Assembly: GCA_022703585.1 (NCBI GenBank)
Contig: JAKLDJ010000001.1
Coordinates: forward strand, 440,695-504,694
Reading direction: 5' to 3'
From: Candidatus Omnitrophota bacterium
GTDB lineage: Bacteria; Omnitrophota; Gorgyraeia; Zapsychrales; JAKLDJ01
DNA length: 64,000 nucleotides
The translations under genes and the position numbers were made by a program. Below the pieces are notes generated by a model. The model saw nothing but the letters and a program-made list of their open reading frames with translations, made no database searches and was not told where the DNA came from. Shown one piece after another: positions 1 to 64,000 of the stretch; position 1 is the first letter of the stretch; every line of letters begins with the position of its first letter.

Positions 1-539
1 TGCTTGTGGTCAATCGATGTTTTTAAAAGCAGGTTGTGGTGCCCGATAATCCCGTCCATGATAGTATGGATATCGTGGCTAACCTGCATCAAAAATACGG
101 TCTTTTCCGTATTCGATTTGTCCGACGCCTCCTTGATCCTTTTAAGGCTATTGACCTCTTGTTCTTCCTGCTTGCGCTCTACCCCGCGGTCGATGGCATT
201 TAATAAATCGTTTTTCTTGATCGGCTTTATAAGGTAATCAAAGGCGCCGGCCCGGAAACAGCGGATGGCGGATTCCGTCGATGGGTACGCCGTAATCATA
301 ATAATGGCCGTATCCTGAGCGACCTCCTGGATTTTATTGATCAGCTCGATACCGGTTGTCTCTTTTAAAACAATATCCATGAGGATCACGTTATAATGCC
401 GTTCTTTTAAATGCGCGAACGTCTCGCGTTCGTTCTCGGCGATATCAATCCGGTAGCCTTCCTTGTCCAGTAATTCCTTGAATCCGTCCAGTATGGTCGT
501 ATCGTCGTCGACAATTAGGATATTCGCTTCATACATCAT
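1..539 (-). CDS. Hybrid response-regulator/histidine-kinase, 5' portion only (N-terminal receiver domain, then the start of a HisKA H-box: VSHDIHTIMDGIIG). The 3' end runs off the window.
   Basis: Reverse-strand translation from the ATG at about 539 gives MMYEANILIVDDDTTILDGFKELL...IMDIVL...ITAYPS, a CheY-like receiver. An AGGAAAGG RBS lies upstream. No stop codon before the window edge. Confidence 0.6.
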   Translation of the reverse strand, partial: MMYEANILIVDDDTTILDGFKELLDKEGYRIDIAENERETFAHLKERHYNVILMDIVLKETTGIELINKIQEVAQDTAIIMITAYPSTESAIRCFRAGAFDYLIKPIKKNDLLNAIDRGVERKQEEQEVNSLKRIKEASDKSNTEKTVFLMQVSHDIHTIMDGIIGHHNLLLKTSIDHK

Positions 540-564
540 CCACCCGCCTTTCCTTTCGTGCCAA

Positions 565-3500
565 CTAAATCGGCAAAACCACGGTGAAAATACTGCCCTT
601 GCCGACCTCACTTTTTACTTTTATGGAGCCATTGTGTTCCTTGATAATACCCTGAGAGACAAAAAGTCCCAAGCCCGTCCCTGAATCGGTCTTGGTGGTA
701 AAAAAGGGCTGAAAGAGGTGGTCCATATCCTCCGGCCGGATTCCCTCGCCGGTGTCGGAAACTTGGACGCTGATCCATTCTTCGCCGCAGGAGGTGGTAA
801 TCGTAATCTGCCCGTCTTTTTTGATGCTGTCCTGGGAATTTAAAACAAGGTTTAAGAAAACCTGGTGGAGCTGCTGACGCCAGCCTTCAATGCGGGGGAT
901 GCCCTGGGCGAGATTTAATTTTAGCCGTATATTTCTTAAACCCAGCTGATGCTCTACCAGCGACTCGACCCGCTTGATAATTTCATTAATATCGACCTGG
1001 GTCTTCCCCTCGTCGGTGCCCCGGTAGGTATCCAGAAGCTTCATGACAATATCCTTGATCTTTTCGATATTGTTCTTAACAAATTCGTAATTTTTCATCT
1101 TTTCGAAATGCACCGGCAGGCTGTCGTGCATAATCTCCAGATGGGTCATAATTCCCTGCAGGGGATTGTTGATCTCATGGGCGATACTCGCTGCCAGGCG
1201 GCCCGTCGCTGCTAACCGTTCGGAATGCCGCAGCTCACGGGTACGCTCTTCGACTAATTCCTCGAGATGTTTGCGGTAATCGTCGAGTTCTTCTTCGACC
1301 TTTTTGCGCTCGGTGACGTCCTGCTCGACCGCCAGAAAGTGAACAATTTCATTTTTCTCATTTTTGATTGATGAAATACCCACCTGAGCCCAAAAGATTT
1401 CTCCGTCTTTCTTTTTGTTGGGAAATTCCCCCCTCCAAACGTTCCCGGAAATAATCGTTTCCCACATTTGTTGATACAGCAATTTCGGGGTTTCGTTCGA
1501 CTTGAGCAGGCGCGGATTTTTCCCAAAGACCTCATCCAGGCTGTAGCCGGTAATTTGAGCAAACCGGGGATTGACATACTCGATATTGCCTTTCGTATCG
1601 GTAATAATCACAATGCTGGGGCTTTGTTCAATAGCATGCGACAGCGTCTTGAGACTCTCCTCTTTTTCTTTGAGCTCCGTGATATCGGAAGAAACGCCTA
1701 AAACCGCCGGCGCGTTAGTGCCCAAAATCCTAAACGGGATTTTAGTTGTCTGCAGGATATGGACTTTCCCGGCAGAATCGGTAATAATTTCTTCCGGGAC
1801 AAATTTACGTTTGCCGCTTTCGATGACCTCCATGTCATCCTTTCGGAAATGGTGGACTTCCTCTTCGCTTTTTGCAAAATCGGAGTCCTTTTTCCCCAAA
1901 AGTTCCTCGACCGTCGTCCCGTAGGTATCGGCCACGGCTTTATTCACGATGACAAAATGCCCTTCGATATCTTTGGCAAAGACAAAATTGGGTGTCAGGT
2001 CAATAACCTGACGCAGCTTGGCTTCGTTGGCGCGCAAGACTTCATCCGTGCGTTTGCGTTCCATGGCATTAACAAAGATTCCCCCGACGATCTTAAGCAG
2101 AACGACAGTATCCTGCGACCATTCTTTTGGGCCGCGCACCGAATCAAATCCCAGAAATCCCATCAGTGACCCGGCGTAAACCATGGGGACAACGATAAGC
2201 GACTGCACATCCTGATCCTGAAAGAATTTCTTCTCATTGGCATATTGGGGGGGAATAGCAGAAACTTCTGGAACATAAAAGGTCTCTTGCTTTCTTATCT
2301 GTTGTTCGAATAAGGGAAATTGACGGACATCAATATCCTGCAGGATCTGTTCGGACGACACAACGCCCTGTCTGCACCATTCGTGCGTATTGACCATGAT
2401 CTTCTGATCATCTTTAAAAATAAAAATATAACTGCGATCCACTCCGGCAAATTCTCCAATAGCCCCCAGGGCATAATTGATCTCCTCGTCCATCTTTTCC
2501 GAGGACACATTAATAAAGCGGGATGAAACGTTGGTGAGCAGTTTCTCGAATTCGGCCTTGACCCGCAAAGCCTCTTCGGCTTTTTTTCGCTCGGTGATAT
2601 CGGTAATAATAGTCACGACCCGGACGGTCTTTCGGTTTTCCAGGATGGGGACTTTGCGTGTTTCGGTAACAAATTCCCTTCCTTTAACGATGTTGGTTTC
2701 TTCGGTCACAATCGCCTTGCCGGTTTCAAAGGTGCTGTGATATTGCTTGAGCACCTCATCTTTCAGGAACGGAAATACCTCAAAAACTTTTTTGCCCAAC
2801 GGATCTTTTTGCCCGCCGTAAGCCTGGCACCAGGTTGCGCAGGATTGGTTCATTAAAATAAGCTTCAGGTTTTCGTCTACCACGTGAATCGCGTCATCCA
2901 TTGCATCAATCGTGGAGCGATACCGGGATTCGCTTTCGCGCAAGGCCTCTTCCGTACGTTTTCGTTCGGTGATATTCTCAACCAAACCGTCATAACGGAT
3001 AATCCTGCCCTTTTCATCACGGTAAGGGACATGGGTGTTGCGTATCCATATGATTTCTCCGTCCCGGCGGATAATGCGGTGTTCGATGGGAAAAACTTCT
3101 TCGCCGGCCAGGAGCCGGTCAATGGACTTTTCGACCAGCTTGCGGTCATCGGGATAAATCATCTCGTGCCAGAGGTTAACCCTGCGGGCATAATCTTCCG
3201 GGCTATAGCCGGTAACCGCCAGGCATTCCTCGCTGTGGCGGGTCGATACCGCCCGGCCGGCCGAGACCTCGACCGAATACGTGTACAGGGTTACCGCATC
3301 GACCATTCTGCGGTAGCGCTCTTCGCTTTTTTTAAGCGCTTCTTCCCCTCTTACACGCGCGGTAACATCCTCATAAACCGCGACTATTTCGCCGGAGGGC
3401 AATTTGTAAACGTAATTTTCTCTCCACCCGGAAATCCTGTTGTCTTTATATAAAGCGGAAGGATGATTCGCGGGTTTACCCGTCTGCCAAACTTGTTTCA

Positions 3501-5697
3501 GGGTAACCAGAAGGCCGAATTCCTCCACGCCGGGAAACACCTCGCGAATACTTCTGCCGATAATATCCTCTTTTTTGACACTCTCCGTACGTTCAGCGGC
3601 TTTATTAAAATCCCTGATAATAAAATCGTTACCGTTCTCCTTTGCCTCGTAAACGGCAACGCAGCTGCTGATATTGTCAATTAATGTCTTGTGCCTGGCC
3701 TCACTCTCTCGCAGCGTCTCTTCTATCTTTTTACGCTCGGTAACATCACGGAAGGTCCCTTGCATAATCTTTCTTGCGCCCATATCAATAACAGCGGCGG
3801 CTATTGAGACTGTTTTTATTCTTCCCGACTTTGTAATAATCGGCACTTCGACCGGAGGCTCTTTGCCGGTGGCCTGTTTTTTAAATGCCTCTTTAACCGG
3901 GGCGCGGCTTTCGGGAGGATGCAGCATTTCCTGGTGCCGGCCGATAATCTCGTGCCTGGGTCTTTCAAACAGGTTCTCCGCTGCCCGATTACAATCAATG
4001 AGGGTTCCGGTGGTTATATCCGCCCAGACCAGGGCATCTGCCGCGTTTTCAAAAACAAGCCTGAATTTTAATTCACTCTCGGTGAGCGCTTCTTCCGCTT
4101 TTTTGCGCGCGGAGACATCCCTCCAGCCGGCCACAATACCCGTCGGCTGCCTGTTCCCATCGGTAACTAACCGCCCGGTGGCTTCGATCCACAGGTAATG
4201 CCCTTCGATATGCCGGGCCCGAAAAAGAGATGTTCCCTTTCCTTCTGCTATGATTTTTTTAAAAGTATTTTTTACGTTCTCGAGGTCTTCGGGGTGAATA
4301 AAAGGAAAAAGGTCTGTCCCTACCATCGCTTGAGGGTCGTAACCTAAAACGGACTTCATCGACGGGCTGTGGTAAACAATTTTTCCGTTTAAATCCAGCT
4401 CGGTAATCAATTCCAGGGTATTATCCGTAATCCGGCGCAGGCGTTTCTCTGAAATCTTAATCGCCTCATCCTGGCGGTAGCGTTCCTCCTCGACGCCGAT
4501 GGCGGAAGCAATAATCCCTATGGTCCGGGCATCAATTTCCTGAGGAGAAAAATCTTTTTGGTAAAGAACGCACAGGGAGCCGACATTCTTACCTGAAAAT
4601 TTGACCGCCTTGCCGACATAGGTTTGCAGCTTATAGCGGCTGACATTAGGATCCGTCTTGGCATAGATGCTGTGCATCAAATCGCGAATCACAACCAGGC
4701 CTTCTTTTTTGCTTTTGATGACATCATAACAGATATGTCCCTGCGGCCTGTCTTCGGGGACATAGTCTTTCGGGGCATTCCATTGCCCCAAAGAACACAG
4801 GGTATCGTTCTTTAGATGGTTATACAGCGCGCAGGTGGCATTGAGCATCTTGCCGCAGGAGGCGACCAGCCGGTTGATATTCTCAATCGGGTCCGGGCCG
4901 AAATTCAGGAAACACTCATTGATTTTTTCCAGGCGTTCTGCCAGCCGTTCGGGCCGGGAGATATCCCTGACAACAGCGATAACTTCCTCTTTCATTAAGG
5001 GAAGCAGGCGCGCTTCGAACTTTTTCTTCTCGCCGGAAACTGTTAAGAAATACTCAAAGCCAACGGGTGATTTTGTCTTTAAAACCCTGTGCAAGGCCTT
5101 TTTAAAAACACGGCCGACATGGGCAGGCAGGACATCCTGCATTTTTCTGTTTAAGAATTCTTCCGGCGGGACATACAGATCGTCTTCGCGGCCCGCCCCA
5201 TAGGCAAGAATGGCCCCGTCTTTAGACATGCGGAAAAAGAGGTCGGGGAATGCCTTAAAAATAGATTGCAACTCGAGGCCGGCAAGCGCCAATTCTTCCC
5301 GCATTTTTTTATACTTGAGATTAGCGCGTACAATACGTGCGAGAAGTTTTGCGTCAATTTCTTCTTTGAAAAGATAATCCTGCGCGCCGCGTTTTAATAC
5401 CTGGGGCCAGGTTTTAAAACGGACGCTGAGGATGGCCACCAGGGGGATATCGGCAGCCTGGGCATGAATGCGCGTCGTCGTATTTAACCCCTGGCTGTCC
5501 GGCAACTCGAGGCCGGCAAAGATTATGTCGACTTTTCCCCGACGGAGAAAACCAAGGCCGTGCTGGAGAGTGCGGACACATTTTACGGAAATCGAATATT
5601 CTTTTTGGGAGGTAAAGGCTTTGCGCAGCAGGCGAATTTCTTGGGCATCCGCATCAATCAATAAAATCTTTGCCCGCTGAAGAATGGTTTTCTCCAT
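565..5697 (-). CDS. Giant (1710 aa) hybrid sensor histidine kinase: N-terminal receiver domain, about 9 tandem PAS/PAC domains with a GAF-like segment, C-terminal HisKA plus HATPase_c.
   Basis: ORF-track protein. N-terminal receiver (KILLIDADAQEIRLL...DIIFAGLELPDSQG). Repeated PAS hallmarks (multiple ...ITERKKAEEAL/ERKRTEEAL linkers). H-box HSERLAATGRLAASIAHEINNPL. G-boxes DTGEGI...GTGLGLFVSQGII. Confidence 0.85.
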   Translation of the reverse strand: MEKTILQRAKILLIDADAQEIRLLRKAFTSQKEYSISVKCVRTLQHGLGFLRRGKVDIIFAGLELPDSQGLNTTTRIHAQAADIPLVAILSVRFKTWPQVLKRGAQDYLFKEEIDAKLLARIVRANLKYKKMREELALAGLELQSIFKAFPDLFFRMSKDGAILAYGAGREDDLYVPPEEFLNRKMQDVLPAHVGRVFKKALHRVLKTKSPVGFEYFLTVSGEKKKFEARLLPLMKEEVIAVVRDISRPERLAERLEKINECFLNFGPDPIENINRLVASCGKMLNATCALYNHLKNDTLCSLGQWNAPKDYVPEDRPQGHICYDVIKSKKEGLVVIRDLMHSIYAKTDPNVSRYKLQTYVGKAVKFSGKNVGSLCVLYQKDFSPQEIDARTIGIIASAIGVEEERYRQDEAIKISEKRLRRITDNTLELITELDLNGKIVYHSPSMKSVLGYDPQAMVGTDLFPFIHPEDLENVKNTFKKIIAEGKGTSLFRARHIEGHYLWIEATGRLVTDGNRQPTGIVAGWRDVSARKKAEEALTESELKFRLVFENAADALVWADITTGTLIDCNRAAENLFERPRHEIIGRHQEMLHPPESRAPVKEAFKKQATGKEPPVEVPIITKSGRIKTVSIAAAVIDMGARKIMQGTFRDVTERKKIEETLRESEARHKTLIDNISSCVAVYEAKENGNDFIIRDFNKAAERTESVKKEDIIGRSIREVFPGVEEFGLLVTLKQVWQTGKPANHPSALYKDNRISGWRENYVYKLPSGEIVAVYEDVTARVRGEEALKKSEERYRRMVDAVTLYTYSVEVSAGRAVSTRHSEECLAVTGYSPEDYARRVNLWHEMIYPDDRKLVEKSIDRLLAGEEVFPIEHRIIRRDGEIIWIRNTHVPYRDEKGRIIRYDGLVENITERKRTEEALRESESRYRSTIDAMDDAIHVVDENLKLILMNQSCATWCQAYGGQKDPLGKKVFEVFPFLKDEVLKQYHSTFETGKAIVTEETNIVKGREFVTETRKVPILENRKTVRVVTIITDITERKKAEEALRVKAEFEKLLTNVSSRFINVSSEKMDEEINYALGAIGEFAGVDRSYIFIFKDDQKIMVNTHEWCRQGVVSSEQILQDIDVRQFPLFEQQIRKQETFYVPEVSAIPPQYANEKKFFQDQDVQSLIVVPMVYAGSLMGFLGFDSVRGPKEWSQDTVVLLKIVGGIFVNAMERKRTDEVLRANEAKLRQVIDLTPNFVFAKDIEGHFVIVNKAVADTYGTTVEELLGKKDSDFAKSEEEVHHFRKDDMEVIESGKRKFVPEEIITDSAGKVHILQTTKIPFRILGTNAPAVLGVSSDITELKEKEESLKTLSHAIEQSPSIVIITDTKGNIEYVNPRFAQITGYSLDEVFGKNPRLLKSNETPKLLYQQMWETIISGNVWRGEFPNKKKDGEIFWAQVGISSIKNEKNEIVHFLAVEQDVTERKKVEEELDDYRKHLEELVEERTRELRHSERLAATGRLAASIAHEINNPLQGIMTHLEIMHDSLPVHFEKMKNYEFVKNNIEKIKDIVMKLLDTYRGTDEGKTQVDINEIIKRVESLVEHQLGLRNIRLKLNLAQGIPRIEGWRQQLHQVFLNLVLNSQDSIKKDGQITITTSCGEEWISVQVSDTGEGIRPEDMDHLFQPFFTTKTDSGTGLGLFVSQGIIKEHNGSIKVKSEVGKGSIFTVVLPI

Positions 5698-5718
5698 AAT
5701 TAAACGGCCTTTTGCAGT

Positions 5719-6090
5719 TTAGGCTGCCAGGAGATCATTAATCTCTTTAAGCAGTTTCTTTTTAGCGGCTGGTTTTGCCAGGCATCGTTCCGCGCCAAGC
5801 TTAGTAACTTTCTCGCAATTAGCCTTTGAGGGATATCCGGTTAACACCAAGATTTTTATGTTTTTCAAAAGAGGGTTGGCCTTGATCAGCCTGCAGGCGC
5901 TGAAACCGTCCAAGCCCCTCATTTTTAAATCCAAGATGATAACGTCGGGAGTTTTTTGGATAGCCAGCACCCCGGCCTCAAAACCGTCTTTGGCCGTGTC
6001 TGCCTTAAAACCGCTTGCCTCCAGCATTTCTTTTAAACCAACCCGCACCGATTCATCATCGTCGACGATAAGGATTCTTTTGGGCGCCAT
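5719..6090 (-). CDS. Single-domain CheY-like response regulator (receiver only).
   Basis: 123 aa: KRILIVDDDESVRVGLKEML...DVIILDLKMRGLDGF...KILVLTGYP. AAGGTGA RBS upstream of the ATG. Confidence 0.85.
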   Translation of the reverse strand: MAPKRILIVDDDESVRVGLKEMLEASGFKADTAKDGFEAGVLAIQKTPDVIILDLKMRGLDGFSACRLIKANPLLKNIKILVLTGYPSKANCEKVTKLGAERCLAKPAAKKKLLKEINDLLAA

Positions 6091-6113
6091 AAATTCACCT
6101 TTAAATCCTTTCT

Positions 6114-6674
6114 TTAAAGTTCCGGGTTTTTTGCCGCGCCGGGGGCAGAGAGTGTCCGGCTATGAATAAGTTCTTCCAGTTGTTTCACCGCCGCCGAATC
6201 AATCCCGCGCTCGACAGGCGCAGATTCAACAAGAGAAACTGTTGTGCGCTCGGCTTCTTTCAAGAGTTCCTGCAATATCATTACGACTTCTTGTTTTGCA
6301 AAAGTATCGGAAGGTTTCGCTAAAACCGTATCAATGGCCGATGCGACACTCTTGCGCAAAATATGCCCGCCGGATGGAGAAGCAGCGACGGGCGAGACGT
6401 TTCCTGATTTTTCCTTGATGCTATCCGATTGGTTACTGCGAACCGTTATTGTTTTGACAATATCTTTCCGGGGGGCATTCGCATCGACAGTGGAAAGAAT
6501 GCTCTTGAGGTTGTCCAGCGGTGCCTTGTCAGAATTTTTCTGAAGGCCTTGAGACGTAGGCGGATCATCGGCCGGCGAATTTTCTCGGCCTGCCATCTTT
6601 TTAACTAAGTCATCGATTTTTATAGGAAGGGCTTCTTGAGAGGACTCGGGGATAGGGCTTTTATTTTCTTCCAT
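6114..6674 (-). CDS. Hypothetical low-complexity Ser/Pro/Ala-rich protein. Start probably at the second ATG.
   Basis: ORF-track 188-aa ORF with no recognisable domain. AAGGA RBS at correct spacing for the second Met. Directly downstream of the response regulator on the same strand. Confidence 0.4.
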   Translation of the reverse strand: MEENKSPIPESSQEALPIKIDDLVKKMAGRENSPADDPPTSQGLQKNSDKAPLDNLKSILSTVDANAPRKDIVKTITVRSNQSDSIKEKSGNVSPVAASPSGGHILRKSVASAIDTVLAKPSDTFAKQEVVMILQELLKEAERTTVSLVESAPVERGIDSAAVKQLEELIHSRTLSAPGAAKNPEL

Positions 6675-6860
6675 GAGCATTCCTTAACAGATTGGCTGTA
6701 ATCAACTTAAGGAGCTAACGTAGTATAAGTGTAGCATATTTTAGACATTCAATAACAGAATCTATCCTCTACCGGATAAATATTGTATCCCTAATCATAA
6801 ATCCACACAAGATAAAAGTGTTCACGGCCGGCGGTTCGAGAAAATTTAGTTAGCGGGCCC

Positions 6861-6889
6861 TTGACAAACATTCCCTTTTGTTCCATAAT
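6861..6889 (+). promoter_or_regulatory. Near-consensus sigma70-type promoter (TTGACA, 17-bp spacer, CATAAT) with no downstream CDS.
   Basis: cttgacaaacattcccttttgttccataataag read directly. 17-bp spacer. Confidence 0.4.
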
Positions 6890-6930
6890 AAGATTATCGA
6901 TGAGGGTTAGGTTTCTACCTACTCTACGCC

Positions 6931-6960
6931 CAGATAAAAAGCTGGGCGTCTTTTTTTGTA
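6931..6960 (+). terminator. Intrinsic terminator (7-bp GC stem plus U-tract) on the + strand.
   Basis: cgcccag-ataaaaag-ctgggcg followed by tcttttttt. Functional only when read on the + strand. Confidence 0.5.
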
Positions 6961-7074
6961 CCCTTCTTATCCGTAAAATCGATAGAGTCTTAAATATTTG
7001 GAGATAAACGACTTGTGAGACTTTTATCTTGAAGAGTTCCGCCTCGACAGGTAAGAAATCTTTCTTGCTGCAGC

Positions 7075-8055
7075 CTAAACCAATCCCTTAATCGCATCAC
7101 GCTCTTCCAAGAGTTCTTTCAATGTAAGCGCAATTTTTTCCTGCCCAAAACTATCATGTTTAATATTTTGAACAATCTCCCAGTCTCGGCCGTTAGAACG
7201 CAAGGGAAAACCAAACATCAGCCCCTCGGGAACACCGTAACTTCCGTCTGAGGAAACTGCCGTCGAAAAGAAATCCTTGCCCACAGTGGGGGTATTGAGA
7301 TTCCTGACAGTATCGATAATGGCGTTAGCGGCCGAAGCCGCCGAAGAAAGTCCGCGCGCCTTAATAACGGCAGCACCGCGCTGCTGGACAGTTTCGATAA
7401 AGATTGTCTTAAGCCAAACATGGTCGGCGATGGCTTCGGGAACTAATTTTCCTTTAATAGTGGCATGAAGAAAATCCGGAAACTGGGTAGCCGAATGATT
7501 TCCCCAGATAGCCAAATTTCTGACATCGACCACGTCCACCCCGGCCTTTTGAGCCAGTTGTGCGGCCGCTCGGTTTTGATCCAGCATGGTCATGGCAAAG
7601 AAATTCTTTTGCGGAATATTCCTACAAACGGCTTTTGCAATATAGGCATTGGTATTGCAGGGATTCCCGACGACCAAAACTTTACAATCCGGCTTTGCAT
7701 TTTCATCCAGGGCCTTACCCTGCTGGATAAAAATCCCGCCGTTTATTTTAAGAAGCTCGTTGCGCTCCATGCCGGCTTTGCGGGGGACGCTTCCTACCAA
7801 CAACGCCCAGTCAGCGTCTTTAAAAGCAGCCTTTGCGTCGGCGGTCGTTGTCACCGATTCAAGAAGGGGAAAGGCGCAGTCCTCGAGTTCCATTTTAACG
7901 CCGGCCAGCGCCGGCAAGGCCGCTTCTAATTCCAAAAGATTAAGATGAACGCGCGTCTGGGAGCCAAACATCCCGCCGGCGGCGATTCTAAAAACAAGGG
8001 CGTAACCGATTTGGCCGGCAGCGCCGGTAACAGCGACTCGAACGGCTTTATTCAT
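7075..8055 (-). CDS. mdh: NAD-dependent malate dehydrogenase (LDH/MDH superfamily, cytosolic MDH type).
   Basis: [19 protein letters not shown] Rossmann motif, [10 protein letters not shown], catalytic IWGNHS. GGAGAG RBS. Confidence 0.9.
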
Positions 8056-8081
8056 TGAATATTCTCTCCGATCAATATTTC

Positions 8082-8663
8082 TTAGGAAATTTTTTCCGCG
8101 ATTGCTTTAACTTCTTCCAGCATCATTTTACGTTCTTCCGGGGTATTCGAGGTAACGCCGGCAAAATATTTATGACCCAGTACCTGAACCCCGCAAAACT
8201 CGAAAATCCCGGTATCGCTGGTTTGGTTCATGCTCTTAAACATCCCTGTGGATTCGTAAATAGCAGCGGGTGTACCGGTTGTATTCAAGATAAGGACTTT
8301 CTTCCCTTTAAGCAACCCCTTAACTCCGTCTTTGTCGACGACAAAAGCAAAGCCGTGGCTGAAGACCCGGTCAATATACCCTTTCACCCTCGCCGGAAGA
8401 CCGGTCCACCAGACAGGAAAGATAAACGTCATCACTTCCGCCCATTTTATTTCGTTTTGCTCGGCCTGGACGTCGGCGGCTGCGCGGCCTTTTTGCAGAA
8501 GCTCAAAGTCACTCGCCTTTAAAACGGGATCAAAATTATGCATGTATAAATCGCGGATGTGTACTTCGTGCTTCTTGTTTTTCAATGCAGCCACAAAGGC
8601 CTCTTTAATGGCATGATTGAAACTTTTCGGATTCGGATGGCAATAAATAACCAGATGTTTCAT
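8082..8663 (-). CDS. Flavodoxin-like-fold NAD(P)H dehydrogenase (quinone)/FMN-dependent reductase family protein.
   Basis: [18 protein letters not shown]... typical Flavodoxin_2 N-terminus. Start moved to the internal ATG preceded by GGAGG (the track's ORF begins 18 nt upstream). Confidence 0.7.
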
Positions 8664-8815
8664 GCGGCACCTCCGTTGCACCCTGGCATAGCGTATGCGG
8701 TTCGGGCTCGATTTTAAAACACTGCCCGCCCCTTTTTCAAGATAATATCATATCATTTTTGGTTTTATTTGTGAAGAAATTCTGAAATCATCGTCGAGAA
8801 TGGGCCACCGGAATA

Positions 8816-9172
8816 TTACTTCGCACCAATAGCAAGCTTTTCTTTTTTATCCTTCGGCAATAGCTTGATGTCGCATTCGCGAATAAGGGCGTGGCTGCGG
8901 CTGGGCTGGGGCTCCCGGTAAACTAATGCCACCGGCCGGTGCATGCGCGTATAGCGGGAGGCAGTGCCGGCATTGTGCATCTTAAGGCGCCGCTCTAAAT
9001 TGTTTGTGATCCCCGTATACAGCGAGCCGTCGGAACATCGCAAGATATAGACAAACCACCGCTCGCTTGAGATTGCTTTCCCTTTGCTCTTTCGGGATTT
9101 TGAGGATTTCTTGCGGGAAGATTTTTCTTTTTTCCGCAAGCAATCAATCATGCGTTTGTATTTTGGATTCAT
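8816..9172 (-). CDS. GIY-YIG nuclease superfamily protein with a Lys/Ser-rich N-terminal tail.
   Basis: WFVYILRCSDGSLYTGITNNLERRLKMHN = GIY-YIG motif. Confidence 0.7.
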   Translation of the reverse strand: MNPKYKRMIDCLRKKEKSSRKKSSKSRKSKGKAISSERWFVYILRCSDGSLYTGITNNLERRLKMHNAGTASRYTRMHRPVALVYREPQPSRSHALIRECDIKLLPKDKKEKLAIGAK

Positions 9173-9215
9173 AGAAAGCGGCGATCGTTGAAAAGCAAAA
9201 ATCCGGTGCGTGCTT

Positions 9216-10733
9216 TTAGGAGACCTCGGAAAAGCTCTTCGTCGAAAAATTCGGGTCGCAGGTTAGATTAACCCCCAACCGCCTTAAGCCCGCCTCGTCA
9301 CCCGGCGTGGGGATGTGAGTAATGTGCATCTCACAACCCTGTAGTTCTTTTAATTTCTCCATCGCCATCTGCGCTGACGGATTGGTCGCCGCGCTGATGC
9401 TCAGCGTAATCAGGGCCTCGTCCAAATCAAGGCTGATGGTCTTGGCGTTAAAAATATGTTTCTTGAAATTCGCGATCGATTCAATGATATTAGGCGACAG
9501 AATGTGCATCTTGTCGGGAATTTCCGCCAGTTTCTTTGCCACGTTCAATACCAGGCTCGAGGAGGCGTGCATGGAAGGCGAATTTTTTCCGGTGACAATA
9601 GACCCGTCTTTTAACTCGACCGCCGCGCCGCAGAAGATCCCTTCATTGCCCTTGCCGCTTTTTCGTCCCTCCCCGGCGGCCTTTCGCGCCGGCTCAACCA
9701 CGCGCCGGTCTTCGGGCTTAACACCCAATTCTTCCATCAAAAGCTTCGCCCTTTCCACGGTTTCCTTATCCGCCAACCCGACCATGTATTCACAGTTGTA
9801 GCGAAAATAGCGGCGTATAACTTCCTGCCGGGACGCATCCTGCACGGCCGCGTCGTCCACGATTCCGTAGCCGGCACGGTTTACCCCCATATCCGTCGGG
9901 GATTTGTACATCGAAGAGCCGGTAATCCTTTCCAGTATCCTTTTGAGGACCGGAAACACTTCCACGTCACGGTTATAATTGATCGCCGTCTTGCCGTAAC
10001 TCTCCAGGTGAAACGGGTCAATGAGATTAAAATCGCGGATATCCGCGGTCGCCGATTCGTAGGCCACGTTGACGGGATGTTTAAGCGGAATATTCCATAT
10101 GGGAAAGGTTTCGAATTTCGCGTAACCGCACTCTATCCCGCGTTTATGGTCATGATAGAGCTGAGAAAGGCAGGTGGCGAGTTTTCCGCTGCCCGGCCCG
10201 GGTCCGGTAACAATAATCAAACGGTTTTTGGTTTCAATATACGGATTAGCGCCGTAACCGCTCTCACTGACGATGGTGTCAATATCCGTCGGGTAACCTT
10301 TGGTAAAACGGTGGGTATATACCTTAATGCCTTTGCGCTCCAGTTTATTTTTGAAAATAGTAGCGGCGGGCTGATTGTCAAAGCGAGTAATCACAACCGC
10401 CAGGATATCAATGCCCCATTCTTTAAGATCGTCGATCTGTTTAAGTGCGTCCACGTCATAGGTGATCCCAAAGTCCGCCCTGATCTTGCGCCGTTCAATG
10501 TCGCCGGCGTAAATGCACAGGATGATATCGGATTTATCCTGAAGTTTTTTAAGCAGTCGCATTTTAACGTTAGGGTCAAAGCCGGGCAAGACCCGCGCGG
10601 CATGATAATCGTAAAGGAGTTTGCCGCCAAACTCCAGATACAGCTTCCCGCCGAATTTCTTAACCCTCTCGAGGATAGCCTCGCTTTGTTCCTTTAAGTA
10701 TTTTTCGTTATCAAAGCCGATTTTTTTGGACAT
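9216..10733 (-). CDS. Conserved uncharacterised ~500-aa protein. Resembles the UPF0371/DUF1846 family, but this is from memory only.
   Basis: 505-aa ORF with GGGAGA RBS. Size and composition match, but no catalytic motif I can name. Confidence 0.5.
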   Translation of the reverse strand: MSKKIGFDNEKYLKEQSEAILERVKKFGGKLYLEFGGKLLYDYHAARVLPGFDPNVKMRLLKKLQDKSDIILCIYAGDIERRKIRADFGITYDVDALKQIDDLKEWGIDILAVVITRFDNQPAATIFKNKLERKGIKVYTHRFTKGYPTDIDTIVSESGYGANPYIETKNRLIIVTGPGPGSGKLATCLSQLYHDHKRGIECGYAKFETFPIWNIPLKHPVNVAYESATADIRDFNLIDPFHLESYGKTAINYNRDVEVFPVLKRILERITGSSMYKSPTDMGVNRAGYGIVDDAAVQDASRQEVIRRYFRYNCEYMVGLADKETVERAKLLMEELGVKPEDRRVVEPARKAAGEGRKSGKGNEGIFCGAAVELKDGSIVTGKNSPSMHASSSLVLNVAKKLAEIPDKMHILSPNIIESIANFKKHIFNAKTISLDLDEALITLSISAATNPSAQMAMEKLKELQGCEMHITHIPTPGDEAGLRRLGVNLTCDPNFSTKSFSEVS

Positions 10734-10770
10734 GCTTATCTCCCGATTGAAAACAACTTTTTAAAAGCGC

Positions 10771-11301
10771 TCATGCTCTTTTAGAGACGCTGCTTTGCGC
10801 CAAGACCACCGACGTCTCGACCTGGCGGGCTGGAATCTTCCAGTATTTCTTTAAAAGCCGGTTTTTTTCTTCTTGGGAAACGGTTTGAAATCCGTGTTTT
10901 TCATAAAAACCAATAGCCCAAACCGCCGCAGCCCAGGTGCCGATGAGAATAGGGCGCGTGGTTTGCGCGCAAAGGTGCCTTAAAAGCCGGCCTCCTATTC
11001 CCTTGTTTCTTTTAAGCGTGCGCACATAGGCGTGGCGGATGAGGGTAACGTCTAAAACATCCTGAATACCCATTACCCCGTCGAGGATACCGTTGTCTTC
11101 GTACCCCCAAAACACAACGCCGTCATCTATTTCGCGCCTCAATTGTTCTTTGGACATGTAGGGCTCGTGCCAGCAATCGGAAGGGATAACACCTTTGTAG
11201 GCCGAGGCAGCGTCATTAATGATCGCGTAAATGACGTTAAAATCTTTTTCGTCGCAACGGCGGATGGGGCCCGTTGTTTTATCCGTGGTGAGATGACTCA
11301 T
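10771..11301 (-). CDS. GNAT family N-acetyltransferase.
   Basis: Acetyl-CoA binding motif region RHAYVRTLKRNKGIGGRLLRHL and ...FYEKHGF. Confidence 0.75.
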   Translation of the reverse strand: MSHLTTDKTTGPIRRCDEKDFNVIYAIINDAASAYKGVIPSDCWHEPYMSKEQLRREIDDGVVFWGYEDNGILDGVMGIQDVLDVTLIRHAYVRTLKRNKGIGGRLLRHLCAQTTRPILIGTWAAAVWAIGFYEKHGFQTVSQEEKNRLLKKYWKIPARQVETSVVLAQSSVSKRA

Positions 11302-11440
11302 TGTGGAATATTTTATCTTTTAGAGAGAAGGGCGGCCCTTCGGGCCGCCCTTCAGAATATTTATCTTATTGAAAACATGGGGATATTTTATCGCCGAATG
11401 CGTTCATGCGCAAGACAAATCACTGTTTAAAAGAAGAAAA

Positions 11441-12238
11441 TTATCCGTTCATTCCGGGCAATGTTTTTCGTGCCCGCTTTACTGCTTCCAAGGAAAGATC
11501 GGCGTAAATAATTTCTTCCTTTTCTCCGCCGGCGCGGGCAATCACTTTTCCCCAGGGGTCCACCGCCATGCTGTTGCCGTAAGAAACAACGCTGCCTTGT
11601 CCCTGCCCGGCCTGATTAGGTGCCAGTACGTAACAAAGATTTTCAATCGCCCGGGCCCTTAATAAAATCTCCCAGTGGGCCCGGCCCGTCGTTTTTGTAA
11701 ACGACGATGGGATGCACAGAATATTCGCGCCCTTGGCGCCGTAACCCTTGAAAAGTTCCGGAAATCGTACATCATAACAAATCGACATGCCGACTTTAAA
11801 ATCTTTGGCGCGCGTAGTTCTCGGATACCTTCCCGCTAAAAAATATTTTGACTCCTTAATCCTTTTTCCGTCAACAACGGCGTCGAATAAATGAATTTTC
11901 CGGTATTTGGCAATGATCTTGCCTCTATCGTTAATGAAAATCGAGGCGTTAAACACCCTTTTCCCGCCCGGGGCTTTTTCGTAGATTGAGCCAGCAAGGA
12001 TAAAGACTTTGTGCACCCTGGCAAGTTCTATAAAAGGCCGGGTTGATTCTCCGGGGATCAATTCCGCTATTCTATAAAACCCGTCTCTTTTATCGGCCGG
12101 CCCGCGGTAATTAAAGACTTCAGGCAGAAGAATAAATTTGGCCTTGCAAGAAATTGCCCGGCGGACAAGCATGAGGGCGCGCCGGATATTTTTCTTTTTG
12201 TCATCAGTCGGATTGGTCTGAATCAGGGCAGTCTTCAT
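11441..12238 (-). CDS. Carbon-nitrogen hydrolase (nitrilase/omega-amidase superfamily).
   Basis: Catalytic-triad context: E in FILLPEVF, K in YRKIHLFD, C in GMSICYDVRFPE. Confidence 0.85.
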   Translation of the reverse strand: MKTALIQTNPTDDKKKNIRRALMLVRRAISCKAKFILLPEVFNYRGPADKRDGFYRIAELIPGESTRPFIELARVHKVFILAGSIYEKAPGGKRVFNASIFINDRGKIIAKYRKIHLFDAVVDGKRIKESKYFLAGRYPRTTRAKDFKVGMSICYDVRFPELFKGYGAKGANILCIPSSFTKTTGRAHWEILLRARAIENLCYVLAPNQAGQGQGSVVSYGNSMAVDPWGKVIARAGGEKEEIIYADLSLEAVKRARKTLPGMNG

Positions 12239-12304
12239 GGAAAGATTTTTCCCGGTGGATTATTGGACAATCGCAAAGGGTGCGGCCGGCAGTTTTTTGT
12301 AGAG

Positions 12305-13696
12305 CTAAATTCTCGAGCTTGAGCCTTTTTTGACAAACTCTTGCATAATCTCGAAATCAAGCAGGCCCATTTCATATAGTTCTTTGAGACGGCTTTCCAA
12401 GGTATACATCCCGTACTCGCGGCCGGTTTGTATGCTTAAGGGCATCTGGATAAATTTTCCTTCGCGTATCATATTTCTTACCGCCGTGCTGACAATCAGC
12501 AGTTCCGTGGCTAAAACACGCCCTCCCATCCGTCCGGGAAGCAAACGCTGAAACAGAATCCCTATGAGGCATGAGGCGATCTGCTGACAAATGCTCGCGG
12601 CATGCTCGGGAGGAAAAAGATTGACCAGTCTTTCAATAGCCTGGGTAGTGTCGGGGGCGTGCACTGTTGAAATAACCAGATGGCCGGTCTCGGCTGCCCG
12701 GATAGAAGACAGCACGCACTCGCTGTCTAAGAGCTCGCCCACCACGACCACGTCGGGATCCTGATGAAGGCTGCGTTTTAAGGCCTCGGCATAGGAAAGG
12801 GTGTCGCTTCCCAGTTCGCGCTGCTTGATGACACCTTTCTGGCTGACATGAACATACTCGACCGGGTCTTCGATAGTAATAACGACCCTCTCTTGGGTCT
12901 TGTTGATAAAATCGATCATGGAGGCCATGGTCGTCGTCTTGCCACTGCCCGTGGGCCCGGCGACAAGAATCAACCCTGACTTTTCTTTGCAAAAACGTTC
13001 CATCGCCTCGACAGGCAAGGCCAAATCTTTAAAGCTTTTTGTCGTCGGGGGGATACTTCTTAAGGTGGCCTCCAAAAATCCTTTTTGCAGATGCATGTTG
13101 GTGCGAAAGCGGGAGCTGAGGCTGGGGGAAAAAGCAAAATCCAATTCTTTATTTTTCTCAAAGTTTGCGATTTGAGTATTGCTTAACAGCGGATAGATCA
13201 TGGCCTTGATCTGACCCTCTTCCAAGGTATCCATTTTTAGAGTTTGTATCCTGCCGTCTTTTCTTACAATAGGCGAACGGCCGACGGTTAAGTGCAAATC
13301 AGAGGCCCCAAGCTTAAGCGCCTGGTCTAGAATAGAATACAGGTTTAGTTTCTCCAGCGAGGAGGCAATGAAATTCCGGTCCTCGGGACTAATTTCGTGA
13401 AAGGCAGCCCCAATCAAATAGGCCTCTTTGCCCATGACGGTTTCGATGCGGGCTACTTTTAATTTTGTCCTGATGGGTTTTTTACTGCCGGGCAGATGAA
13501 TTTCCGTCAAGATAACAGTGTCGATAGGATAGATGCTTCTGGATTCAAAGGAAATGCCGTTGGCGCTTAAATCTTTATTGATAACCTCTATTCCCCGCCC
13601 GACGGGTTTGTTGTCGCCGGAAATCTCCCAGCAGATCATGGGGACGCGGACATTGCGCCTTTCCCAAAATCTTTTGTTTTGATCAAAATTAAGCAC
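12305..13696 (-). CDS. PilZ-domain / PilT-type twitching-motility ATPase fusion protein (GTG start).
   Basis: N-terminal ~110 aa PilZ-like (RRNVRVPMICWEI...GISFES). C-terminal PilT/PilU core with Walker A GPTGSGKTT, Asp box, Walker B VVVVGEL and His box TVHA. Confidence 0.8.
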   Translation of the reverse strand: MLNFDQNKRFWERRNVRVPMICWEISGDNKPVGRGIEVINKDLSANGISFESRSIYPIDTVILTEIHLPGSKKPIRTKLKVARIETVMGKEAYLIGAAFHEISPEDRNFIASSLEKLNLYSILDQALKLGASDLHLTVGRSPIVRKDGRIQTLKMDTLEEGQIKAMIYPLLSNTQIANFEKNKELDFAFSPSLSSRFRTNMHLQKGFLEATLRSIPPTTKSFKDLALPVEAMERFCKEKSGLILVAGPTGSGKTTTMASMIDFINKTQERVVITIEDPVEYVHVSQKGVIKQRELGSDTLSYAEALKRSLHQDPDVVVVGELLDSECVLSSIRAAETGHLVISTVHAPDTTQAIERLVNLFPPEHAASICQQIASCLIGILFQRLLPGRMGGRVLATELLIVSTAVRNMIREGKFIQMPLSIQTGREYGMYTLESRLKELYEMGLLDFEIMQEFVKKGSSSRI

Positions 13697-13821
13697 CCAG
13701 GCCTCTTTCTTAAACCGGCTGTCTTTATAGATTTTAAACGCGCTTCTCTAAAACACAACAGCTTAATTATAGAGCGCCCGTTTGAGCTTGGCAATGAAAA
13801 GCGCGATAATCCACAGCCACC

Positions 13822-15207
13822 TTATTTGTGCGCCTTTTTTGTGTGGGCCTTGGGGAACCCTTCAATAGCCTTGATGGATTTCTTTAATTCGCCATCCGGC
13901 AGCGAATATCGCTCCAGCTTGCCGGTGAGATATTTTTCGTATCCGGCCAAATCCATCAGGCCGTGGCCGCTATAGTTAAACAAGATGACTTTTTCCTTGC
14001 CCTCTTCCTTGGCCTTTTTGGCCTCTTCGATTGTCACGGCAATCGCGTGACTGGTCTCGGGGGCGCAGATAAACCCTTCGGTCTTGGCCCAAATCATGGC
14101 CGATTCGTAACATTGCACCTGATCAACCGAACGGGGCGTCAATAAGCCTTCTTCAATACCGTGGCTGACCATCGGCGCCATGCCGTGATACCGTAAACCC
14201 CCGGCGTGAATCGGCGGAGGGACAAATTGGTGCCCGAGGGTGTACATCGCCAGCAAAGGCGTCATCCCGGCCATATCGCCGAAGTCATAGGCAAAAATCC
14301 CCCGCGTCATCTTCGGGCACGACGAAGACTCAACCGGAATAATCTCGATTTTCTCGCCGTTAATCTTATCGTGCACAAACGGAAATGCGATCCCGGCAAA
14401 ATTGCTTCCGCCGCCGGCGCAGCCGATGACAATATCCGGCTTCTTCTCTCCGGCGATCTTTAGCTGCTTCTTGGCCTCAAGGCCGATAATGGTTTGATGC
14501 AAAAGGACGTGGTTTAAAACGCTGCCCAGCGAATAACGCGTCTGGCCGGATTTGTCCCCCACCGCCTCCTCAATCGCTTCGCTAATGGCAATCCCAAGGC
14601 TGCCGGGAGTATCCGGCATCCTTTTTAAAACCTCTTTTCCGAAATGCGTCTCGTGGCTGGGGCTGGCCACACACTTGGCCCCCCAGACATGCATCATGAG
14701 TTTGCGCATCGGTTTCTGGTCAAAGCTGACGCGCACCATAAAAACCTTGCACTCAAGTCCCAGCAAACTACAAGCGAATGCCAGGGCCGTGCCCCATTGC
14801 CCGGCACCGGTTTCGGTGGTGAGTTTCTTGATGCCGAATTTTTTGTTGTACCAGGCCTGGGCAACCGCGGTATTGGGTTTATGACTGCCACCGGGTGAGA
14901 CGCTTTCGTCTTTGTAGTAAATACGCGCCGGTGTTTTGAGATATTCTTCCAGATATTTAGCACGCCGTAACGGCACCGGACGCCAGCGGGCAAGGATCTC
15001 GAGAATTTCTTCGGGGATATCAATCCAGCGCTCCCGGCTGACCTCCTGCTCGATTAAATTCATCGGGAAGACCGCTGCCAGCTGGTCGGGAGAAATTACT
15101 TTCCCGTCGGGGCCTATGGGCGGCAAGCAGCCGGGCATGTCGGCGTTGAGGTTGTACCACTGGCGCGGCATTTCTTTTTCGCTTAAATTGATTTTGATTT
15201 CGCTCAT
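13822..15207 (-). CDS. trpB2: Tryptophan synthase beta-chain-like PLP enzyme, TrpB2 type (stand-alone).
   Basis: TrpB2-type N-terminus MSEIKINLSEKEMPRQWYN. PLP-lysine context HGGSHKPNTA. GGAG RBS before the internal ATG. The track's N-terminal 60-aa extension is rejected. Confidence 0.85.
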   Translation of the reverse strand: MSEIKINLSEKEMPRQWYNLNADMPGCLPPIGPDGKVISPDQLAAVFPMNLIEQEVSRERWIDIPEEILEILARWRPVPLRRAKYLEEYLKTPARIYYKDESVSPGGSHKPNTAVAQAWYNKKFGIKKLTTETGAGQWGTALAFACSLLGLECKVFMVRVSFDQKPMRKLMMHVWGAKCVASPSHETHFGKEVLKRMPDTPGSLGIAISEAIEEAVGDKSGQTRYSLGSVLNHVLLHQTIIGLEAKKQLKIAGEKKPDIVIGCAGGGSNFAGIAFPFVHDKINGEKIEIIPVESSSCPKMTRGIFAYDFGDMAGMTPLLAMYTLGHQFVPPPIHAGGLRYHGMAPMVSHGIEEGLLTPRSVDQVQCYESAMIWAKTEGFICAPETSHAIAVTIEEAKKAKEEGKEKVILFNYSGHGLMDLAGYEKYLTGKLERYSLPDGELKKSIKAIEGFPKAHTKKAHK

Positions 15208-15459
15208 AAAAACTCCTTTAATTATTTTAAAATTTTGAAAGAATACGCTGTGAAAATACGAAGTTATTTTACTGCGGATAACCAATGAAGGCAAGGGCGT
15301 AAATAAAAAACCCACAGCCTTAAATCCGCGGAGAGCGCAGCGTGAAATCCTATCTAAATAATATTTTCTCTTCTTCCCATTCAATTTCTACCGTATTATA
15401 ATTTATGGTGAGGTTCAGCCATGCGACGATCCAACGTGTAGCCATACACGAGGTTTCCC

Positions 15460-16923
15460 ATGGATAAAAAAATGAAAATAACCCCTTTTGAAGGTTCTTC
15501 GGTTTTACGAAAATTCACCATCTTCTTTATTTTAATGTCGCTGATCCCGGTTGGTGTCCTTTATTACTTGTATGCCGAGGTTAAAGAACGCGGGAAGTTG
15601 GACATCACCGCAGCTGATTTGAATTTAACCCTGATTTTTACCATGCTGGGTGTTTTAATCGGATATTTTGCTATCCGCTCTTTATTGACCAGCATCACGG
15701 GGATCGCCCGGTCAAAAGAAAATGCCCTCAAGGAAGTTTTGGGCCCGGACAAATTTCAGGAGCTCGTTGCCGGCGAACATAACGAAATCACCGTCCTGGC
15801 CAAATCCTTTAACGAGATCACATCCCGGCTTGAAGCCAATATCAAAAGCCTTGAAATCGCCAAAAAAACCCTTCATTCGGTCCTCTCCCGGGTAGGGGAA
15901 GGTATTTCGTCGATGCAAAATATCGATAATTTTCTCAATCTTATCGTCGAGACGGTCACCGACGCCCTGCAGGCCAATGTTGGGGCCCTGATGCTCTTTG
16001 ACGAACAAAAAAATGAGCTTCTTGTTAAATCGGTTTACGGCGCCAACCCGGGAGCGAGAGAAATCCGTCTTAAGGCGGACGAATGCGCGGCCGGGATCAC
16101 CATCAAGACCCAAAAGCCGCTCATGATTCCAAAATTGGCCAGCCAAAACACGACTTCTTCCAAATACGGATTTTTATTTGAAGAGCCTTTATTGTGCGCG
16201 CCTTTGATCCTGCACGATAAAACCCTGGGGGTGATTTCGGTCAGCCGAAAAAAAGACGGCGGGAATTTTGATGAAGAGGAATTAAATCTGCTTTACAACC
16301 TGGCGCTTCAAACCGCGGTGGCGGTGGAGAACGCCAAGCTCAACAAAGACGCCGAGAAAACCTATTTTGAAACCATATCCGCCCTGGCTTTGGCCGTCGA
16401 TGCCAAAGACCCGTATTCGCGCGGGCACTTGGACCGCGTGGCAAAATACGCGGTGCAAATCGCCGAGCGATTCGGGTTAAGTGTGGACGAAAAAAATACG
16501 CTGCGCGACGCCGCCCGGCTTCACGACCTTGGAAAAATCGGCGTCACCGACGAAATCTTAAGCCGCCCGGGCCCTTTGGATGCCGAGGCATGGTCGCTGA
16601 TGAAAAAACACCCCGAGATCGGGGAAGGCATTATCAAACCGATCAGCTCTTTACGGAACCTCTGCGACATCATCCGCCATCACCACGAAATGCTCGACGG
16701 CAGCGGCTACCCCGACGGACTAAAAGGCGATGAGATCAGTTTGTTTGCTCGGATTTTATCGGTCGCGGATATCTTTGATGCCATTACCACCGACCGCCCC
16801 TACCGCAAGGCCTGCACTCCAAACGAGGCCATTGCCAAATTGCGGGAGATGAAAACAGCGATCGATCAAAAGGTGGTTGGTGCCCTGCAGGATTTTGTGA
16901 ATGAAAACAGGCAGGTGATGTAG
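15460..16923 (+). CDS. Membrane-anchored HAMP-GAF-HD-GYP protein (probable c-di-GMP phosphodiesterase).
   Basis: N-terminal TM helices. HD motif RLHDLGKIG. HHHEMLDGSGYPDGL = GYP motif. Confidence 0.85.
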   Translation: MDKKMKITPFEGSSVLRKFTIFFILMSLIPVGVLYYLYAEVKERGKLDITAADLNLTLIFTMLGVLIGYFAIRSLLTSITGIARSKENALKEVLGPDKFQELVAGEHNEITVLAKSFNEITSRLEANIKSLEIAKKTLHSVLSRVGEGISSMQNIDNFLNLIVETVTDALQANVGALMLFDEQKNELLVKSVYGANPGAREIRLKADECAAGITIKTQKPLMIPKLASQNTTSSKYGFLFEEPLLCAPLILHDKTLGVISVSRKKDGGNFDEEELNLLYNLALQTAVAVENAKLNKDAEKTYFETISALALAVDAKDPYSRGHLDRVAKYAVQIAERFGLSVDEKNTLRDAARLHDLGKIGVTDEILSRPGPLDAEAWSLMKKHPEIGEGIIKPISSLRNLCDIIRHHHEMLDGSGYPDGLKGDEISLFARILSVADIFDAITTDRPYRKACTPNEAIAKLREMKTAIDQKVVGALQDFVNENRQVM

Positions 16924-16937
16924 GCCTTCTTTAAACC

Positions 16938-19724
16938 CTATTCCCGCACCCTAATCAGATAGATGCGCCCATCTTGTTGATAGACAACTTTGTCGCCGGA
17001 AATCTTTGGCGCTTCTTCCGACAGCGGATTATCCGTTAACGCGACATCCTGGAAATCAGCGTTTTGCAAATCAGTGATTCGGATATCCTTATTGCCCGCG
17101 CGGCTATCTTCCCAGACGATGCGGCTGCCGCTAATATCCGGGCTGGTCTGGCTTGAAGAATTATTAACAACCGCTGTTGTCTGGCCGCTGGCGATGTCAT
17201 AGAGCATAATGTCCTTATTGTTATTGCCGTTACGATAGTCCTCCCAGACAATCTTATTGGCGTCTATTTTCGCCCTCAGCTTGACCCAATCACCGTTATC
17301 CACCGGGATAAGACCGCCGTCATCTGGGGTGCCGTAGAGCCGATCCAAGCCCAGGTCGTAGCTAAGGATATCATAAAATGCTCCGCGTTTACTCTCCCAG
17401 ACGATATAGCGGCTCCAGATGTCGGGTCGGGCAGCTTCGGGATTCCCTTCGGCAACGCGATGGATACCGCCTGACGGCATAAGAGTCCGATTAAACGACG
17501 GGGGCGGCGGCGCATAATGAAAAACGTCTTTTAAATTGCCCCCAAGATATTCTTGCCATACGAGGGCATTATTATAAATAGCCGGGAATTGGGCATTGCT
17601 TGCCGCGGACGTGATGGCGCTGACCCCGATGTCATCGGAAGTCCCGAACAGCCCGTCACCGCCCAAGCGATAAGTGAAGAGGCGGGACTTGCTATCCGGC
17701 TGTAGCTGTGCCCAGGCAATCGTGTTGGCGTAAATAGCCGGGTCGCTATCCCGCGCGGCAGACGATGTCACCTGTCTTTGAGGATTTGTTTCCAGGCTGT
17801 CGTCTTGCGTGCCAAAAACACCGTCCGGCCCCAGATTATATAAATAAATATTCATATCCCCCCGCCGTTCGTCTTGCCAGACAATTTTGTTTCCGTCAAT
17901 GGCGGGTTTGTTTCCCGTTGCGATCATGGCCACATCTTCATAATTGGTTTCGATATAAAACGGAAGGTTCCCGGCATTATTCTCTTCATAGCGTTCGTCG
18001 ATTTCTCCGTAATTGCCATCGCCCAGGGGATCAGTATCGCGGTCGACAACACAATAAAGGTCTGTCCCGGTGCCCGGGGCCCAACCCTCCTGCCGGGGGA
18101 CACTGACTTCAACCATCTCCTCGGAATCACCCTCCATGTCAATCTCTGTTTCAGCGATACGCGTGCCTCCCTGCTCGGGATCGCCTTCAAAAAGCTCAAC
18201 CGGAGCGTTGGCGACCGCACCCAGTCCGTTATTTTCGATCCGGATGCGGAAACGATATTCTTCCGAGGAAGGGATAAAACCGCTGATTGCGCAGGACAAT
18301 TCCGGCTTCTGCGAATCCCCGATCACCATATGGAGCGCCGGATCGCCGAGTAAATTGTAACGGAAACGGTGCTCGGTATTAGTCACCATATTTGATTTAG
18401 CCGCCAAGACCGCATCACCTAAAATCAGGATGTTCTCCGTCAGAATGGCCGCTAACAATTGATCAGCCAGGTTTTCATTGGGGTTAAACTGGGTCTCCCG
18501 CGAGGCGCCGACAAAGGCAACCGCGCCATTGTTGCGGCAACCGTCATCAAAACAGCTGTTGACAAATAATTCTCCGAAACTCTGCTGGTTAGGGTCGCCG
18601 CCCCAGGTCCAGTCGTGCGGAAAATCATACGCGGCGGTCTTGCAGGCCATGCTCAAAATAACGGGAAGCTTCCCGGCGTTGGTGAGGCTACGGATATCAC
18701 TCTCGGTAAAGCTGGCGCTGCCCATAAGCCATGTCAATTGCGAGCCGTGGCTGTTGTGAGCCACCAGGCCCCGGCCGCCGTTGATGTCCGCTTTCATCTG
18801 GGCAATGGTCAATAGGCCGTTATCGCTATTGTCTTGAATGTCAATTTCATTGAACTCCTTGCGGTTCCTGTCCACCAAATTATTGATAATCTCCGGCCAA
18901 TGGCTCTGGATCTCATCATTGAGGGCAAATCCGCTGGACATTAAAACCTTGGCACTCCAATCACCGTCAGCGGGAGCGTCTTCATACGCCTTGGTCTTCA
19001 AGACAACATTGGCCAATTCATTCTGATTCTGGACGCTAAAACGGCCGATGGGAAAATCGCCGTTACGGTCGAGTTCGTTGATAGGGAGATTTCCGTTGTC
19101 GTCGGTAACACAGGAATACCAGTAATCAGTAGGTACGTCCATACTGGTGTAGTAGGCCGGCAGATACCAGGCGGCTGTTGCGGGATAGGCATCACCGACC
19201 AAAAGGACATACTGCAGGGCCGGCGCACCGTCGTTCCAGTGCTCGAAGACATATTTTAAAAAGGTCTTAATTTCCAAGGCCTGGGTATCGCCATTGTTGT
19301 CACCCGTATACACGATCTCATTGTTCTGAGGGATCACGTTGCCGACGGCCGCGTAGACCGCGTTCGTGCTGACGACCGCAACATCAAAACCGTTATAGTC
19401 GGCGCGGTGTTGGGCCAATTCCAGCAGGGCCGGGCTTGAATAAAAGGGCTGCGCGGCAATAATCAAATAATTCGCCCGGTTAGAGCCGGCGGCTAAATCT
19501 AAAGGAAAAAACACCTCTCCGGCGCCAGGGAGGACGGGACGAAGCCGGTCGCCTTGCTTGACGACGTCGAGGCCGGAAGAAACAGCGTTCCTGGAAAAAT
19601 CTTTTTGGGAGACGCCCGGCGCAGAAATGGAAACGGCCTTAGCAAAATCTTTTGCCAGCGAATAGTGGCCGCTTAAAATAAATATGGCAACAAGAATGCC
19701 GGTGCAAATCAATGTTCTTTTCAT
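16938..19724 (-). CDS. Secreted 928-aa protein: peptidase C25 (gingipain)-like domain plus C-terminal beta-propeller repeats.
   Basis: Signal peptide MKRTLICTGILVAIFILSGHYSLA. HNSHGSQLTW and LSMACKTAAYDF resemble the C25 catalytic His/Cys regions. Seven repeats of the IVW(E/Q)D.R.GN.DIY.YDL type. GGAGGG RBS. Confidence 0.6.
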   Translation of the reverse strand: MKRTLICTGILVAIFILSGHYSLAKDFAKAVSISAPGVSQKDFSRNAVSSGLDVVKQGDRLRPVLPGAGEVFFPLDLAAGSNRANYLIIAAQPFYSSPALLELAQHRADYNGFDVAVVSTNAVYAAVGNVIPQNNEIVYTGDNNGDTQALEIKTFLKYVFEHWNDGAPALQYVLLVGDAYPATAAWYLPAYYTSMDVPTDYWYSCVTDDNGNLPINELDRNGDFPIGRFSVQNQNELANVVLKTKAYEDAPADGDWSAKVLMSSGFALNDEIQSHWPEIINNLVDRNRKEFNEIDIQDNSDNGLLTIAQMKADINGGRGLVAHNSHGSQLTWLMGSASFTESDIRSLTNAGKLPVILSMACKTAAYDFPHDWTWGGDPNQQSFGELFVNSCFDDGCRNNGAVAFVGASRETQFNPNENLADQLLAAILTENILILGDAVLAAKSNMVTNTEHRFRYNLLGDPALHMVIGDSQKPELSCAISGFIPSSEEYRFRIRIENNGLGAVANAPVELFEGDPEQGGTRIAETEIDMEGDSEEMVEVSVPRQEGWAPGTGTDLYCVVDRDTDPLGDGNYGEIDERYEENNAGNLPFYIETNYEDVAMIATGNKPAIDGNKIVWQDERRGDMNIYLYNLGPDGVFGTQDDSLETNPQRQVTSSAARDSDPAIYANTIAWAQLQPDSKSRLFTYRLGGDGLFGTSDDIGVSAITSAASNAQFPAIYNNALVWQEYLGGNLKDVFHYAPPPPSFNRTLMPSGGIHRVAEGNPEAARPDIWSRYIVWESKRGAFYDILSYDLGLDRLYGTPDDGGLIPVDNGDWVKLRAKIDANKIVWEDYRNGNNNKDIMLYDIASGQTTAVVNNSSSQTSPDISGSRIVWEDSRAGNKDIRITDLQNADFQDVALTDNPLSEEAPKISGDKVVYQQDGRIYLIRVRE

Positions 19725-19962
19725 GGAACAACCCTCCGCCCTGCAACTTCAAAATTACTCTTAACCAAAAAGGCCTTATCGCCAAAAGGTCGATAAGGCC
19801 TTTGTCGTTTTATTTTAAAAGTTCTTTCGTTATAAAAAGGATATCATATGTTTTGAGGAAAACAAGGCATCCACCGCCTGAAAAAGGGAGCGCTTTCTAT
19901 CTCCTTACACGGCAAGAAACCCCCGCCAGCGGCCCGCTCGCAGGGGTTTCTATTGAATAATG

Positions 19963-20005
19963 CGCGCCCCGCCCGCCATTGGAACAATGGCGGGCGGGGC
20001 GCGCC
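19963..20005 (-). terminator. Perfect 21-bp GC-rich hairpin downstream of the glycan operon (likely terminator).
   Basis: gcgcgccccgcccgccattg-gaa-caatggcgggcggggcgcgc. Lies just past the stop of the 20029..21573 gene. Confidence 0.45.
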
Positions 20006-20028
20006 AGCACCAAGGTCATGGCTGATGC

Positions 20029-21573
20029 TTAGCGCTCCTTCCATGGAAAATAACCCATTTTCTTTTTGTGAAAAACAGCGTAAAACCCGAGCTCTTTTTC
20101 GGGCTCATAGAGGCCCCAAAACACTTCCAGCAATCCCAAGTAGGGAATAATGTCCCTCACTGCTATAAAGTCACAGACAATCCAGTCGGGCAGGTCTTTG
20201 CAAATAGCCTTCCGGACCTGGTCCAACTGCATCCCGGGAACGGGCGTAATCCCTTTGTGGAAAGAAATGACCGGAACATGTTTATAACTTTTTATCCCGG
20301 TTAAGGCGGGTAAAATCTGCATTTCAGTGATGATAAGGACAGCATCGTCTTTGGAAACCTGCCGGTTAAAAAATTCCACCAATTCGTCCAAGGCGATTCC
20401 TTCGCGCGGAATACATTTCCAGCCTTGAAGTTGTTTTGTTTTAAGAGGATAGGTATAGTCACCCGTGCGATGATCAAGCCGGGTCCAGGCCTTAAGTTCG
20501 AGGCCGCTATGAACGGATTGGGCGATCAGAAAAATCGCAAAAACCATCAACCCCGCCCGGGACAGCCGATAAATAACAGCGGCTGCTCTATTTTGAAATC
20601 CGCCCGGCTCTATGACAACCGCGGCAACGCCCCAGACAATTCCCCATAAAGCAGTATTAGCCGTCGTCACCATGTCGCCGGTAAGAACTGACAATATGCC
20701 GGCAAAAACGACTCCCAAAAAAAGGACAATTCTGCTTTTTGGGATACGGTTCTTAAAAACAAAATTGGGTAAAACTAAAATGGGGAAGATCCAATAGTAA
20801 TTTATCAGCCAGTTATGCGGACTCAGAAGACCCGGCAGCCGCTCTTGGGCCTTCGCCGAACCAAAGAGTACAATTTGGCGGAAATACTCCTGCGGCGAAC
20901 CAATCAAAACAAGGACCGCCCCCGCTGCCGCCGCAAATCCCGTGCCCAGGCCAAAAATCGAAGCCCGGCGGCAATTCCCGCTCAACAAAACCGCCGCAAA
21001 GAAAGCCGCGTACACCATTCCTAAATTCGTTTTGGTCATAAAAGAAAATGCGGCCATCGCCCCGGCGAAAAACCCCACCCGAAAAGCAACTTTGTTATTT
21101 TTAAAAGGCATGCGATTCAGCAGAACGCCGATAGCCAGAATGCTCCACACGTGCGCTGTTTGGTCATGCCAGGGATGCGATACCGGCCAGTAAAATGACG
21201 TCATGGTTAAGAGGGTACCTACCGCGGTCATAGCAAAAGGCACCGCCTTGCGCAGGAAGAGAAAGACCGTCGCGATAACCGCCGAATGACTAACGACCAG
21301 ATAGGCCAGAATAGCCGTTTTTCCGACGCCGAATATTTTTATAAACAAGGCGTGCAGATAGAAATGAATCGGCCCGGTAAAAAGGATAAAATCAACATAC
21401 GGGCGCTGGCCGCTTAAAATCCGCCATCCCCCGTCGATGGGAAAGCACATGTCGTAGAAGTTGAAACAGCGAAAGGCGTTATAGTGAAGAAAGGCGGCGT
21501 TGGCGATGAACACCGCGATGAAAAATATCCACTCCAACCGGCAGCGGGTACGCTGCCAAAGAAGATGAATCAT
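20029..21573 (-). CDS. Polytopic membrane glycosyltransferase (ArnT/PMT-like, GT39/GT83-type topology).
   Basis: About 12 predicted TM helices, 514 aa. ATG overlaps the stop of the upstream epimerase gene (ATGA). The track's TTG start 21 nt upstream is rejected. Confidence 0.55.
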   Translation of the reverse strand: MIHLLWQRTRCRLEWIFFIAVFIANAAFLHYNAFRCFNFYDMCFPIDGGWRILSGQRPYVDFILFTGPIHFYLHALFIKIFGVGKTAILAYLVVSHSAVIATVFLFLRKAVPFAMTAVGTLLTMTSFYWPVSHPWHDQTAHVWSILAIGVLLNRMPFKNNKVAFRVGFFAGAMAAFSFMTKTNLGMVYAAFFAAVLLSGNCRRASIFGLGTGFAAAAGAVLVLIGSPQEYFRQIVLFGSAKAQERLPGLLSPHNWLINYYWIFPILVLPNFVFKNRIPKSRIVLFLGVVFAGILSVLTGDMVTTANTALWGIVWGVAAVVIEPGGFQNRAAAVIYRLSRAGLMVFAIFLIAQSVHSGLELKAWTRLDHRTGDYTYPLKTKQLQGWKCIPREGIALDELVEFFNRQVSKDDAVLIITEMQILPALTGIKSYKHVPVISFHKGITPVPGMQLDQVRKAICKDLPDWIVCDFIAVRDIIPYLGLLEVFWGLYEPEKELGFYAVFHKKKMGYFPWKER

Positions 21574-22526
21574 CGGATATTTTTTTGATACCAATCCAGG
21601 GTTTTAGCGATGCCTTCATCCAGGCTGATGGTTGAATGCCACCCGAAAAGCTCTTCGGCCTTGGTTGCATCGACGCAAAGCGATGTTTTGATGGTCGGTT
21701 TGTCGGTATCGTGTTTGATGACAATATTTTTCCCGGCATGCCGGATAATCTTTTTTACGATTTCGTTAATGCTGACCGCGCAGCCGCAGCCAAGATTGAC
21801 CAATTCAAAAGGGTTTTTCTGTTTTTTCAAAACACGGTCCACAAAATCCACCAAGTCAGAGACGTAGAGTAAGTCCCTTGCCTCGTCTCCGGTGCCCCAA
21901 ACCGTTATGGCCCCTCCCTCGGCTGCCGTCATCACCTTGGCGACGGTTGCGCCAAAGACATGGGAACGTTCTAAATCATACTTGTCGTAGGGCCCGTAAA
22001 TGTTCGAGTGGCGGATAGCGGTAAATTTGGTTTGGCCCAGACGCGCATAAAACTCGCACATCTTCTCCAGGTAGACCTTGGTCCACCCTACGCCGAAATA
22101 GCTTGGCGGAACTCCTTTGTTGGCGTCAAAGTCATTTTCTTTTAACGGTTTATCGCTTGCCGGATACATGGTCGTACAGCTAAAGAAAATCACGTGCGAC
22201 ACCTTGTGTTCAAAAGCAGAGCGGTAAATCAAAGAGTTCATAACCGCGTTATCGGTGACGTGATAATAGGGTTTATACACCGTATCTTTGGCGCCCGAGG
22301 TGGTTGCCGCGGCTTGAATAATCGCGTCCATGCCGGCGACAACCTTGTCGACATTCGCGGCATCACGCAAATCCGTTTTTATTAATTTAATACCCGGATA
22401 GTCGTAGGGCTTCGAGCCGTGAAAGGTGCCGTAAACTTCAAAATCATTTTGCTTGGCAAAATATTCCGCCATATTGCGCCCGATAAAACCGGTGGCGCCG
22501 CAGATAAGCATTTTTTTCTTAGCCAT
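21570..22526 (-). CDS. NAD-dependent sugar epimerase/dehydratase (SDR family, GDP-fucose synthase/reductase-like).
   Basis: GATGFIGRN Rossmann motif, catalytic YxxxK (YGPYDKYD...). AAAGGGGA RBS. Confidence 0.85.
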   Translation of the reverse strand: MAKKKMLICGATGFIGRNMAEYFAKQNDFEVYGTFHGSKPYDYPGIKLIKTDLRDAANVDKVVAGMDAIIQAAATTSGAKDTVYKPYYHVTDNAVMNSLIYRSAFEHKVSHVIFFSCTTMYPASDKPLKENDFDANKGVPPSYFGVGWTKVYLEKMCEFYARLGQTKFTAIRHSNIYGPYDKYDLERSHVFGATVAKVMTAAEGGAITVWGTGDEARDLLYVSDLVDFVDRVLKKQKNPFELVNLGCGCAVSINEIVKKIIRHAGKNIVIKHDTDKPTIKTSLCVDATKAEELFGWHSTISLDEGIAKTLDWYQKNIR

Positions 22527-22536
22527 CGCGTCCCCT

Positions 22537-23490
22537 TTATTTTTTTATTGCATTTTGATACCACTGAATCGTCTTGCGGACGCCTTCCGCCAACGAGGTT
22601 CTCTTTCGCTTTCCAAAAAGCGATTCGAATTTTCTCATGCTGACCATACGATAACCGGCTGCCGCCGGTTGGCGGCAGTCATACACGACCTTCGGGTAAT
22701 GGCCGCATTCTTTAAGCACAACTTTGACCGCCTCCCCTATGCGCGTCGCCTTTCCGTAGGCGACATTAAGAGGCCCGTTATCGATGTCTCGTCGGGCAAT
22801 GTCTAAAAGATCACCTACAAAATCTTCAACATAAAGAAAATCCCGTATGACACCCGGCCTTCCCCAGACGACAAAAGGATTTTCTTTGGCTAGCGCCCTT
22901 TTGATCAGCGCCGGAAGAACATGCGAGCGTTTTTCTTCAAAATGGTCAAAGGGCCCGTACAAATTGGTTGGCCGAACAATGGCAATGCTCATGCCGAATC
23001 GTTCAGAATACATGTCAGCCAGCTGTTCGACATAGCGGTTGAACCCGCCCACGGCAAGGTAGCACCTGGGGGGTTGCTTTTTGAGGTCCAGCTCGTCTTC
23101 GCGGACCGGGTGGTCCGTTTGATGATAAACCGTAGAACTGCTGATCAGAATCACCTTTTTTACTTTATTTTTCCGGCAGGCGTCCAGAAGGCCGTATTGA
23201 ATTTTAAGGTTGGTGACGGTTTCATTTAAAGGGTTTTGCTGATTGCTTTGAATTCCGCCGGTAACCGCGGCGCAAAGAAAAACCAGCTCTTTGCCGCGTG
23301 TGGCGGTCAGGCAATCTTCCCGGCGGGTAAAATCAAATCTCCGGTAACAAGGCTTTAAAATACGTGGTTTGCGCGAGTAAAACGAGGCGAGAATTTTTGC
23401 TTTTTTTGCGGCAAGGGCGATGACAAGGTGAGTGCCAACCAGGCCGCTGCCGCCAGCAACAAGAATTTTTTTTCCGGCAAAAGGATTCAT
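22537..23490 (-). CDS. NAD-dependent sugar epimerase/dehydratase paralog. Start uncertain.
   Basis: VAGGSGLVGTHL Rossmann motif, YGPFDHF. Start placed at the internal ATG to avoid a 70-nt overlap with the upstream gene. Confidence 0.75.
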   Translation of the reverse strand: MNPFAGKKILVAGGSGLVGTHLVIALAAKKAKILASFYSRKPRILKPCYRRFDFTRREDCLTATRGKELVFLCAAVTGGIQSNQQNPLNETVTNLKIQYGLLDACRKNKVKKVILISSSTVYHQTDHPVREDELDLKKQPPRCYLAVGGFNRYVEQLADMYSERFGMSIAIVRPTNLYGPFDHFEEKRSHVLPALIKRALAKENPFVVWGRPGVIRDFLYVEDFVGDLLDIARRDIDNGPLNVAYGKATRIGEAVKVVLKECGHYPKVVYDCRQPAAAGYRMVSMRKFESLFGKRKRTSLAEGVRKTIQWYQNAIKK

Positions 23491-23537
23491 GCGTTTTTTA
23501 AAATGTGTGCCGGCAGACGATAAAACTTTTACGCGCT

Positions 23538-24548
23538 CTAAACGAATTGTTTTTCGTTGAAGACGTTGTAGCGCTTCGCGGTCGCATGCCGGTTGCTTTG
23601 GTACCACTCCATAGTTTCCCGGATGCCGTCTTTAAGCGATGTCTGGGGTTTAAAGCCCAGTGCCTTGGCGCGCGTGGTATCGGCCAGCCGTTTTTTATCA
23701 CCCGCCGGTTTGGATGTGTCCCAGACGACTTTGGGTTTTATATTCATGTGGCTGACGATGATATCCACCAGTTCTTTGATGCTGACTCCCACGCCGCAGC
23801 CGAGATTAACAGGCTGGGGGCAATTTTTTTCAAAAACAATCACCATCCCCCGGGCCACATCCCGGGCGTGGATAAAATCCCTGACCGGCGAGCCGTCCCC
23901 CCAGACAACAAAAGGATTTTCACCTTCTACGGCACGGCGGATAAGAGAAGGAACAACCATGGCATTTTGAGGGTCAAAATTGTCAAAAGGTCCGTAGACA
24001 TTGGTGGGGCGGACGATGGCGATTTTATCCCAGCCGTATTCTATTTTGTAGGCCTCGGCCTGCAACTCTCCCATCCTTTTGGCCCATCCGGCAAACTTGT
24101 CATACTCGGACGGGAATGTCTTCCAGACATCGTCTTCATAAAAAACCTCCGCCGGAGAATACACGCCCACGGAACTCGTATACAGATAACGGGAGACCCT
24201 GCATTGGCGGGCCGCCTCCATCACGTTGGTATTAAAGGTCACGGTGGGGACAAAAAAACTGGCCGGTTTTTTGGCCGTCATCATCGGGGAGCCTTTGATG
24301 CCGGCAAGATGAAAAACATAATCCATGCCGTCACAGGCCTTCAGGCAGTTATCCAGCGACATCAAATTGACGCGGCAGAATTCAGCGTCGGGGTGGGCGC
24401 GAGAGGCATCATCTAAAGAGGCAATCCTCACCTTCGCCCCTTTTTCGATCAGCATCTCGACTAAAAAACGGCCGATCATCCCCGTCCCGCCAGTGACCAA
24501 GATTTTTTTATCTTTAAATATTGGATTGGTGGGATGGCTTGGGGGCAT
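23538..24548 (-). CDS. NAD-dependent sugar epimerase/dehydratase paralog.
   Basis: VTGGTGMIGRFL, YGPFDNF. AGGAAG RBS before the internal ATG (MPPSHP...). Confidence 0.8.
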   Translation of the reverse strand: MPPSHPTNPIFKDKKILVTGGTGMIGRFLVEMLIEKGAKVRIASLDDASRAHPDAEFCRVNLMSLDNCLKACDGMDYVFHLAGIKGSPMMTAKKPASFFVPTVTFNTNVMEAARQCRVSRYLYTSSVGVYSPAEVFYEDDVWKTFPSEYDKFAGWAKRMGELQAEAYKIEYGWDKIAIVRPTNVYGPFDNFDPQNAMVVPSLIRRAVEGENPFVVWGDGSPVRDFIHARDVARGMVIVFEKNCPQPVNLGCGVGVSIKELVDIIVSHMNIKPKVVWDTSKPAGDKKRLADTTRAKALGFKPQTSLKDGIRETMEWYQSNRHATAKRYNVFNEKQFV

Positions 24549-24783
24549 TGATCCCGCTTCCTGTTTTGGAAAAGAAAAATTAACGACCCCAACGGGTCTG
24601 CTACGCACCAATACTTTCGTGTTGGCGCTTCGCAGGACCTCGCCGGGAGTTTCTTCGAAGCGGCCACGCGATTCTACTTCGCTAAATTGTTTTTACGTTT
24701 AGCTTCGTAGGAATCGGTCCTTCGAAGCTCTAACGTGGAAACATTAGAGCGAAGAAGACCGAAAGCATGGCCGCGAAGGAGAA

Positions 24784-24857
24784 CGACCCCAACGGGATTT
24801 GAACCCGTGCTGCGAGCTTGAAAAGCTCGAGTCCTAACCAGGCTAGACGATGGGGTC
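24784..24857 (-). tRNA. tRNA-Glu (anticodon UUC).
   Basis: Reverse complement GACCCCATCGTCTAGCCTGGTTAGGACTCGAGCTTTTCAAGCTCGCAGCACGGGTTCAAATCCCGTTGGGGTCG folds as a cloverleaf. Perfect 7-bp acceptor stem, anticodon loop TTTTCAA, T-loop TTCAAAT. Coordinates ±2. Confidence 0.85.
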
Positions 24858-24971
24858 AAAATTTTTCGAAGAAAAATTTTGACCCAGAGCCCCGATGTTT
24901 TACCGGGGCGAAGGGTCTTTATTTTGTTCGGCTATTATAATAAAGAACTATTTTCCGTCAAGAAAAACCTT

Positions 24972-27425
24972 TTACTCATCCTTCGCCGCAATGTTAGCGA
25001 CCGAGCTTACCGTATCTTTGGCGTCAAGTTTAATCAACCGCACGCCCATGGTGTTGCGCCCCGACTGGCGGATGTCCTTAACTGGACAGCGCACCATCAT
25101 GCCCTGCTTTGTAACTGCCATGATTTCGTCCTCGTCGGTCACCGAAACAACACCCACGACGATACCGGTTTTAGCTCCTACCTTCACATTGATGATTCCC
25201 TTGCCGCCGCGGGACTGTTTGCGGTATTCGTCAAACGCCGAGCGCTTAGCAAAACCTAAAGAAGTTACCGTTAAAATGGTGCTTCCGGTTTTGTCCACAT
25301 CCGGCGGAAAAACTTGCAGGCTCACCACAACATCACCTTTCCCGAGCCTGACTCCCCTCACGCCTTTGGCGCCGCGTCCCATATCGCGAATTTGCTTGGC
25401 CTCGAAACGTACCGCCTTGCCGTCTTTGGTAGCTAAAAGAATTTCGTCTTTGTCGTCGCCGATAGCGGTGCCAATAAGATAATCGCTTTTATCGAGCGTG
25501 ATCCCGACAATACCGCCTTTTCTGGGATTACTAAACGCTGAGAGCTTGGTCTTCTTTATGTTGCCCTGGGCGGTCGCCATCACCAGCGACTGCGCATCGC
25601 TAAATTCTTTGACTGCCACGATGGCACTAATAGCCTCGTCACTGGCCATAGACAGCAAGTTAACAATGGCCTTGCCCTTGGCCGTGCGTGAGGCGATAGG
25701 AATTTCATAAACCTTCAGCCAGCGCACCGTGCCCTTGCTGGAAAAAACCAATAAATAATCTTTTGAGGAGGCGATGAAAAGATTTTTGACAAAATCTTCT
25801 TCCTTGGTCTCCATTGCGGTCACGCCCTTGCCGCCGCGTTTTTGCTTGCGGTAGACATCAACGCCAAGCCGCTTGATATAGCCGGTATTGCTGATCGTGA
25901 TCGCCATGTCTTCTTCGGCAATCAAGTCTTCAATTTCGATCTCTTCGGCCTTGCCCGCGATTTCGGTGCGCCGTTCATCGCCAAAACGCTTTTTAACTTC
26001 AAGAAGCTCGTTTTTAATGATCTCGTCTATCTTTTTTTCAGATGCAAGAATGGCGCGGAACATGTCGATGTCTTTAAGCAGCTGTTTATATTCGGCTTCG
26101 ATCTTGTCTTGCTCGAGAGCGGTCAGGCGCTGTAATTGCATTTCCAGAATCGCCTGCGCCTGGATTTCGGAAAGCTTAAATTCCTTCATTAAAGCAATCT
26201 TGGCTTCAGCCGTGCTCTTGGATGATTTGATGACCTTGATAATCTGATTGATAAATTTAATCGCGATCCGCAAGCCCTCAAGGATATGCGCCCGTTTTAA
26301 GGCCTTGTCCAGGTCAAATTGGGTGCGCCGTCGGACAATTACCCGACGGTGGTCGATATAATAGGCCATCAATTGCTTCAAATTCAAAACCTGCGGCCGG
26401 CCGTTGACCAAGGCGAGATTAATAATACCGAATGTGGTTTCAAGCTGAGTGTGCTTATAAAGATAATTTAAAATAACCTGCGGCTCAACATCCCGCCGCA
26501 GCTCGATCACGACCCGGATACCGTCTTTGTCGGATTCGTCCCGTATGTCGGTGATACCTTCAACGCTTTTTTCCTGGACGAGATCGGCGATGGTTTCAAT
26601 CAAGTTGGCCTTATTAACCTGGTAAGGAATTTCGGTTACGATAATCGTGTCTTTGTTCCCTTTTTGCCGTTCAATGGAGGCCTTGGCGCGCAGCGTGATC
26701 TTCCCACGGCCGTTGGTGTAGGCGTCGGTGATCCCCTCGCGGCCGCAAATGATCCCTCCCGTTGGAAAATCCGGACCCTTAACATATTTTGTCAAATCCT
26801 TGATCGTAACTTCCGGGTCGTCGAGCAGGTGCACAACGCCTTCGACCACCTCGGTTAAATTGTGCGGCGCCATATTGGTGGCCATGCCTACCGCGATACC
26901 GCTGGAACCATTAACCAGCAAATTGGGGATAGCCGACGGCAAGATCAGGGGTTCTTTTAAGGTCGCGTCAAAATTAGGCCCAAAGTCCACGGTTTCTTTT
27001 TCGATATCGGCCATCATCTCGCCGGCAATCGAAGCCATGCGCGCTTCCGTATAGCGCATGGCCGCCGCGGAATCTCCGTCGACGGAACCGAAGTTTCCCT
27101 GCCCGTCAACCAACGGATAGCGCAAAGAAAATTCCTGCACCATCCTGACCATGGTATCGTAAACGGCCATATCACCGTGAGGATGGTACTTACCTAAAAC
27201 CTCTCCAACGATGCGCGCGCTTTTCTTATAGGGCTTGCTGTGTTCGAGCGAAAGATCCTGCATCGCGTAGAGAATGCGCCGATGGACCGGCTTTAAACCG
27301 TCCCTGACATCCGGCAGCGCGCGGCTGACAATAACGCTCATGGAATACGAGAGGTAAGATTTTTTCATCTCCTCTTCGATGTTAACGGGAATAATACGTT
27401 CTTTGGTGGTAAAGTCTTTTGACAT
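24972..27425 (-). CDS. gyrA: DNA gyrase subunit A.
   Basis: [24 protein letters not shown], active-site Tyr region [11 protein letters not shown]-terminal beta-pinwheel repeats. AGGAGAG RBS. Confidence 0.97.
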
Positions 27426-27435
27426 TGATTATCTC

Positions 27436-27508
27436 TCCTATAGGTCGTCAGCTTTCAGCCTTCAGCTATCAGCCGCTTTCAGCTGAAAGCCGAAGACTGA
27501 TGGCTGAA
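27436..27508. repeat. REP-like intergenic palindromic element (copy 1) in the gyrB-gyrA spacer.
   Basis: cgtcagctttcagccttcagctatcagccgctttcagctgaaagccgaagactgatggctgaaagc. Inverted arrays of (N)TCAGC(C) heptamers forming a long hairpin. Confidence 0.5.
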
Positions 27509-27510
27509 AG

Positions 27511-30338
<2,828 letters not shown>

Positions 30339-30418
30339 TCCAGACTCTCCGGGTTTTTAAGTTTTATTTTTTAGCACAAATCCCGGCCGGGCGCAATATT
30401 CCTTTTGTCAAACATTTG

Positions 30419-31516
30419 TCAAACATTTTGTAGGCGCATCGGTAAAGCCAAATACAGATAATCTTCCAGGCGCATGACCCCGGGTTTATCCGACCCTGAG
30501 AGTTCCCACTCGACATGCTCGGCATTGACGTTTTTTAGGACATCGATGAGAAACTGCGGGTTAAAACCAACGATAAGTTCCGGCCCGCCGTATTCGATCG
30601 CCACCTCTTCTCTTGATTCTCCGACATCAGGTGTTGTTTTGGAAACAATAAGCTTTTCTTTAAAAACCTCGAATTTGATCGCCTGAAAGTCCGGCGTTGT
30701 CAACAAATTGGCGCGCCGGATAGCTGAAAGCAAGTCCTGGGTGTTGATTTTGATTTTTGCGGCGACTGGTTCGGGAATAACCTGGCTATAATTAGGGAAT
30801 TCGCCTTCGATAATGCGGGTAGCAATTAAAATCCCTCCGATATCAAAAAGCGCCTGGTTGGCGCTTGCCACAAAGGAAAGCATCCCTTCTTCCTTTAAAT
30901 TACGGTTAATTTCGTGAATCGCTTTTATGGGGATAATGACGCTGATTTCTTTTTTGGTCGGATTGGGGAGTTTTTTCTCGATTTTCGCTAAGCGGCGCCC
31001 GTCCGTTGCCACGATCCGGATAACCTTGCTGTCAATTTCCAACAAAACCCCGTTTAAAACATACCGCGACTCCTCATGAGAAACCGCGAAAGATGTCAGA
31101 CGCAACATTTCTTTTAAAACGTTTTGCTCGATCTGCACGACTTCGGTGTCGTTAAATTCAGGGAATTTCGGAAACTCCTCTTTAGGCAAACCGCTTAATT
31201 TAAACCGGATCTTGTCCCCTTCGATTTCTATTTGATTATTTTTCTTAGTAACAATTGTAATATCCCCCGGGGGTAACTCTCTGATGATGTCGCTAAACTT
31301 TTTTGCCGGAATAGTTATCGCGCCTTCTTCAAGGATGCTCACAGGAACTTCACAGGATATTCCAATGTCCAAATCAGTCGCATTGAGTTTAATTGTGTCT
31401 TTTTTTGTTTCGATTAATAGATTGGACAAAATCGGAAGCGTGGATTTTGGATTAACGATGTTTTGGACAATTTGTATGCCCAGCAAGATGTTTTCCTTTG
31501 TTGTTTTAATCTTCAT
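30419..31516 (-). CDS. dnaN: DNA polymerase III beta sliding clamp.
   Basis: 365 aa, three-domain clamp. GGAGG RBS. Confidence 0.95.
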   Translation of the reverse strand: MKIKTTKENILLGIQIVQNIVNPKSTLPILSNLLIETKKDTIKLNATDLDIGISCEVPVSILEEGAITIPAKKFSDIIRELPPGDITIVTKKNNQIEIEGDKIRFKLSGLPKEEFPKFPEFNDTEVVQIEQNVLKEMLRLTSFAVSHEESRYVLNGVLLEIDSKVIRIVATDGRRLAKIEKKLPNPTKKEISVIIPIKAIHEINRNLKEEGMLSFVASANQALFDIGGILIATRIIEGEFPNYSQVIPEPVAAKIKINTQDLLSAIRRANLLTTPDFQAIKFEVFKEKLIVSKTTPDVGESREEVAIEYGGPELIVGFNPQFLIDVLKNVNAEHVEWELSGSDKPGVMRLEDYLYLALPMRLQNV

Positions 31517-31574
31517 TCAATCCTCCAAGTACTGTAATAATTATAATTAAAATAGCAGTAATCGTAGCAGGTTT

Positions 31575-31583
31575 TGTGGATAA
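31575..31583. promoter_or_regulatory. Perfect consensus DnaA box (TGTGGATAA) in the dnaA-dnaN intergenic region.
   Basis: gttttgtggataagttgaac read directly. Coordinates ±2. Confidence 0.5.
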
Positions 31584-31662
31584 GTTGAACACACCCAAAA
31601 CCCAAAACCCTTCAACACTTTACCGCAAAAAATCTTGTGAATTCACGGTGCATAAAACTGTG

Positions 31663-32991
31663 CTACTGTTTAATGTCAGTGGTTAACTTTTCAATAGCGT
31701 TTTTTAAACTATTGTCGGTTTTTATCTCCGCGTTAATCTTTTTCCAGGAATGCAAAACTGTTGTATGGTCTTTACCCCCAAAAGCACTCCCGATTTCCGG
31801 CAAAGAAAGATTGGTCAGCTGCCGCGTTAAATACATAGCCACCTGGCGCGGTAAAACGATGTTTTTATTACGTTTTCCGGTCTTAATATCCGCTAAGGAT
31901 ATATCAAAGAAGTTAGCCACTGCCTTCTGTATCATATCCGCGCTAACAGTTTTGATGCTTTCCTTAACCATATCCTTTAGAATAACTTGCGCCATTTCAA
32001 GCGAAACCGGCTTCTCTTCCAATAATGAATAGGCGGCGACTCGGATCAGAGCCCCCTCCAGCTCGCGGATGTTCGTCTTGATTTCCTGGGCAATAAACAA
32101 AATAACATCATCAGGAACCGGAACCGGCTCGCGCTCGATTTTTTTCCTTAATATAGCCACCCTGGTTTCAAAATCCGGCGGCTGGATATCTGCGACCAAA
32201 CCCCAGGTAAAACGCGAAACCAGGCGTTCCTCCAGATTGGGTATCTCTTTGGGCGGGCGGTCCGAAGAAACGATAATTTGCTTGCGATCATTGTGCAGCG
32301 CGTTAAAGGTATGAAAAAATTCCTCCTGGGTCGACTCCTTGCCGGCAATAAACTGAATGTCGTCAATCAAAATAACGTCGATGGTCCGGTATTTCTGGCG
32401 AAACTGCTGGCCGGAGCGATGGCGGATAGCATCAATCAATTCATTGGTGAATCGTTCAGAGGTGATGTAGGCATGCTTTAACTTGGGATTGGTCGCATGA
32501 ATTTTTTGCGCGATACTTTGCATCAAATGTGTTTTGCCCAATCCCACCCCTCCGTAAACAAAAAGAGGATTGTAGGCCTTGGCCGGGGATTCGGCCACGG
32601 CCAAAGATGCCGCATGCGCGAAACGGTTGGAAGCGCCCACCACAAAATTATCAAAAGTAAAACGCGGGTTTAAATTCGAAACATGATTTTCGGAAGACTG
32701 AAAGTTTTTTTCCAGCTGCGCCAATCGAACCTGGGTCCCCTGTTTTAAAATTTGGGCGTTTACCTGAAACTCAATCGCGACGGGTTTGGTGCTGACATTT
32801 AAGACCGAATCGGTGATGAGGTCCAGATAATGCTCGATGACCCAGTTTTTAAAAAAGTCATCAGGCGTTTGGATGATCAGCGTCTCGGGGGTTTTCTCTT
32901 CGGCCCGTAAAGGCGAGAACCAGGTTTCGTAGGCCGTTGAACCGATGCGTTCTTTGATGGGCCCTTGAATTTTTTCCCAAATGGCGGACAT
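31663..32991 (-). CDS. dnaA: Chromosomal replication initiator protein DnaA.
   Basis: Walker A GGVGLGKTHL, sensor motifs, C-terminal DNA-binding helix-turn-helix (VAMYLTRQLT). Confidence 0.97.
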   Translation of the reverse strand: MSAIWEKIQGPIKERIGSTAYETWFSPLRAEEKTPETLIIQTPDDFFKNWVIEHYLDLITDSVLNVSTKPVAIEFQVNAQILKQGTQVRLAQLEKNFQSSENHVSNLNPRFTFDNFVVGASNRFAHAASLAVAESPAKAYNPLFVYGGVGLGKTHLMQSIAQKIHATNPKLKHAYITSERFTNELIDAIRHRSGQQFRQKYRTIDVILIDDIQFIAGKESTQEEFFHTFNALHNDRKQIIVSSDRPPKEIPNLEERLVSRFTWGLVADIQPPDFETRVAILRKKIEREPVPVPDDVILFIAQEIKTNIRELEGALIRVAAYSLLEEKPVSLEMAQVILKDMVKESIKTVSADMIQKAVANFFDISLADIKTGKRNKNIVLPRQVAMYLTRQLTNLSLPEIGSAFGGKDHTTVLHSWKKINAEIKTDNSLKNAIEKLTTDIKQ

Positions 32992-33660
32992 GATAACGAC
33001 GGCTTTCTTGGTACGGGCGGCTGTTTTATTCGTTCAGCCTAAGCGATAAACGGATAATGGCTGGGCGGAGAAACGATTGAGACCCGTCGGAGGATAAAAG
33101 CGATAATTCACAGAATTAACAACTTTTCCACAGCACCCCGAAGGGGTGCTTGGTCACCGATACCGACGAGAAAAAAGAAAAATCCGGTTTTGTAAAATAC
33201 ACACTGATCTTCGCCCGTGCCTGCTCCTTTTTGGGAAACGGTTGGCAACCTAAAAGACCCGTCTACCCAAAAACGAATTTATTATAACAAAGAATGTTTT
33301 TAATGCAACGCAATTTTTTTACTCTCCTCAAAACACAAGCCCGGGGGCGCTTATTTGGAAAATACCGGCAGTAAAGAGAGCGCCGGTTTAAGCAGAATCC
33401 AAAAGACAACAAATCAACATCCGGAGAAAAGTTTCCTTTGGGCCTAAGGGCACCAAAATCCCTTTTTGTTCCGGGCTGTAACCCTTAACCGCAGCCGATG
33501 CCGGCCGGAATTTCCCAGGCCAAGGAAACCAAATCCCCCGTGCTCACTCGCGCAGCCCAAATAACGGCTCACCAAGGCCGCGAATTTATTTTGAGCAGAG
33601 CAAAAACCCTAGCCAGTACGTAAGATAAAACCGTTTCAAAACGGCACGGGCCAAAAAAAC
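32992..33660. other. Candidate oriC/DnaA-regulatory region: about 670 bp non-coding between divergent dnaA and rpmH.
   Basis: Classic rpmH<>dnaA-dnaN-gyrBA synteny. Degenerate DnaA boxes (TTTTCCACA near 33124). AT-rich stretch near 33265-33330 as a possible DNA-unwinding element. Few perfect boxes, so extent is uncertain. Confidence 0.4.
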
Positions 33661-33688
33661 TTGACTAAAAAAGTCCGTATGTTATAAT
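33661..33688 (+). promoter_or_regulatory. sigma70-type promoter for rpmH (TTGACT, 16-bp spacer, TATAAT).
   Basis: ttgactaaaaaagtccgtatgttataat about 10 nt upstream of the rpmH ATG. Confidence 0.5.
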
Positions 33689-33696
33689 TGACCACT

Positions 33697-33834
33697 ATGA
33701 AAAAACATCTAGCCATTCCTACAAACATAAAAGGCAAACGCCGCCACGGCTTCCGGAAGAGAATGAGCACTTCCGACGGGAGAAAAGTAATCAAGCGCCG
33801 GCGCGCCAAAGGCCGCAAGCGTTTAGCCAAATAA
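33697..33834 (+). CDS. rpmH: 50S ribosomal protein L34.
   Basis: 45 aa [45 protein letters not shown]. Below the 60-aa ORF-track cutoff. Coordinates ±2. Confidence 0.85.
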
Positions 33835-33878
33835 CGCTGCCACGAGCTCGGTATCGCAATCCCATCGCGCGCAAAAAT

Positions 33879-34085
33879 ATGACCCGATTATTCTGTTTGA
33901 TTATTATGTTTTATCAAAAAGTGAGCAGATTTTTCTTGCCTCCCTCCTGCCGTTTCTATCCGTCGTGTTCGCACTATGCGATAGCTGCCGTAAAGAAGCA
34001 TGGATTCTTTAAAGGGCTGGTAAAATCTTTGTGGCGTATTGTGCGCTGCTCCCCCCTGTCTCCCGGCGGATACGATCCCGCATAA
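33879..34085 (+). CDS. yidD: Membrane protein insertion efficiency factor YidD.
   Basis: [11 protein letters not shown] motif. Begins only about 45 nt after rpmH. Confidence 0.85.
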
Positions 34086-34153
34086 TAGCCCTATGAACAT
34101 GCATACTAAAAAAAACCAGAAGCGTATCATTCAACCGGAAAGATTCTAATATC

Positions 34154-35782
34154 ATGGAAAAAAGAACGCTCATAGCCGTTGCCCTATCCCTGTTTGTCTT
34201 ATTTTCGTATAATTCTTTGGTTATGCGGTACCAAGCAGCCCATCCCGATAAAAATAAGGATATTGCGTCACAAGTAGTTGCTAATAAATATGTTACAGAT
34301 ATCCAACCTCAAATACCCCCCACCGCTTCTTTCGCGGAACCTGCGATTCCGGTCGCTTCTCAGAACATAATAGAAAAGTTACAAGATATTGATACAGATA
34401 AACTTAAGATCGAGATATCGAATATAGGCGGTAATATAAAAAATATTACGTTAAAAGATTTTAAACAGAATTTTTATTTAGAGAATCTATTTAATCTGGC
34501 CGGATACGAGAATTCCGCATTTACTTTAGTTAAAGACGATAACAATCGTGTGTCGTGTTTATTCGAAGACGGAGACTTTCGAGTTATAAAGACATATGAA
34601 ATATTGCCAGGTACTTACGGTATCAGCGTTTCAGTGGATATAATTAATAAAAACAAAATGTCCAAACTGAAAACATTCAAGATATCTAATTTTACTATGA
34701 ACTTTAGCTATTTGGACAAAGATCCAGGATCGAATCGCGACAAGAGTTTATTTGAATATGCAATAAAATTTCAGGATAGCATTACTAGAAAAGGAAATGC
34801 ATTTTCTTTTAATAAGAAAGAATATACAAAGAAAGCCGGAATTATTGAATGGGTCGGGTTTAGAAATAGATATTTTTGTTTTATTTCAAAGCCGGAATTC
34901 AATACGGATTATTATTTTATAGAACCAATGGGTGACAAAGAAGCGAAGATTGGTGTTGAAGTTGGGCAGGGAGAAATAAATCCCGGAGAGCGCGTTTCTT
35001 ATAAATTTAAAGCCTATGCCGGGCCCCAAGATGAAGATTTATTGGTCAAATACGATCCAAAATTTGTAGAATTCGTAAGTTTTAGCAATTTTGGTATTAT
35101 TGATATCATATCAAAATGGACGGTAAAATCTCTTAAATTTCTTAATGGAATAATCCATAATACGGGGGTTTGTATAATATTAGTTAGCATTGGTTTTTAT
35201 TTGGCCATGTATCCGCTGACTCTAAAAGGTATGGGTTCTATGCGGAAAATGCAGCTTCTTCAGCCGGAAATAGCCAAGCTTCGGGAGCAATATAAGACTA
35301 ATCCCCAGAAGATGAATACCGAAGTAATGCAGCTTTACAAGAAGAATGGCGTTAATCCCCTAGGAGGGTGTTTTCCATTTTTGCTGCAGATGCCGGTTTT
35401 TATAGGGCTTTATCAGGCTTTATGGCGGTCTTTTTATCTAAAAGGAGGGAGCTTCTTGTGGATAAAAGACCTATCAGAACCGGACAGATTGTACATTTTT
35501 AAATACACGCTACCTGTAATCGGTAATGAATTGAATGTTTTGCCGATTATCATGATGGCAGTTATGTTCTTGCAGCAGAAGCTGTCATCCATGAATATAA
35601 AAACAACTGACCCGTCGCAGTTAATGCAACAGAAAATGATGGGGATATTTTTCCCCATATTCCTAGGGTTTATTTTCTACGGATTCTCGAGCGGTATTAC
35701 TTTATATTTCACAGTTTTTTATTCTTTATCGACGATAACACAATGGAAAATGTCCAAAATGAACGGAACGAAAAATGTTTAA
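34154..35782 (+). CDS. yidC: Membrane protein insertase YidC.
   Basis: N-terminal TM plus periplasmic domain. Conserved C-terminal 60-kDa IMP core (NPLGGCFPFLLQMPVFIGLYQAL). Confidence 0.9.
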   Translation: MEKRTLIAVALSLFVLFSYNSLVMRYQAAHPDKNKDIASQVVANKYVTDIQPQIPPTASFAEPAIPVASQNIIEKLQDIDTDKLKIEISNIGGNIKNITLKDFKQNFYLENLFNLAGYENSAFTLVKDDNNRVSCLFEDGDFRVIKTYEILPGTYGISVSVDIINKNKMSKLKTFKISNFTMNFSYLDKDPGSNRDKSLFEYAIKFQDSITRKGNAFSFNKKEYTKKAGIIEWVGFRNRYFCFISKPEFNTDYYFIEPMGDKEAKIGVEVGQGEINPGERVSYKFKAYAGPQDEDLLVKYDPKFVEFVSFSNFGIIDIISKWTVKSLKFLNGIIHNTGVCIILVSIGFYLAMYPLTLKGMGSMRKMQLLQPEIAKLREQYKTNPQKMNTEVMQLYKKNGVNPLGGCFPFLLQMPVFIGLYQALWRSFYLKGGSFLWIKDLSEPDRLYIFKYTLPVIGNELNVLPIIMMAVMFLQQKLSSMNIKTTDPSQLMQQKMMGIFFPIFLGFIFYGFSSGITLYFTVFYSLSTITQWKMSKMNGTKNV

Positions 35783-35975
35783 TGCTCCTAAAAGCATAGA
35801 ATCGGATGGGGCCACAGTTGAGGAAGCTATCGGAAAAGCTCTTAAAATTCTAGGCGTACCAAAAGAAGCTGTCAAGATCAAGATTGTCAGCGAAGAGAAG
35901 ATGGGCTTGTTTGGAATGGCTGGTTCAAAGCCTGCCCGGGTCATTGTTACACTGAAGCCATATAAAGAAAAATAA
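35775..35975 (+). CDS. Jag/KhpB N-terminal-domain-only protein (lacks KH/R3H domains).
   Basis: 66 aa. TVEEAIGKALKILGVPKEAVKIKIVSEEKMGLFG matches the Jag_N signature. Sits at the canonical position after yidC. Confidence 0.55.
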   Translation: MFNAPKSIESDGATVEEAIGKALKILGVPKEAVKIKIVSEEKMGLFGMAGSKPARVIVTLKPYKEK

Positions 35976-36029
35976 TCTTGATTTTTTGTTTTTTGGAATT
36001 AGAATAATAAACAAAAGGACGATTTAAAT

Positions 36030-36045
36030 TGTTTCACGTGAAACA
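36030..36045. promoter_or_regulatory. parS centromere site 1 (TGTTTCACGTGAAACA).
   Basis: 16/16 match to the consensus parS palindrome. Coordinates ±2. Confidence 0.8.
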
Positions 36046-36066
36046 TTAATTGTCCGATAATTGAAA

Positions 36067-36082
36067 TGTTCCACGTGAAACA
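36067..36082. promoter_or_regulatory. parS centromere site 2 (TGTTCCACGTGAAACA).
   Basis: 16-bp palindrome identical to B. subtilis-type parS, 13 nt before the parA ATG. Confidence 0.8.
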
Positions 36083-36094
36083 TTGCCTCGAATT

Positions 36095-36892
36095 ATGGGT
36101 AAAATCATTTCCATCTGCAATCAAAAGGGCGGCACAGGGAAAACCACGACAGCCGTAAACCTTTCTGCCTCATTGGCTTTGCTTGGCAAGCGTGTTCTAC
36201 TGGTTGATTCTGATCCGCAAGGAAATGCCACCAGCGGGCTAGGCGTCAACAAAAATACGATAGAAAAATCCATTTACGATGTCTTGCTGACGCACGCTAC
36301 GGTCAAAGAAATTTCCATTAAGAGTCACATTGCCAATTTGGACATTGCGCCTTGCAATATTAATTTAACCGGCGCAGAGATTGAATTAGTCGGAGCGCTT
36401 TCTCGCGAAACAAGATTGCGCCGCGCGCTTGGAGTAGTAAAAGAAGAATATGATTTTATTTTTATCGATACACCGCCGTCGTTAGGATTAATTACGCTCA
36501 ACGCTTTTGTCGCTAGCGATTCTATTGTCATCCCGATCCAATGCGAATTTTATGCGCTCGAAGGTGTGTCGCAGTTATTGAAAACTATTAATCTAATCCG
36601 GGAAGGACTGAACACCAATCTTGATATCGAAGGCGTTTTGTTGACGATGGCGGATTTCAGGACTAATTTGACGACGGAAGTAATTAACGAAATAAAAAAT
36701 TATTTTAAAGAAAAAGTTTACAAGACTATTATTCCGCGCAACGTGAAATTAAGCGAGGCGCCGAGTTTCGGGAAACCGATTGCGCTGTATGACCGCGCGT
36801 CGATCGGCGCGAAAAAATACGACGAGTTCGCCAAAGAATTTCTCGGGCAATCCGTCGAGAGAACAGAAAACATTTCCGCACACAAAGAATAG
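36095..36892 (+). CDS. parA: Chromosome partitioning ATPase ParA/Soj.
   Basis: Deviant Walker A KGGTGKTTTAVNL. The track's TTG start 12 nt upstream is possible. Confidence 0.92.
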   Translation: MGKIISICNQKGGTGKTTTAVNLSASLALLGKRVLLVDSDPQGNATSGLGVNKNTIEKSIYDVLLTHATVKEISIKSHIANLDIAPCNINLTGAEIELVGALSRETRLRRALGVVKEEYDFIFIDTPPSLGLITLNAFVASDSIVIPIQCEFYALEGVSQLLKTINLIREGLNTNLDIEGVLLTMADFRTNLTTEVINEIKNYFKEKVYKTIIPRNVKLSEAPSFGKPIALYDRASIGAKKYDEFAKEFLGQSVERTENISAHKE

Positions 36893-36901
36893 GGGGGCGT
36901 C

Positions 36902-37753
36902 ATGGAAAATAGGGCTCTGGGCAAAGGCCTTTCCGCACTCATACCCGAAAAGGTCAGTGTCGACCGGCATGAAAGTGTGACCTATGTCAGAATCGCGGAC
37001 CTTAAGGAAAATTCTCTGCAGCCGCGGCTGGATTTTGATAGCGAGAAATTATCCGAGCTGATCGCTTCCATAAAAGAGAAGGGAGTGCTGCAGCCGATTC
37101 TGGTTAGAAAAAAAGGGGAAGGCTATGAGGTTATTGCCGGCGAAAGAAGATTGCGCGCCGCCCGGTCACTTAAGATGGAAGAAGTTCCGGTTGTCGTCAA
37201 AACTGTTAATGACCAAGAAGCTTTAGTGTTGGCATTGGTTGAAAATATTCAGAGAGAAGAGCTGAATGCTATTGAAGAAGCCAAGGCTTTTAAGCGGCTT
37301 ATTGAAGAATTTAATTTTACGCAAGACTATGTGGCGCAATCAGTTGGGAAAGAGAGGACAACGGTTGCCAATATTTTGCGCTTGCTTAAACTTCCCGCGG
37401 AAATGCAAAAATGTATTTCCAACGGAACACTTTCCGTCGGGCACGGACGTGCACTTTTAAGTATTGAGAACGAGAGTTTGCAGAAAAAACTTTTTTCTAA
37501 AACAATCAAGAAGGGGTTATCCGTTCGCGAACTCGAGAATTTAGTCAATGCTTCAAGTGGGCGCGGTGCCAAACGCCGCAAAGAGGGAGCCTCTGCCGGT
37601 AAAGATATTTATCTGGCTTCGCTCGAGGAGGATTTACAAAAGGCCCTCGGGACCAAGGTCCGTATCGAGGCCAAACAGAAGAGGGGCAGAATCGTTATCG
37701 AATATTATTCCAACGAGGATTTGGACCGGATCGCCGGAATTATAAAGAAATAA
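36902..37753 (+). CDS. parB: Chromosome partitioning protein ParB/Spo0J.
   Basis: ParB box GERRLRAA, helix-turn-helix. Confidence 0.92.
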   Translation: MENRALGKGLSALIPEKVSVDRHESVTYVRIADLKENSLQPRLDFDSEKLSELIASIKEKGVLQPILVRKKGEGYEVIAGERRLRAARSLKMEEVPVVVKTVNDQEALVLALVENIQREELNAIEEAKAFKRLIEEFNFTQDYVAQSVGKERTTVANILRLLKLPAEMQKCISNGTLSVGHGRALLSIENESLQKKLFSKTIKKGLSVRELENLVNASSGRGAKRRKEGASAGKDIYLASLEEDLQKALGTKVRIEAKQKRGRIVIEYYSNEDLDRIAGIIKK

Positions 37754-37756
37754 ACT

Positions 37757-37789
37757 TTGGCGCCGCCCCGGCGCAGTGCCGGGGCGGCG
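37757..37789 (+). terminator. Perfect 14-bp GC hairpin after parB (terminator-like, no U-tract).
   Basis: ggcgccgccccggc-gcagt-gccggggcggcgcc. Confidence 0.4.
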
Positions 37790-37846
37790 CCCGATTCAAT
37801 CAAAATGAAGGCATTCTAAAAATTTTTTATTAACGCGGAGACGTTT

Positions 37847-38350
37847 ATGATCGAACAAGCACTGATACTGGTTAAGCCTGACGGGCTTTCAAAATCACTG
37901 ACCGGCAATATCCTGACCCGGCTCTCGGAAACAAAATTGGAGATTATCGCCGCGCGCATGGTCCGGGTCACCAAAAAACTCGCCGAAGAACATTACCAGC
38001 ACCTTAAAGACAAGCCGTTTTTCCCGGCGGTGATCAAATATCTTTTGGGCGAATACCATGACCGTAAGAAAGTCATGGCCATGATCTATTGGGGCGAAGA
38101 CGCCATCAAAAAATGCCGTCAGCTCGCCGGGGCCACGAATCCGGAAGAAGCCGAGCCCACCAGCATCCGGGGTTCCTACGGGCGCATCACGACGCGCGGG
38201 GTTTACGAAAACGTCATTCATGTTTCCGGTAACCCTGCGGATGCCGAGCGGGAAATCAAGCTTTGGTTTCAGCCCGACGAGATTATTGTCGATTTGTATC
38301 CGACCAAAGACATTGTTTTGAATTCTGTTACAAAAAAAACGTGGGCCTAA
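37847..38350 (+). CDS. ndk: Nucleoside diphosphate kinase.
   Basis: EQALILVKPDG...NVIHVSGNPADAEREI (active-site His). Confidence 0.92.
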   Translation: MIEQALILVKPDGLSKSLTGNILTRLSETKLEIIAARMVRVTKKLAEEHYQHLKDKPFFPAVIKYLLGEYHDRKKVMAMIYWGEDAIKKCRQLAGATNPEEAEPTSIRGSYGRITTRGVYENVIHVSGNPADAEREIKLWFQPDEIIVDLYPTKDIVLNSVTKKTWA

Positions 38351-38374
38351 GATCTTTAATGCAAGGAGCAATCT

Positions 38375-39199
38375 ATGATTAAAGGAATGACCGGTTACGG
38401 AAGCCAGGATTTCTCGTCGGGAAAAGTGAAGGGTTCCGTTGAGATTAAAAGCCTCAACCACCGCTATTTGGATTTAAGTTACTATCTTCCGCCGGGGTTT
38501 ACCTGGGTCGAAAATAAAATCCGTGATCTTCTGGCCCAGAAAATCGAGCGTGGCCGGGTTACGATCGCGGTGAAGATTACGCACAAGCCCAGCGGTGTGG
38601 CCGGATTTAACCAGGAGGCGGCGAAGGCGTATTTGAAATACGCAAAAATTTTTAAAAAAGAATTAGGTGTTAAGGGCGAATTGTCGCTATCAGATTTGAT
38701 TCAGCTGCCCGGCGTAGTCGATTCTTCCAAAGAGGCGGTTTTGGACACGGACAGCATTTGGCCGGCTATCGGAAAGAGCCTTACCGGTGCTTTAAACGGA
38801 CTTTTGGAAATGCGCCGGCGCGAAGGGAAAAGCCTTGCTGCGGATATCAACGTACAGTTAAAGCGTATGTTGTTGAAAATAAAGCAGATACAGGCTAGAG
38901 CTAAGGTCGTTCTTGCCGAGAAAAAGAAGACGCTAAATCACGAAGAGTTCGCGTCGTTTCAAAAGAGTTCTGACGTCAACGAGGAATTAACCCGAATGGC
39001 GCACCACATTGAAGAGCTGAGGCTGCTTTTGAAATCCGATGCAGCCATGGGAAAGAAAATTGATTTTATCGCCCAGGAAATGCAGCGGGAAACCAACACT
39101 ATCGGCTCGAAGTTGCAGGACAAAGTTGTCTCGCACGCGGTGATCGCGGTTAAAAGCAAGATCGAGAAGATCCGCGAGCAGTCGCAGAATATTGAATAA
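38375..39199 (+). CDS. yicC: YicC-family stress-induced protein.
   Basis: MIKGMTGYGSQDF YicC_N signature. yicC-gmk-rpoZ synteny. Confidence 0.85.
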   Translation: MIKGMTGYGSQDFSSGKVKGSVEIKSLNHRYLDLSYYLPPGFTWVENKIRDLLAQKIERGRVTIAVKITHKPSGVAGFNQEAAKAYLKYAKIFKKELGVKGELSLSDLIQLPGVVDSSKEAVLDTDSIWPAIGKSLTGALNGLLEMRRREGKSLAADINVQLKRMLLKIKQIQARAKVVLAEKKKTLNHEEFASFQKSSDVNEELTRMAHHIEELRLLLKSDAAMGKKIDFIAQEMQRETNTIGSKLQDKVVSHAVIAVKSKIEKIREQSQNIE

Positions 39200-39223
39200 G
39201 ATTTTTATCACTTCGGAGCACGA

Positions 39224-39793
39224 TTGGTGAGAAAAGGAAAGATCATTATTATCGCGGGGCCGTCGGGCTCCGGAAAAACGACGTTGCACCAGCGATTGCT
39301 TTTAAGTGGACGCTTTAAGAGAAAACTGATAAAATCGATTTCCGCCACGACAAGGGTTAGGCGCCGAGGCGAGCGCGATGGCCGCGACTACCTATTCTTA
39401 AGCCGTGCGCAGTTTTTACAAAGAATAAAATCCGGATTTTTTCTGGAGTGGAAAAAAGTGTTTAACGATTTTTACGGGACGCCCAAAAAAGCGGCCGAGA
39501 AATTGTTAAAAGCAGGAAAGAATGTTTTGTTGTGTATTGATGTTCAGGGAGCGAGGGAGGTTACTCGGCAGTATCCCGAGGCGGTTAAGATTTTTATCAA
39601 AGCCCCGTCGATGGCGGAGGTAAAAAGGCGTCTAATTGCCCGGGGCTCCGAGACAAAAAAAGACCTTGCGCGTCGGCTGGCCGTTGCCCGCCGGGAACTG
39701 CGCGAGGCCAAGCGATACGATTACGTTTTGGTCAACGACAATTTGACCGAGTGTGCTAAGAAATTAAAAGCAATTGTGAGCAGTCAAATCTAA
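39224..39793 (+). CDS. gmk: Guanylate kinase (TTG/GTG start).
   Basis: P-loop GPSGSGKTT. GMP-binding region. Confidence 0.9.
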   Translation: MVRKGKIIIIAGPSGSGKTTLHQRLLLSGRFKRKLIKSISATTRVRRRGERDGRDYLFLSRAQFLQRIKSGFFLEWKKVFNDFYGTPKKAAEKLLKAGKNVLLCIDVQGAREVTRQYPEAVKIFIKAPSMAEVKRRLIARGSETKKDLARRLAVARRELREAKRYDYVLVNDNLTECAKKLKAIVSSQI

Positions 39794-39806
39794 GGAGGAA
39801 TCACGC

Positions 39807-40064
39807 ATGGGGTATCAACCTCTAGGAACGCTTTTACCCAGGGCCGGTTGGAGTATCTATAAACTGGTTTTGCTGGCCGCCAAGCGCGCCACTGAAATCG
39901 CCGACGGACAGCCGCCGTTAATCGACCTTTTTTTGGGGCACAATAAAAAGGCCACGACCATTGCCTTAGATGAAGTTGCCGCCGGCAAGGTGGAGCTCAA
40001 GGAAGTTGCCGAAGCGCGTGAGGCCCAAGAGAAGGCCAAGGGCAAAAAGAAAGAAAAAGAATAA
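39807..40064 (+). CDS. rpoZ: DNA-directed RNA polymerase omega subunit.
   Basis: 85 aa, SIYKLVLLAAKRATEI motif. Position after gmk. Confidence 0.75.
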   Translation: MGYQPLGTLLPRAGWSIYKLVLLAAKRATEIADGQPPLIDLFLGHNKKATTIALDEVAAGKVELKEVAEAREAQEKAKGKKKEKE

Positions 40065-40078
40065 TAAGAGATTAAGTC

Positions 40079-40630
40079 ATGGCGTCCAAAAATAAAGAAA
40101 TTTTGCTTGGGGTTACGGGAAGCATTGCCGCGTACAAGGCCTGCGATATCCTGCGCCGTTTAAGAGACCGGGATTTGGGCGTTACCGTTATTATGACTAA
40201 AGAGGCGGCGCAACTGGTGACGCCGTTGACATTTGCCAGCCTTTCGGGGAGAAAAGTTTACATTGAAATGTTTGACCAGGATACAACCAGTTGGGAAATT
40301 GACCACGTGGCGTTGGCAGAGAAGGCTGAAGTTCTTTTAATCGCGCCGGCGACGGCGAATGTCATCGGGAAGTTAGCCAACGGCATTGCCGATGACCTGT
40401 TGACCTGCACTGCCATGGCGACCAAGGCAAAAATACTGATTGCCCCGGCGATGAATACCGGGATGTACGAGAATATAATCGTCCAGGAAAATATTACGAA
40501 ATTAAAAAAGCTCGGCATCGGGTTTATCGATCCAGTTAAAGGAAAATTAGCCTGCGGTACGACCGGCGCGGGACACTTGGCTGACGTTGAAACGATTGTT
40601 AAAACAGTTGAGCAGGCTCTAAAGAAGTAA
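40079..40630 (+). CDS. coaC: Phosphopantothenoylcysteine decarboxylase flavoprotein (CoaC domain only, no CoaB domain).
   Basis: ILLGVTGSIAAYKA...LIAPATANVIGKLANGIADDLL flavoprotein motifs. 183 aa. Confidence 0.85.
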   Translation: MASKNKEILLGVTGSIAAYKACDILRRLRDRDLGVTVIMTKEAAQLVTPLTFASLSGRKVYIEMFDQDTTSWEIDHVALAEKAEVLLIAPATANVIGKLANGIADDLLTCTAMATKAKILIAPAMNTGMYENIIVQENITKLKKLGIGFIDPVKGKLACGTTGAGHLADVETIVKTVEQALKK

Positions 40631-40754
40631 TTTGTTTTAAAACTATGGCGTGGTAGCCCTGCTGTCCTAAAACGATTTTGTTCTAGGAGAAGCAGGTGCA
40701 ACCCTTGACTTTTTAGGATGAAGCACTTTTCAATTTTAAGGAAGTCAAGGGCAG

Positions 40755-40790
40755 CCAAGTGGTAAGGCAGCGGTCTGTACTTCGCTTCGC
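40755..40790 (+). other. Duplicated 5'-half fragment of tRNA-Cys (D-arm plus anticodon-stem 5' strand) followed by an 8-bp hairpin.
   Basis: agccaagtggtaaggcagcggtctg is identical to 25 nt inside tRNA-Cys about 77 nt downstream. Followed by tacttcgc-ttc-gcgaagta. Confidence 0.35.
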
Positions 40791-40826
40791 GAAGTATCTT
40801 TTGACAAGTTATTCTGAGTTGATTTT

Positions 40827-40898
40827 GGCGACGTAGCCAAGTGGTAAGGCAGCGGTCTGCAAAACCGCTATTCACCGGTTCAAGTCCGGTCGTCGCCT
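40827..40898 (+). tRNA. tRNA-Cys (anticodon GCA).
   Basis: GGCGACGTAGCCAAGTGGTAAGGCAGCGGTCTGCAAAACCGCTATTCACCGGTTCAAGTCCGGTCGTCGCCT. Cloverleaf with anticodon loop CTGCAAA. Terminator hairpin ttgcccttc...gaaaagggcaa follows. Coordinates ±2. Confidence 0.85.
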
Positions 40899-41110
40899 CT
40901 TTTTGCCCTTCTTTATAAATTCTAGAAAAGGGCAAAAGAAGATCCTGCGAAGCTGAACGCCGATCGAAGATCGAGCAATTCAGCGAAGCAGGATCCAAAT
41001 ATAAGATTAAGGGCTCTGCTTCGCCAAATGCTTATCGAGTTTGGCTTCGCAGGACCCGATTCGCGCAACAAATTTATGTTCGCTTTCGCTCCATAAATTT
41101 AGCGCTCATC

Positions 41111-41193
41111 GGGCAAGTGGTGGAATGGCATACACGAAGGACTTAAAATCCTTTGGCCGTCAGGCTGTGAGGGTTCGACTCCCTCCTTGCCCA
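41111..41193 (+). tRNA. tRNA-Leu (anticodon UAA), long variable arm.
   Basis: GGGCAAG...AAGGA-CTTAAAA-TCCTT...variable arm...GAGGGTTCGACTCCCTC-CTTGCCC-A. 83 nt. Coordinates ±2. Confidence 0.8.
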
Positions 41194-41304
41194 TGTTTGG
41201 AATGTTTTAAGTTTTAAGTGTAAAGTTTTAAGTGGGTAAACTTGCGAAAGACCGAGAGGCGGCACACTTTAAACTTAACACTTTAAACGTGATAACTTAA
41301 TAGC

Positions 41305-41381
41305 GGACTCGTAGCTCAGTTGGTTAGAGCGCTTCCTTGACATGGAAGAGGTCGGAGGTTCGAGCCCCCCCGAGTCCACCA
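41305..41381 (+). tRNA. tRNA-Val (anticodon GAC) with encoded CCA.
   Basis: GGACTCGTAGCTCAGTTGGTTAGAGCGCTTCCTTGACATGGAAGAGGTCGGAGGTTCGAGCCCCCCCGAGTCCACCA. Coordinates ±2. Confidence 0.85.
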
Positions 41382-41417
41382 TATTTTGAAAATAAACAAA
41401 GAAGCAGAGAAAGAAGA

Positions 41418-43148
41418 ATGGAACAAAAAGTTGATTTAGACAAACTCCGCCATAGCTGCAGCCACGTGATGGCACAGGCGGTCAAAGAATTGTGGCCCGA
41501 CGTCAAAGTTACCATCGGCCCGTCGATCGATAACGGATTCTACTATGATTTTGACCGCAAAGACCCCTTTACGCCTGAGGATCTGGAAAAAATCGAAAAG
41601 GCCATGCGCCGGATCATCCAGGGAAAGCCGGCTTTTGTGCAAAACTTCTTGTCCAAGGACGACGCCGTCAAATTATTCTCCGGAATGAACGAAACCTACA
41701 AGATTGAACTTATCAGAGAAATTCCCGATGAGAAAGTATCGATTTATAAAACCGGCGACGGGTTTGTGGATTTATGCAAAGGGCCGCACGTGGCCAACGC
41801 CGGAGAGATCAAGGCGTTTAAACTGCTTTCGGTGGCCGGAGCCTACTGGCACGGCGATGAAAAGAACCCGATGTTGCAGCGCATTTACGGCACCTGTTTC
41901 GCCAGCCAAAAAGAATTAGACGACTATTTAAGATTACTGGAAGAAGCCAAAAATCGTGACCACCGCAAACTTGGTCCTGCGCTCGAACTTTTTGACATGT
42001 ATCCCGACCAGGCCGGGGCAGGGCTCATTTTTTATCACCCCCAGGGCGCGATGGTGCGCAAAACAATCGAAGATTATCTGCGCGAGCAAAATACCAAGCG
42101 CGGCTACGAATTTGTCATGACCCCGCATATGCTTAAAGGGCATCTGTGGGAAATTTCCGGCCACGCCGGGTATTACCGCGAGAATATGTATTTTTTTAAA
42201 GTCGACCAGGAGGAATACGCGGTAAAACCGATGAATTGCCCGGGGCATATTCTTATTTACCAATCCAAGACCCGTTCGTACAGAGATTTGCCGATCCGGT
42301 TTTTTGAGCTGGGAACAGTTTACCGCCAGGAAAAAGCGGGGGTACTGCACGGACTTTTGCGTGTCCGGGGTTTTACCCAGGACGATGCCCACATTTTTTG
42401 CCGGGAAGACCAGATCAAATCGGAAGTAATCAAGGCGGTTGATTTTGTTTTTGATGTGATGAAGGATTTTGGTTTTAAGGATATGGAAATTGAGATCAGC
42501 ACCCGCCCGGCGAAATTTATCGGTAAAGTCGAAGACTGGGATACCGCTACCCAGGCGCTTAAAGATTCTCTCGACGACAAAAAGCTTGTTTATAAAATCA
42601 ACGAAGGCGACGGCGCTTTTTACGGGCCCAAAATCGACATCAAACTAAAAGATGCCCTGAACCGCTCCTGGCAGTGCGCCACCATTCAATGCGACTTTGC
42701 CTTGCCGGAACGGTTTAAGTTGGAATATATCAGCGAGACAGGAGAGGCGCGCCGGCCGATCATGTTGCACCGGGCTATTCTAGGAAGCTTAGAGCGCTTT
42801 TTAGGGATGCTCATCGAGCATTATGCGGGCGCGTTTCCGGCGTGGCTGGCGCCGGTACAGGTGATGATTATTCCTATCAAAGACGAGCATAAAGATTTTT
42901 CCGAAAAATTAAAAGAAAATTTGGAAAGTAAAAATCTAAGGGTGAAAATTGACTCCAGCAACGAAACTTTAAGCAAGCGTATCCGGGAGGCCACGGTCAA
43001 AAAGGTTCCCTACATTCTGATCGCCGGAGATAAGGAAGTTGCCGACGGAAAAATCGCGGTCCGCAAAAGAAGCGTTGGCGATCAAGGCCGGATAGCGCCG
43101 GAGGAATTTCTTGAGCAGATTTTAGGGGAAATAAAAAACAAATCTTAA
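41418..43148 (+). CDS. thrS: Threonine--tRNA ligase, short form lacking the N-terminal TGS (N1) domain.
   Basis: Starts at the N2 editing domain (RHSCSHVMAQAVKELWP...). Class II motifs and anticodon-binding domain present. The track's ORF starting at 41337 would overlap tRNA-Val, so the ATG at 41418 is used. Confidence 0.93.
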   Translation: MEQKVDLDKLRHSCSHVMAQAVKELWPDVKVTIGPSIDNGFYYDFDRKDPFTPEDLEKIEKAMRRIIQGKPAFVQNFLSKDDAVKLFSGMNETYKIELIREIPDEKVSIYKTGDGFVDLCKGPHVANAGEIKAFKLLSVAGAYWHGDEKNPMLQRIYGTCFASQKELDDYLRLLEEAKNRDHRKLGPALELFDMYPDQAGAGLIFYHPQGAMVRKTIEDYLREQNTKRGYEFVMTPHMLKGHLWEISGHAGYYRENMYFFKVDQEEYAVKPMNCPGHILIYQSKTRSYRDLPIRFFELGTVYRQEKAGVLHGLLRVRGFTQDDAHIFCREDQIKSEVIKAVDFVFDVMKDFGFKDMEIEISTRPAKFIGKVEDWDTATQALKDSLDDKKLVYKINEGDGAFYGPKIDIKLKDALNRSWQCATIQCDFALPERFKLEYISETGEARRPIMLHRAILGSLERFLGMLIEHYAGAFPAWLAPVQVMIIPIKDEHKDFSEKLKENLESKNLRVKIDSSNETLSKRIREATVKKVPYILIAGDKEVADGKIAVRKRSVGDQGRIAPEEFLEQILGEIKNKS

Positions 43149-43186
43149 AAACCATTGCCGGCCTAACGCCGGCTAAAGAATAGGGG

Positions 43187-43714
43187 GTGGTTGATATTCA
43201 AAAATATATCAGAGTTAACGAACGGATAAATTCGCCGGAAGTACGTGTGATCGGGCCCAATGCCGAACAAATCGGCGTCCTGGTAATCAGCCGGGCGCTG
43301 GAAATGGCCCGGGGACACGGCCTGGACCTAGTCGAGGTCGCCCCGACGGCAAAACCGCCGGTTTGCCGTATTATCGATTTCAGCAAATACAAATACGAGC
43401 AGCAAAAGAAAGAGCGGCGGGTTAAAAAAAGCCAGAAGATCGTTCGCTTAAAACAAATCCGTGTCAAGCCCCATATCGACGAACACGATTACCAAAACAA
43501 GCTCAAGCAGGCCATTGCCTTTCTGGATAGAAAAGATAAGGTCAAGATTAATCTTTTCTACCGCGGCCGGGAGATGGCATTCCAAGATCTGGGACGGGGC
43601 ATTATAAATAAATTTATCGCCGACATGAGCGCGCACGGCATGATTGAGAAAAATCCGTCCATGGAAGGGCGGGTCCTTTCGGTCGTGTTTTCGCCCAAGG
43701 CGGATAAAGCATAA
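43187..43714 (+). CDS. infC: Translation initiation factor IF-3 (non-ATG start).
   Basis: INSPEVRVIGPNAEQIGVL...HGLDLVEV...PPVCRIIDF. thrS-infC-rpmI-rplT operon. Confidence 0.9.
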   Translation: MVDIQKYIRVNERINSPEVRVIGPNAEQIGVLVISRALEMARGHGLDLVEVAPTAKPPVCRIIDFSKYKYEQQKKERRVKKSQKIVRLKQIRVKPHIDEHDYQNKLKQAIAFLDRKDKVKINLFYRGREMAFQDLGRGIINKFIADMSAHGMIEKNPSMEGRVLSVVFSPKADKA

Positions 43715-43715
43715 A

Positions 43716-43795
43716 AAGGCTTTCAGCCGTCAGCTGTCAGCCTTCAGCCAAATGCTTTTTGCTGATAGCTGGTAGCTGTAAGCTGAAAGCTCCAA
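43716..43795. repeat. REP-like intergenic palindromic element (copy 2) in the infC-rpmI spacer.
   Basis: ggctttcagccgtcagctgtcagccttcagcc...gctgatagctggtagctgtaagctgaaagc. Same TCAGC(C) heptamer inverted arrays as 27436-27508. Confidence 0.5.
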
Positions 43796-43811
43796 AAGAG
43801 AGGAAAAGCAA

Positions 43812-44009
43812 ATGCCGAAACTTAAAACGAATCGTTCTGCCGCAAAACGTTTTCGATTTACCAAAAAAGGTAGAATTAAAAAAAGAAGCGCCAAGCGCGG
43901 ACATATGTTAACCAAAAAAGGAAGAAAACGCAAACGCCAGCTCAAACAGTCCGGGTATCTGAATAAAGGCGATGCCCAGAGGATGAAGCGCCTGTTACCC
44001 TACGGGTAA
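43812..44009 (+). CDS. rpmI: 50S ribosomal protein L35.
   Basis: MPKLKTNRSAAKRFRFTKKGRIKKR. Confidence 0.9.
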   Translation: MPKLKTNRSAAKRFRFTKKGRIKKRSAKRGHMLTKKGRKRKRQLKQSGYLNKGDAQRMKRLLPYG

Positions 44010-44063
44010 AAGGTAAGCTAGCACGCGTTTTATCGTCGAGTATTTACTGAAAGGGGTTATGGA

Positions 44064-44438
44064 ATGGTTAGAATCAAACACGCGGTATCAACAAAACGCC
44101 GTAAAAAACGAGTTTTAAAAAGGGCCAAGGGGCAATACGCCCAACGCAGCCGCCGTTATCAGCAGGCCAAGCGCTCGGTCATTCACTCGATGAAATTTTC
44201 CTATCGCGACCGAAAGGTGCGCAAACGGGATTTTAGACACTTGTGGATTGCTCGCATTAACGCGGCCTGCCGCCTGACCGGAATTGCCTACAGCCGTTTT
44301 ATTAGCGGCTTGACCAAGGCCAAGGTGGTGATTAACCGCAAAATGCTCGCAGACCTTGCGGTTAATTCTCCGGAGGCATTTAACGAACTCGTAAAGATTG
44401 CCAAGGCCCATATGCCGGCGGCAAAAGCAGCGGCTTAA
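44064..44438 (+). CDS. rplT: 50S ribosomal protein L20.
   Basis: MVRIKHAVSTKRRKK...RDFRHLWIARINAACR. Confidence 0.93.
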   Translation: MVRIKHAVSTKRRKKRVLKRAKGQYAQRSRRYQQAKRSVIHSMKFSYRDRKVRKRDFRHLWIARINAACRLTGIAYSRFISGLTKAKVVINRKMLADLAVNSPEAFNELVKIAKAHMPAAKAAA

Positions 44439-44495
44439 AATACGACGGCAACCGGACGCACAAAAGCGCTGGGATAAAATTTAAAAAGGCATTGT

Positions 44496-45143
44496 ATGTA
44501 TGTCGTCATCATAGGATGCGGTAGGGTCGGGGCCGAGCTCGCTCGGCTTCTTTCGACGGAAGGGCATAATGTCGTCGTCATTGACCACGACGAGGAACGG
44601 TTTTCCCGCCTGGGAGATGCCTTTAACGGGATTACTATTAAAGGTAACGGCGTCTCTACCAAGGTCCTGCAGGAAGCGGGCATCGAAAAAACCGATGTCT
44701 TTTGCGCGCTCACCAATTCCGACAATATCAACATCATGGCCTCTCAGGTGGCCAAAGGAATTTTCAAAGTCCCCCGCGTTATCGCCCGAATTTACGATCC
44801 CCAGCGAGCCCATATTTATAAAACCTTAGGGCTGGATATCTTAAGCGAGACAGTCCTCTTTGCCTCGCTTATCCGCGATAAAATCGTTGATCCGATGCTT
44901 TCAGGCTTCCTTATCGAAACCGAGGAGCTCGGTGTCTTGGAATTTCCCGTGGCCGAACGTTCTTTAGGCAAAACCGTCGCGGAAACCAATATCCCAGGGG
45001 AACTCATGATCACCGCTATCCGCCGGCCCAAGAGACCGGTCATCATCCCCGAGGCAAAAACCCTTCTGGCTAAAGGAGATACGCTGGTAGCGGTTGTCAA
45101 GATGGCAAGCGTGCCCAAGATAAAGAATATTTTCAGCTTATAG
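44496..45143 (+). CDS. trkA: K+ transport regulatory RCK protein (TrkA/KtrA-like, TrkA_N plus TrkA_C).
   Basis: IIGCGRVGAELARLL Rossmann motif. C-terminal RCK_C. Confidence 0.85.
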   Translation: MYVVIIGCGRVGAELARLLSTEGHNVVVIDHDEERFSRLGDAFNGITIKGNGVSTKVLQEAGIEKTDVFCALTNSDNINIMASQVAKGIFKVPRVIARIYDPQRAHIYKTLGLDILSETVLFASLIRDKIVDPMLSGFLIETEELGVLEFPVAERSLGKTVAETNIPGELMITAIRRPKRPVIIPEAKTLLAKGDTLVAVVKMASVPKIKNIFSL

Positions 45144-45155
45144 GAGAAAATAGGC

Positions 45156-45818
45156 GTGTACATTATTATCGTAGGCGGCGGCAAGATAGGATTTTTTCTG
45201 GCCAAAAGATTATTTAAAGATAATCACGCGGTTGTCGTTGTTGAGAAGGATGCCGAAACCGCCGATGTAATCGCCCGCGAATTTAAAGGGACTGTTATCT
45301 GCGGAGATGGCTGTGAACCCTCGGTTTTAGAGCAGGCGGGGATCGCGCGCGCGGATGTGGTCGCGGCTGTGACCGGAGTCGATGAGGATAACTTTATTAT
45401 CTGCCAGATCGCCAAGGACCAATTCAGGGTCAATCGCACCGTCGGGCGCGTCAATGACCCGGACAATGAACGCGCCTTTAATGAATTGGGTATTGATGTC
45501 CCCATCGGCGTGACCATGATTTTGGCTAAGATCATCGAAGAAGAAGTTTCATTTTCGGATTTTGTGGATCTGTTAAGTTTTAAACGCGGCAAATTAGCCT
45601 TAATCCGGGTGGATCTGCCCGAAAGCTCTCCCGTTATCAATAAAAAAGTCCAAGACCTGCAGCTTCCTCCCAGCTCTGTTCTCGTTTCTGTTGTCCGCGG
45701 CGACGACGTTATTGTCCCCAAAGGAGACACGGTTCTTAAGCCTCTCGACGATGTCGTGGCCCTGACCCTGGTTGAAAATAAACAACAGCTTTTAAGTTTT
45801 CTTATAGGGAAAATGTAA
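45156..45818 (+). CDS. trkA: Second TrkA/KtrA-like RCK protein (GTG start).
   Basis: IIVGGGKIGFFLAKRL. Tandem paralog of the preceding gene. Confidence 0.85.
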   Translation: MYIIIVGGGKIGFFLAKRLFKDNHAVVVVEKDAETADVIAREFKGTVICGDGCEPSVLEQAGIARADVVAAVTGVDEDNFIICQIAKDQFRVNRTVGRVNDPDNERAFNELGIDVPIGVTMILAKIIEEEVSFSDFVDLLSFKRGKLALIRVDLPESSPVINKKVQDLQLPPSSVLVSVVRGDDVIVPKGDTVLKPLDDVVALTLVENKQQLLSFLIGKM

Positions 45819-45821
45819 ACC

Positions 45822-45941
45822 ATGTTTCGCCTTAAAGAAATTTGCTTAGGGATCTTAGTCGAATTGGGATTTATTCTTCTGATCCTTGTGATCGGATTTC
45901 TAATCGGCTGGGGCATGCTCACCTTTTTTAACCGCTTTTAA
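45822..45941 (+). CDS. Possible 39-aa single-pass membrane peptide between trkA and trkH.
   Basis: MFRLKEICLGILVELGFILLILVIGFLIGWGMLTFFNRF. Below the track cutoff, no homology argument. Coordinates ±2. Confidence 0.25.
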   Translation: MFRLKEICLGILVELGFILLILVIGFLIGWGMLTFFNRF

Positions 45942-45944
45942 CTG

Positions 45945-47447
45945 ATGATCTTAAGACCTCAATTCAGCGATTTTAAAGTCATCGGCTTTTATCTAAGCAA
46001 GCTGGTTATCGGCGTTGCCCTTTTTATGGTCCTGCCGATGGCTGTCGCTTTTCTTGCAAAAGAATTGAATCCGCTCTACGATTTCTTCATAAGTTTCCTC
46101 GCCTGTCTTATTCTGGGCTCGATTTTGTACATCGTCTGTTACACGAAAGAAGAAGCGCGCTGGTCTCATGGAATGGTGGTGGTTTCCCTGGCATGGGCTC
46201 TAGCCGCGATTTTAGGCGCTCTACCGCTTTTCTTAAGTGGGCATTTTAATTCATTTTTAGATGCGGTATTTGAGGCAATGTCGGGTTTTACCACGTCGGG
46301 ACTTACCCTTGCCCAAGACCTGGGGCATATGTCGTATGCGCATAATTTCTGGCGGCACTTGATGATGTTTTTAGGCGGCCAGGGAATTGTGGTTATTGTC
46401 TTGGCCTATTTTGTGCGCGGGGCGACAGGTGCGTTTCGCCTTTATGTGGGAGAGGGAAGAGACGAGCGGCTGCTGCCGGATATACGCCAGACAGCGCGCT
46501 TTATCTGGATGGTAAGCGCCGTCTATTTAGTTTTAGGAACGCTGACGCTGGGCATTATTTTATTCTTTGAAGGAATGCCCTTTTTGAAATCAATTTTTCA
46601 CGGCGTCTGCATTTTTATGACTGGGTTTGATACGGGAGGCTTTGCACCCCAGCAGCAAAATGTCATGTATTACCACAGCCTAGCATTTGAAATCGGAACG
46701 CTTATGGTTATGCTTCTGGGGGCTATCAACTTCAAATTGCATTATGTTCTCTGGACGGGAAATCGAAAAGAGATCTGGCGCAATATTGAAACCCGGACAT
46801 TGTTTTTTGCGATTATGTTCGCGTTTGTCCTGGTGGCGCTGGGCTTAAGCAAAATGCACGTTTATCCGACGGCGTTGGCGCTTTTTCGCAAGGGATTTTA
46901 TCACCTTATCTCTGCCCAGACGGGCACGGGTTTCCAGGTGGTGTATTCGGATCAATTTGTCAATGAGTGGAACGGTCTTTCTCTGGCAGGGCTCATCCTG
47001 GCGATGTCCTTAGGTGGTTGTATATGCTCGACCACGGGTGCGATCAAAATGTTGCGCATCGGGATTATTACCAAGACATTTATTAGCGACGTCAAGCGTC
47101 ATATCTCGCCTGCCTTGACGGTCTTAATCGAGAAAATGCACCACATTAAAGATTCTATTCTTACTGACGCCCAGATGCGCTCGGCCTGTTTGGTAACTAT
47201 TGCCTATATCGTGGTGTATGTCACCGGCGCGGTCATCGGCATGCTCTACGGATATCCTTTTGTCGAATCGCTTTTTGAATCCACCTCGGCGGCAGCGAAT
47301 GTCGGGCTTTCCTGCGGGATTACCAATCCCGGGATGCCGGACGGATTAAAGATTGTTTATATCGTCCAGATGTGGGCGGGGCGATTGGAATTTATGTCGG
47401 TTTTTGTTTTGATCGGATTTGTGGTGGCGCTTATTAAAGGAAAATAA
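45945..47447 (+). CDS. trkH: TrkH/KtrB-family K+ uptake membrane subunit.
   Basis: 500 aa, about 10 TM, selectivity-filter-like GFTTSGLT/TGFDTGGF motifs. Confidence 0.9.
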   Translation: MILRPQFSDFKVIGFYLSKLVIGVALFMVLPMAVAFLAKELNPLYDFFISFLACLILGSILYIVCYTKEEARWSHGMVVVSLAWALAAILGALPLFLSGHFNSFLDAVFEAMSGFTTSGLTLAQDLGHMSYAHNFWRHLMMFLGGQGIVVIVLAYFVRGATGAFRLYVGEGRDERLLPDIRQTARFIWMVSAVYLVLGTLTLGIILFFEGMPFLKSIFHGVCIFMTGFDTGGFAPQQQNVMYYHSLAFEIGTLMVMLLGAINFKLHYVLWTGNRKEIWRNIETRTLFFAIMFAFVLVALGLSKMHVYPTALALFRKGFYHLISAQTGTGFQVVYSDQFVNEWNGLSLAGLILAMSLGGCICSTTGAIKMLRIGIITKTFISDVKRHISPALTVLIEKMHHIKDSILTDAQMRSACLVTIAYIVVYVTGAVIGMLYGYPFVESLFESTSAAANVGLSCGITNPGMPDGLKIVYIVQMWAGRLEFMSVFVLIGFVVALIKGK

Positions 47448-47448
47448 G

Positions 47449-47985
47449 ATGCACAAAATGTTTGTAAGAAAAATTATCGCCGGCATTGTTTGCGTGACTG
47501 TTGTTTTATCTAACGCCGGAGTTCTTTTGGCGAAGAACGATTCCGAGGATGTTCTGCGCGTCACGGCGGCTCAATTAATCCAAAAAGCAAAAGATTTTAA
47601 CGGTAAAACTGTTATAATACAAGGCGAAGTCATCGGCGACGTTATGCCGCGAGGGGAATTTGCCTGGCTTAATATTGATGACACCTCCCATGCGATTGGC
47701 GTGTGGGCGCCTAAAGCCATGGTTTCTGGTATCCGCTACACCGGAGACTATCAATATAAAGGCGATACGATTGAGGTGAGGGGAAGATTTTTTAGGGCTG
47801 ATGCAGACCTAAGCGGGGAATTGTGTATCCGCGCCCAGAAAATTATCACGCTCAAAGAAGGATACCGCACATTCCGCATCCTGCGGCCGGCTAAGGCAGA
47901 AATATCGTTGGCGCTATCGCTGGTGGTTTTTTGTTTGGGCAGTATCATTTTATTTATAAGAAAAAGAACTCCCGCAAGAAAGTAG
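47449..47985 (+). CDS. Hypothetical exported/membrane-anchored protein (N-terminal signal, C-terminal TM).
   Basis: MHKMFVRKIIAGIVCVTVVLSNAGVLLA signal. No recognised domain. Start placed at the internal ATG. Confidence 0.5.
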   Translation: MHKMFVRKIIAGIVCVTVVLSNAGVLLAKNDSEDVLRVTAAQLIQKAKDFNGKTVIIQGEVIGDVMPRGEFAWLNIDDTSHAIGVWAPKAMVSGIRYTGDYQYKGDTIEVRGRFFRADADLSGELCIRAQKIITLKEGYRTFRILRPAKAEISLALSLVVFCLGSIILFIRKRTPARK

Positions 47986-47992
47986 AAGACAG

Positions 47993-49036
47993 ATGTCTTG
48001 GGATTTTGAGAAAATAGAAAACGAAGCAAGACAGGAAATATCCATGGCGCCCGACTCGGCAGCCGTTGAGGCAATTCGCGTTAAGTATCTGGGCCGCAAG
48101 GGCTTAGTATCCGAGATTTATTCGAATCTACCTAATGTCCCCGCAGAGGAAAAGCCCTTAGTCGGAAAAAATGCCAACATCCTAAAGAATAAAGTTACCC
48201 AGTGGCTCCAAGAAAAAGGGCAGACAATCGAAGAGCAAAAACGGCAGCAGTCATCCGCTGAGAAAAGACTCGACGTTACCATGCCCGGAGCCGGCGCAAC
48301 AATCGGCCACCGCCACATCCTGACCCAAACAGTTGATGATATCTGCCGTATTTTTGAGGGGATGGGTTTTGTTACCTTTGAAGGCCCTGAGGTAGAAACG
48401 GAATTTAATAATTTTTCCGCCCTGAATATCCCCATTGATCATCCTTCGCGCGATGCCTTTGATACTTTTTACGTTGACGTCAAAGACCCGGACAAAAAAG
48501 ACAGGTTTCTTTTATTACGCAGCCATACCTCGCCGGCGCAAATCCGGGTTATGAAAAAATACACCCCGCCCTTAGCGGTTATTGTCCCGGGAAAGGTGTA
48601 TCGCCCCGACGCTGTTGACGCCAGCCATTCGTTTATGTTTCATCAGGTAGAAGGGCTTTTGGTTGACGAAAAAGTAAAATTCTCCGATCTTAAAGGGCTG
48701 CTGACGATTTTTTGCCAAAGGCTTTTCGGCGAAGAAATAAAAATGCGTTTTCGCCCGCACTTTTTTCCTTTTACCGAACCTTCCGCTGAAGTAGACATTT
48801 CCTGTTATATCTGCAAAGGAAAGGGTTGCTCGGTTTGCGGCCGCAAAGGCTGGCTCGAGATCTTAGGCTCGGGGATGGTGCATCCGAAGGTTTTTGAGGC
48901 CGTCGGCTATCCTTTAAAGAAATATACCGGGTTTGCCTTTGGCATGGGTGTTGAGCGCATCGCCATGCTTAAATATGGCATTAACGATATCCGCCTGTTC
49001 TTCGAAAACGATACACGGTTTTCGAATCAATTTTAA
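47993..49036 (+). CDS. pheS: Phenylalanine--tRNA ligase alpha subunit.
   Basis: Class II core motifs (FRPHFFPFTEPSAEVD, GFAFGMGVERIAML). Confidence 0.95.
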   Translation: MSWDFEKIENEARQEISMAPDSAAVEAIRVKYLGRKGLVSEIYSNLPNVPAEEKPLVGKNANILKNKVTQWLQEKGQTIEEQKRQQSSAEKRLDVTMPGAGATIGHRHILTQTVDDICRIFEGMGFVTFEGPEVETEFNNFSALNIPIDHPSRDAFDTFYVDVKDPDKKDRFLLLRSHTSPAQIRVMKKYTPPLAVIVPGKVYRPDAVDASHSFMFHQVEGLLVDEKVKFSDLKGLLTIFCQRLFGEEIKMRFRPHFFPFTEPSAEVDISCYICKGKGCSVCGRKGWLEILGSGMVHPKVFEAVGYPLKKYTGFAFGMGVERIAMLKYGINDIRLFFENDTRFSNQF

Positions 49037-49368
49037 TTTCCAGCAATAGCGACTCCCCTGTAAATCAATATACCCCAAGCGCTTATATAATAATTATTGC
49101 GATTTGCTCTTTCGCCAGCGTTTTTATTCAGGTAAGAAAATACGGCAAATTTTCTGAAGAAAATTTGCCGCAAGCGGGGTAAAAAACTTCCTTTAAAAAA
49201 CTGTTTTTGAGGAACCGCTTCCTTAATTTTCCAGGTTACTATTGTTTGCCTCCCCTATATAAGATATACTTTTAATAGAACAATCAGACGCATATTTTCT
49301 TCGGGAAAGGGTAAAATTTTCCGGAGAAGGGCTTTTTTTACCCCAGGGTTTATTTATAGAGGGAAACC

Positions 49369-49398
49369 GGCGGCCCCTGTTGGCAGGGGCCGCCGCCC
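49369..49398 (+). terminator. 12-bp GC hairpin after pheS (possible terminator separating pheS from the array).
   Basis: cggcggcccctg-ttgg-caggggccgccg followed by cccgaaatatttcttt. Confidence 0.4.
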
Positions 49399-49458
49399 GA
49401 AATATTTCTTTAGCGAAGATTTTTCTCCAGTTCTGTTTAGAAACAGAGAGAGGGAAAC

Positions 49459-51324
49459 ATGAAAATAATTCTATCTATTGTTACCGCAATTTTGCTGTTG
49501 GCTGTGTTTTTTTCGCCCGCCTACGCCCAGACCGAGACCATGACGCTGACCACCTACTACCCTGCGCCACTGGGATTCTACAGTCAATTAAGACTGGTGC
49601 CGCGTAGCGCGACCTTGGGCCCGCCGGTTACATGCGATAACGCAAGCAAGGCTTCTTCCTTGGGTGTGATGTGGCTTGACGGGAGTCTGGGAGTCGATAC
49701 TCTTAAAATCTGTCAAGACGATGGCACCGGTACTCTTACCTGGACAACTCTTGGTAGCGGTGGCGGCGGCAGCCTTTGGACCAGAACCGGCAGCAATCTT
49801 TATCCCATCAATATAACCGACAATATCGGCGTGGGAACACAAGCACCCCAAGCTCCCTTGCACATACGGAATGGCACTAACCCTAACATTATTCTGGAAT
49901 ATGACCTCAATCACAAATTAGAATTAACCCATAACGGCACCGATGGTGTTATCACGACAGACACGGGAGCTATTCGATTGGAGCCTAACTTGGGCGTGTC
50001 GACGTTCACCGAAATCGGCGGCACGGGCGGCCTGATGAGCACGTTACTAACGACGCGAGGGACGGCGATTCAAGGAATCTCAGAGCAAACCGCAGGCGCA
50101 GGGGATAATACGGGTGTCTATGGTAGGGCTGGCGGAGGGGGATTGACGGCCACAAAATACGGCGTTCAAGGAATCGCAGCCAGCGATGACGCGGGGCTTA
50201 AGGTCGGTGTTTACGGTGAAGCCGGCGGCATTGACGGACGAAAATATGGGGTCTACGGAAGGGTAGCTGCGGATGACTCATCTGATAAATACGCACTCTA
50301 TGCAAGAACGATAGGAGGAAATGTTAGCGCGAATATATACGGTTTAGATACCTGGGCGTTTGGCAATGCCGGTACGAAGTATGGAGTAAACGCATCGGCT
50401 ACCGGCTTGGGCGGGGATAATTATGCTGTAAAGGGCGGGTCCACCAGTGTGGGGGGCACAACAGGCTATGGCCTTTATGGTTCATCTGTGGGAGCGGGAA
50501 CAAATTATGGTGTCTACGCAACCGCCTCCGGGGGCAGCACCAACTATGCCGGGTATTTTGCCGGCGATTTAGCTATAAGCAACCAACCCGCAGGAACGCA
50601 CTCAAGACTTTTTATTAACGGCGATGGCAAGTTGCAAATCACATCCTCCAACAGCCTTAAGAATCGACTGGTTATTGGGGAGCCCCTTGCCAGCATGTCC
50701 ATGGCTAACGCTGCGGGTATGGACATCGGGACTCCCGGGTCACCCGGGGGCGCTAACGCCTTTATAACCCTGGGCACAAACAGCACTAATGAATATGGGT
50801 ACCTGGGGTGGATAGGTACTAACCCCGGGTTCGAATATATTTCACTCCTTTCGACGGGAGGTATTAATTTGATTTCCAGGCTTCCGACCAGTGTCCAGGA
50901 AAACCGTTTGCGTATTACAAACGACGGCCATATTTACCTTGACACGCTTATTTCCGGGGCCGGTAACGCCTCGATACGATACAATACGACGACAAAAGAA
51001 ATAACCTATACTCCGCTTGTTTCTTCAAAGCGCTATAAGAAAGATATCGCAAATCTCGAGTTTGATACGGACGGATTGTATTCTTTGCGGCCCGTTTCGT
51101 TTACGTGGAAAGAGAGCAGCATACGGGATTTTGGCCTTATCGCTGAAGAGGTGGATGAGGTCTTGCCCTCGCTGGTGGCCTATGATGCTCAAGGCAGGCC
51201 CGATAGCGTGGCTTATGACAAGTTACCCGTCCTACTTTTAGTCGAAATGCAAAAACTGCGCGCGGAAAACCGCGCGCTGCAAGAACGCGTCGAGAAGTTA
51301 GAGGCTGCGGTCGGCGCAGAATAA
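49459..51324 (+). CDS. Secreted fibre-like paralog 1 (621 aa): signal peptide, conserved family N-domain, Gly/Tyr-rich repeats, C-terminal Peptidase-S74 intramolecular chaperone domain (as in phage tail fibre/endosialidase).
   Basis: Signal peptide with AYA|QTE cleavage site. N-domain QTETMTLTTYYPAPLGFYSQLRLVPR...LKICQDDGTG...NLYPINITDNIGVGTQAP. YGVxG repeats. C-terminus SSKRYKKDIANLEFDTDGLYSLRPVSFTWK...GLIAEEVDEVLPSLVAYD...coiled coil = S74 signature. Confidence 0.8.
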   Translation: MKIILSIVTAILLLAVFFSPAYAQTETMTLTTYYPAPLGFYSQLRLVPRSATLGPPVTCDNASKASSLGVMWLDGSLGVDTLKICQDDGTGTLTWTTLGSGGGGSLWTRTGSNLYPINITDNIGVGTQAPQAPLHIRNGTNPNIILEYDLNHKLELTHNGTDGVITTDTGAIRLEPNLGVSTFTEIGGTGGLMSTLLTTRGTAIQGISEQTAGAGDNTGVYGRAGGGGLTATKYGVQGIAASDDAGLKVGVYGEAGGIDGRKYGVYGRVAADDSSDKYALYARTIGGNVSANIYGLDTWAFGNAGTKYGVNASATGLGGDNYAVKGGSTSVGGTTGYGLYGSSVGAGTNYGVYATASGGSTNYAGYFAGDLAISNQPAGTHSRLFINGDGKLQITSSNSLKNRLVIGEPLASMSMANAAGMDIGTPGSPGGANAFITLGTNSTNEYGYLGWIGTNPGFEYISLLSTGGINLISRLPTSVQENRLRITNDGHIYLDTLISGAGNASIRYNTTTKEITYTPLVSSKRYKKDIANLEFDTDGLYSLRPVSFTWKESSIRDFGLIAEEVDEVLPSLVAYDAQGRPDSVAYDKLPVLLLVEMQKLRAENRALQERVEKLEAAVGAE

Positions 51325-51421
51325 TCGCATTGTTATCCTCTCGCGGAGATATTCAGAATTGGTGACGCTTCCTCCGAGCTATCGGTAAAGACGGATATTT
51401 CTTTAGAAAGAAGGATCGGGC

Positions 51422-53032
51422 ATGAAAAAACTACGAATTATTATTCTTCTCGTCGTGATGGCGGCTATGGTCGCGGTTACCGCCTACGCCCAGACCGAGA
51501 CCATGACGCTGACGACATATTATCCGGCGCCACTGGGATTTTATAGCCAGTTAAGGCTGGTACCGCGTGACGGGGCCGCCTTGGGCCCACCGGTTACATG
51601 CGATAATGCAAGCCGGATTTCTGCCCTGGGCGTGATGTGGCTTGACTCAAGCTTGGGAGTTGATACTCTTAAAATCTGTCAAGACGACGGCACAGGTACG
51701 GGCACTCTTGCCTGGATGTCTGTTGGCAGTGGTGGTGGCGGAAGTCTTTGGGCCAGAACCGGAAGCAATCTTTATCCAACTAACATAGGAGACAATGTTG
51801 GGGTTGGTACTGCTGCGCCGGAACAAAAATTACACATCGAGGGTGCTTTTCCGACACTTCTTATCAAGGGTACCGGAGCTCCGGGCCTTGTTCTTCGCGA
51901 TACTGATGCTGCCGGCGGTAGCTGGCCGTATATAGCCTTCAGCGGAAATGAAGGCGCGGCTATTACTGGCGATGACAGCTCGCAGGAAATATTCGGGTTT
52001 TATAGCGCTTTCACGGATCCCCGTAGCAACGATGCGGAAATTCGTATCCACGGCAAAGGCGCTGGCTGGGGCAACTATTTATCTTTAACTCACGACGGCA
52101 CCGACGGAATTATTTCAACCGATATTGGTAATATTGCCATTAATCCAGAGCGTGGTGCTAGCCCAAAAGGTGTTGCCATTGGTGTACCGGATGCAAGCTT
52201 AAACAACGCTCAGGCTCTTACTATCGGTAACAATGTTAATGCAGTCGATTGGAGAAACAAACTCGGGTACAACAATATCCGCATTGGTGGCGCCGGAGCC
52301 TTGCCGAATAATTGGCCGATGATCATTTTTGATGATGCAAACCAGGCCAATACACTCTGGTCCCTGTCTAATACTGAGCATTCCAACTACAATGATTTTC
52401 TTATAGAAAAAATCGATACCACATCAGGTATTGGTTCTGCTGTTCTGCTATTAGGAGGTGCCAATAGTTTATCAGCGCTGTTTGGGGTGAGCGGTCCCTG
52501 GGGATTATGGGGTCATAAATTCGAAGGACTTCAGTCAGAGGTCCGGATGGACTCTACCCAACTAATGAATACCTCGAACGTCCGCATAGGCAGAATCGGC
52601 AACGTCAATAACGGCAATGGCGCGGTTATATTAGAAACAACGAGAAACGGCGGCCATCAGGTATTAATGAATATTGATGACAATGGAGTCTTGCAGGTCC
52701 AAGGGGCACTTGCGAGCACGTCATCCAGTTCGCAGTCGCTTACGAGTACGTCATTCAGTTCGAGACGGACATACGGCGTTTATATTGTATCCGATGGCGG
52801 TACCGAAGAATGGAAGACTATCGGCGCATGGGATATGTGTTTTCTTGGGACGCATGCGGAAAATCATTCCCTGGTTGGAGGTCAGTGTGATGTTTATAGC
52901 GATCAACTCCCGCCACCCGACAATACGATCTCGTTTAACCCAAATACGCAACCGACTTGGAAAATACATGCTAAGCGGAATGGAAGCAACGGCACAATAG
53001 CTTGTAGGGCAACCTGCGTGAATTTTCGATAA
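51422..53032 (+). CDS. Secreted fibre-like paralog 2 (536 aa): same N-domain, shared middle module with paralog 5, Cys-containing C-terminal knob, no S74 domain.
   Basis: AYA|QTETMTLTTYYPAPLGFYSQLRLVPR... Module LHIEGAFPTLLIKGTGAPGLVLRDTDAAG...AEIRIHGK...YLSLTHDGTDG. C-terminus ...GTIACRATCVNFR. Confidence 0.8.
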   Translation: MKKLRIIILLVVMAAMVAVTAYAQTETMTLTTYYPAPLGFYSQLRLVPRDGAALGPPVTCDNASRISALGVMWLDSSLGVDTLKICQDDGTGTGTLAWMSVGSGGGGSLWARTGSNLYPTNIGDNVGVGTAAPEQKLHIEGAFPTLLIKGTGAPGLVLRDTDAAGGSWPYIAFSGNEGAAITGDDSSQEIFGFYSAFTDPRSNDAEIRIHGKGAGWGNYLSLTHDGTDGIISTDIGNIAINPERGASPKGVAIGVPDASLNNAQALTIGNNVNAVDWRNKLGYNNIRIGGAGALPNNWPMIIFDDANQANTLWSLSNTEHSNYNDFLIEKIDTTSGIGSAVLLLGGANSLSALFGVSGPWGLWGHKFEGLQSEVRMDSTQLMNTSNVRIGRIGNVNNGNGAVILETTRNGGHQVLMNIDDNGVLQVQGALASTSSSSQSLTSTSFSSRRTYGVYIVSDGGTEEWKTIGAWDMCFLGTHAENHSLVGGQCDVYSDQLPPPDNTISFNPNTQPTWKIHAKRNGSNGTIACRATCVNFR

Positions 53033-53048
53033 TATGCCCTGAAGGACG

Positions 53049-54458
53049 GTGAGGATGAGAAAAACCTTTATGATCTTTCTTGGCGCGGTTTTAGCGATGA
53101 CAGCAACCTTTGCCCTCGCCCAAACCGAATCCATGACACTGACAACGTATTACCCTGCGCCACTGGGATTTTATAGCCAGTTAAGGCTGGTACCGCGTGA
53201 CGGGGCCGCCTTGGGCCCACCGGTTACATGCGATAATGCAAGCCGGATTTCTGCCCTGGGCGTGATGTGGCTTGACTCAAGCTTGGGAGTTGATACTCTT
53301 AAAATCTGTCAAGACGATGGCACTGGCACTCTCACCTGGGTCCCTGTTGGCGGCGGCGGTGGCGGTAGCAGTTTTTGGAATAGAACCGGTACTAATCTTT
53401 ATCCAGTCAACATAGACGACAATATCGGCATCGGGACAAATGCCCCGGCTACTAAGTTGCATGTCCAGGGAGTCGGAGACCCGACAGTAACCATCGAAGT
53501 TACGGGTGGCGGCATGGGACGGCCCACGGTTCAATTTCTCGGTAATAACGGCGTTATTGCAGCTGATGTTGGCGGAAAGGTTGCTATTACCAACAGCACT
53601 GCTATTGATGTTCCGTCCGACTTTGATGAAAATCAGGTCCAGGGTCTCACGATTGTAGGCAGAGCGACACCGATCGATGAAAATATGCATTTGACACACT
53701 CGAACGTTCGTATAGGCAGAGGAACCCTGATGAACGGGCCCATGATACTACTGGATAGCACATCGTCTGACCGCACCTGGTTTATAGAGGCAAATAAAGT
53801 GAATGGTTGGAACGGAGGCGCCACAACGTCTGACCTGACCCTTGGTTACCAGATGATTGGCGGCGCTACCTACAATGCCATGCACATCGGCGGGCCGAAT
53901 AGAAGAGCCGTGCTTTTTGGCTGGGACTCGGGCAATCCCGCCAGCCGTTCTTTTAGCGGGGTGCAATCAGAAGTGACTTTTAGTCCGGCAGCAGCGTTGA
54001 TGAATTCGGGCAATGCGCGTATCGGTGTTGTCCGGTCAGGCAGCCGCTCCGGCGGGGCGCTCATTCTGGAAAGTTATGATGCCACAAATCCCGCGCTCCA
54101 CCCCCAATTTCGGATCTATGCGGATGAAATCGGACAACTCAATTTCGGCCCTGCGGGAGCGATCAGCAAATTCGACGGTAACGTTTGGATTACTAATAGT
54201 TTAAATGTTTCTGGGGCGGGGATGGGACAGCAAACAACTCTGCAGAACACGACGGTGAACGGCGAGCTAACTGTTCCGTTCAATCGTTGGGGAACAGACC
54301 CTGGCGCTGGATCAAACGTAGCGATACCATCAAGTTGTGTTAGGGCTGCTAATAGTGCCGAACAAGGTTGTCAATGTCCCGACGGATCTTACATGGTCGG
54401 TTTCTCTATAACTAACGGCACCAATAATGGTTTTTCAATTTACTGCAGGCGACTCTAA
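53049..54458 (+). CDS. Secreted fibre-like paralog 3 (469 aa): same N-domain (about 160 nt nucleotide-identical to paralog 2), divergent body, Cys-containing C-terminal knob.
   Basis: ALA|QTESMTLTTYYPAPLGFYSQLRLVPRDGAALGPPVTCDNASRISALGVMWLDSSLGVDTLKICQDDGTG. C-terminus ...EQGCQCPDGSYMVGFSITNGTNNGFSIYCRRL. Confidence 0.8.
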   Translation: MRMRKTFMIFLGAVLAMTATFALAQTESMTLTTYYPAPLGFYSQLRLVPRDGAALGPPVTCDNASRISALGVMWLDSSLGVDTLKICQDDGTGTLTWVPVGGGGGGSSFWNRTGTNLYPVNIDDNIGIGTNAPATKLHVQGVGDPTVTIEVTGGGMGRPTVQFLGNNGVIAADVGGKVAITNSTAIDVPSDFDENQVQGLTIVGRATPIDENMHLTHSNVRIGRGTLMNGPMILLDSTSSDRTWFIEANKVNGWNGGATTSDLTLGYQMIGGATYNAMHIGGPNRRAVLFGWDSGNPASRSFSGVQSEVTFSPAAALMNSGNARIGVVRSGSRSGGALILESYDATNPALHPQFRIYADEIGQLNFGPAGAISKFDGNVWITNSLNVSGAGMGQQTTLQNTTVNGELTVPFNRWGTDPGAGSNVAIPSSCVRAANSAEQGCQCPDGSYMVGFSITNGTNNGFSIYCRRL

Positions 54459-54476
54459 ACTTTATCGAGGTGACAT

Positions 54477-56459
54477 ATGGTTGGATTAAAATATCTGATT
54501 ATCTTGGCCGTTCTTCTCATAGGAATCCCCGCCCACGCTCAAACCGAATCCATGACTATGACCACCTATTACCCGGCGCCGCTGGGATTTTATAATCAGA
54601 TGCGTTTGGTGCCTCGTATCGCGGCACCCGGCCCATGTGACCTTACCGATGCGACCTCCTCTCCAGGCCTGATGTGGTTTGACCAGGCAATCAATACTCT
54701 TAAAATCTGTCAAGACGATGGCACCGGCGCAGGTAGTATTGCCTGGATGTCTCTTGGCGGCAGCGGTGGAGGTGGCGGTCTTTGGACCAGAACGGGCAAC
54801 AATCTTTATCCAGCCAACATCGGCGACAGGGTCGGCATCGGGACCGACAATCCCGGCGTGACTCTGGATGTGGTGGGGCAAACCGGGATACGCATTAACG
54901 ATAATATTGATAATTGGCCGGCGCGGATCAGAATGGTTGATACAGTGGTCGAGGGAGCCGGAACAAGAGACGATTTGATGATGGAGACGGACGGCGGCTT
55001 ATTTGTTCAACTGGACAATAATAATAACGGGATTTCGGGCATTGTGGGTTTCGGCATTCTGGACGGGCAAAACAACGTGCTGGTGAACGTGCTCGAGGAT
55101 AATGGCAATGTCGGCATCGGGACAGGGATTGACGCCCCTACTGCCAAGTTGCAAGTTAAAGATGGAGTTGTGCTTTTTGACGGCGATATCGGATCGACTC
55201 CCGTCTCCGGCGTCGGAACACGCTTCATGTGGATACCCGAAAAACATGCGTTACGGGCAGGCCACGTGGCTGAGGAACGGCCTTTGGTGTGGGATGATGC
55301 CAACATAGGGATGAATTCATTCGCGGCCGGCCTTAATCCGGAAGCGAGCGGAGCTCAAAGTATAGCGCTTGGTCAGAACGTAACGGCGCAAGGCCAGCGG
55401 TCGGTAGCGCTAAACAGCGGAACCCAGGCGCTGGGCCTGGGCAGTCTTGCGACGGGAGGCGTCACACAAGCCACGGCAGATTGGAGTACGGCAATGGGGT
55501 TCCGCGCAAGAGCCTTGCATGAAAAGTCATTTGCCATTGGCCTAGATGTGGAAGAAAGCGAACAATGCGATACGACAGCAGAGGGGCAACTTATGCTGTG
55601 CGGTGAAGAGGTTGTTCTGGGCAATCTCAGTTTCGACGGTGCCATATTCCGGCAAGGTGCAACGCTGTATGGAAATCAGGCGGCAACGCATGTGAACTTA
55701 GGTACCGCCGGCACAACCGGTGATGAATTTCTAAATAATACCTATTGTACCGTTTCGGGAGGGCGTAGCAATCAGGCAAAAGGAAGCTTTTCGACTGTCG
55801 CGGGAGGTGAGAACAACTACACTCTTTTTAATGCGACCCATGGTACGGTCTCGGGAGGACGGTGGAATTCAGCTCAAGGTGATTATGCGACTTCTCCCGG
55901 AGGCTGGGATAACGATGCTATGGGCCAATATTCGTTTGCAGCCGGACGAGAGGCCAAGGCCGATGATGTGGGGTCTTTTGTCTGGTCCGCCAGCAGCTCA
56001 GGTGCGGAGTGCCATTCCAGCGGTGACTACAGCTTTACGGCCTGTGCGCCGGGAGGGGTTTTCTTGAGGGGGGAAGTTTTTTTGCCGAACATCCATATCG
56101 GTCCGCCGCCCGGTTCGATGTTTCAATATAGCCTGTACATGAATGAGAATTTTCAAGTATGGAGGATGGGATCCTCGAAGCGCTACAAAAAAGACATCAG
56201 TGATTTGGAAATAAATTCTGAGAAAATCTATGGATTGCGTCCGGTGTCGTTTACCTGGATCAGCGGTGGCCAGCGGGATTTTGGCCTTATTGCCGAAGAA
56301 ACAGAAGCTGTTATGCCGGAATTAGTATCGTTTGACAAAGACGGCACTCCCGAGAGCGTGCGTTATGACCAGTTGCCGGTTTTGTTGCTTAACGAAATCA
56401 AGAAACTCAACGAAAGAATAACCGTGCTTGAGCAACGGCTGGAGATATACGAGAAATAA
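54477..56459 (+). CDS. Secreted fibre-like paralog 4 (660 aa): same N-domain, divergent body, C-terminal Peptidase-S74 chaperone domain.
   Basis: AHA|QTESMTMTTYYPAPLGFYNQMRLVPR. C-terminus SSKRYKKDISDLEINSEKIYGLRPVSFTWISGGQRDFGLIAEETEAVMPELVSFD...LEQRLEIYEK. Confidence 0.8.
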   Translation: MVGLKYLIILAVLLIGIPAHAQTESMTMTTYYPAPLGFYNQMRLVPRIAAPGPCDLTDATSSPGLMWFDQAINTLKICQDDGTGAGSIAWMSLGGSGGGGGLWTRTGNNLYPANIGDRVGIGTDNPGVTLDVVGQTGIRINDNIDNWPARIRMVDTVVEGAGTRDDLMMETDGGLFVQLDNNNNGISGIVGFGILDGQNNVLVNVLEDNGNVGIGTGIDAPTAKLQVKDGVVLFDGDIGSTPVSGVGTRFMWIPEKHALRAGHVAEERPLVWDDANIGMNSFAAGLNPEASGAQSIALGQNVTAQGQRSVALNSGTQALGLGSLATGGVTQATADWSTAMGFRARALHEKSFAIGLDVEESEQCDTTAEGQLMLCGEEVVLGNLSFDGAIFRQGATLYGNQAATHVNLGTAGTTGDEFLNNTYCTVSGGRSNQAKGSFSTVAGGENNYTLFNATHGTVSGGRWNSAQGDYATSPGGWDNDAMGQYSFAAGREAKADDVGSFVWSASSSGAECHSSGDYSFTACAPGGVFLRGEVFLPNIHIGPPPGSMFQYSLYMNENFQVWRMGSSKRYKKDISDLEINSEKIYGLRPVSFTWISGGQRDFGLIAEETEAVMPELVSFDKDGTPESVRYDQLPVLLLNEIKKLNERITVLEQRLEIYEK

Positions 56460-56501
56460 CATTGCTAGTGCGATAAGAAAGATTTTAAAAAAGTAAAAAC
56501 C

Positions 56502-58241
56502 ATGAAGAAACTATTTCTCGCCGTTTTAATTTCGACATTGGTGACAACTGTCACTCATGCCCAGACCGAGTCTATGAATCTAACCACCTACTACCCGGCG
56601 CCGATGGGAAATTATAACCAGTTGCGCTTGGTCCCGCGCGGAGGTGCACCGGTAACCTGCAATAACGCCAATCCGGATTCCGCGGGTGTGATGTGGTTTA
56701 ATCAGGCAACCAATAGTTTTCATATCTGTCAAGACGATGGCACAGGTGTTATTACCTGGGTATCTATCGGCGGCGTTGGCGGCGGCAATCTTTGGGCCAG
56801 AACCGGCAATAATCTTTATCCAGCCAACCTAGGCGATAATGTCGGCATCGGAACCCAAACACCGCAACAAAAACTGCATATCGAAGGCGCTTTTCCAATA
56901 CTGCTTATCCGCGGTACCGGAGCCCCGGCCCTTGTCCTTGACGATACCGATGCTGCCGGCAGCCGGCCTTTTATAAAATTCGGCGGAAACAGCCTGGGAG
57001 CTTTCATCGGACAAGACTCCTGGCATCAGACATTTGAATTTTATAGCGACTTTCAGCTTACCCGCGCTCACGACGCGGAAATCCGCGTCCACGGCAAAGC
57101 CCCCGGCGGCAGTTGGGATAGATATTTATCATTAACCCACGACGGGACAGACGGGTACATTGAAACAGATGTCGGCGACATTGTTATTAATCCGAAAGAG
57201 ACGGATGTAGCCATACCCGAGCCGGCATTATCCATTGATGCTGCCTCAAAAAATATAGGAATACGCACCAGCGACGTGACTCCTCAGGCAACTGTTCAAA
57301 TCGGCAATAACCTGGGTTTTGGATGGGCTCCGCATGCCCTGACTGTCGGAGGTGCGGGTTCGGTCGGGGGCTCGGTGGCGGTCGGTGTAAACAGCAGCAA
57401 AATGGGGGTTTTCCAGCATTCTGCCGCAGGCACTTCGACCGACGTTAGCTCTACGGATGACCTGCGCTTAGGGGCAGCCGGTTCTATTTATCAATCTACG
57501 GCAGGATTAAATCGCATGAAAATCGATACCGGCGGTTCTATTGCTATGTATGCGAATGATGGCGCACTAACGGCTTTTCAAATGGCCAGTACAGGGTCAA
57601 TGTTTTTTCAGGGCCCGGCTTCTTTTAGCCAGCCTCTGAGTATCGGCAACAGTATTGACGATGACGTGGATGTTAGCTTGGGAGAGCACAATACTGTTTG
57701 TTGGGATTCGAAATGTATTCGCGGGATCAATTCGCCCGGCGGCAGCTGGCTTCAGTTCGGGCACTTTGTTTCCGGGGCATGGGATACCGTAATGTCTTTG
57801 GCGACTGCGCCGTCTACAGGATTGGGTATTAGCGGCTCTTTGAATATATCGGGCACAGCCACTAAACCGGGCGGCGGGCCCTGGAGCGCTTCTTCTGATG
57901 CCCGTCTTAAAAAGAATATTGCGTCGATCGATAATGCACTTGACACCATGCTTTCTCTTCGCGGAGTTACCTTTGAGTGGAGAGAACCGGAAAAGCAAGG
58001 CAATCTGACCGGGCCGCAGATGGGCCTGATTGCCCAAGAAGCAGAAAAGGTGTTTCCTCAGTGGGTGACGACCGGAGAAGACGGTTATAAGATTTTGTCG
58101 ATCCGGGGATTCGAAGCCCTCGCCATCGAGGCCATGCGCGACATGAAAAAAGAGATCGATCAGCTAAAACAGGAAAATCAAGAGTTGCGCCGGGAACTTG
58201 ATACGCTTAAGAAAGTTCCCGACGGAGATTCTCCTATTTAG
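56502..58241 (+). CDS. Secreted fibre-like paralog 5 (579 aa): same N-domain, paralog-2-type middle module, C-terminal Peptidase-S74 chaperone domain.
   Basis: THA|QTESMNLTTYYPAPMGNYNQLRLVPR. Module LHIEGAFPILLIRGTGAPALVLDDTDAAG...AEIRVHGK...YLSLTHDGTDG. C-terminus SSDARLKKNIASIDNALDTMLSLRGVTFEWRE...GLIAQEAEKVFPQWV...coiled coil. Confidence 0.8.
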   Translation: MKKLFLAVLISTLVTTVTHAQTESMNLTTYYPAPMGNYNQLRLVPRGGAPVTCNNANPDSAGVMWFNQATNSFHICQDDGTGVITWVSIGGVGGGNLWARTGNNLYPANLGDNVGIGTQTPQQKLHIEGAFPILLIRGTGAPALVLDDTDAAGSRPFIKFGGNSLGAFIGQDSWHQTFEFYSDFQLTRAHDAEIRVHGKAPGGSWDRYLSLTHDGTDGYIETDVGDIVINPKETDVAIPEPALSIDAASKNIGIRTSDVTPQATVQIGNNLGFGWAPHALTVGGAGSVGGSVAVGVNSSKMGVFQHSAAGTSTDVSSTDDLRLGAAGSIYQSTAGLNRMKIDTGGSIAMYANDGALTAFQMASTGSMFFQGPASFSQPLSIGNSIDDDVDVSLGEHNTVCWDSKCIRGINSPGGSWLQFGHFVSGAWDTVMSLATAPSTGLGISGSLNISGTATKPGGGPWSASSDARLKKNIASIDNALDTMLSLRGVTFEWREPEKQGNLTGPQMGLIAQEAEKVFPQWVTTGEDGYKILSIRGFEALAIEAMRDMKKEIDQLKQENQELRRELDTLKKVPDGDSPI

Positions 58242-58252
58242 TTTCTTGCCAA

Positions 58253-58282
58253 AACTCTTCGCAGGCGAGAGATTTTTTTGTT
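58253..58282 (+). terminator. Intrinsic terminator after the paralog array.
   Basis: ctcttcgc-agg-cgagag followed by attttttt. Confidence 0.45.
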
Positions 58283-58451
58283 TTATTTGAATATTTTCCT
58301 TGCATTCTGCTTTCAGCCGCCCCCGCGAGAGGCTGTGGCTCTTATTGCGTGCCACCGCGCACTCTTTCCATAAAATATTTCCTTTTCAATTCCCCTTCGA
58401 TACGCTAATATAGAATGTCACTTTCTTCTTGATCCAAAAAATAATTTTAAA

Positions 58452-60491
58452 ATGAAATTATCCTATAACTGGCTTAAAAATTATATCGCGGTCAACGTGA
58501 ACGCCGAAACCCTAGCCCACAAACTCACCATGGCGGGCTTGGAGGTTAAGGCGATTGACACGGTTGACAGCGACAGCGTATTTGAAATAGAAATCACGCC
58601 TAACCGTCCGGATTGCTTAAGCGTCCTGGGCATTGCCCGTGAGGCGTCGGCGATTTTTAATAAGCCTCTCAAGATCCCCGCTGTTAAGAACTTAAAACTT
58701 CCCAAACAAAAATGTGACCTGGCGATCCTGGATAAAAAGGATTGTTTGCGCTATATCGGCTGTCTCATAAATAATGTTTCGGTCAGGCAATCCCCTGAAT
58801 GGATCAAAAAACCTTTAACCGCCGTAGAACTGCGCACCATTAACAACGTTGTCGATATTACGAATTTTGGCCTTATGGAAACCGGCCAGCCCATGCACGC
58901 CTTTGACTTTGACAAGTTAGCCGGGGGAAAGATTATTGTCCGCCGCGCCAAGGAGGGCGAAAAAATCATTACCATCGATGGTATTGAGAGAAAACTTGAT
59001 CCCTCGATTTTGGTTATTGCCGACGAGAAAAAGACAGTGGCCATTGCCGGTATCATGGGCGGGAAGGAAACCGAGGTTACCGAATCGACAAAAAATATTC
59101 TGTTGGAAAGTGCCTACTTTGAACCGATTTTGATAAGGCGCGCCGGGCGTAAGCTGGGCTTGAGCACGGACGCGTCGTATCGTTTTGAGCGCGGGGTTGA
59201 CATGGAGGGGGTTGAGCAGGGTGCCCGGCGCGCCACTGCGCTTATCTGCCAAGAAGCGGGCGGCAGCATTCAGGGGTATTTTGATTTATATCCCGGTAAA
59301 CGAAAAGATGTAAAACGCCAAACCAGCATTACCAAAAATCAAATTGACGAATTTTTAGGTGCCCCCATTTCGCTTGAGCGGGGCAAGGCTATTTTAAACA
59401 GGCTCGGGTTTAAAACCGCCAACGGCGCCAAAGGTGCGTTAAAGATTTCTATTCCCCCTTTTAGAAACGATGTCAAAGGCGATGTCGATATCATCGAGGA
59501 GATTGCCCGGGTCGTGGGTTATGATAATTTGCCCGTGACCTTGCCCGAGGTAAAATTTTCTAATGTGGCTGTGAATCCGAATCGGATTCTAAGAAAGAGG
59601 GTAACGGACAGCCTTCTGGCCTTAGGGCTTAACGAAGCCGTCAGCTATTCGATGACCAGCCGAAAGAATATTGAGGCCGCAAAGCTTGACTCTGCGCTTG
59701 CCGTCAAAGTCAAAAACCCCTTAACCCTCGAGCAGGAATGTTTAAGATTTTCGATGCTGCCCAGCTTATTGGAACTGATATCGATTAATCTCAACCGCGG
59801 GCAGAGGGATATAAAATTCTTCGAGGCCGGAAAAACCTATTTTACCGACGGAGAGAAAGAAACCTTGGGGATTATCATGTCGGGGCACCTATCGGTCGAC
59901 TGGCGAAAAGGCATCAAGGCCGAGGCAGATTTTTATGACATCAAGGGCGTGATTGAAAATACCCTCGAAAAAATCGGCGTTACACCTGTTGAATGGGTAC
60001 CGAACAAGTCTCCCGTATTCGAACCGGGGCAGGGTGCCGAGATTATTTTAAATGGCGAGGCTGTCGGCGCCTTAGGGGCAATAGCCGCCGAGATTTTGCA
60101 CCGGTGGGACATAAAGCAAAAGGGTATTTTGTTTGCCGAACTTGATTTGGAAACAATATATGCCCAGGCGGCTAAAAAAACCGCCGGACGAAAATACTGC
60201 CCCCTGCCGACTTTTCCGGCGGTGGTACGAGATTTAAGCCTGGCTATTAAAAGCGAAGTCAGTTTTCAACAGGTCCGCGAAACAATCCAAAAGACCGCCG
60301 GAGACCTTTTAGCCTCGGTTAAATTAATAGAACAGTATTTAGGCGAAAAAATTCCGCCGGGTCAGCGCGGATTAGTCCTTTCCTTGACTTATCAATCCTC
60401 GGCACGGACGCTGCGCGAAGATGAAGTGAATCAAGCTCACGAGAAAATCTGCAAAGCCCTGATTGACACCTTCGGCGCTGTCCGACGATAA
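58452..60491 (+). CDS. pheT: Phenylalanine--tRNA ligase beta subunit (short form lacking the EMAP-like tRNA-binding insert).
   Basis: MKLSYNWLKNYI... B1 N-terminus, B3/4 and B5 domains, C-terminal anticodon-binding. 679 aa. Confidence 0.95.
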   Translation: MKLSYNWLKNYIAVNVNAETLAHKLTMAGLEVKAIDTVDSDSVFEIEITPNRPDCLSVLGIAREASAIFNKPLKIPAVKNLKLPKQKCDLAILDKKDCLRYIGCLINNVSVRQSPEWIKKPLTAVELRTINNVVDITNFGLMETGQPMHAFDFDKLAGGKIIVRRAKEGEKIITIDGIERKLDPSILVIADEKKTVAIAGIMGGKETEVTESTKNILLESAYFEPILIRRAGRKLGLSTDASYRFERGVDMEGVEQGARRATALICQEAGGSIQGYFDLYPGKRKDVKRQTSITKNQIDEFLGAPISLERGKAILNRLGFKTANGAKGALKISIPPFRNDVKGDVDIIEEIARVVGYDNLPVTLPEVKFSNVAVNPNRILRKRVTDSLLALGLNEAVSYSMTSRKNIEAAKLDSALAVKVKNPLTLEQECLRFSMLPSLLELISINLNRGQRDIKFFEAGKTYFTDGEKETLGIIMSGHLSVDWRKGIKAEADFYDIKGVIENTLEKIGVTPVEWVPNKSPVFEPGQGAEIILNGEAVGALGAIAAEILHRWDIKQKGILFAELDLETIYAQAAKKTAGRKYCPLPTFPAVVRDLSLAIKSEVSFQQVRETIQKTAGDLLASVKLIEQYLGEKIPPGQRGLVLSLTYQSSARTLREDEVNQAHEKICKALIDTFGAVRR

Positions 60492-60843
60492 ATTTATCCT
60501 CTTTAGTCATTGAAAGCCCTTAGGGGGCTGTGTTATAATCCATTATCGATTGATAAAAATCCCTGCTTTGTTCGTTGGGGAACAGATGTAATGAACCAAC
60601 ACATTACAATCGGGCGCCGGACTTCTAATTGCCTGAGGGCAATTTAGAGAGGCACCCACGTTAACGATGGGGTTCACTTACCCTTTACCTAACGGCACGG
60701 TGGGGACTTAATAAGCACGCGGCTTATGGACTGCGGCCTTAAGGCTCAGGAACATAAGTTGCTGTGTGCATTAGCACCGCCGCTAGCATCGGCTGCCTGC
60801 TAACAGGCAGACGATGCGGCGGTGTAAATCCTCGGCATCCCCC

Positions 60844-62262
60844 ATGAAACCCAAACCCAATTCGTCCAGCGCACCCCAAAATCTTTTTTCGCCCACTTTT
60901 AATACCAAAGAACCGCAGCCGGGATTATTCGAATGGTCTTCCAAGGTCTCCTTAAAAGATTTTCCTTTAAGCGTGCGGATGCGCCCGCAAAAACTCGAAG
61001 AATGTGTGGGCCAAGGCCATATTTTGGGTGAGGGAAAACTTTTAACCCGCGCCATCGAGGCCGACCGGATTAACTCCTTGATCCTTTACGGGCCTCCGGG
61101 CTGCGGAAAAACTACCATTGCCTACTGTGTCAGCAAAAAAACACAATCCCATTTTGAAGCGGTCAACGCGGTTTCTTCCAACGTTGAAGAATTAAGAAAA
61201 ATCACCGCATCGGCCAAACATCGCTGGCAGTCAACGGCTATTAAAACCATCCTTTTTATTGACGAGATTCACCGTTTTAATAAAGCCCAGCAGGAAGTTT
61301 TGATGCCCGACCTTGAGGATGGCTATATTATCCTGATCGGCGCGACGGTTTTAAATCCGTTTTTTTCTCTTATCGGCCCGCTGTTGTCACGGTCGCTTAT
61401 TTTTGAACTGCAGGCTTTGACCAAAGAAGATATCGTTTCTGTCTTACAACGCGCTCTCAACGATAAAGAGCGTGGGCTGGGGAATCTATCGATTAAGGCC
61501 GATAACAAGGCGCTTGAATTCTTAGCTGCTATTTCCGACGGGGACGCGCGCCGGGCGCTCAATGCCCTGGAGGTCGGTTGCCGGACAACCCCCAAAGACA
61601 AAGAAGGCATTATCCGTTTTACTCTGGATGTAGCCCAGGAATCCATTCAAAAGAAACAGGTCAATTATGACCGGGACGGCGACGCCCATTATGATACTAT
61701 TTCTGCATTTATAAAATCCATGCGCGGCTCGGATCCCGATGCCGCATTGTACTGGCTGGCCAAAATGATTTATGCCGGCGAAGACCCGCGGTTTATCGCC
61801 CGGCGGATCTGTATCTGTGCGGCCGAGGATGTAGGCAATGCCGATCCCCAGGCGCTTATTTTAGCTAACGCGGCTTTTCAGGTCTGCGAATTTATCGGCA
61901 TGCCCGAGGCCCGGATTCCCCTGGCCCAAGCAGCTGTTTATATTGCCTGCGCTCCAAAATCCAATGCCGCTTACACGGGACTGGAAAAGGCTTTATCCGA
62001 CGTGAAAGAAAACCGCACCAAACCGGTCCCGGCACATTTAAAAGACGCTTCCTATCCCGGCGCCAAGCAGTTAGGCCACGGCCAGGGCTATAAATACGCC
62101 CACAGTTACGAAGGCCATTACGTCGAGCAGGAATATGTTCCGGGCAAGAATGTTTATTACCGGCCGACTGATTTGGGATTTGAGAAAGAGATCAAAAAAA
62201 GACTGCAGGATTTGCGCCAGGGTTTAGGATTGGGAAAAAAAGAGCCAAACCGGGCCCCCTAA
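60844..62262 (+). CDS. rarA: Replication-associated recombination protein A (RarA/MgsA AAA+ ATPase).
   Basis: VRMRPQKLEECVGQGHILG, Walker A GPPGCGKTT, Walker B FIDEIHRFNK, C-terminal MgsA domain. The track's ORF starts 30 nt earlier. The ATG at 60844 is used. Confidence 0.88.
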   Translation: MKPKPNSSSAPQNLFSPTFNTKEPQPGLFEWSSKVSLKDFPLSVRMRPQKLEECVGQGHILGEGKLLTRAIEADRINSLILYGPPGCGKTTIAYCVSKKTQSHFEAVNAVSSNVEELRKITASAKHRWQSTAIKTILFIDEIHRFNKAQQEVLMPDLEDGYIILIGATVLNPFFSLIGPLLSRSLIFELQALTKEDIVSVLQRALNDKERGLGNLSIKADNKALEFLAAISDGDARRALNALEVGCRTTPKDKEGIIRFTLDVAQESIQKKQVNYDRDGDAHYDTISAFIKSMRGSDPDAALYWLAKMIYAGEDPRFIARRICICAAEDVGNADPQALILANAAFQVCEFIGMPEARIPLAQAAVYIACAPKSNAAYTGLEKALSDVKENRTKPVPAHLKDASYPGAKQLGHGQGYKYAHSYEGHYVEQEYVPGKNVYYRPTDLGFEKEIKKRLQDLRQGLGLGKKEPNRAP

Positions 62263-62279
62263 AGGGGTCAACGGCATTT

Positions 62280-62500
62280 TGGTTGTGCATTTTTAATAAA
62301 GGTGGTAAAATAACCATCTAATGTCCGTTTCGTAGATAGGACGCAGAGTTTTTTTATTGGTTTAAAAGTTTATTGTTTTAAATAGGTTGCAAACCTTTGT
62401 CTTCGCGGTGAGTCCTGTTCTTTCATCTCATCGGACGCCGGCAAAGACGGTTGCGGACAACTATTGTATCAATTGCATAAGTATTGTTTAAGGAAAAGTC
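62280..62500 (+). ncRNA. ssrS: Candidate 6S RNA (ssrS) upstream of the 5-formyltetrahydrofolate cyclo-ligase gene.
   Basis: About 220-nt non-coding region immediately 5' of the MTHFS (ygfA) homolog. ssrS-ygfA linkage is widely conserved. Partial self-complementarity (gtccg...cggac ends). Not foldable by eye, so weak. Confidence 0.3.
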
Positions 62501-62508
62501 AACGCTCC

Positions 62509-63081
62509 ATGGTTCAGGTTAAACAAAATCTAAAAAACGCTATTCGCACCAAGCTCTTAAATCTGTTAAAAAATCAAAAGGAGGAAGACAGGTTTAGAAA
62601 AAGCAGGGTTATTTTAAAGAAACTTTTCACAACCAAAGAGTTTAAGAAGGCAAATGTTGTTTTGTTTTATGCGTCGTTTGATGGGGAAGTGGATACTTTT
62701 GAGATGATCAAGCAAGCGCAAAGATTGGGAAAAAGAATTGCATTACCGACGATTATAAAGGAAAAGCGAGCATTGATTCCTTGTCTGGTGGAAAACCTTC
62801 AAGAAGAGCTGGTCCTCGGTCCCTACGGGATTAAGCAGCCGTGTCCAAAGTCCATGCGGCCTTTAAATCCCCAGGAGATCGATCTGGCTGTGGTGCCGGG
62901 TGTCGCCTTTGACGAACAGAATAACCGCCTCGGGCGGGGCAAAGGTTACTATGACCGGTTTCTGGGGAATTTCCCGTCGTATATGCCCATTTTTGGCCTT
63001 GCCTTTGATTTCCAAATCGTTAAACGCCTGCCCCATCAAAAAGGTCTCGATGTGCCGGTTTCACGCGTCATTGTTAACTAA
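62509..63081 (+). CDS. ygfA: 5-formyltetrahydrofolate cyclo-ligase (MTHFS).
   Basis: VVPGVAFDEQNNRLGRGKGYYDRFL signature. Start at the internal ATG with AAGGAAAAG RBS. Confidence 0.85.
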   Translation: MVQVKQNLKNAIRTKLLNLLKNQKEEDRFRKSRVILKKLFTTKEFKKANVVLFYASFDGEVDTFEMIKQAQRLGKRIALPTIIKEKRALIPCLVENLQEELVLGPYGIKQPCPKSMRPLNPQEIDLAVVPGVAFDEQNNRLGRGKGYYDRFLGNFPSYMPIFGLAFDFQIVKRLPHQKGLDVPVSRVIVN

Positions 63082-63164
63082 ATAAAAATTAACCGGGCGT
63101 CCGCAGACAATCTATAACTTTATACTTTAAAAAAGTTTTTCATATTCTTAAGGGGGTACGATCC

Positions 63165-64000
63165 ATGTTTAACGAAACCAGCACGCTCGTCAGGAGCCTT
63201 AGCTACTCGGTCACGGCCGTTATATTAATCCTCTCGGGGTATTTCTTAAGTAAATTTTTCGCTAGCAAAAAGATAAAACAGGCCGAACACCTGGCTAAAG
63301 AATTGAGGGAAACCGCCCAGAGAGAAGTCGAGCACCGCAAAAAAGAGGCGGAACTTGCCGCTAAAGATTTGATGATCAAAATCCGGCAGGATTTTGAGAA
63401 AGAGACTAAGGAACGACGGGAGGAGATGAGCGCCTCCGAAAAAAGGATCCTGCAGAAAGAGGAGAATCTCGAGCGGCGCGCCGATTTACTGGAGAAGAAA
63501 GAAAAAGACACGAACGCCCGGCTCAACACCCTTCATCAGGATGAATTGGTTTTAAAGCAGAAAAATGAACAGCTGGAAAAACTCATTGCCGAGGAAAAAC
63601 AACGCCTGCAGACCATTTCTTCCCTAACACCCGAAGAGGCCAAGAAAATCCTTCTTTCCCGCTTGGACGAAGAGTTGGTCCACGAAAAGGCCGCGGTTTT
63701 AAGAAAGATGGAAGAGGAAATCAGGGAAGAGTCTGACAAGAAAGCGCGCGAAATTATTACCACTGCTATCCAGCGCTGTGCCAGTGATCACGCCTCGGAA
63801 ACGACGGTGAGCGTGGTCAGCCTTCCCAGCGACGAAATGAAAGGCCGCATTATCGGGCGCGAAGGCCGCAATATCCGTGCTCTGGAAATGGCCACGGGCG
63901 TTGATATCATTATCGACGACACTCCCGAAGCGGTAACAATCTCCGGCTTTGACATGATGCGCCGAGAAATTGCCCGCATGGCGCTTGAAAGCCTTATTAC
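63165..64000 (+). CDS. rny: Ribonuclease Y, 5' partial (N-terminal TM, coiled coil, start of KH domain). Continues past the window.
   Basis: [23 protein letters not shown]... Lys/Glu-rich coiled coil. KH region [45 protein letters not shown]. No stop in window. Coordinates ±2. Confidence 0.88.

What the first reader, a model, noticed from the sequence alone, without database searches (positions are those of the whole stretch)
51520..53320. Nucleotide-identical ~160-nt block shared by paralogs 2 and 3, and a 23-nt identical core in paralogs 1-4
The N-domain coding sequence from gcgccactgggattttatagccag to aaaatctgtcaagacga is 100% identical between paralog 2 (~51528-51686) and paralog 3 (~53158-53316), including all synonymous sites. 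Flanking codons differ at synonymous positions, and the rest of the two genes is unrelated. Paralog 1 encodes almost the same peptide with many synonymous changes. A core actcttaaaatctgtcaagacga (encoding LKICQDD) is nucleotide-identical in paralogs 1-4 and 20 nt of it in paralog 5. Identity beyond codon constraint points to recent gene conversion or a conserved recombination site that lets C-terminal cassettes be exchanged behind a constant N-terminal handle, as in an antigenic or receptor-specificity variation system.
Basis: seen in the sequence. Interest (0 to 1): 0.7.

Follow-up and report, generated by a model that had tools for sequence, protein, structure and literature searches.

The report
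Gene conversion among surface-fibre gene copies
Five neighbouring genes for phage-tail-fibre-like surface proteins in an uncultivated Omnitrophota bacterium share a constant front end, and a 161-base stretch of it was recently copied from one gene into its neighbour by ordinary recombination, not by a dedicated switching system.

Summary
Window 51527-51687 (paralog 2) and 53157-53317 (paralog 3) are identical over 161 nt, in frame. All 51 degenerate codons inside match, against 25 of 51 in the flanks (Fisher 4e-10). None of 20,000 codon-column permutations reached 161 nt. An independent assembly carries the same sequence.

The shared core is 25 nt in paralogs 1-4, 31-34 nt in paralogs 1, 3 and 4, and 20 nt in paralog 5. 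It uses non-preferred codons but is only modestly beyond chance.

Paralog 2 is a three-way mosaic: p1-like, then p3-identical, then p5-like. The best explanation is homologous gene conversion among tandem paralogs.

The genes lie between pheS and pheT in a Candidatus Omnitrophota MAG. Each encodes a signal peptide, a conserved N module of about 115 aa (TTYYPAPxGxY motif, two-Cys domain, no Pfam or PDB match) and a variable fibre. Three end in a Peptidase_S74 chaperone domain and two do not. This matches the architecture of Bdellovibrio MAT fibres.

N modules are homogenised within the genome while C-terminal modules are older than the lineage. Other Omnitrophota arrays show similar 5' identity blocks.

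I found no silent cassettes, recombinase, inverted repeats or allelic variants, so a programmed variation system is not supported.

The parts
49459..51324 (+). Paralog 1 (621 aa): signal peptide, N module to about 49866, variable fibre, C-terminal Peptidase_S74 chaperone domain (Ser-Lys motif SSKRYK at 51022-51039).
   Evidence: ORF; PF13884 E=2e-10; PHROG tail-fibre hits; motif.
51422..53032 (+). Paralog 2 (536 aa): signal peptide, N module to about 51838, orphan Cys-containing C-terminal part without S74. Three-way mosaic: 51488-51515 p1-like, 51527-51687 identical to p3, 51810-52150 p5-like.
53049..54458 (+). Paralog 3 (469 aa from GTG 53049; 467 aa as called in public assemblies from ATG 53055): signal peptide, N module to about 53465, orphan Cys-containing C-terminal part without S74.
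54477..56459 (+). Paralog 4 (660 aa): N module to about 54872, YadA-head/UspA1-like repeats below Pfam cut-offs, and a Peptidase_S74 domain (SSKRYK at 56172-56189).
56502..58241 (+). Paralog 5 (579 aa): N module to about 56882, a segment homologous to p2 (56559-57193), tail-fibre-like C-terminus with Peptidase_S74 (SDARLK at 57894-57911) and a terminal coiled coil.
   Evidence: PDB 6f45 long tail fibre distal subunit E=1.3e-9.
51527..51687 (+). Conversion tract, copy in paralog 2 (161 nt, codons 36-88 plus 2 nt; encodes APLGFYSQLRLVPRDGAALGPPVTCDNASRISALGVMWLDSSLGVDTLKICQD).
53157..53317 (+). Conversion tract, copy in paralog 3, identical to 51527-51687.
   Evidence: reproduced in an independent assembly, L102.
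49697..49721 (+). 25-nt shared core ATACTCTTAAAATCTGTCAAGACGA in p1. The same 25 nt occur at 51663-51687 (p2), 53293-53317 (p3) and 54694-54718 (p4). The run extends to 34 nt between p1 and p4.
56724..56743 (+).
49517..49550 (+). 34-nt exact run shared by p1 and p2 (= 51480-51513) across the signal-peptide cleavage site and the QTETMTL residues. A second candidate conversion tract, not significant on its own.
47993..49036 (+). pheS, the upstream flank of the array. A 422-nt spacer follows, with a terminator-like hairpin at 49295-49330.
58452..60491 (+). pheT, the downstream flank of the array.

Best explanation
The region is a tandem family of five complete, co-oriented genes inserted between pheS and pheT of a Candidatus Omnitrophota chromosome.

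Each protein has four parts: a Sec-type signal peptide; a conserved N module of about 115 residues; a Gly-rich linker; and a variable fibre part. The N module has the motif QTE-x-MTLTTYYPAPLGFY-x-QLRLVPR at the predicted mature N-terminus, then a small beta domain with two conserved cysteines, then one copy of a widespread fibre repeat (NVGIGT..P..KLH). The fibre part ends in an S74 intramolecular-chaperone domain in p1, p4 and p5, and in an orphan Cys-containing domain in p2 and p3.

The 161-nt identity between p2 and p3 is a recent non-reciprocal homologous recombination event, that is, ectopic gene conversion between adjacent paralogs. It overwrote one copy with the other across the TTYYP-motif end and the Cys domain. 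It is the latest of repeated exchanges. These have made p2 a p1 / p3 / p5 mosaic and keep the N modules of all five genes similar to one another, while the distal parts stay old and divergent.

The 25-34-nt core is most simply the residue of such exchanges in the most constrained peptide segment. It is also long enough to seed further RecA-type exchange.

Inferred, not shown: the N module is a common handle that docks every fibre to the same cell-envelope partner, so homogenisation is tolerated or favoured. The variable distal parts bind different targets on other cells, as in Bdellovibrio MAT fibres.
For: Tract statistics:
- Exact 161-nt tract, in frame.
- 0 of 20,000 permutations reach it.
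- Same codon at 51/51 sites inside against 25/51 outside, P = 4e-10.
- Flanks are 60-78% identical.

Mosaic structure:
- The sliding identity profile of p2 switches best partner from p1 to p3 to p5.
- There is a 34-nt exact run between p1 and p2.
- p2 and p5 are 70% identical over 51488-52146 / 56559-57193.

Reality of the sequence:
- Independent assembly GCA_035916415.1 is 100% identical over 51546-54856 and covers both copies.
- The p2 and p3 proteins are carried unchanged on 10-11 contigs.

Concerted evolution:
- N modules are 62-94% identical within the genome but 29-38% identical to those of the syntenic genes in L010.
- The p5 S74 end is 55% identical to L010b but about 30% to p1 and p4.

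Generality:
- Other Omnitrophota arrays have exact 5' runs of 120, 106, 96 and 77 nt between tandem paralogs.

Protein identity:
- PF13884 and PHROG tail-fibre hits for p1, p4 and p5, and PDB 6f45 for p5.
- The N module has no Pfam or NCBIfam family.
- The MAT architecture is taken from PMC10769870.
Against: - The donor and direction of the conversion cannot be determined without an outgroup.
- No close relative (>45% identity in the N module) was found in genome or metagenome collections, so population-level recombination could not be observed.
- The excess identity at the 25-nt core is only modest. Pairwise permutation gives P = 0.003-0.008 uncorrected, and 7 consecutive same-codon columns occur where the 4-way same-codon rate is 19/61.
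- The docking function of the N module and the target-binding function of the tips are inferences from architecture, not tested.
Confidence: 0.85

Rival explanations
1. A programmed variation system. The conserved core would be a dedicated recombination site at which C-terminal cassettes are swapped behind a constant N-terminal handle at high frequency, as in antigenic or receptor-specificity switching of the pilE/pilS, shufflon or DGR type.
For: The core is identical in four paralogs with non-preferred codons (ACT 10%, CTT 19%, TGT 36%, CAA 41% genome usage). The right end of the 161-nt tract coincides with the right end of the core. The genes are mosaic.
Against: - All five genes are full length, each with its own start codon, ribosome-binding site and signal peptide.
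- No truncated or silent copies occur in the 64 kb.
- No long, well-matched inverted repeats lie in or around the array.
- Neighbours are housekeeping genes (thrS, infC, rplT, trk, pheS, pheT, rarA), with no invertase, integrase or reverse transcriptase.
- Each protein is a singleton 90% cluster, identical on 4-7 contigs and in 3 NCBI MAGs.
- The tract end is set by a single p2-specific synonymous C.
- Identity blocks in other genomes lie at other positions.
Confidence: 0.06
2. Assembly or consensus artefact. A short-read assembler collapsed or cross-threaded two similar paralog segments and produced a false identical block.
For: The window comes from a metagenome assembly (SPAdes-style NODE name). 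A fragmented independent assembly breaks its contig inside the repeat, which shows that assemblers struggle here.
Against: The independent assembly (L102) gives exactly the same sequence over 3,311 nt. It covers 142 nt of the p2 copy and the whole p3 copy, each joined to its own unique flank. The same proteins are recovered on at least 10 contigs from several sources. Comparable blocks occur in unrelated MAGs from other assemblies.
Confidence: 0.04
3. Selection on the nucleotide sequence itself. The block or the core would hold an embedded functional element such as an RNA structure, an internal promoter or a regulatory binding site.
For: Synonymous-site conservation clusters at TLKICQD(D) and NLY(P) in all paralogs. 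A sigma-70-like match, TTGACC-16-TAAAAT, has its -10 box in the core of p4.
Against: - The full 161-nt identity is confined to p2 and p3; p1, p4 and p5 differ by 16-24% there.
- RNA folding of the block gives z = -1.7, and the core regions give z about 0 in all five genes.
- Promoter-like sites are fewer than in shuffles, and only p4 has a workable spacer.
- Rfam finds nothing in the array.
- The residues encoded by the core (LKICQDD) are not conserved in the syntenic L010 genes.
Confidence: 0.04
4. A very recent duplication of p2/p3, followed by rapid divergence everywhere except the block.
For: p2 and p3 are adjacent and are each other's closest relatives in the N module (94% aa over 78 aligned residues).
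Against: Immediately outside the block, synonymous codons differ at about half of identical residues. The remainder of the genes is about 60% identical at the nucleotide level and 36% at the protein level. A sharp switch from no synonymous differences to about half of synonymous codons differing cannot arise from uniform divergence after one duplication.
Confidence: 0.01

Closest known systems
Ectopic gene conversion and concerted evolution in bacterial multigene families (for example tufA/tufB, Neisseria opa, and the conserved N-terminal regions of phage tail-fibre genes); named from established knowledge.
   Same: A stepwise block of complete identity, synonymous sites included, between otherwise diverged paralogs. 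Mosaic genes. The module that must fit a common partner is homogenised.
   Different: The setting is new: an uncultivated Omnitrophota lineage, surface-fibre genes between pheS and pheT, and an N module with no described family.
MAT (mosaic adhesive trimer) fibres of Bdellovibrio bacteriovorus (Caulton et al. 2024, PMC10769870).
   Same: Signal peptide followed directly by a conserved beta-rich N domain of about 130 aa with no PDB homologue. Variable fibre tips. S74 and non-S74 subgroups (here 3 and 2). Multiple copies per genome, and 'tip swapping' was proposed for them. The paper's Supplementary Table S3 already lists one Omnitrophica protein as MAT-like.
   Different: Sequence or fold homology of the TTYYP module to the Bdellovibrio N domain could not be tested here. 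The proteins here are shorter (469-660 aa, against typically about 1,000 aa). They are tandem, in one locus inside the pheST region. Surface display and trimerisation are not shown.
Phage tail fibres and tailspikes with a C-terminal intramolecular chaperone (Pfam PF13884; T5 pb1, endosialidase, S16 gp37).
   Same: p1, p4 and p5 match PF13884 and PHROG tail-fibre families and keep the Ser-x4-Lys motif.
   Different: They carry Sec signal peptides and sit in a chromosomal housekeeping context 16-25 kb from oriC. No phage genes are nearby, and no relatives were found in viral contigs.
Cassette-based variation systems (Neisseria pilE/pilS, Borrelia vlsE, the Rci shufflon, Mu Gin/P1 Cin tail-fibre inversion, DGRs); named from established knowledge.
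   Same: A constant N-terminal part with variable C-terminal parts, and recombination within the conserved part.
   Different: There are no silent cassettes, invertase, inverted repeats, or reverse transcriptase with template repeat. All copies are complete genes, and no variants were seen between assemblies.

Membership tests
Ectopic gene-conversion tract | A run of identity significantly longer than the pair's overall divergence predicts. | tested here: met
   161 nt; 0 of 20,000 codon-column permutations reach it, maximum 101.
Ectopic gene-conversion tract | Synonymous sites identical inside the tract and diverged outside it. | tested here: met
   51/51 same codons inside against 25/51 outside, Fisher P = 3.9e-10.
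Ectopic gene-conversion tract | The closest relative changes along the gene (mosaic, phylogenetic incongruence). | tested here: met
   p2 is closest to p1, then p3, then p5 along its length.
Ectopic gene-conversion tract | Not an assembly artefact: both copies are reproduced independently. | tested here: met
   L102 from GCA_035916415.1 is 100% identical over 51546-54856. Read-level confirmation was not possible.
Ectopic gene-conversion tract | Donor and recipient polarity from an outgroup. | not testable with these tools
   No relative above about 45% N-module identity in any collection searched.
MAT-type surface fibre (Bdellovibrio) | N-terminal Sec signal peptide. | tested here: met
   By inspection of the sequences: a K/R n-region, a hydrophobic core and A-x-A before QTE in all five. 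No predictor was run.
MAT-type surface fibre (Bdellovibrio) | [quoted passage not shown] | tested here: met
MAT-type surface fibre (Bdellovibrio) | Homology of the N domain to the Bdellovibrio MAT N domain. | not testable with these tools
   No Bdellovibrio MAT N-domain sequence or model was accessible.
MAT-type surface fibre (Bdellovibrio) | S74 chaperone/protease end (Ser...Lys motif) in some members and non-S74 tips in others. | tested here: met
   PF13884 in p1, p4 and p5, with SSKRYK / SDARLK motifs; none in p2 and p3.
MAT-type surface fibre (Bdellovibrio) | Trimeric fibre displayed on the cell surface and binding prey or host. | not testable with these tools
   Needs experiment or multimer modelling.
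Programmed cassette variation (pilE/pilS, shufflon/invertase, DGR) | Silent, truncated donor cassettes beside one expression locus. | tested here: not met
   Five complete ORFs, each with a start codon; a purine-rich SD-like sequence upstream of four (weak for p5). tblastn finds no further copies in the 64 kb.
Programmed cassette variation (pilE/pilS, shufflon/invertase, DGR) | A site-specific recombinase with inverted-repeat sites, or a reverse transcriptase with a template repeat. | tested here: not met
   Most inverted repeats in 48.9-58.6 kb are 70-88% complementary over 16-27 nt; two 16-nt pairs reach 94% but involve intergenic or C-terminal sequence, not the N modules. Annotated neighbours are housekeeping genes. 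Not every ORF of the window was scanned.
Programmed cassette variation (pilE/pilS, shufflon/invertase, DGR) | Alternative alleles or cassette orders between or within populations. | tested here: inconclusive
   No variant at 90% identity or more in about 15 billion proteins, and the same neighbours on at least 10 contigs. Consensus assemblies would hide minority variants.
Prophage tail-fibre gene | Phage structural or integration genes in the neighbourhood. | tested here: not met
   Context is thrS-infC-rpmI-rplT-trkAAH-pheS-[array]-pheT-6S-rarA, near dnaA. No relative in viral contigs.

The most novel reading that the evidence does not exclude
The TTYYPxPxGxY module, placed directly after the signal peptide, would be an undescribed lineage-wide docking or sorting handle of Omnitrophota and Elusimicrobiota. 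It is carried by small secreted proteins of about 130 aa and by sets of phage-like fibres (15 or more loci in some MAGs), and it is persistently encoded in or beside the pheST operon. Within each genome, gene conversion would keep all handles compatible with one envelope partner, while ancient distal modules are reshuffled behind it. That would give these uncultivated, putatively epibiotic or predatory nanobacteria an evolvable host-recognition toolkit analogous to phage tail-fibre sets.
Probability: 0.3. Interest if true: 0.6.

Novelty: new member of a known kind. Interest (0 to 1): 0.38.

Why it matters
Gene conversion between paralogs is textbook, so the finding as stated is not surprising. 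Its value is as a marker. It shows that an uncharacterised family of secreted, phage-tail-fibre-like proteins in Omnitrophota evolves as 'constant handle plus exchangeable tip'. This is the same logic as Bdellovibrio MAT fibres and phage receptor-binding proteins. Omnitrophota are uncultivated and are thought to live attached to, or preying on, other cells (PMC10066038). A defined set of candidate host-recognition fibres, with a recognisable N-terminal signature (TTYYPxPxGxY) and a conserved genomic address (pheS-pheT), gives concrete targets for metatranscriptomics, cryo-ET and heterologous binding assays. For genome curators there is a practical point: the identical block breaks short-read contigs (L102), so these arrays are likely to be under-assembled in MAGs.

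Tried and rejected
- **Close relatives.** I looked for close relatives or strain variants to observe recombination directly. The genome-contig scan, the metagenome-contig scan, three word-indexed protein searches and cluster look-ups gave nothing above about 45% identity and no variants.
- **Exhaustive profile search.** This search was swamped by giant repeat proteins that match the NVGIGT..P..KLH repeat at the end of the N module. It was uninformative for the TTYYP part.
- **Word-indexed search reliability.** The tool missed the window's own paralogs, so its negative results are weak.
- **Phage origin.** No viral-contig relatives were found and the genomic context is housekeeping. Rejected.
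- **Invertible or shufflon-type DNA.** No long or well-matched inverted repeats were found that would mark an invertible segment. Rejected.
- **RNA element.** Rfam found nothing in the array and the folding z-scores were not significant. Rejected.
- **Codon bias as the cause of core identity.** The core uses rare or non-preferred codons. Rejected.
- **Conserved neighbours of small homologues.** No shared assembly or secretion genes were found.
- **Literature.** No paper mentions the motif, or tail fibres in Omnitrophota. The exception is one line in the MAT paper's Supplementary Table S3.
Full report
**1. What is at the coordinates**

The finding lies in an array of five co-oriented ORFs:
- p1, 49459-51324
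- p2, 51422-53032
- p3, 53049-54458
- p4, 54477-56459
- p5, 56502-58241

The array sits between pheS (47993-49036) and pheT (58452-60491). Spacers between the five genes are 18-97 nt, and four of the five have a purine-rich Shine-Dalgarno-like sequence upstream (weak for p5). A 422-nt spacer with a terminator-like hairpin (49295-49330) separates pheS from p1.

Public records name the organism Candidatus Omnitrophota bacterium. They annotate p1, p4 and p5 as 'tail fiber domain-containing protein' and p2 and p3 as hypothetical. The wider context is thrS-infC-rpmI-rplT-trkA-trkA-trkH-hypothetical-pheS-[array]-pheT-6S RNA-rarA. The replication origin (dnaN, dnaA, yidC, parA, parB) is 16-25 kb upstream.

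**2. Check of the observation**

The p2/p3 block is real.
- It is 161 nt long, 51527-51687 = 53157-53317, and begins on a codon boundary in both genes.
- It is the longest exact repeat in the array; the next longest are 34 nt.
- Across all ten paralog pairs, identical residues use the same codon only 47-63% of the time, except 75% for p2/p3.
- For p2/p3 the split is 51/51 same codons inside the block and 25/51 outside (Fisher P = 3.9e-10). There are 0 amino-acid differences in 53 codons inside and 24 in 83 outside.
- Shuffling codon columns of the N-module alignment 20,000 times never gave a run of 161 nt (maximum 101, mean 32).
- Flanking nucleotide identity is 78% in the 36 nt upstream, 71% to the end of the N module, and 60% in the signal-peptide region and in the rest of the gene.
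- p1 is 84% identical to the block, with many synonymous changes.

The 23-mer is exact in p1-p4, and none of 100 shuffles of the window gave a match.
- The shared run is 25 nt (ATACTCTTAAAATCTGTCAAGACGA) and extends to 31-34 nt among p1, p3 and p4.
- p5 shares a 20-nt run (ATCTGTCAAGACGATGGCAC) that overlaps the 23-mer by 14 nt.
- Its codons are not the preferred ones: ACT 10%, CTT 19%, TGT 36%, CAA 41% of their families in other genes of the window.
- The excess is modest. Pairwise permutation gives P = 0.003-0.008 uncorrected for p4 against p1-p3. Seven consecutive same-codon columns occur where the four-way same-codon rate is 19/61.

p2 and p3 are not unrelated outside the block: they align over 1-406 / 3-342 at 43% identity.

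**3. Is it an artefact?**

A second public assembly (GCA_035916415.1, contig JAMIMZ010001055.1, locus L102) is 100% identical to window 51546-54856. It contains 142 nt of the p2 copy and the whole p3 copy, each joined to its own unique sequence. That contig starts inside the repeat and ends in the p4 N module, so assemblers break there but do not produce a different sequence. The p2 and p3 proteins are carried unchanged on 10-11 contigs. I rate an artefact as unlikely.

**4. What the genes are**

All five proteins start with a typical Sec signal peptide: a K/R n-region, a hydrophobic core and A-x-A before QTE. This is by inspection.

The predicted mature N-terminus is QTE(T/S)M(T/N)(L/M)TTYYPAP(L/M)G(F/N)Y-x-Q(L/M)RLVPR. 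It is followed by:
- a segment of about 50 residues with two invariant cysteines;
- a Gly-rich linker;
- one copy of a repeat, LW-x-RTG-x-NLYP...NVGIGT..P..KLH.

That repeat is widespread. A profile containing it hit 82,659 proteins, and the top hits were giant proteins with 20-60 copies.

Beyond about residue 140 the proteins diverge to 30-40% identity.
- p1, p4 and p5 end in Pfam PF13884 (Peptidase_S74, the endosialidase intramolecular chaperone). They carry a Ser-x4-Lys motif (SSKRYK, SSKRYK, SDARLK) and match many PHROG tail-fibre families.
- p5 matches PDB 6f45, a phage long tail fibre distal subunit.
- p4 has sub-threshold YadA-head-like repeats.
- p2 and p3 have orphan, cysteine-containing C-terminal parts with no hits.

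The N module matches no Pfam or NCBIfam model. This holds even when 70 family members are scanned.

**5. The family elsewhere**

The N module occurs in 74 loci of Omnitrophota and Elusimicrobiota MAGs, at no more than 40% identity. Often only the signal peptide plus the TTYYP motif is shared. Some MAGs carry many loci: 15 in nzgw325 and 9 in NC_groundwater_667. Most database homologues are small secreted proteins of 100-190 aa. Tandem arrays of 2-4 copies are common.

The association with pheST recurs:
- L023 has two such genes between pheS and pheT.
- L010 has one between them and one just after pheT.
- L042 has one just after pheT.

In these genomes pheS is 55-68% identical to the window's pheS. 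No conserved assembly or secretion genes accompany the small homologues.

**6. Evidence for recombination beyond the one tract**

p2 is a mosaic. Its best match is p1 at 51488-51515 (93%, with a 34-nt exact run 49517-49550 = 51480-51513). It is p3 at 51527-51687 (100%). It is p5 at about 51810-52150 (74-87%).

Across genomes the two ends of the proteins tell opposite stories.
- The S74 end of p5 is 55% identical to that of L010b but about 30% to those of p1 and p4.
- The N module of p5 is 62-68% identical to those of p1-p4 but 35% to that of L010b.

So the distal modules predate the split of these lineages, while the N modules have been homogenised within the genome or repeatedly re-joined to local copies. 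The same pattern appears in other MAGs. The N module is more conserved than the rest, for example L051 at 96% against 45% and L017 at 87% against 56%. Exact 5' runs between tandem paralogs reach 120 nt in L039, 106 nt in L031, 96 nt in L009 and 77 nt in L070. These blocks sit at different positions of the 5' region. That argues for generic homologous recombination rather than a fixed site.

**7. Tests of the 'programmed variation system' reading**

- No truncated or silent copies occur in the window.
- No notable inverted repeats occur in the array.
- No recombinase or reverse transcriptase is among the annotated neighbours.
- No Rfam family matches in the array.
- There is no significant RNA structure in the block (z = -1.7) or around the core in any paralog (z about 0).
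- A sigma-70-like match whose -10 box lies in the core exists only in p4. Such matches are fewer than in shuffled sequence.
- Each of the five proteins is a singleton at 90% clustering among about 15 billion proteins, and each is found identically in three NCBI MAGs.

These results do not exclude rare variants hidden by consensus assemblies. They give no support for a dedicated switching mechanism.

**8. Mechanism proposed**

Shown:
- a recent gene-conversion tract of at least 161 nt between p2 and p3, bounded by synonymous differences at 51526 and 51688;
- a mosaic p2;
- within-genome homogenisation of the N module.

Inferred:
- Conversion is by the general homologous recombination machinery acting on tandem repeats, with short identical stretches such as the 25-34-nt core serving as both product and seed.
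- The N module is a common handle that attaches each fibre to one envelope partner.
- The distal parts are target-binding tips, and the S74 domains assist trimer folding and are cleaved off, as in phage fibres.

**9. Comparison with known systems**

The closest functional analogue is the MAT (mosaic adhesive trimer) family of Bdellovibrio bacteriovorus. Its features are a signal peptide, a conserved beta-rich N domain of about 130 aa with no PDB homologue, S74 and non-S74 tips, 21 copies per genome, and proposed tip swapping. Supplementary Table S3 of that paper lists one Omnitrophica protein as MAT-like (PMC10769870).

The architecture-level criteria are met here.

Omnitrophota are proposed to be host-dependent, possibly predatory or parasitic (PMC10066038). 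That makes a host-recognition role plausible but unproven.

**10. Verdict**

Gene conversion is the explanation. The antigenic-variation-type interpretation is not supported. As a phenomenon it is a new member of a known kind. The more interesting by-products are the undescribed TTYYP N module, its link to pheST, and the MAT-like architecture in an uncultivated phylum.

Noticed in passing
window 30419-37753: Probable chromosomal replication origin. The genes are dnaN (30419-31516, -), dnaA (31663-32991, -), yidC (34154-35782, +), parA (36083-36892) and parB (36902-37753). Gene strand switches here, the cumulative GC-skew minimum lies at about 33-34 kb, and 34-36 kb is AT-rich (GC 0.36-0.38).
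   Followed up: partly
window 60557-60710 (+): 6S RNA (Rfam RF00013, 56 bits) between pheT and the rarA/mgsA-like AAA ATPase gene (60814-62262).
   Followed up: no
window 40827-41378 (+) and 24784-24857 (-): Three clustered tRNA genes upstream of thrS, and one further tRNA on the minus strand.
   Followed up: no
window 565-5697 (-): A 1,710-aa hybrid sensor kinase with a receiver domain, many PAS domains, a GAF domain, HisKA and HATPase_c.
   Followed up: partly
window 47449-47985 (+); L010 5655-6185: A 178-aa hypothetical protein with an N-terminal and a C-terminal hydrophobic segment and no Pfam match. It lies between trkH and pheS and is conserved in the same position in another Omnitrophota MAG (35% identity).
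   Followed up: partly
L023 7346-13646; L010 6137-11503; L042 6879-10126: Genes carrying the TTYYP N module are repeatedly placed between or just after pheS and pheT in other Omnitrophota MAGs, so the link with the pheST operon is conserved although copy number differs (1, 2 or 5).
   Followed up: partly
L102 (GCA_035916415.1 JAMIMZ010001055.1) = window 51546-54856: An independent short contig starts inside the p2 copy of the identical block and ends in the p4 N module. The repeats fragment short-read assemblies, so such arrays are probably under-represented in MAGs.
   Followed up: yes
window 54679-54706 (+): A sigma-70-like match (TTGACC, 16 nt, TAAAAT; 10 of 12) inside p4, with its -10 hexamer in the shared 25-nt core. 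p1-p3 have a 22-nt spacer, and the scan found fewer sites than in shuffles, so it is probably chance.
   Followed up: partly
proteins P0162-P0206 and similar (alignment A5): Many small (about 130-aa) homologues of the N module end in a conserved Cys-rich tail (KVVCVK.DGK.GVC.NNPSADGTC.CQ). p2 and p3 of the window and other members end in different Cys-containing tails (...CC[KQP], ...YCRRL). These may be a separate small tip domain.
   Followed up: no
window 51797-51838 and equivalents; The last about 40 residues of the N module (LW.RTG.NLYP...NVGIGT..P..KLH) are one copy of a repeat found 20-60 times in giant proteins of 2,000-7,900 aa in public metagenomes (82,659 proteins at E <= 0.001).
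   Followed up: no
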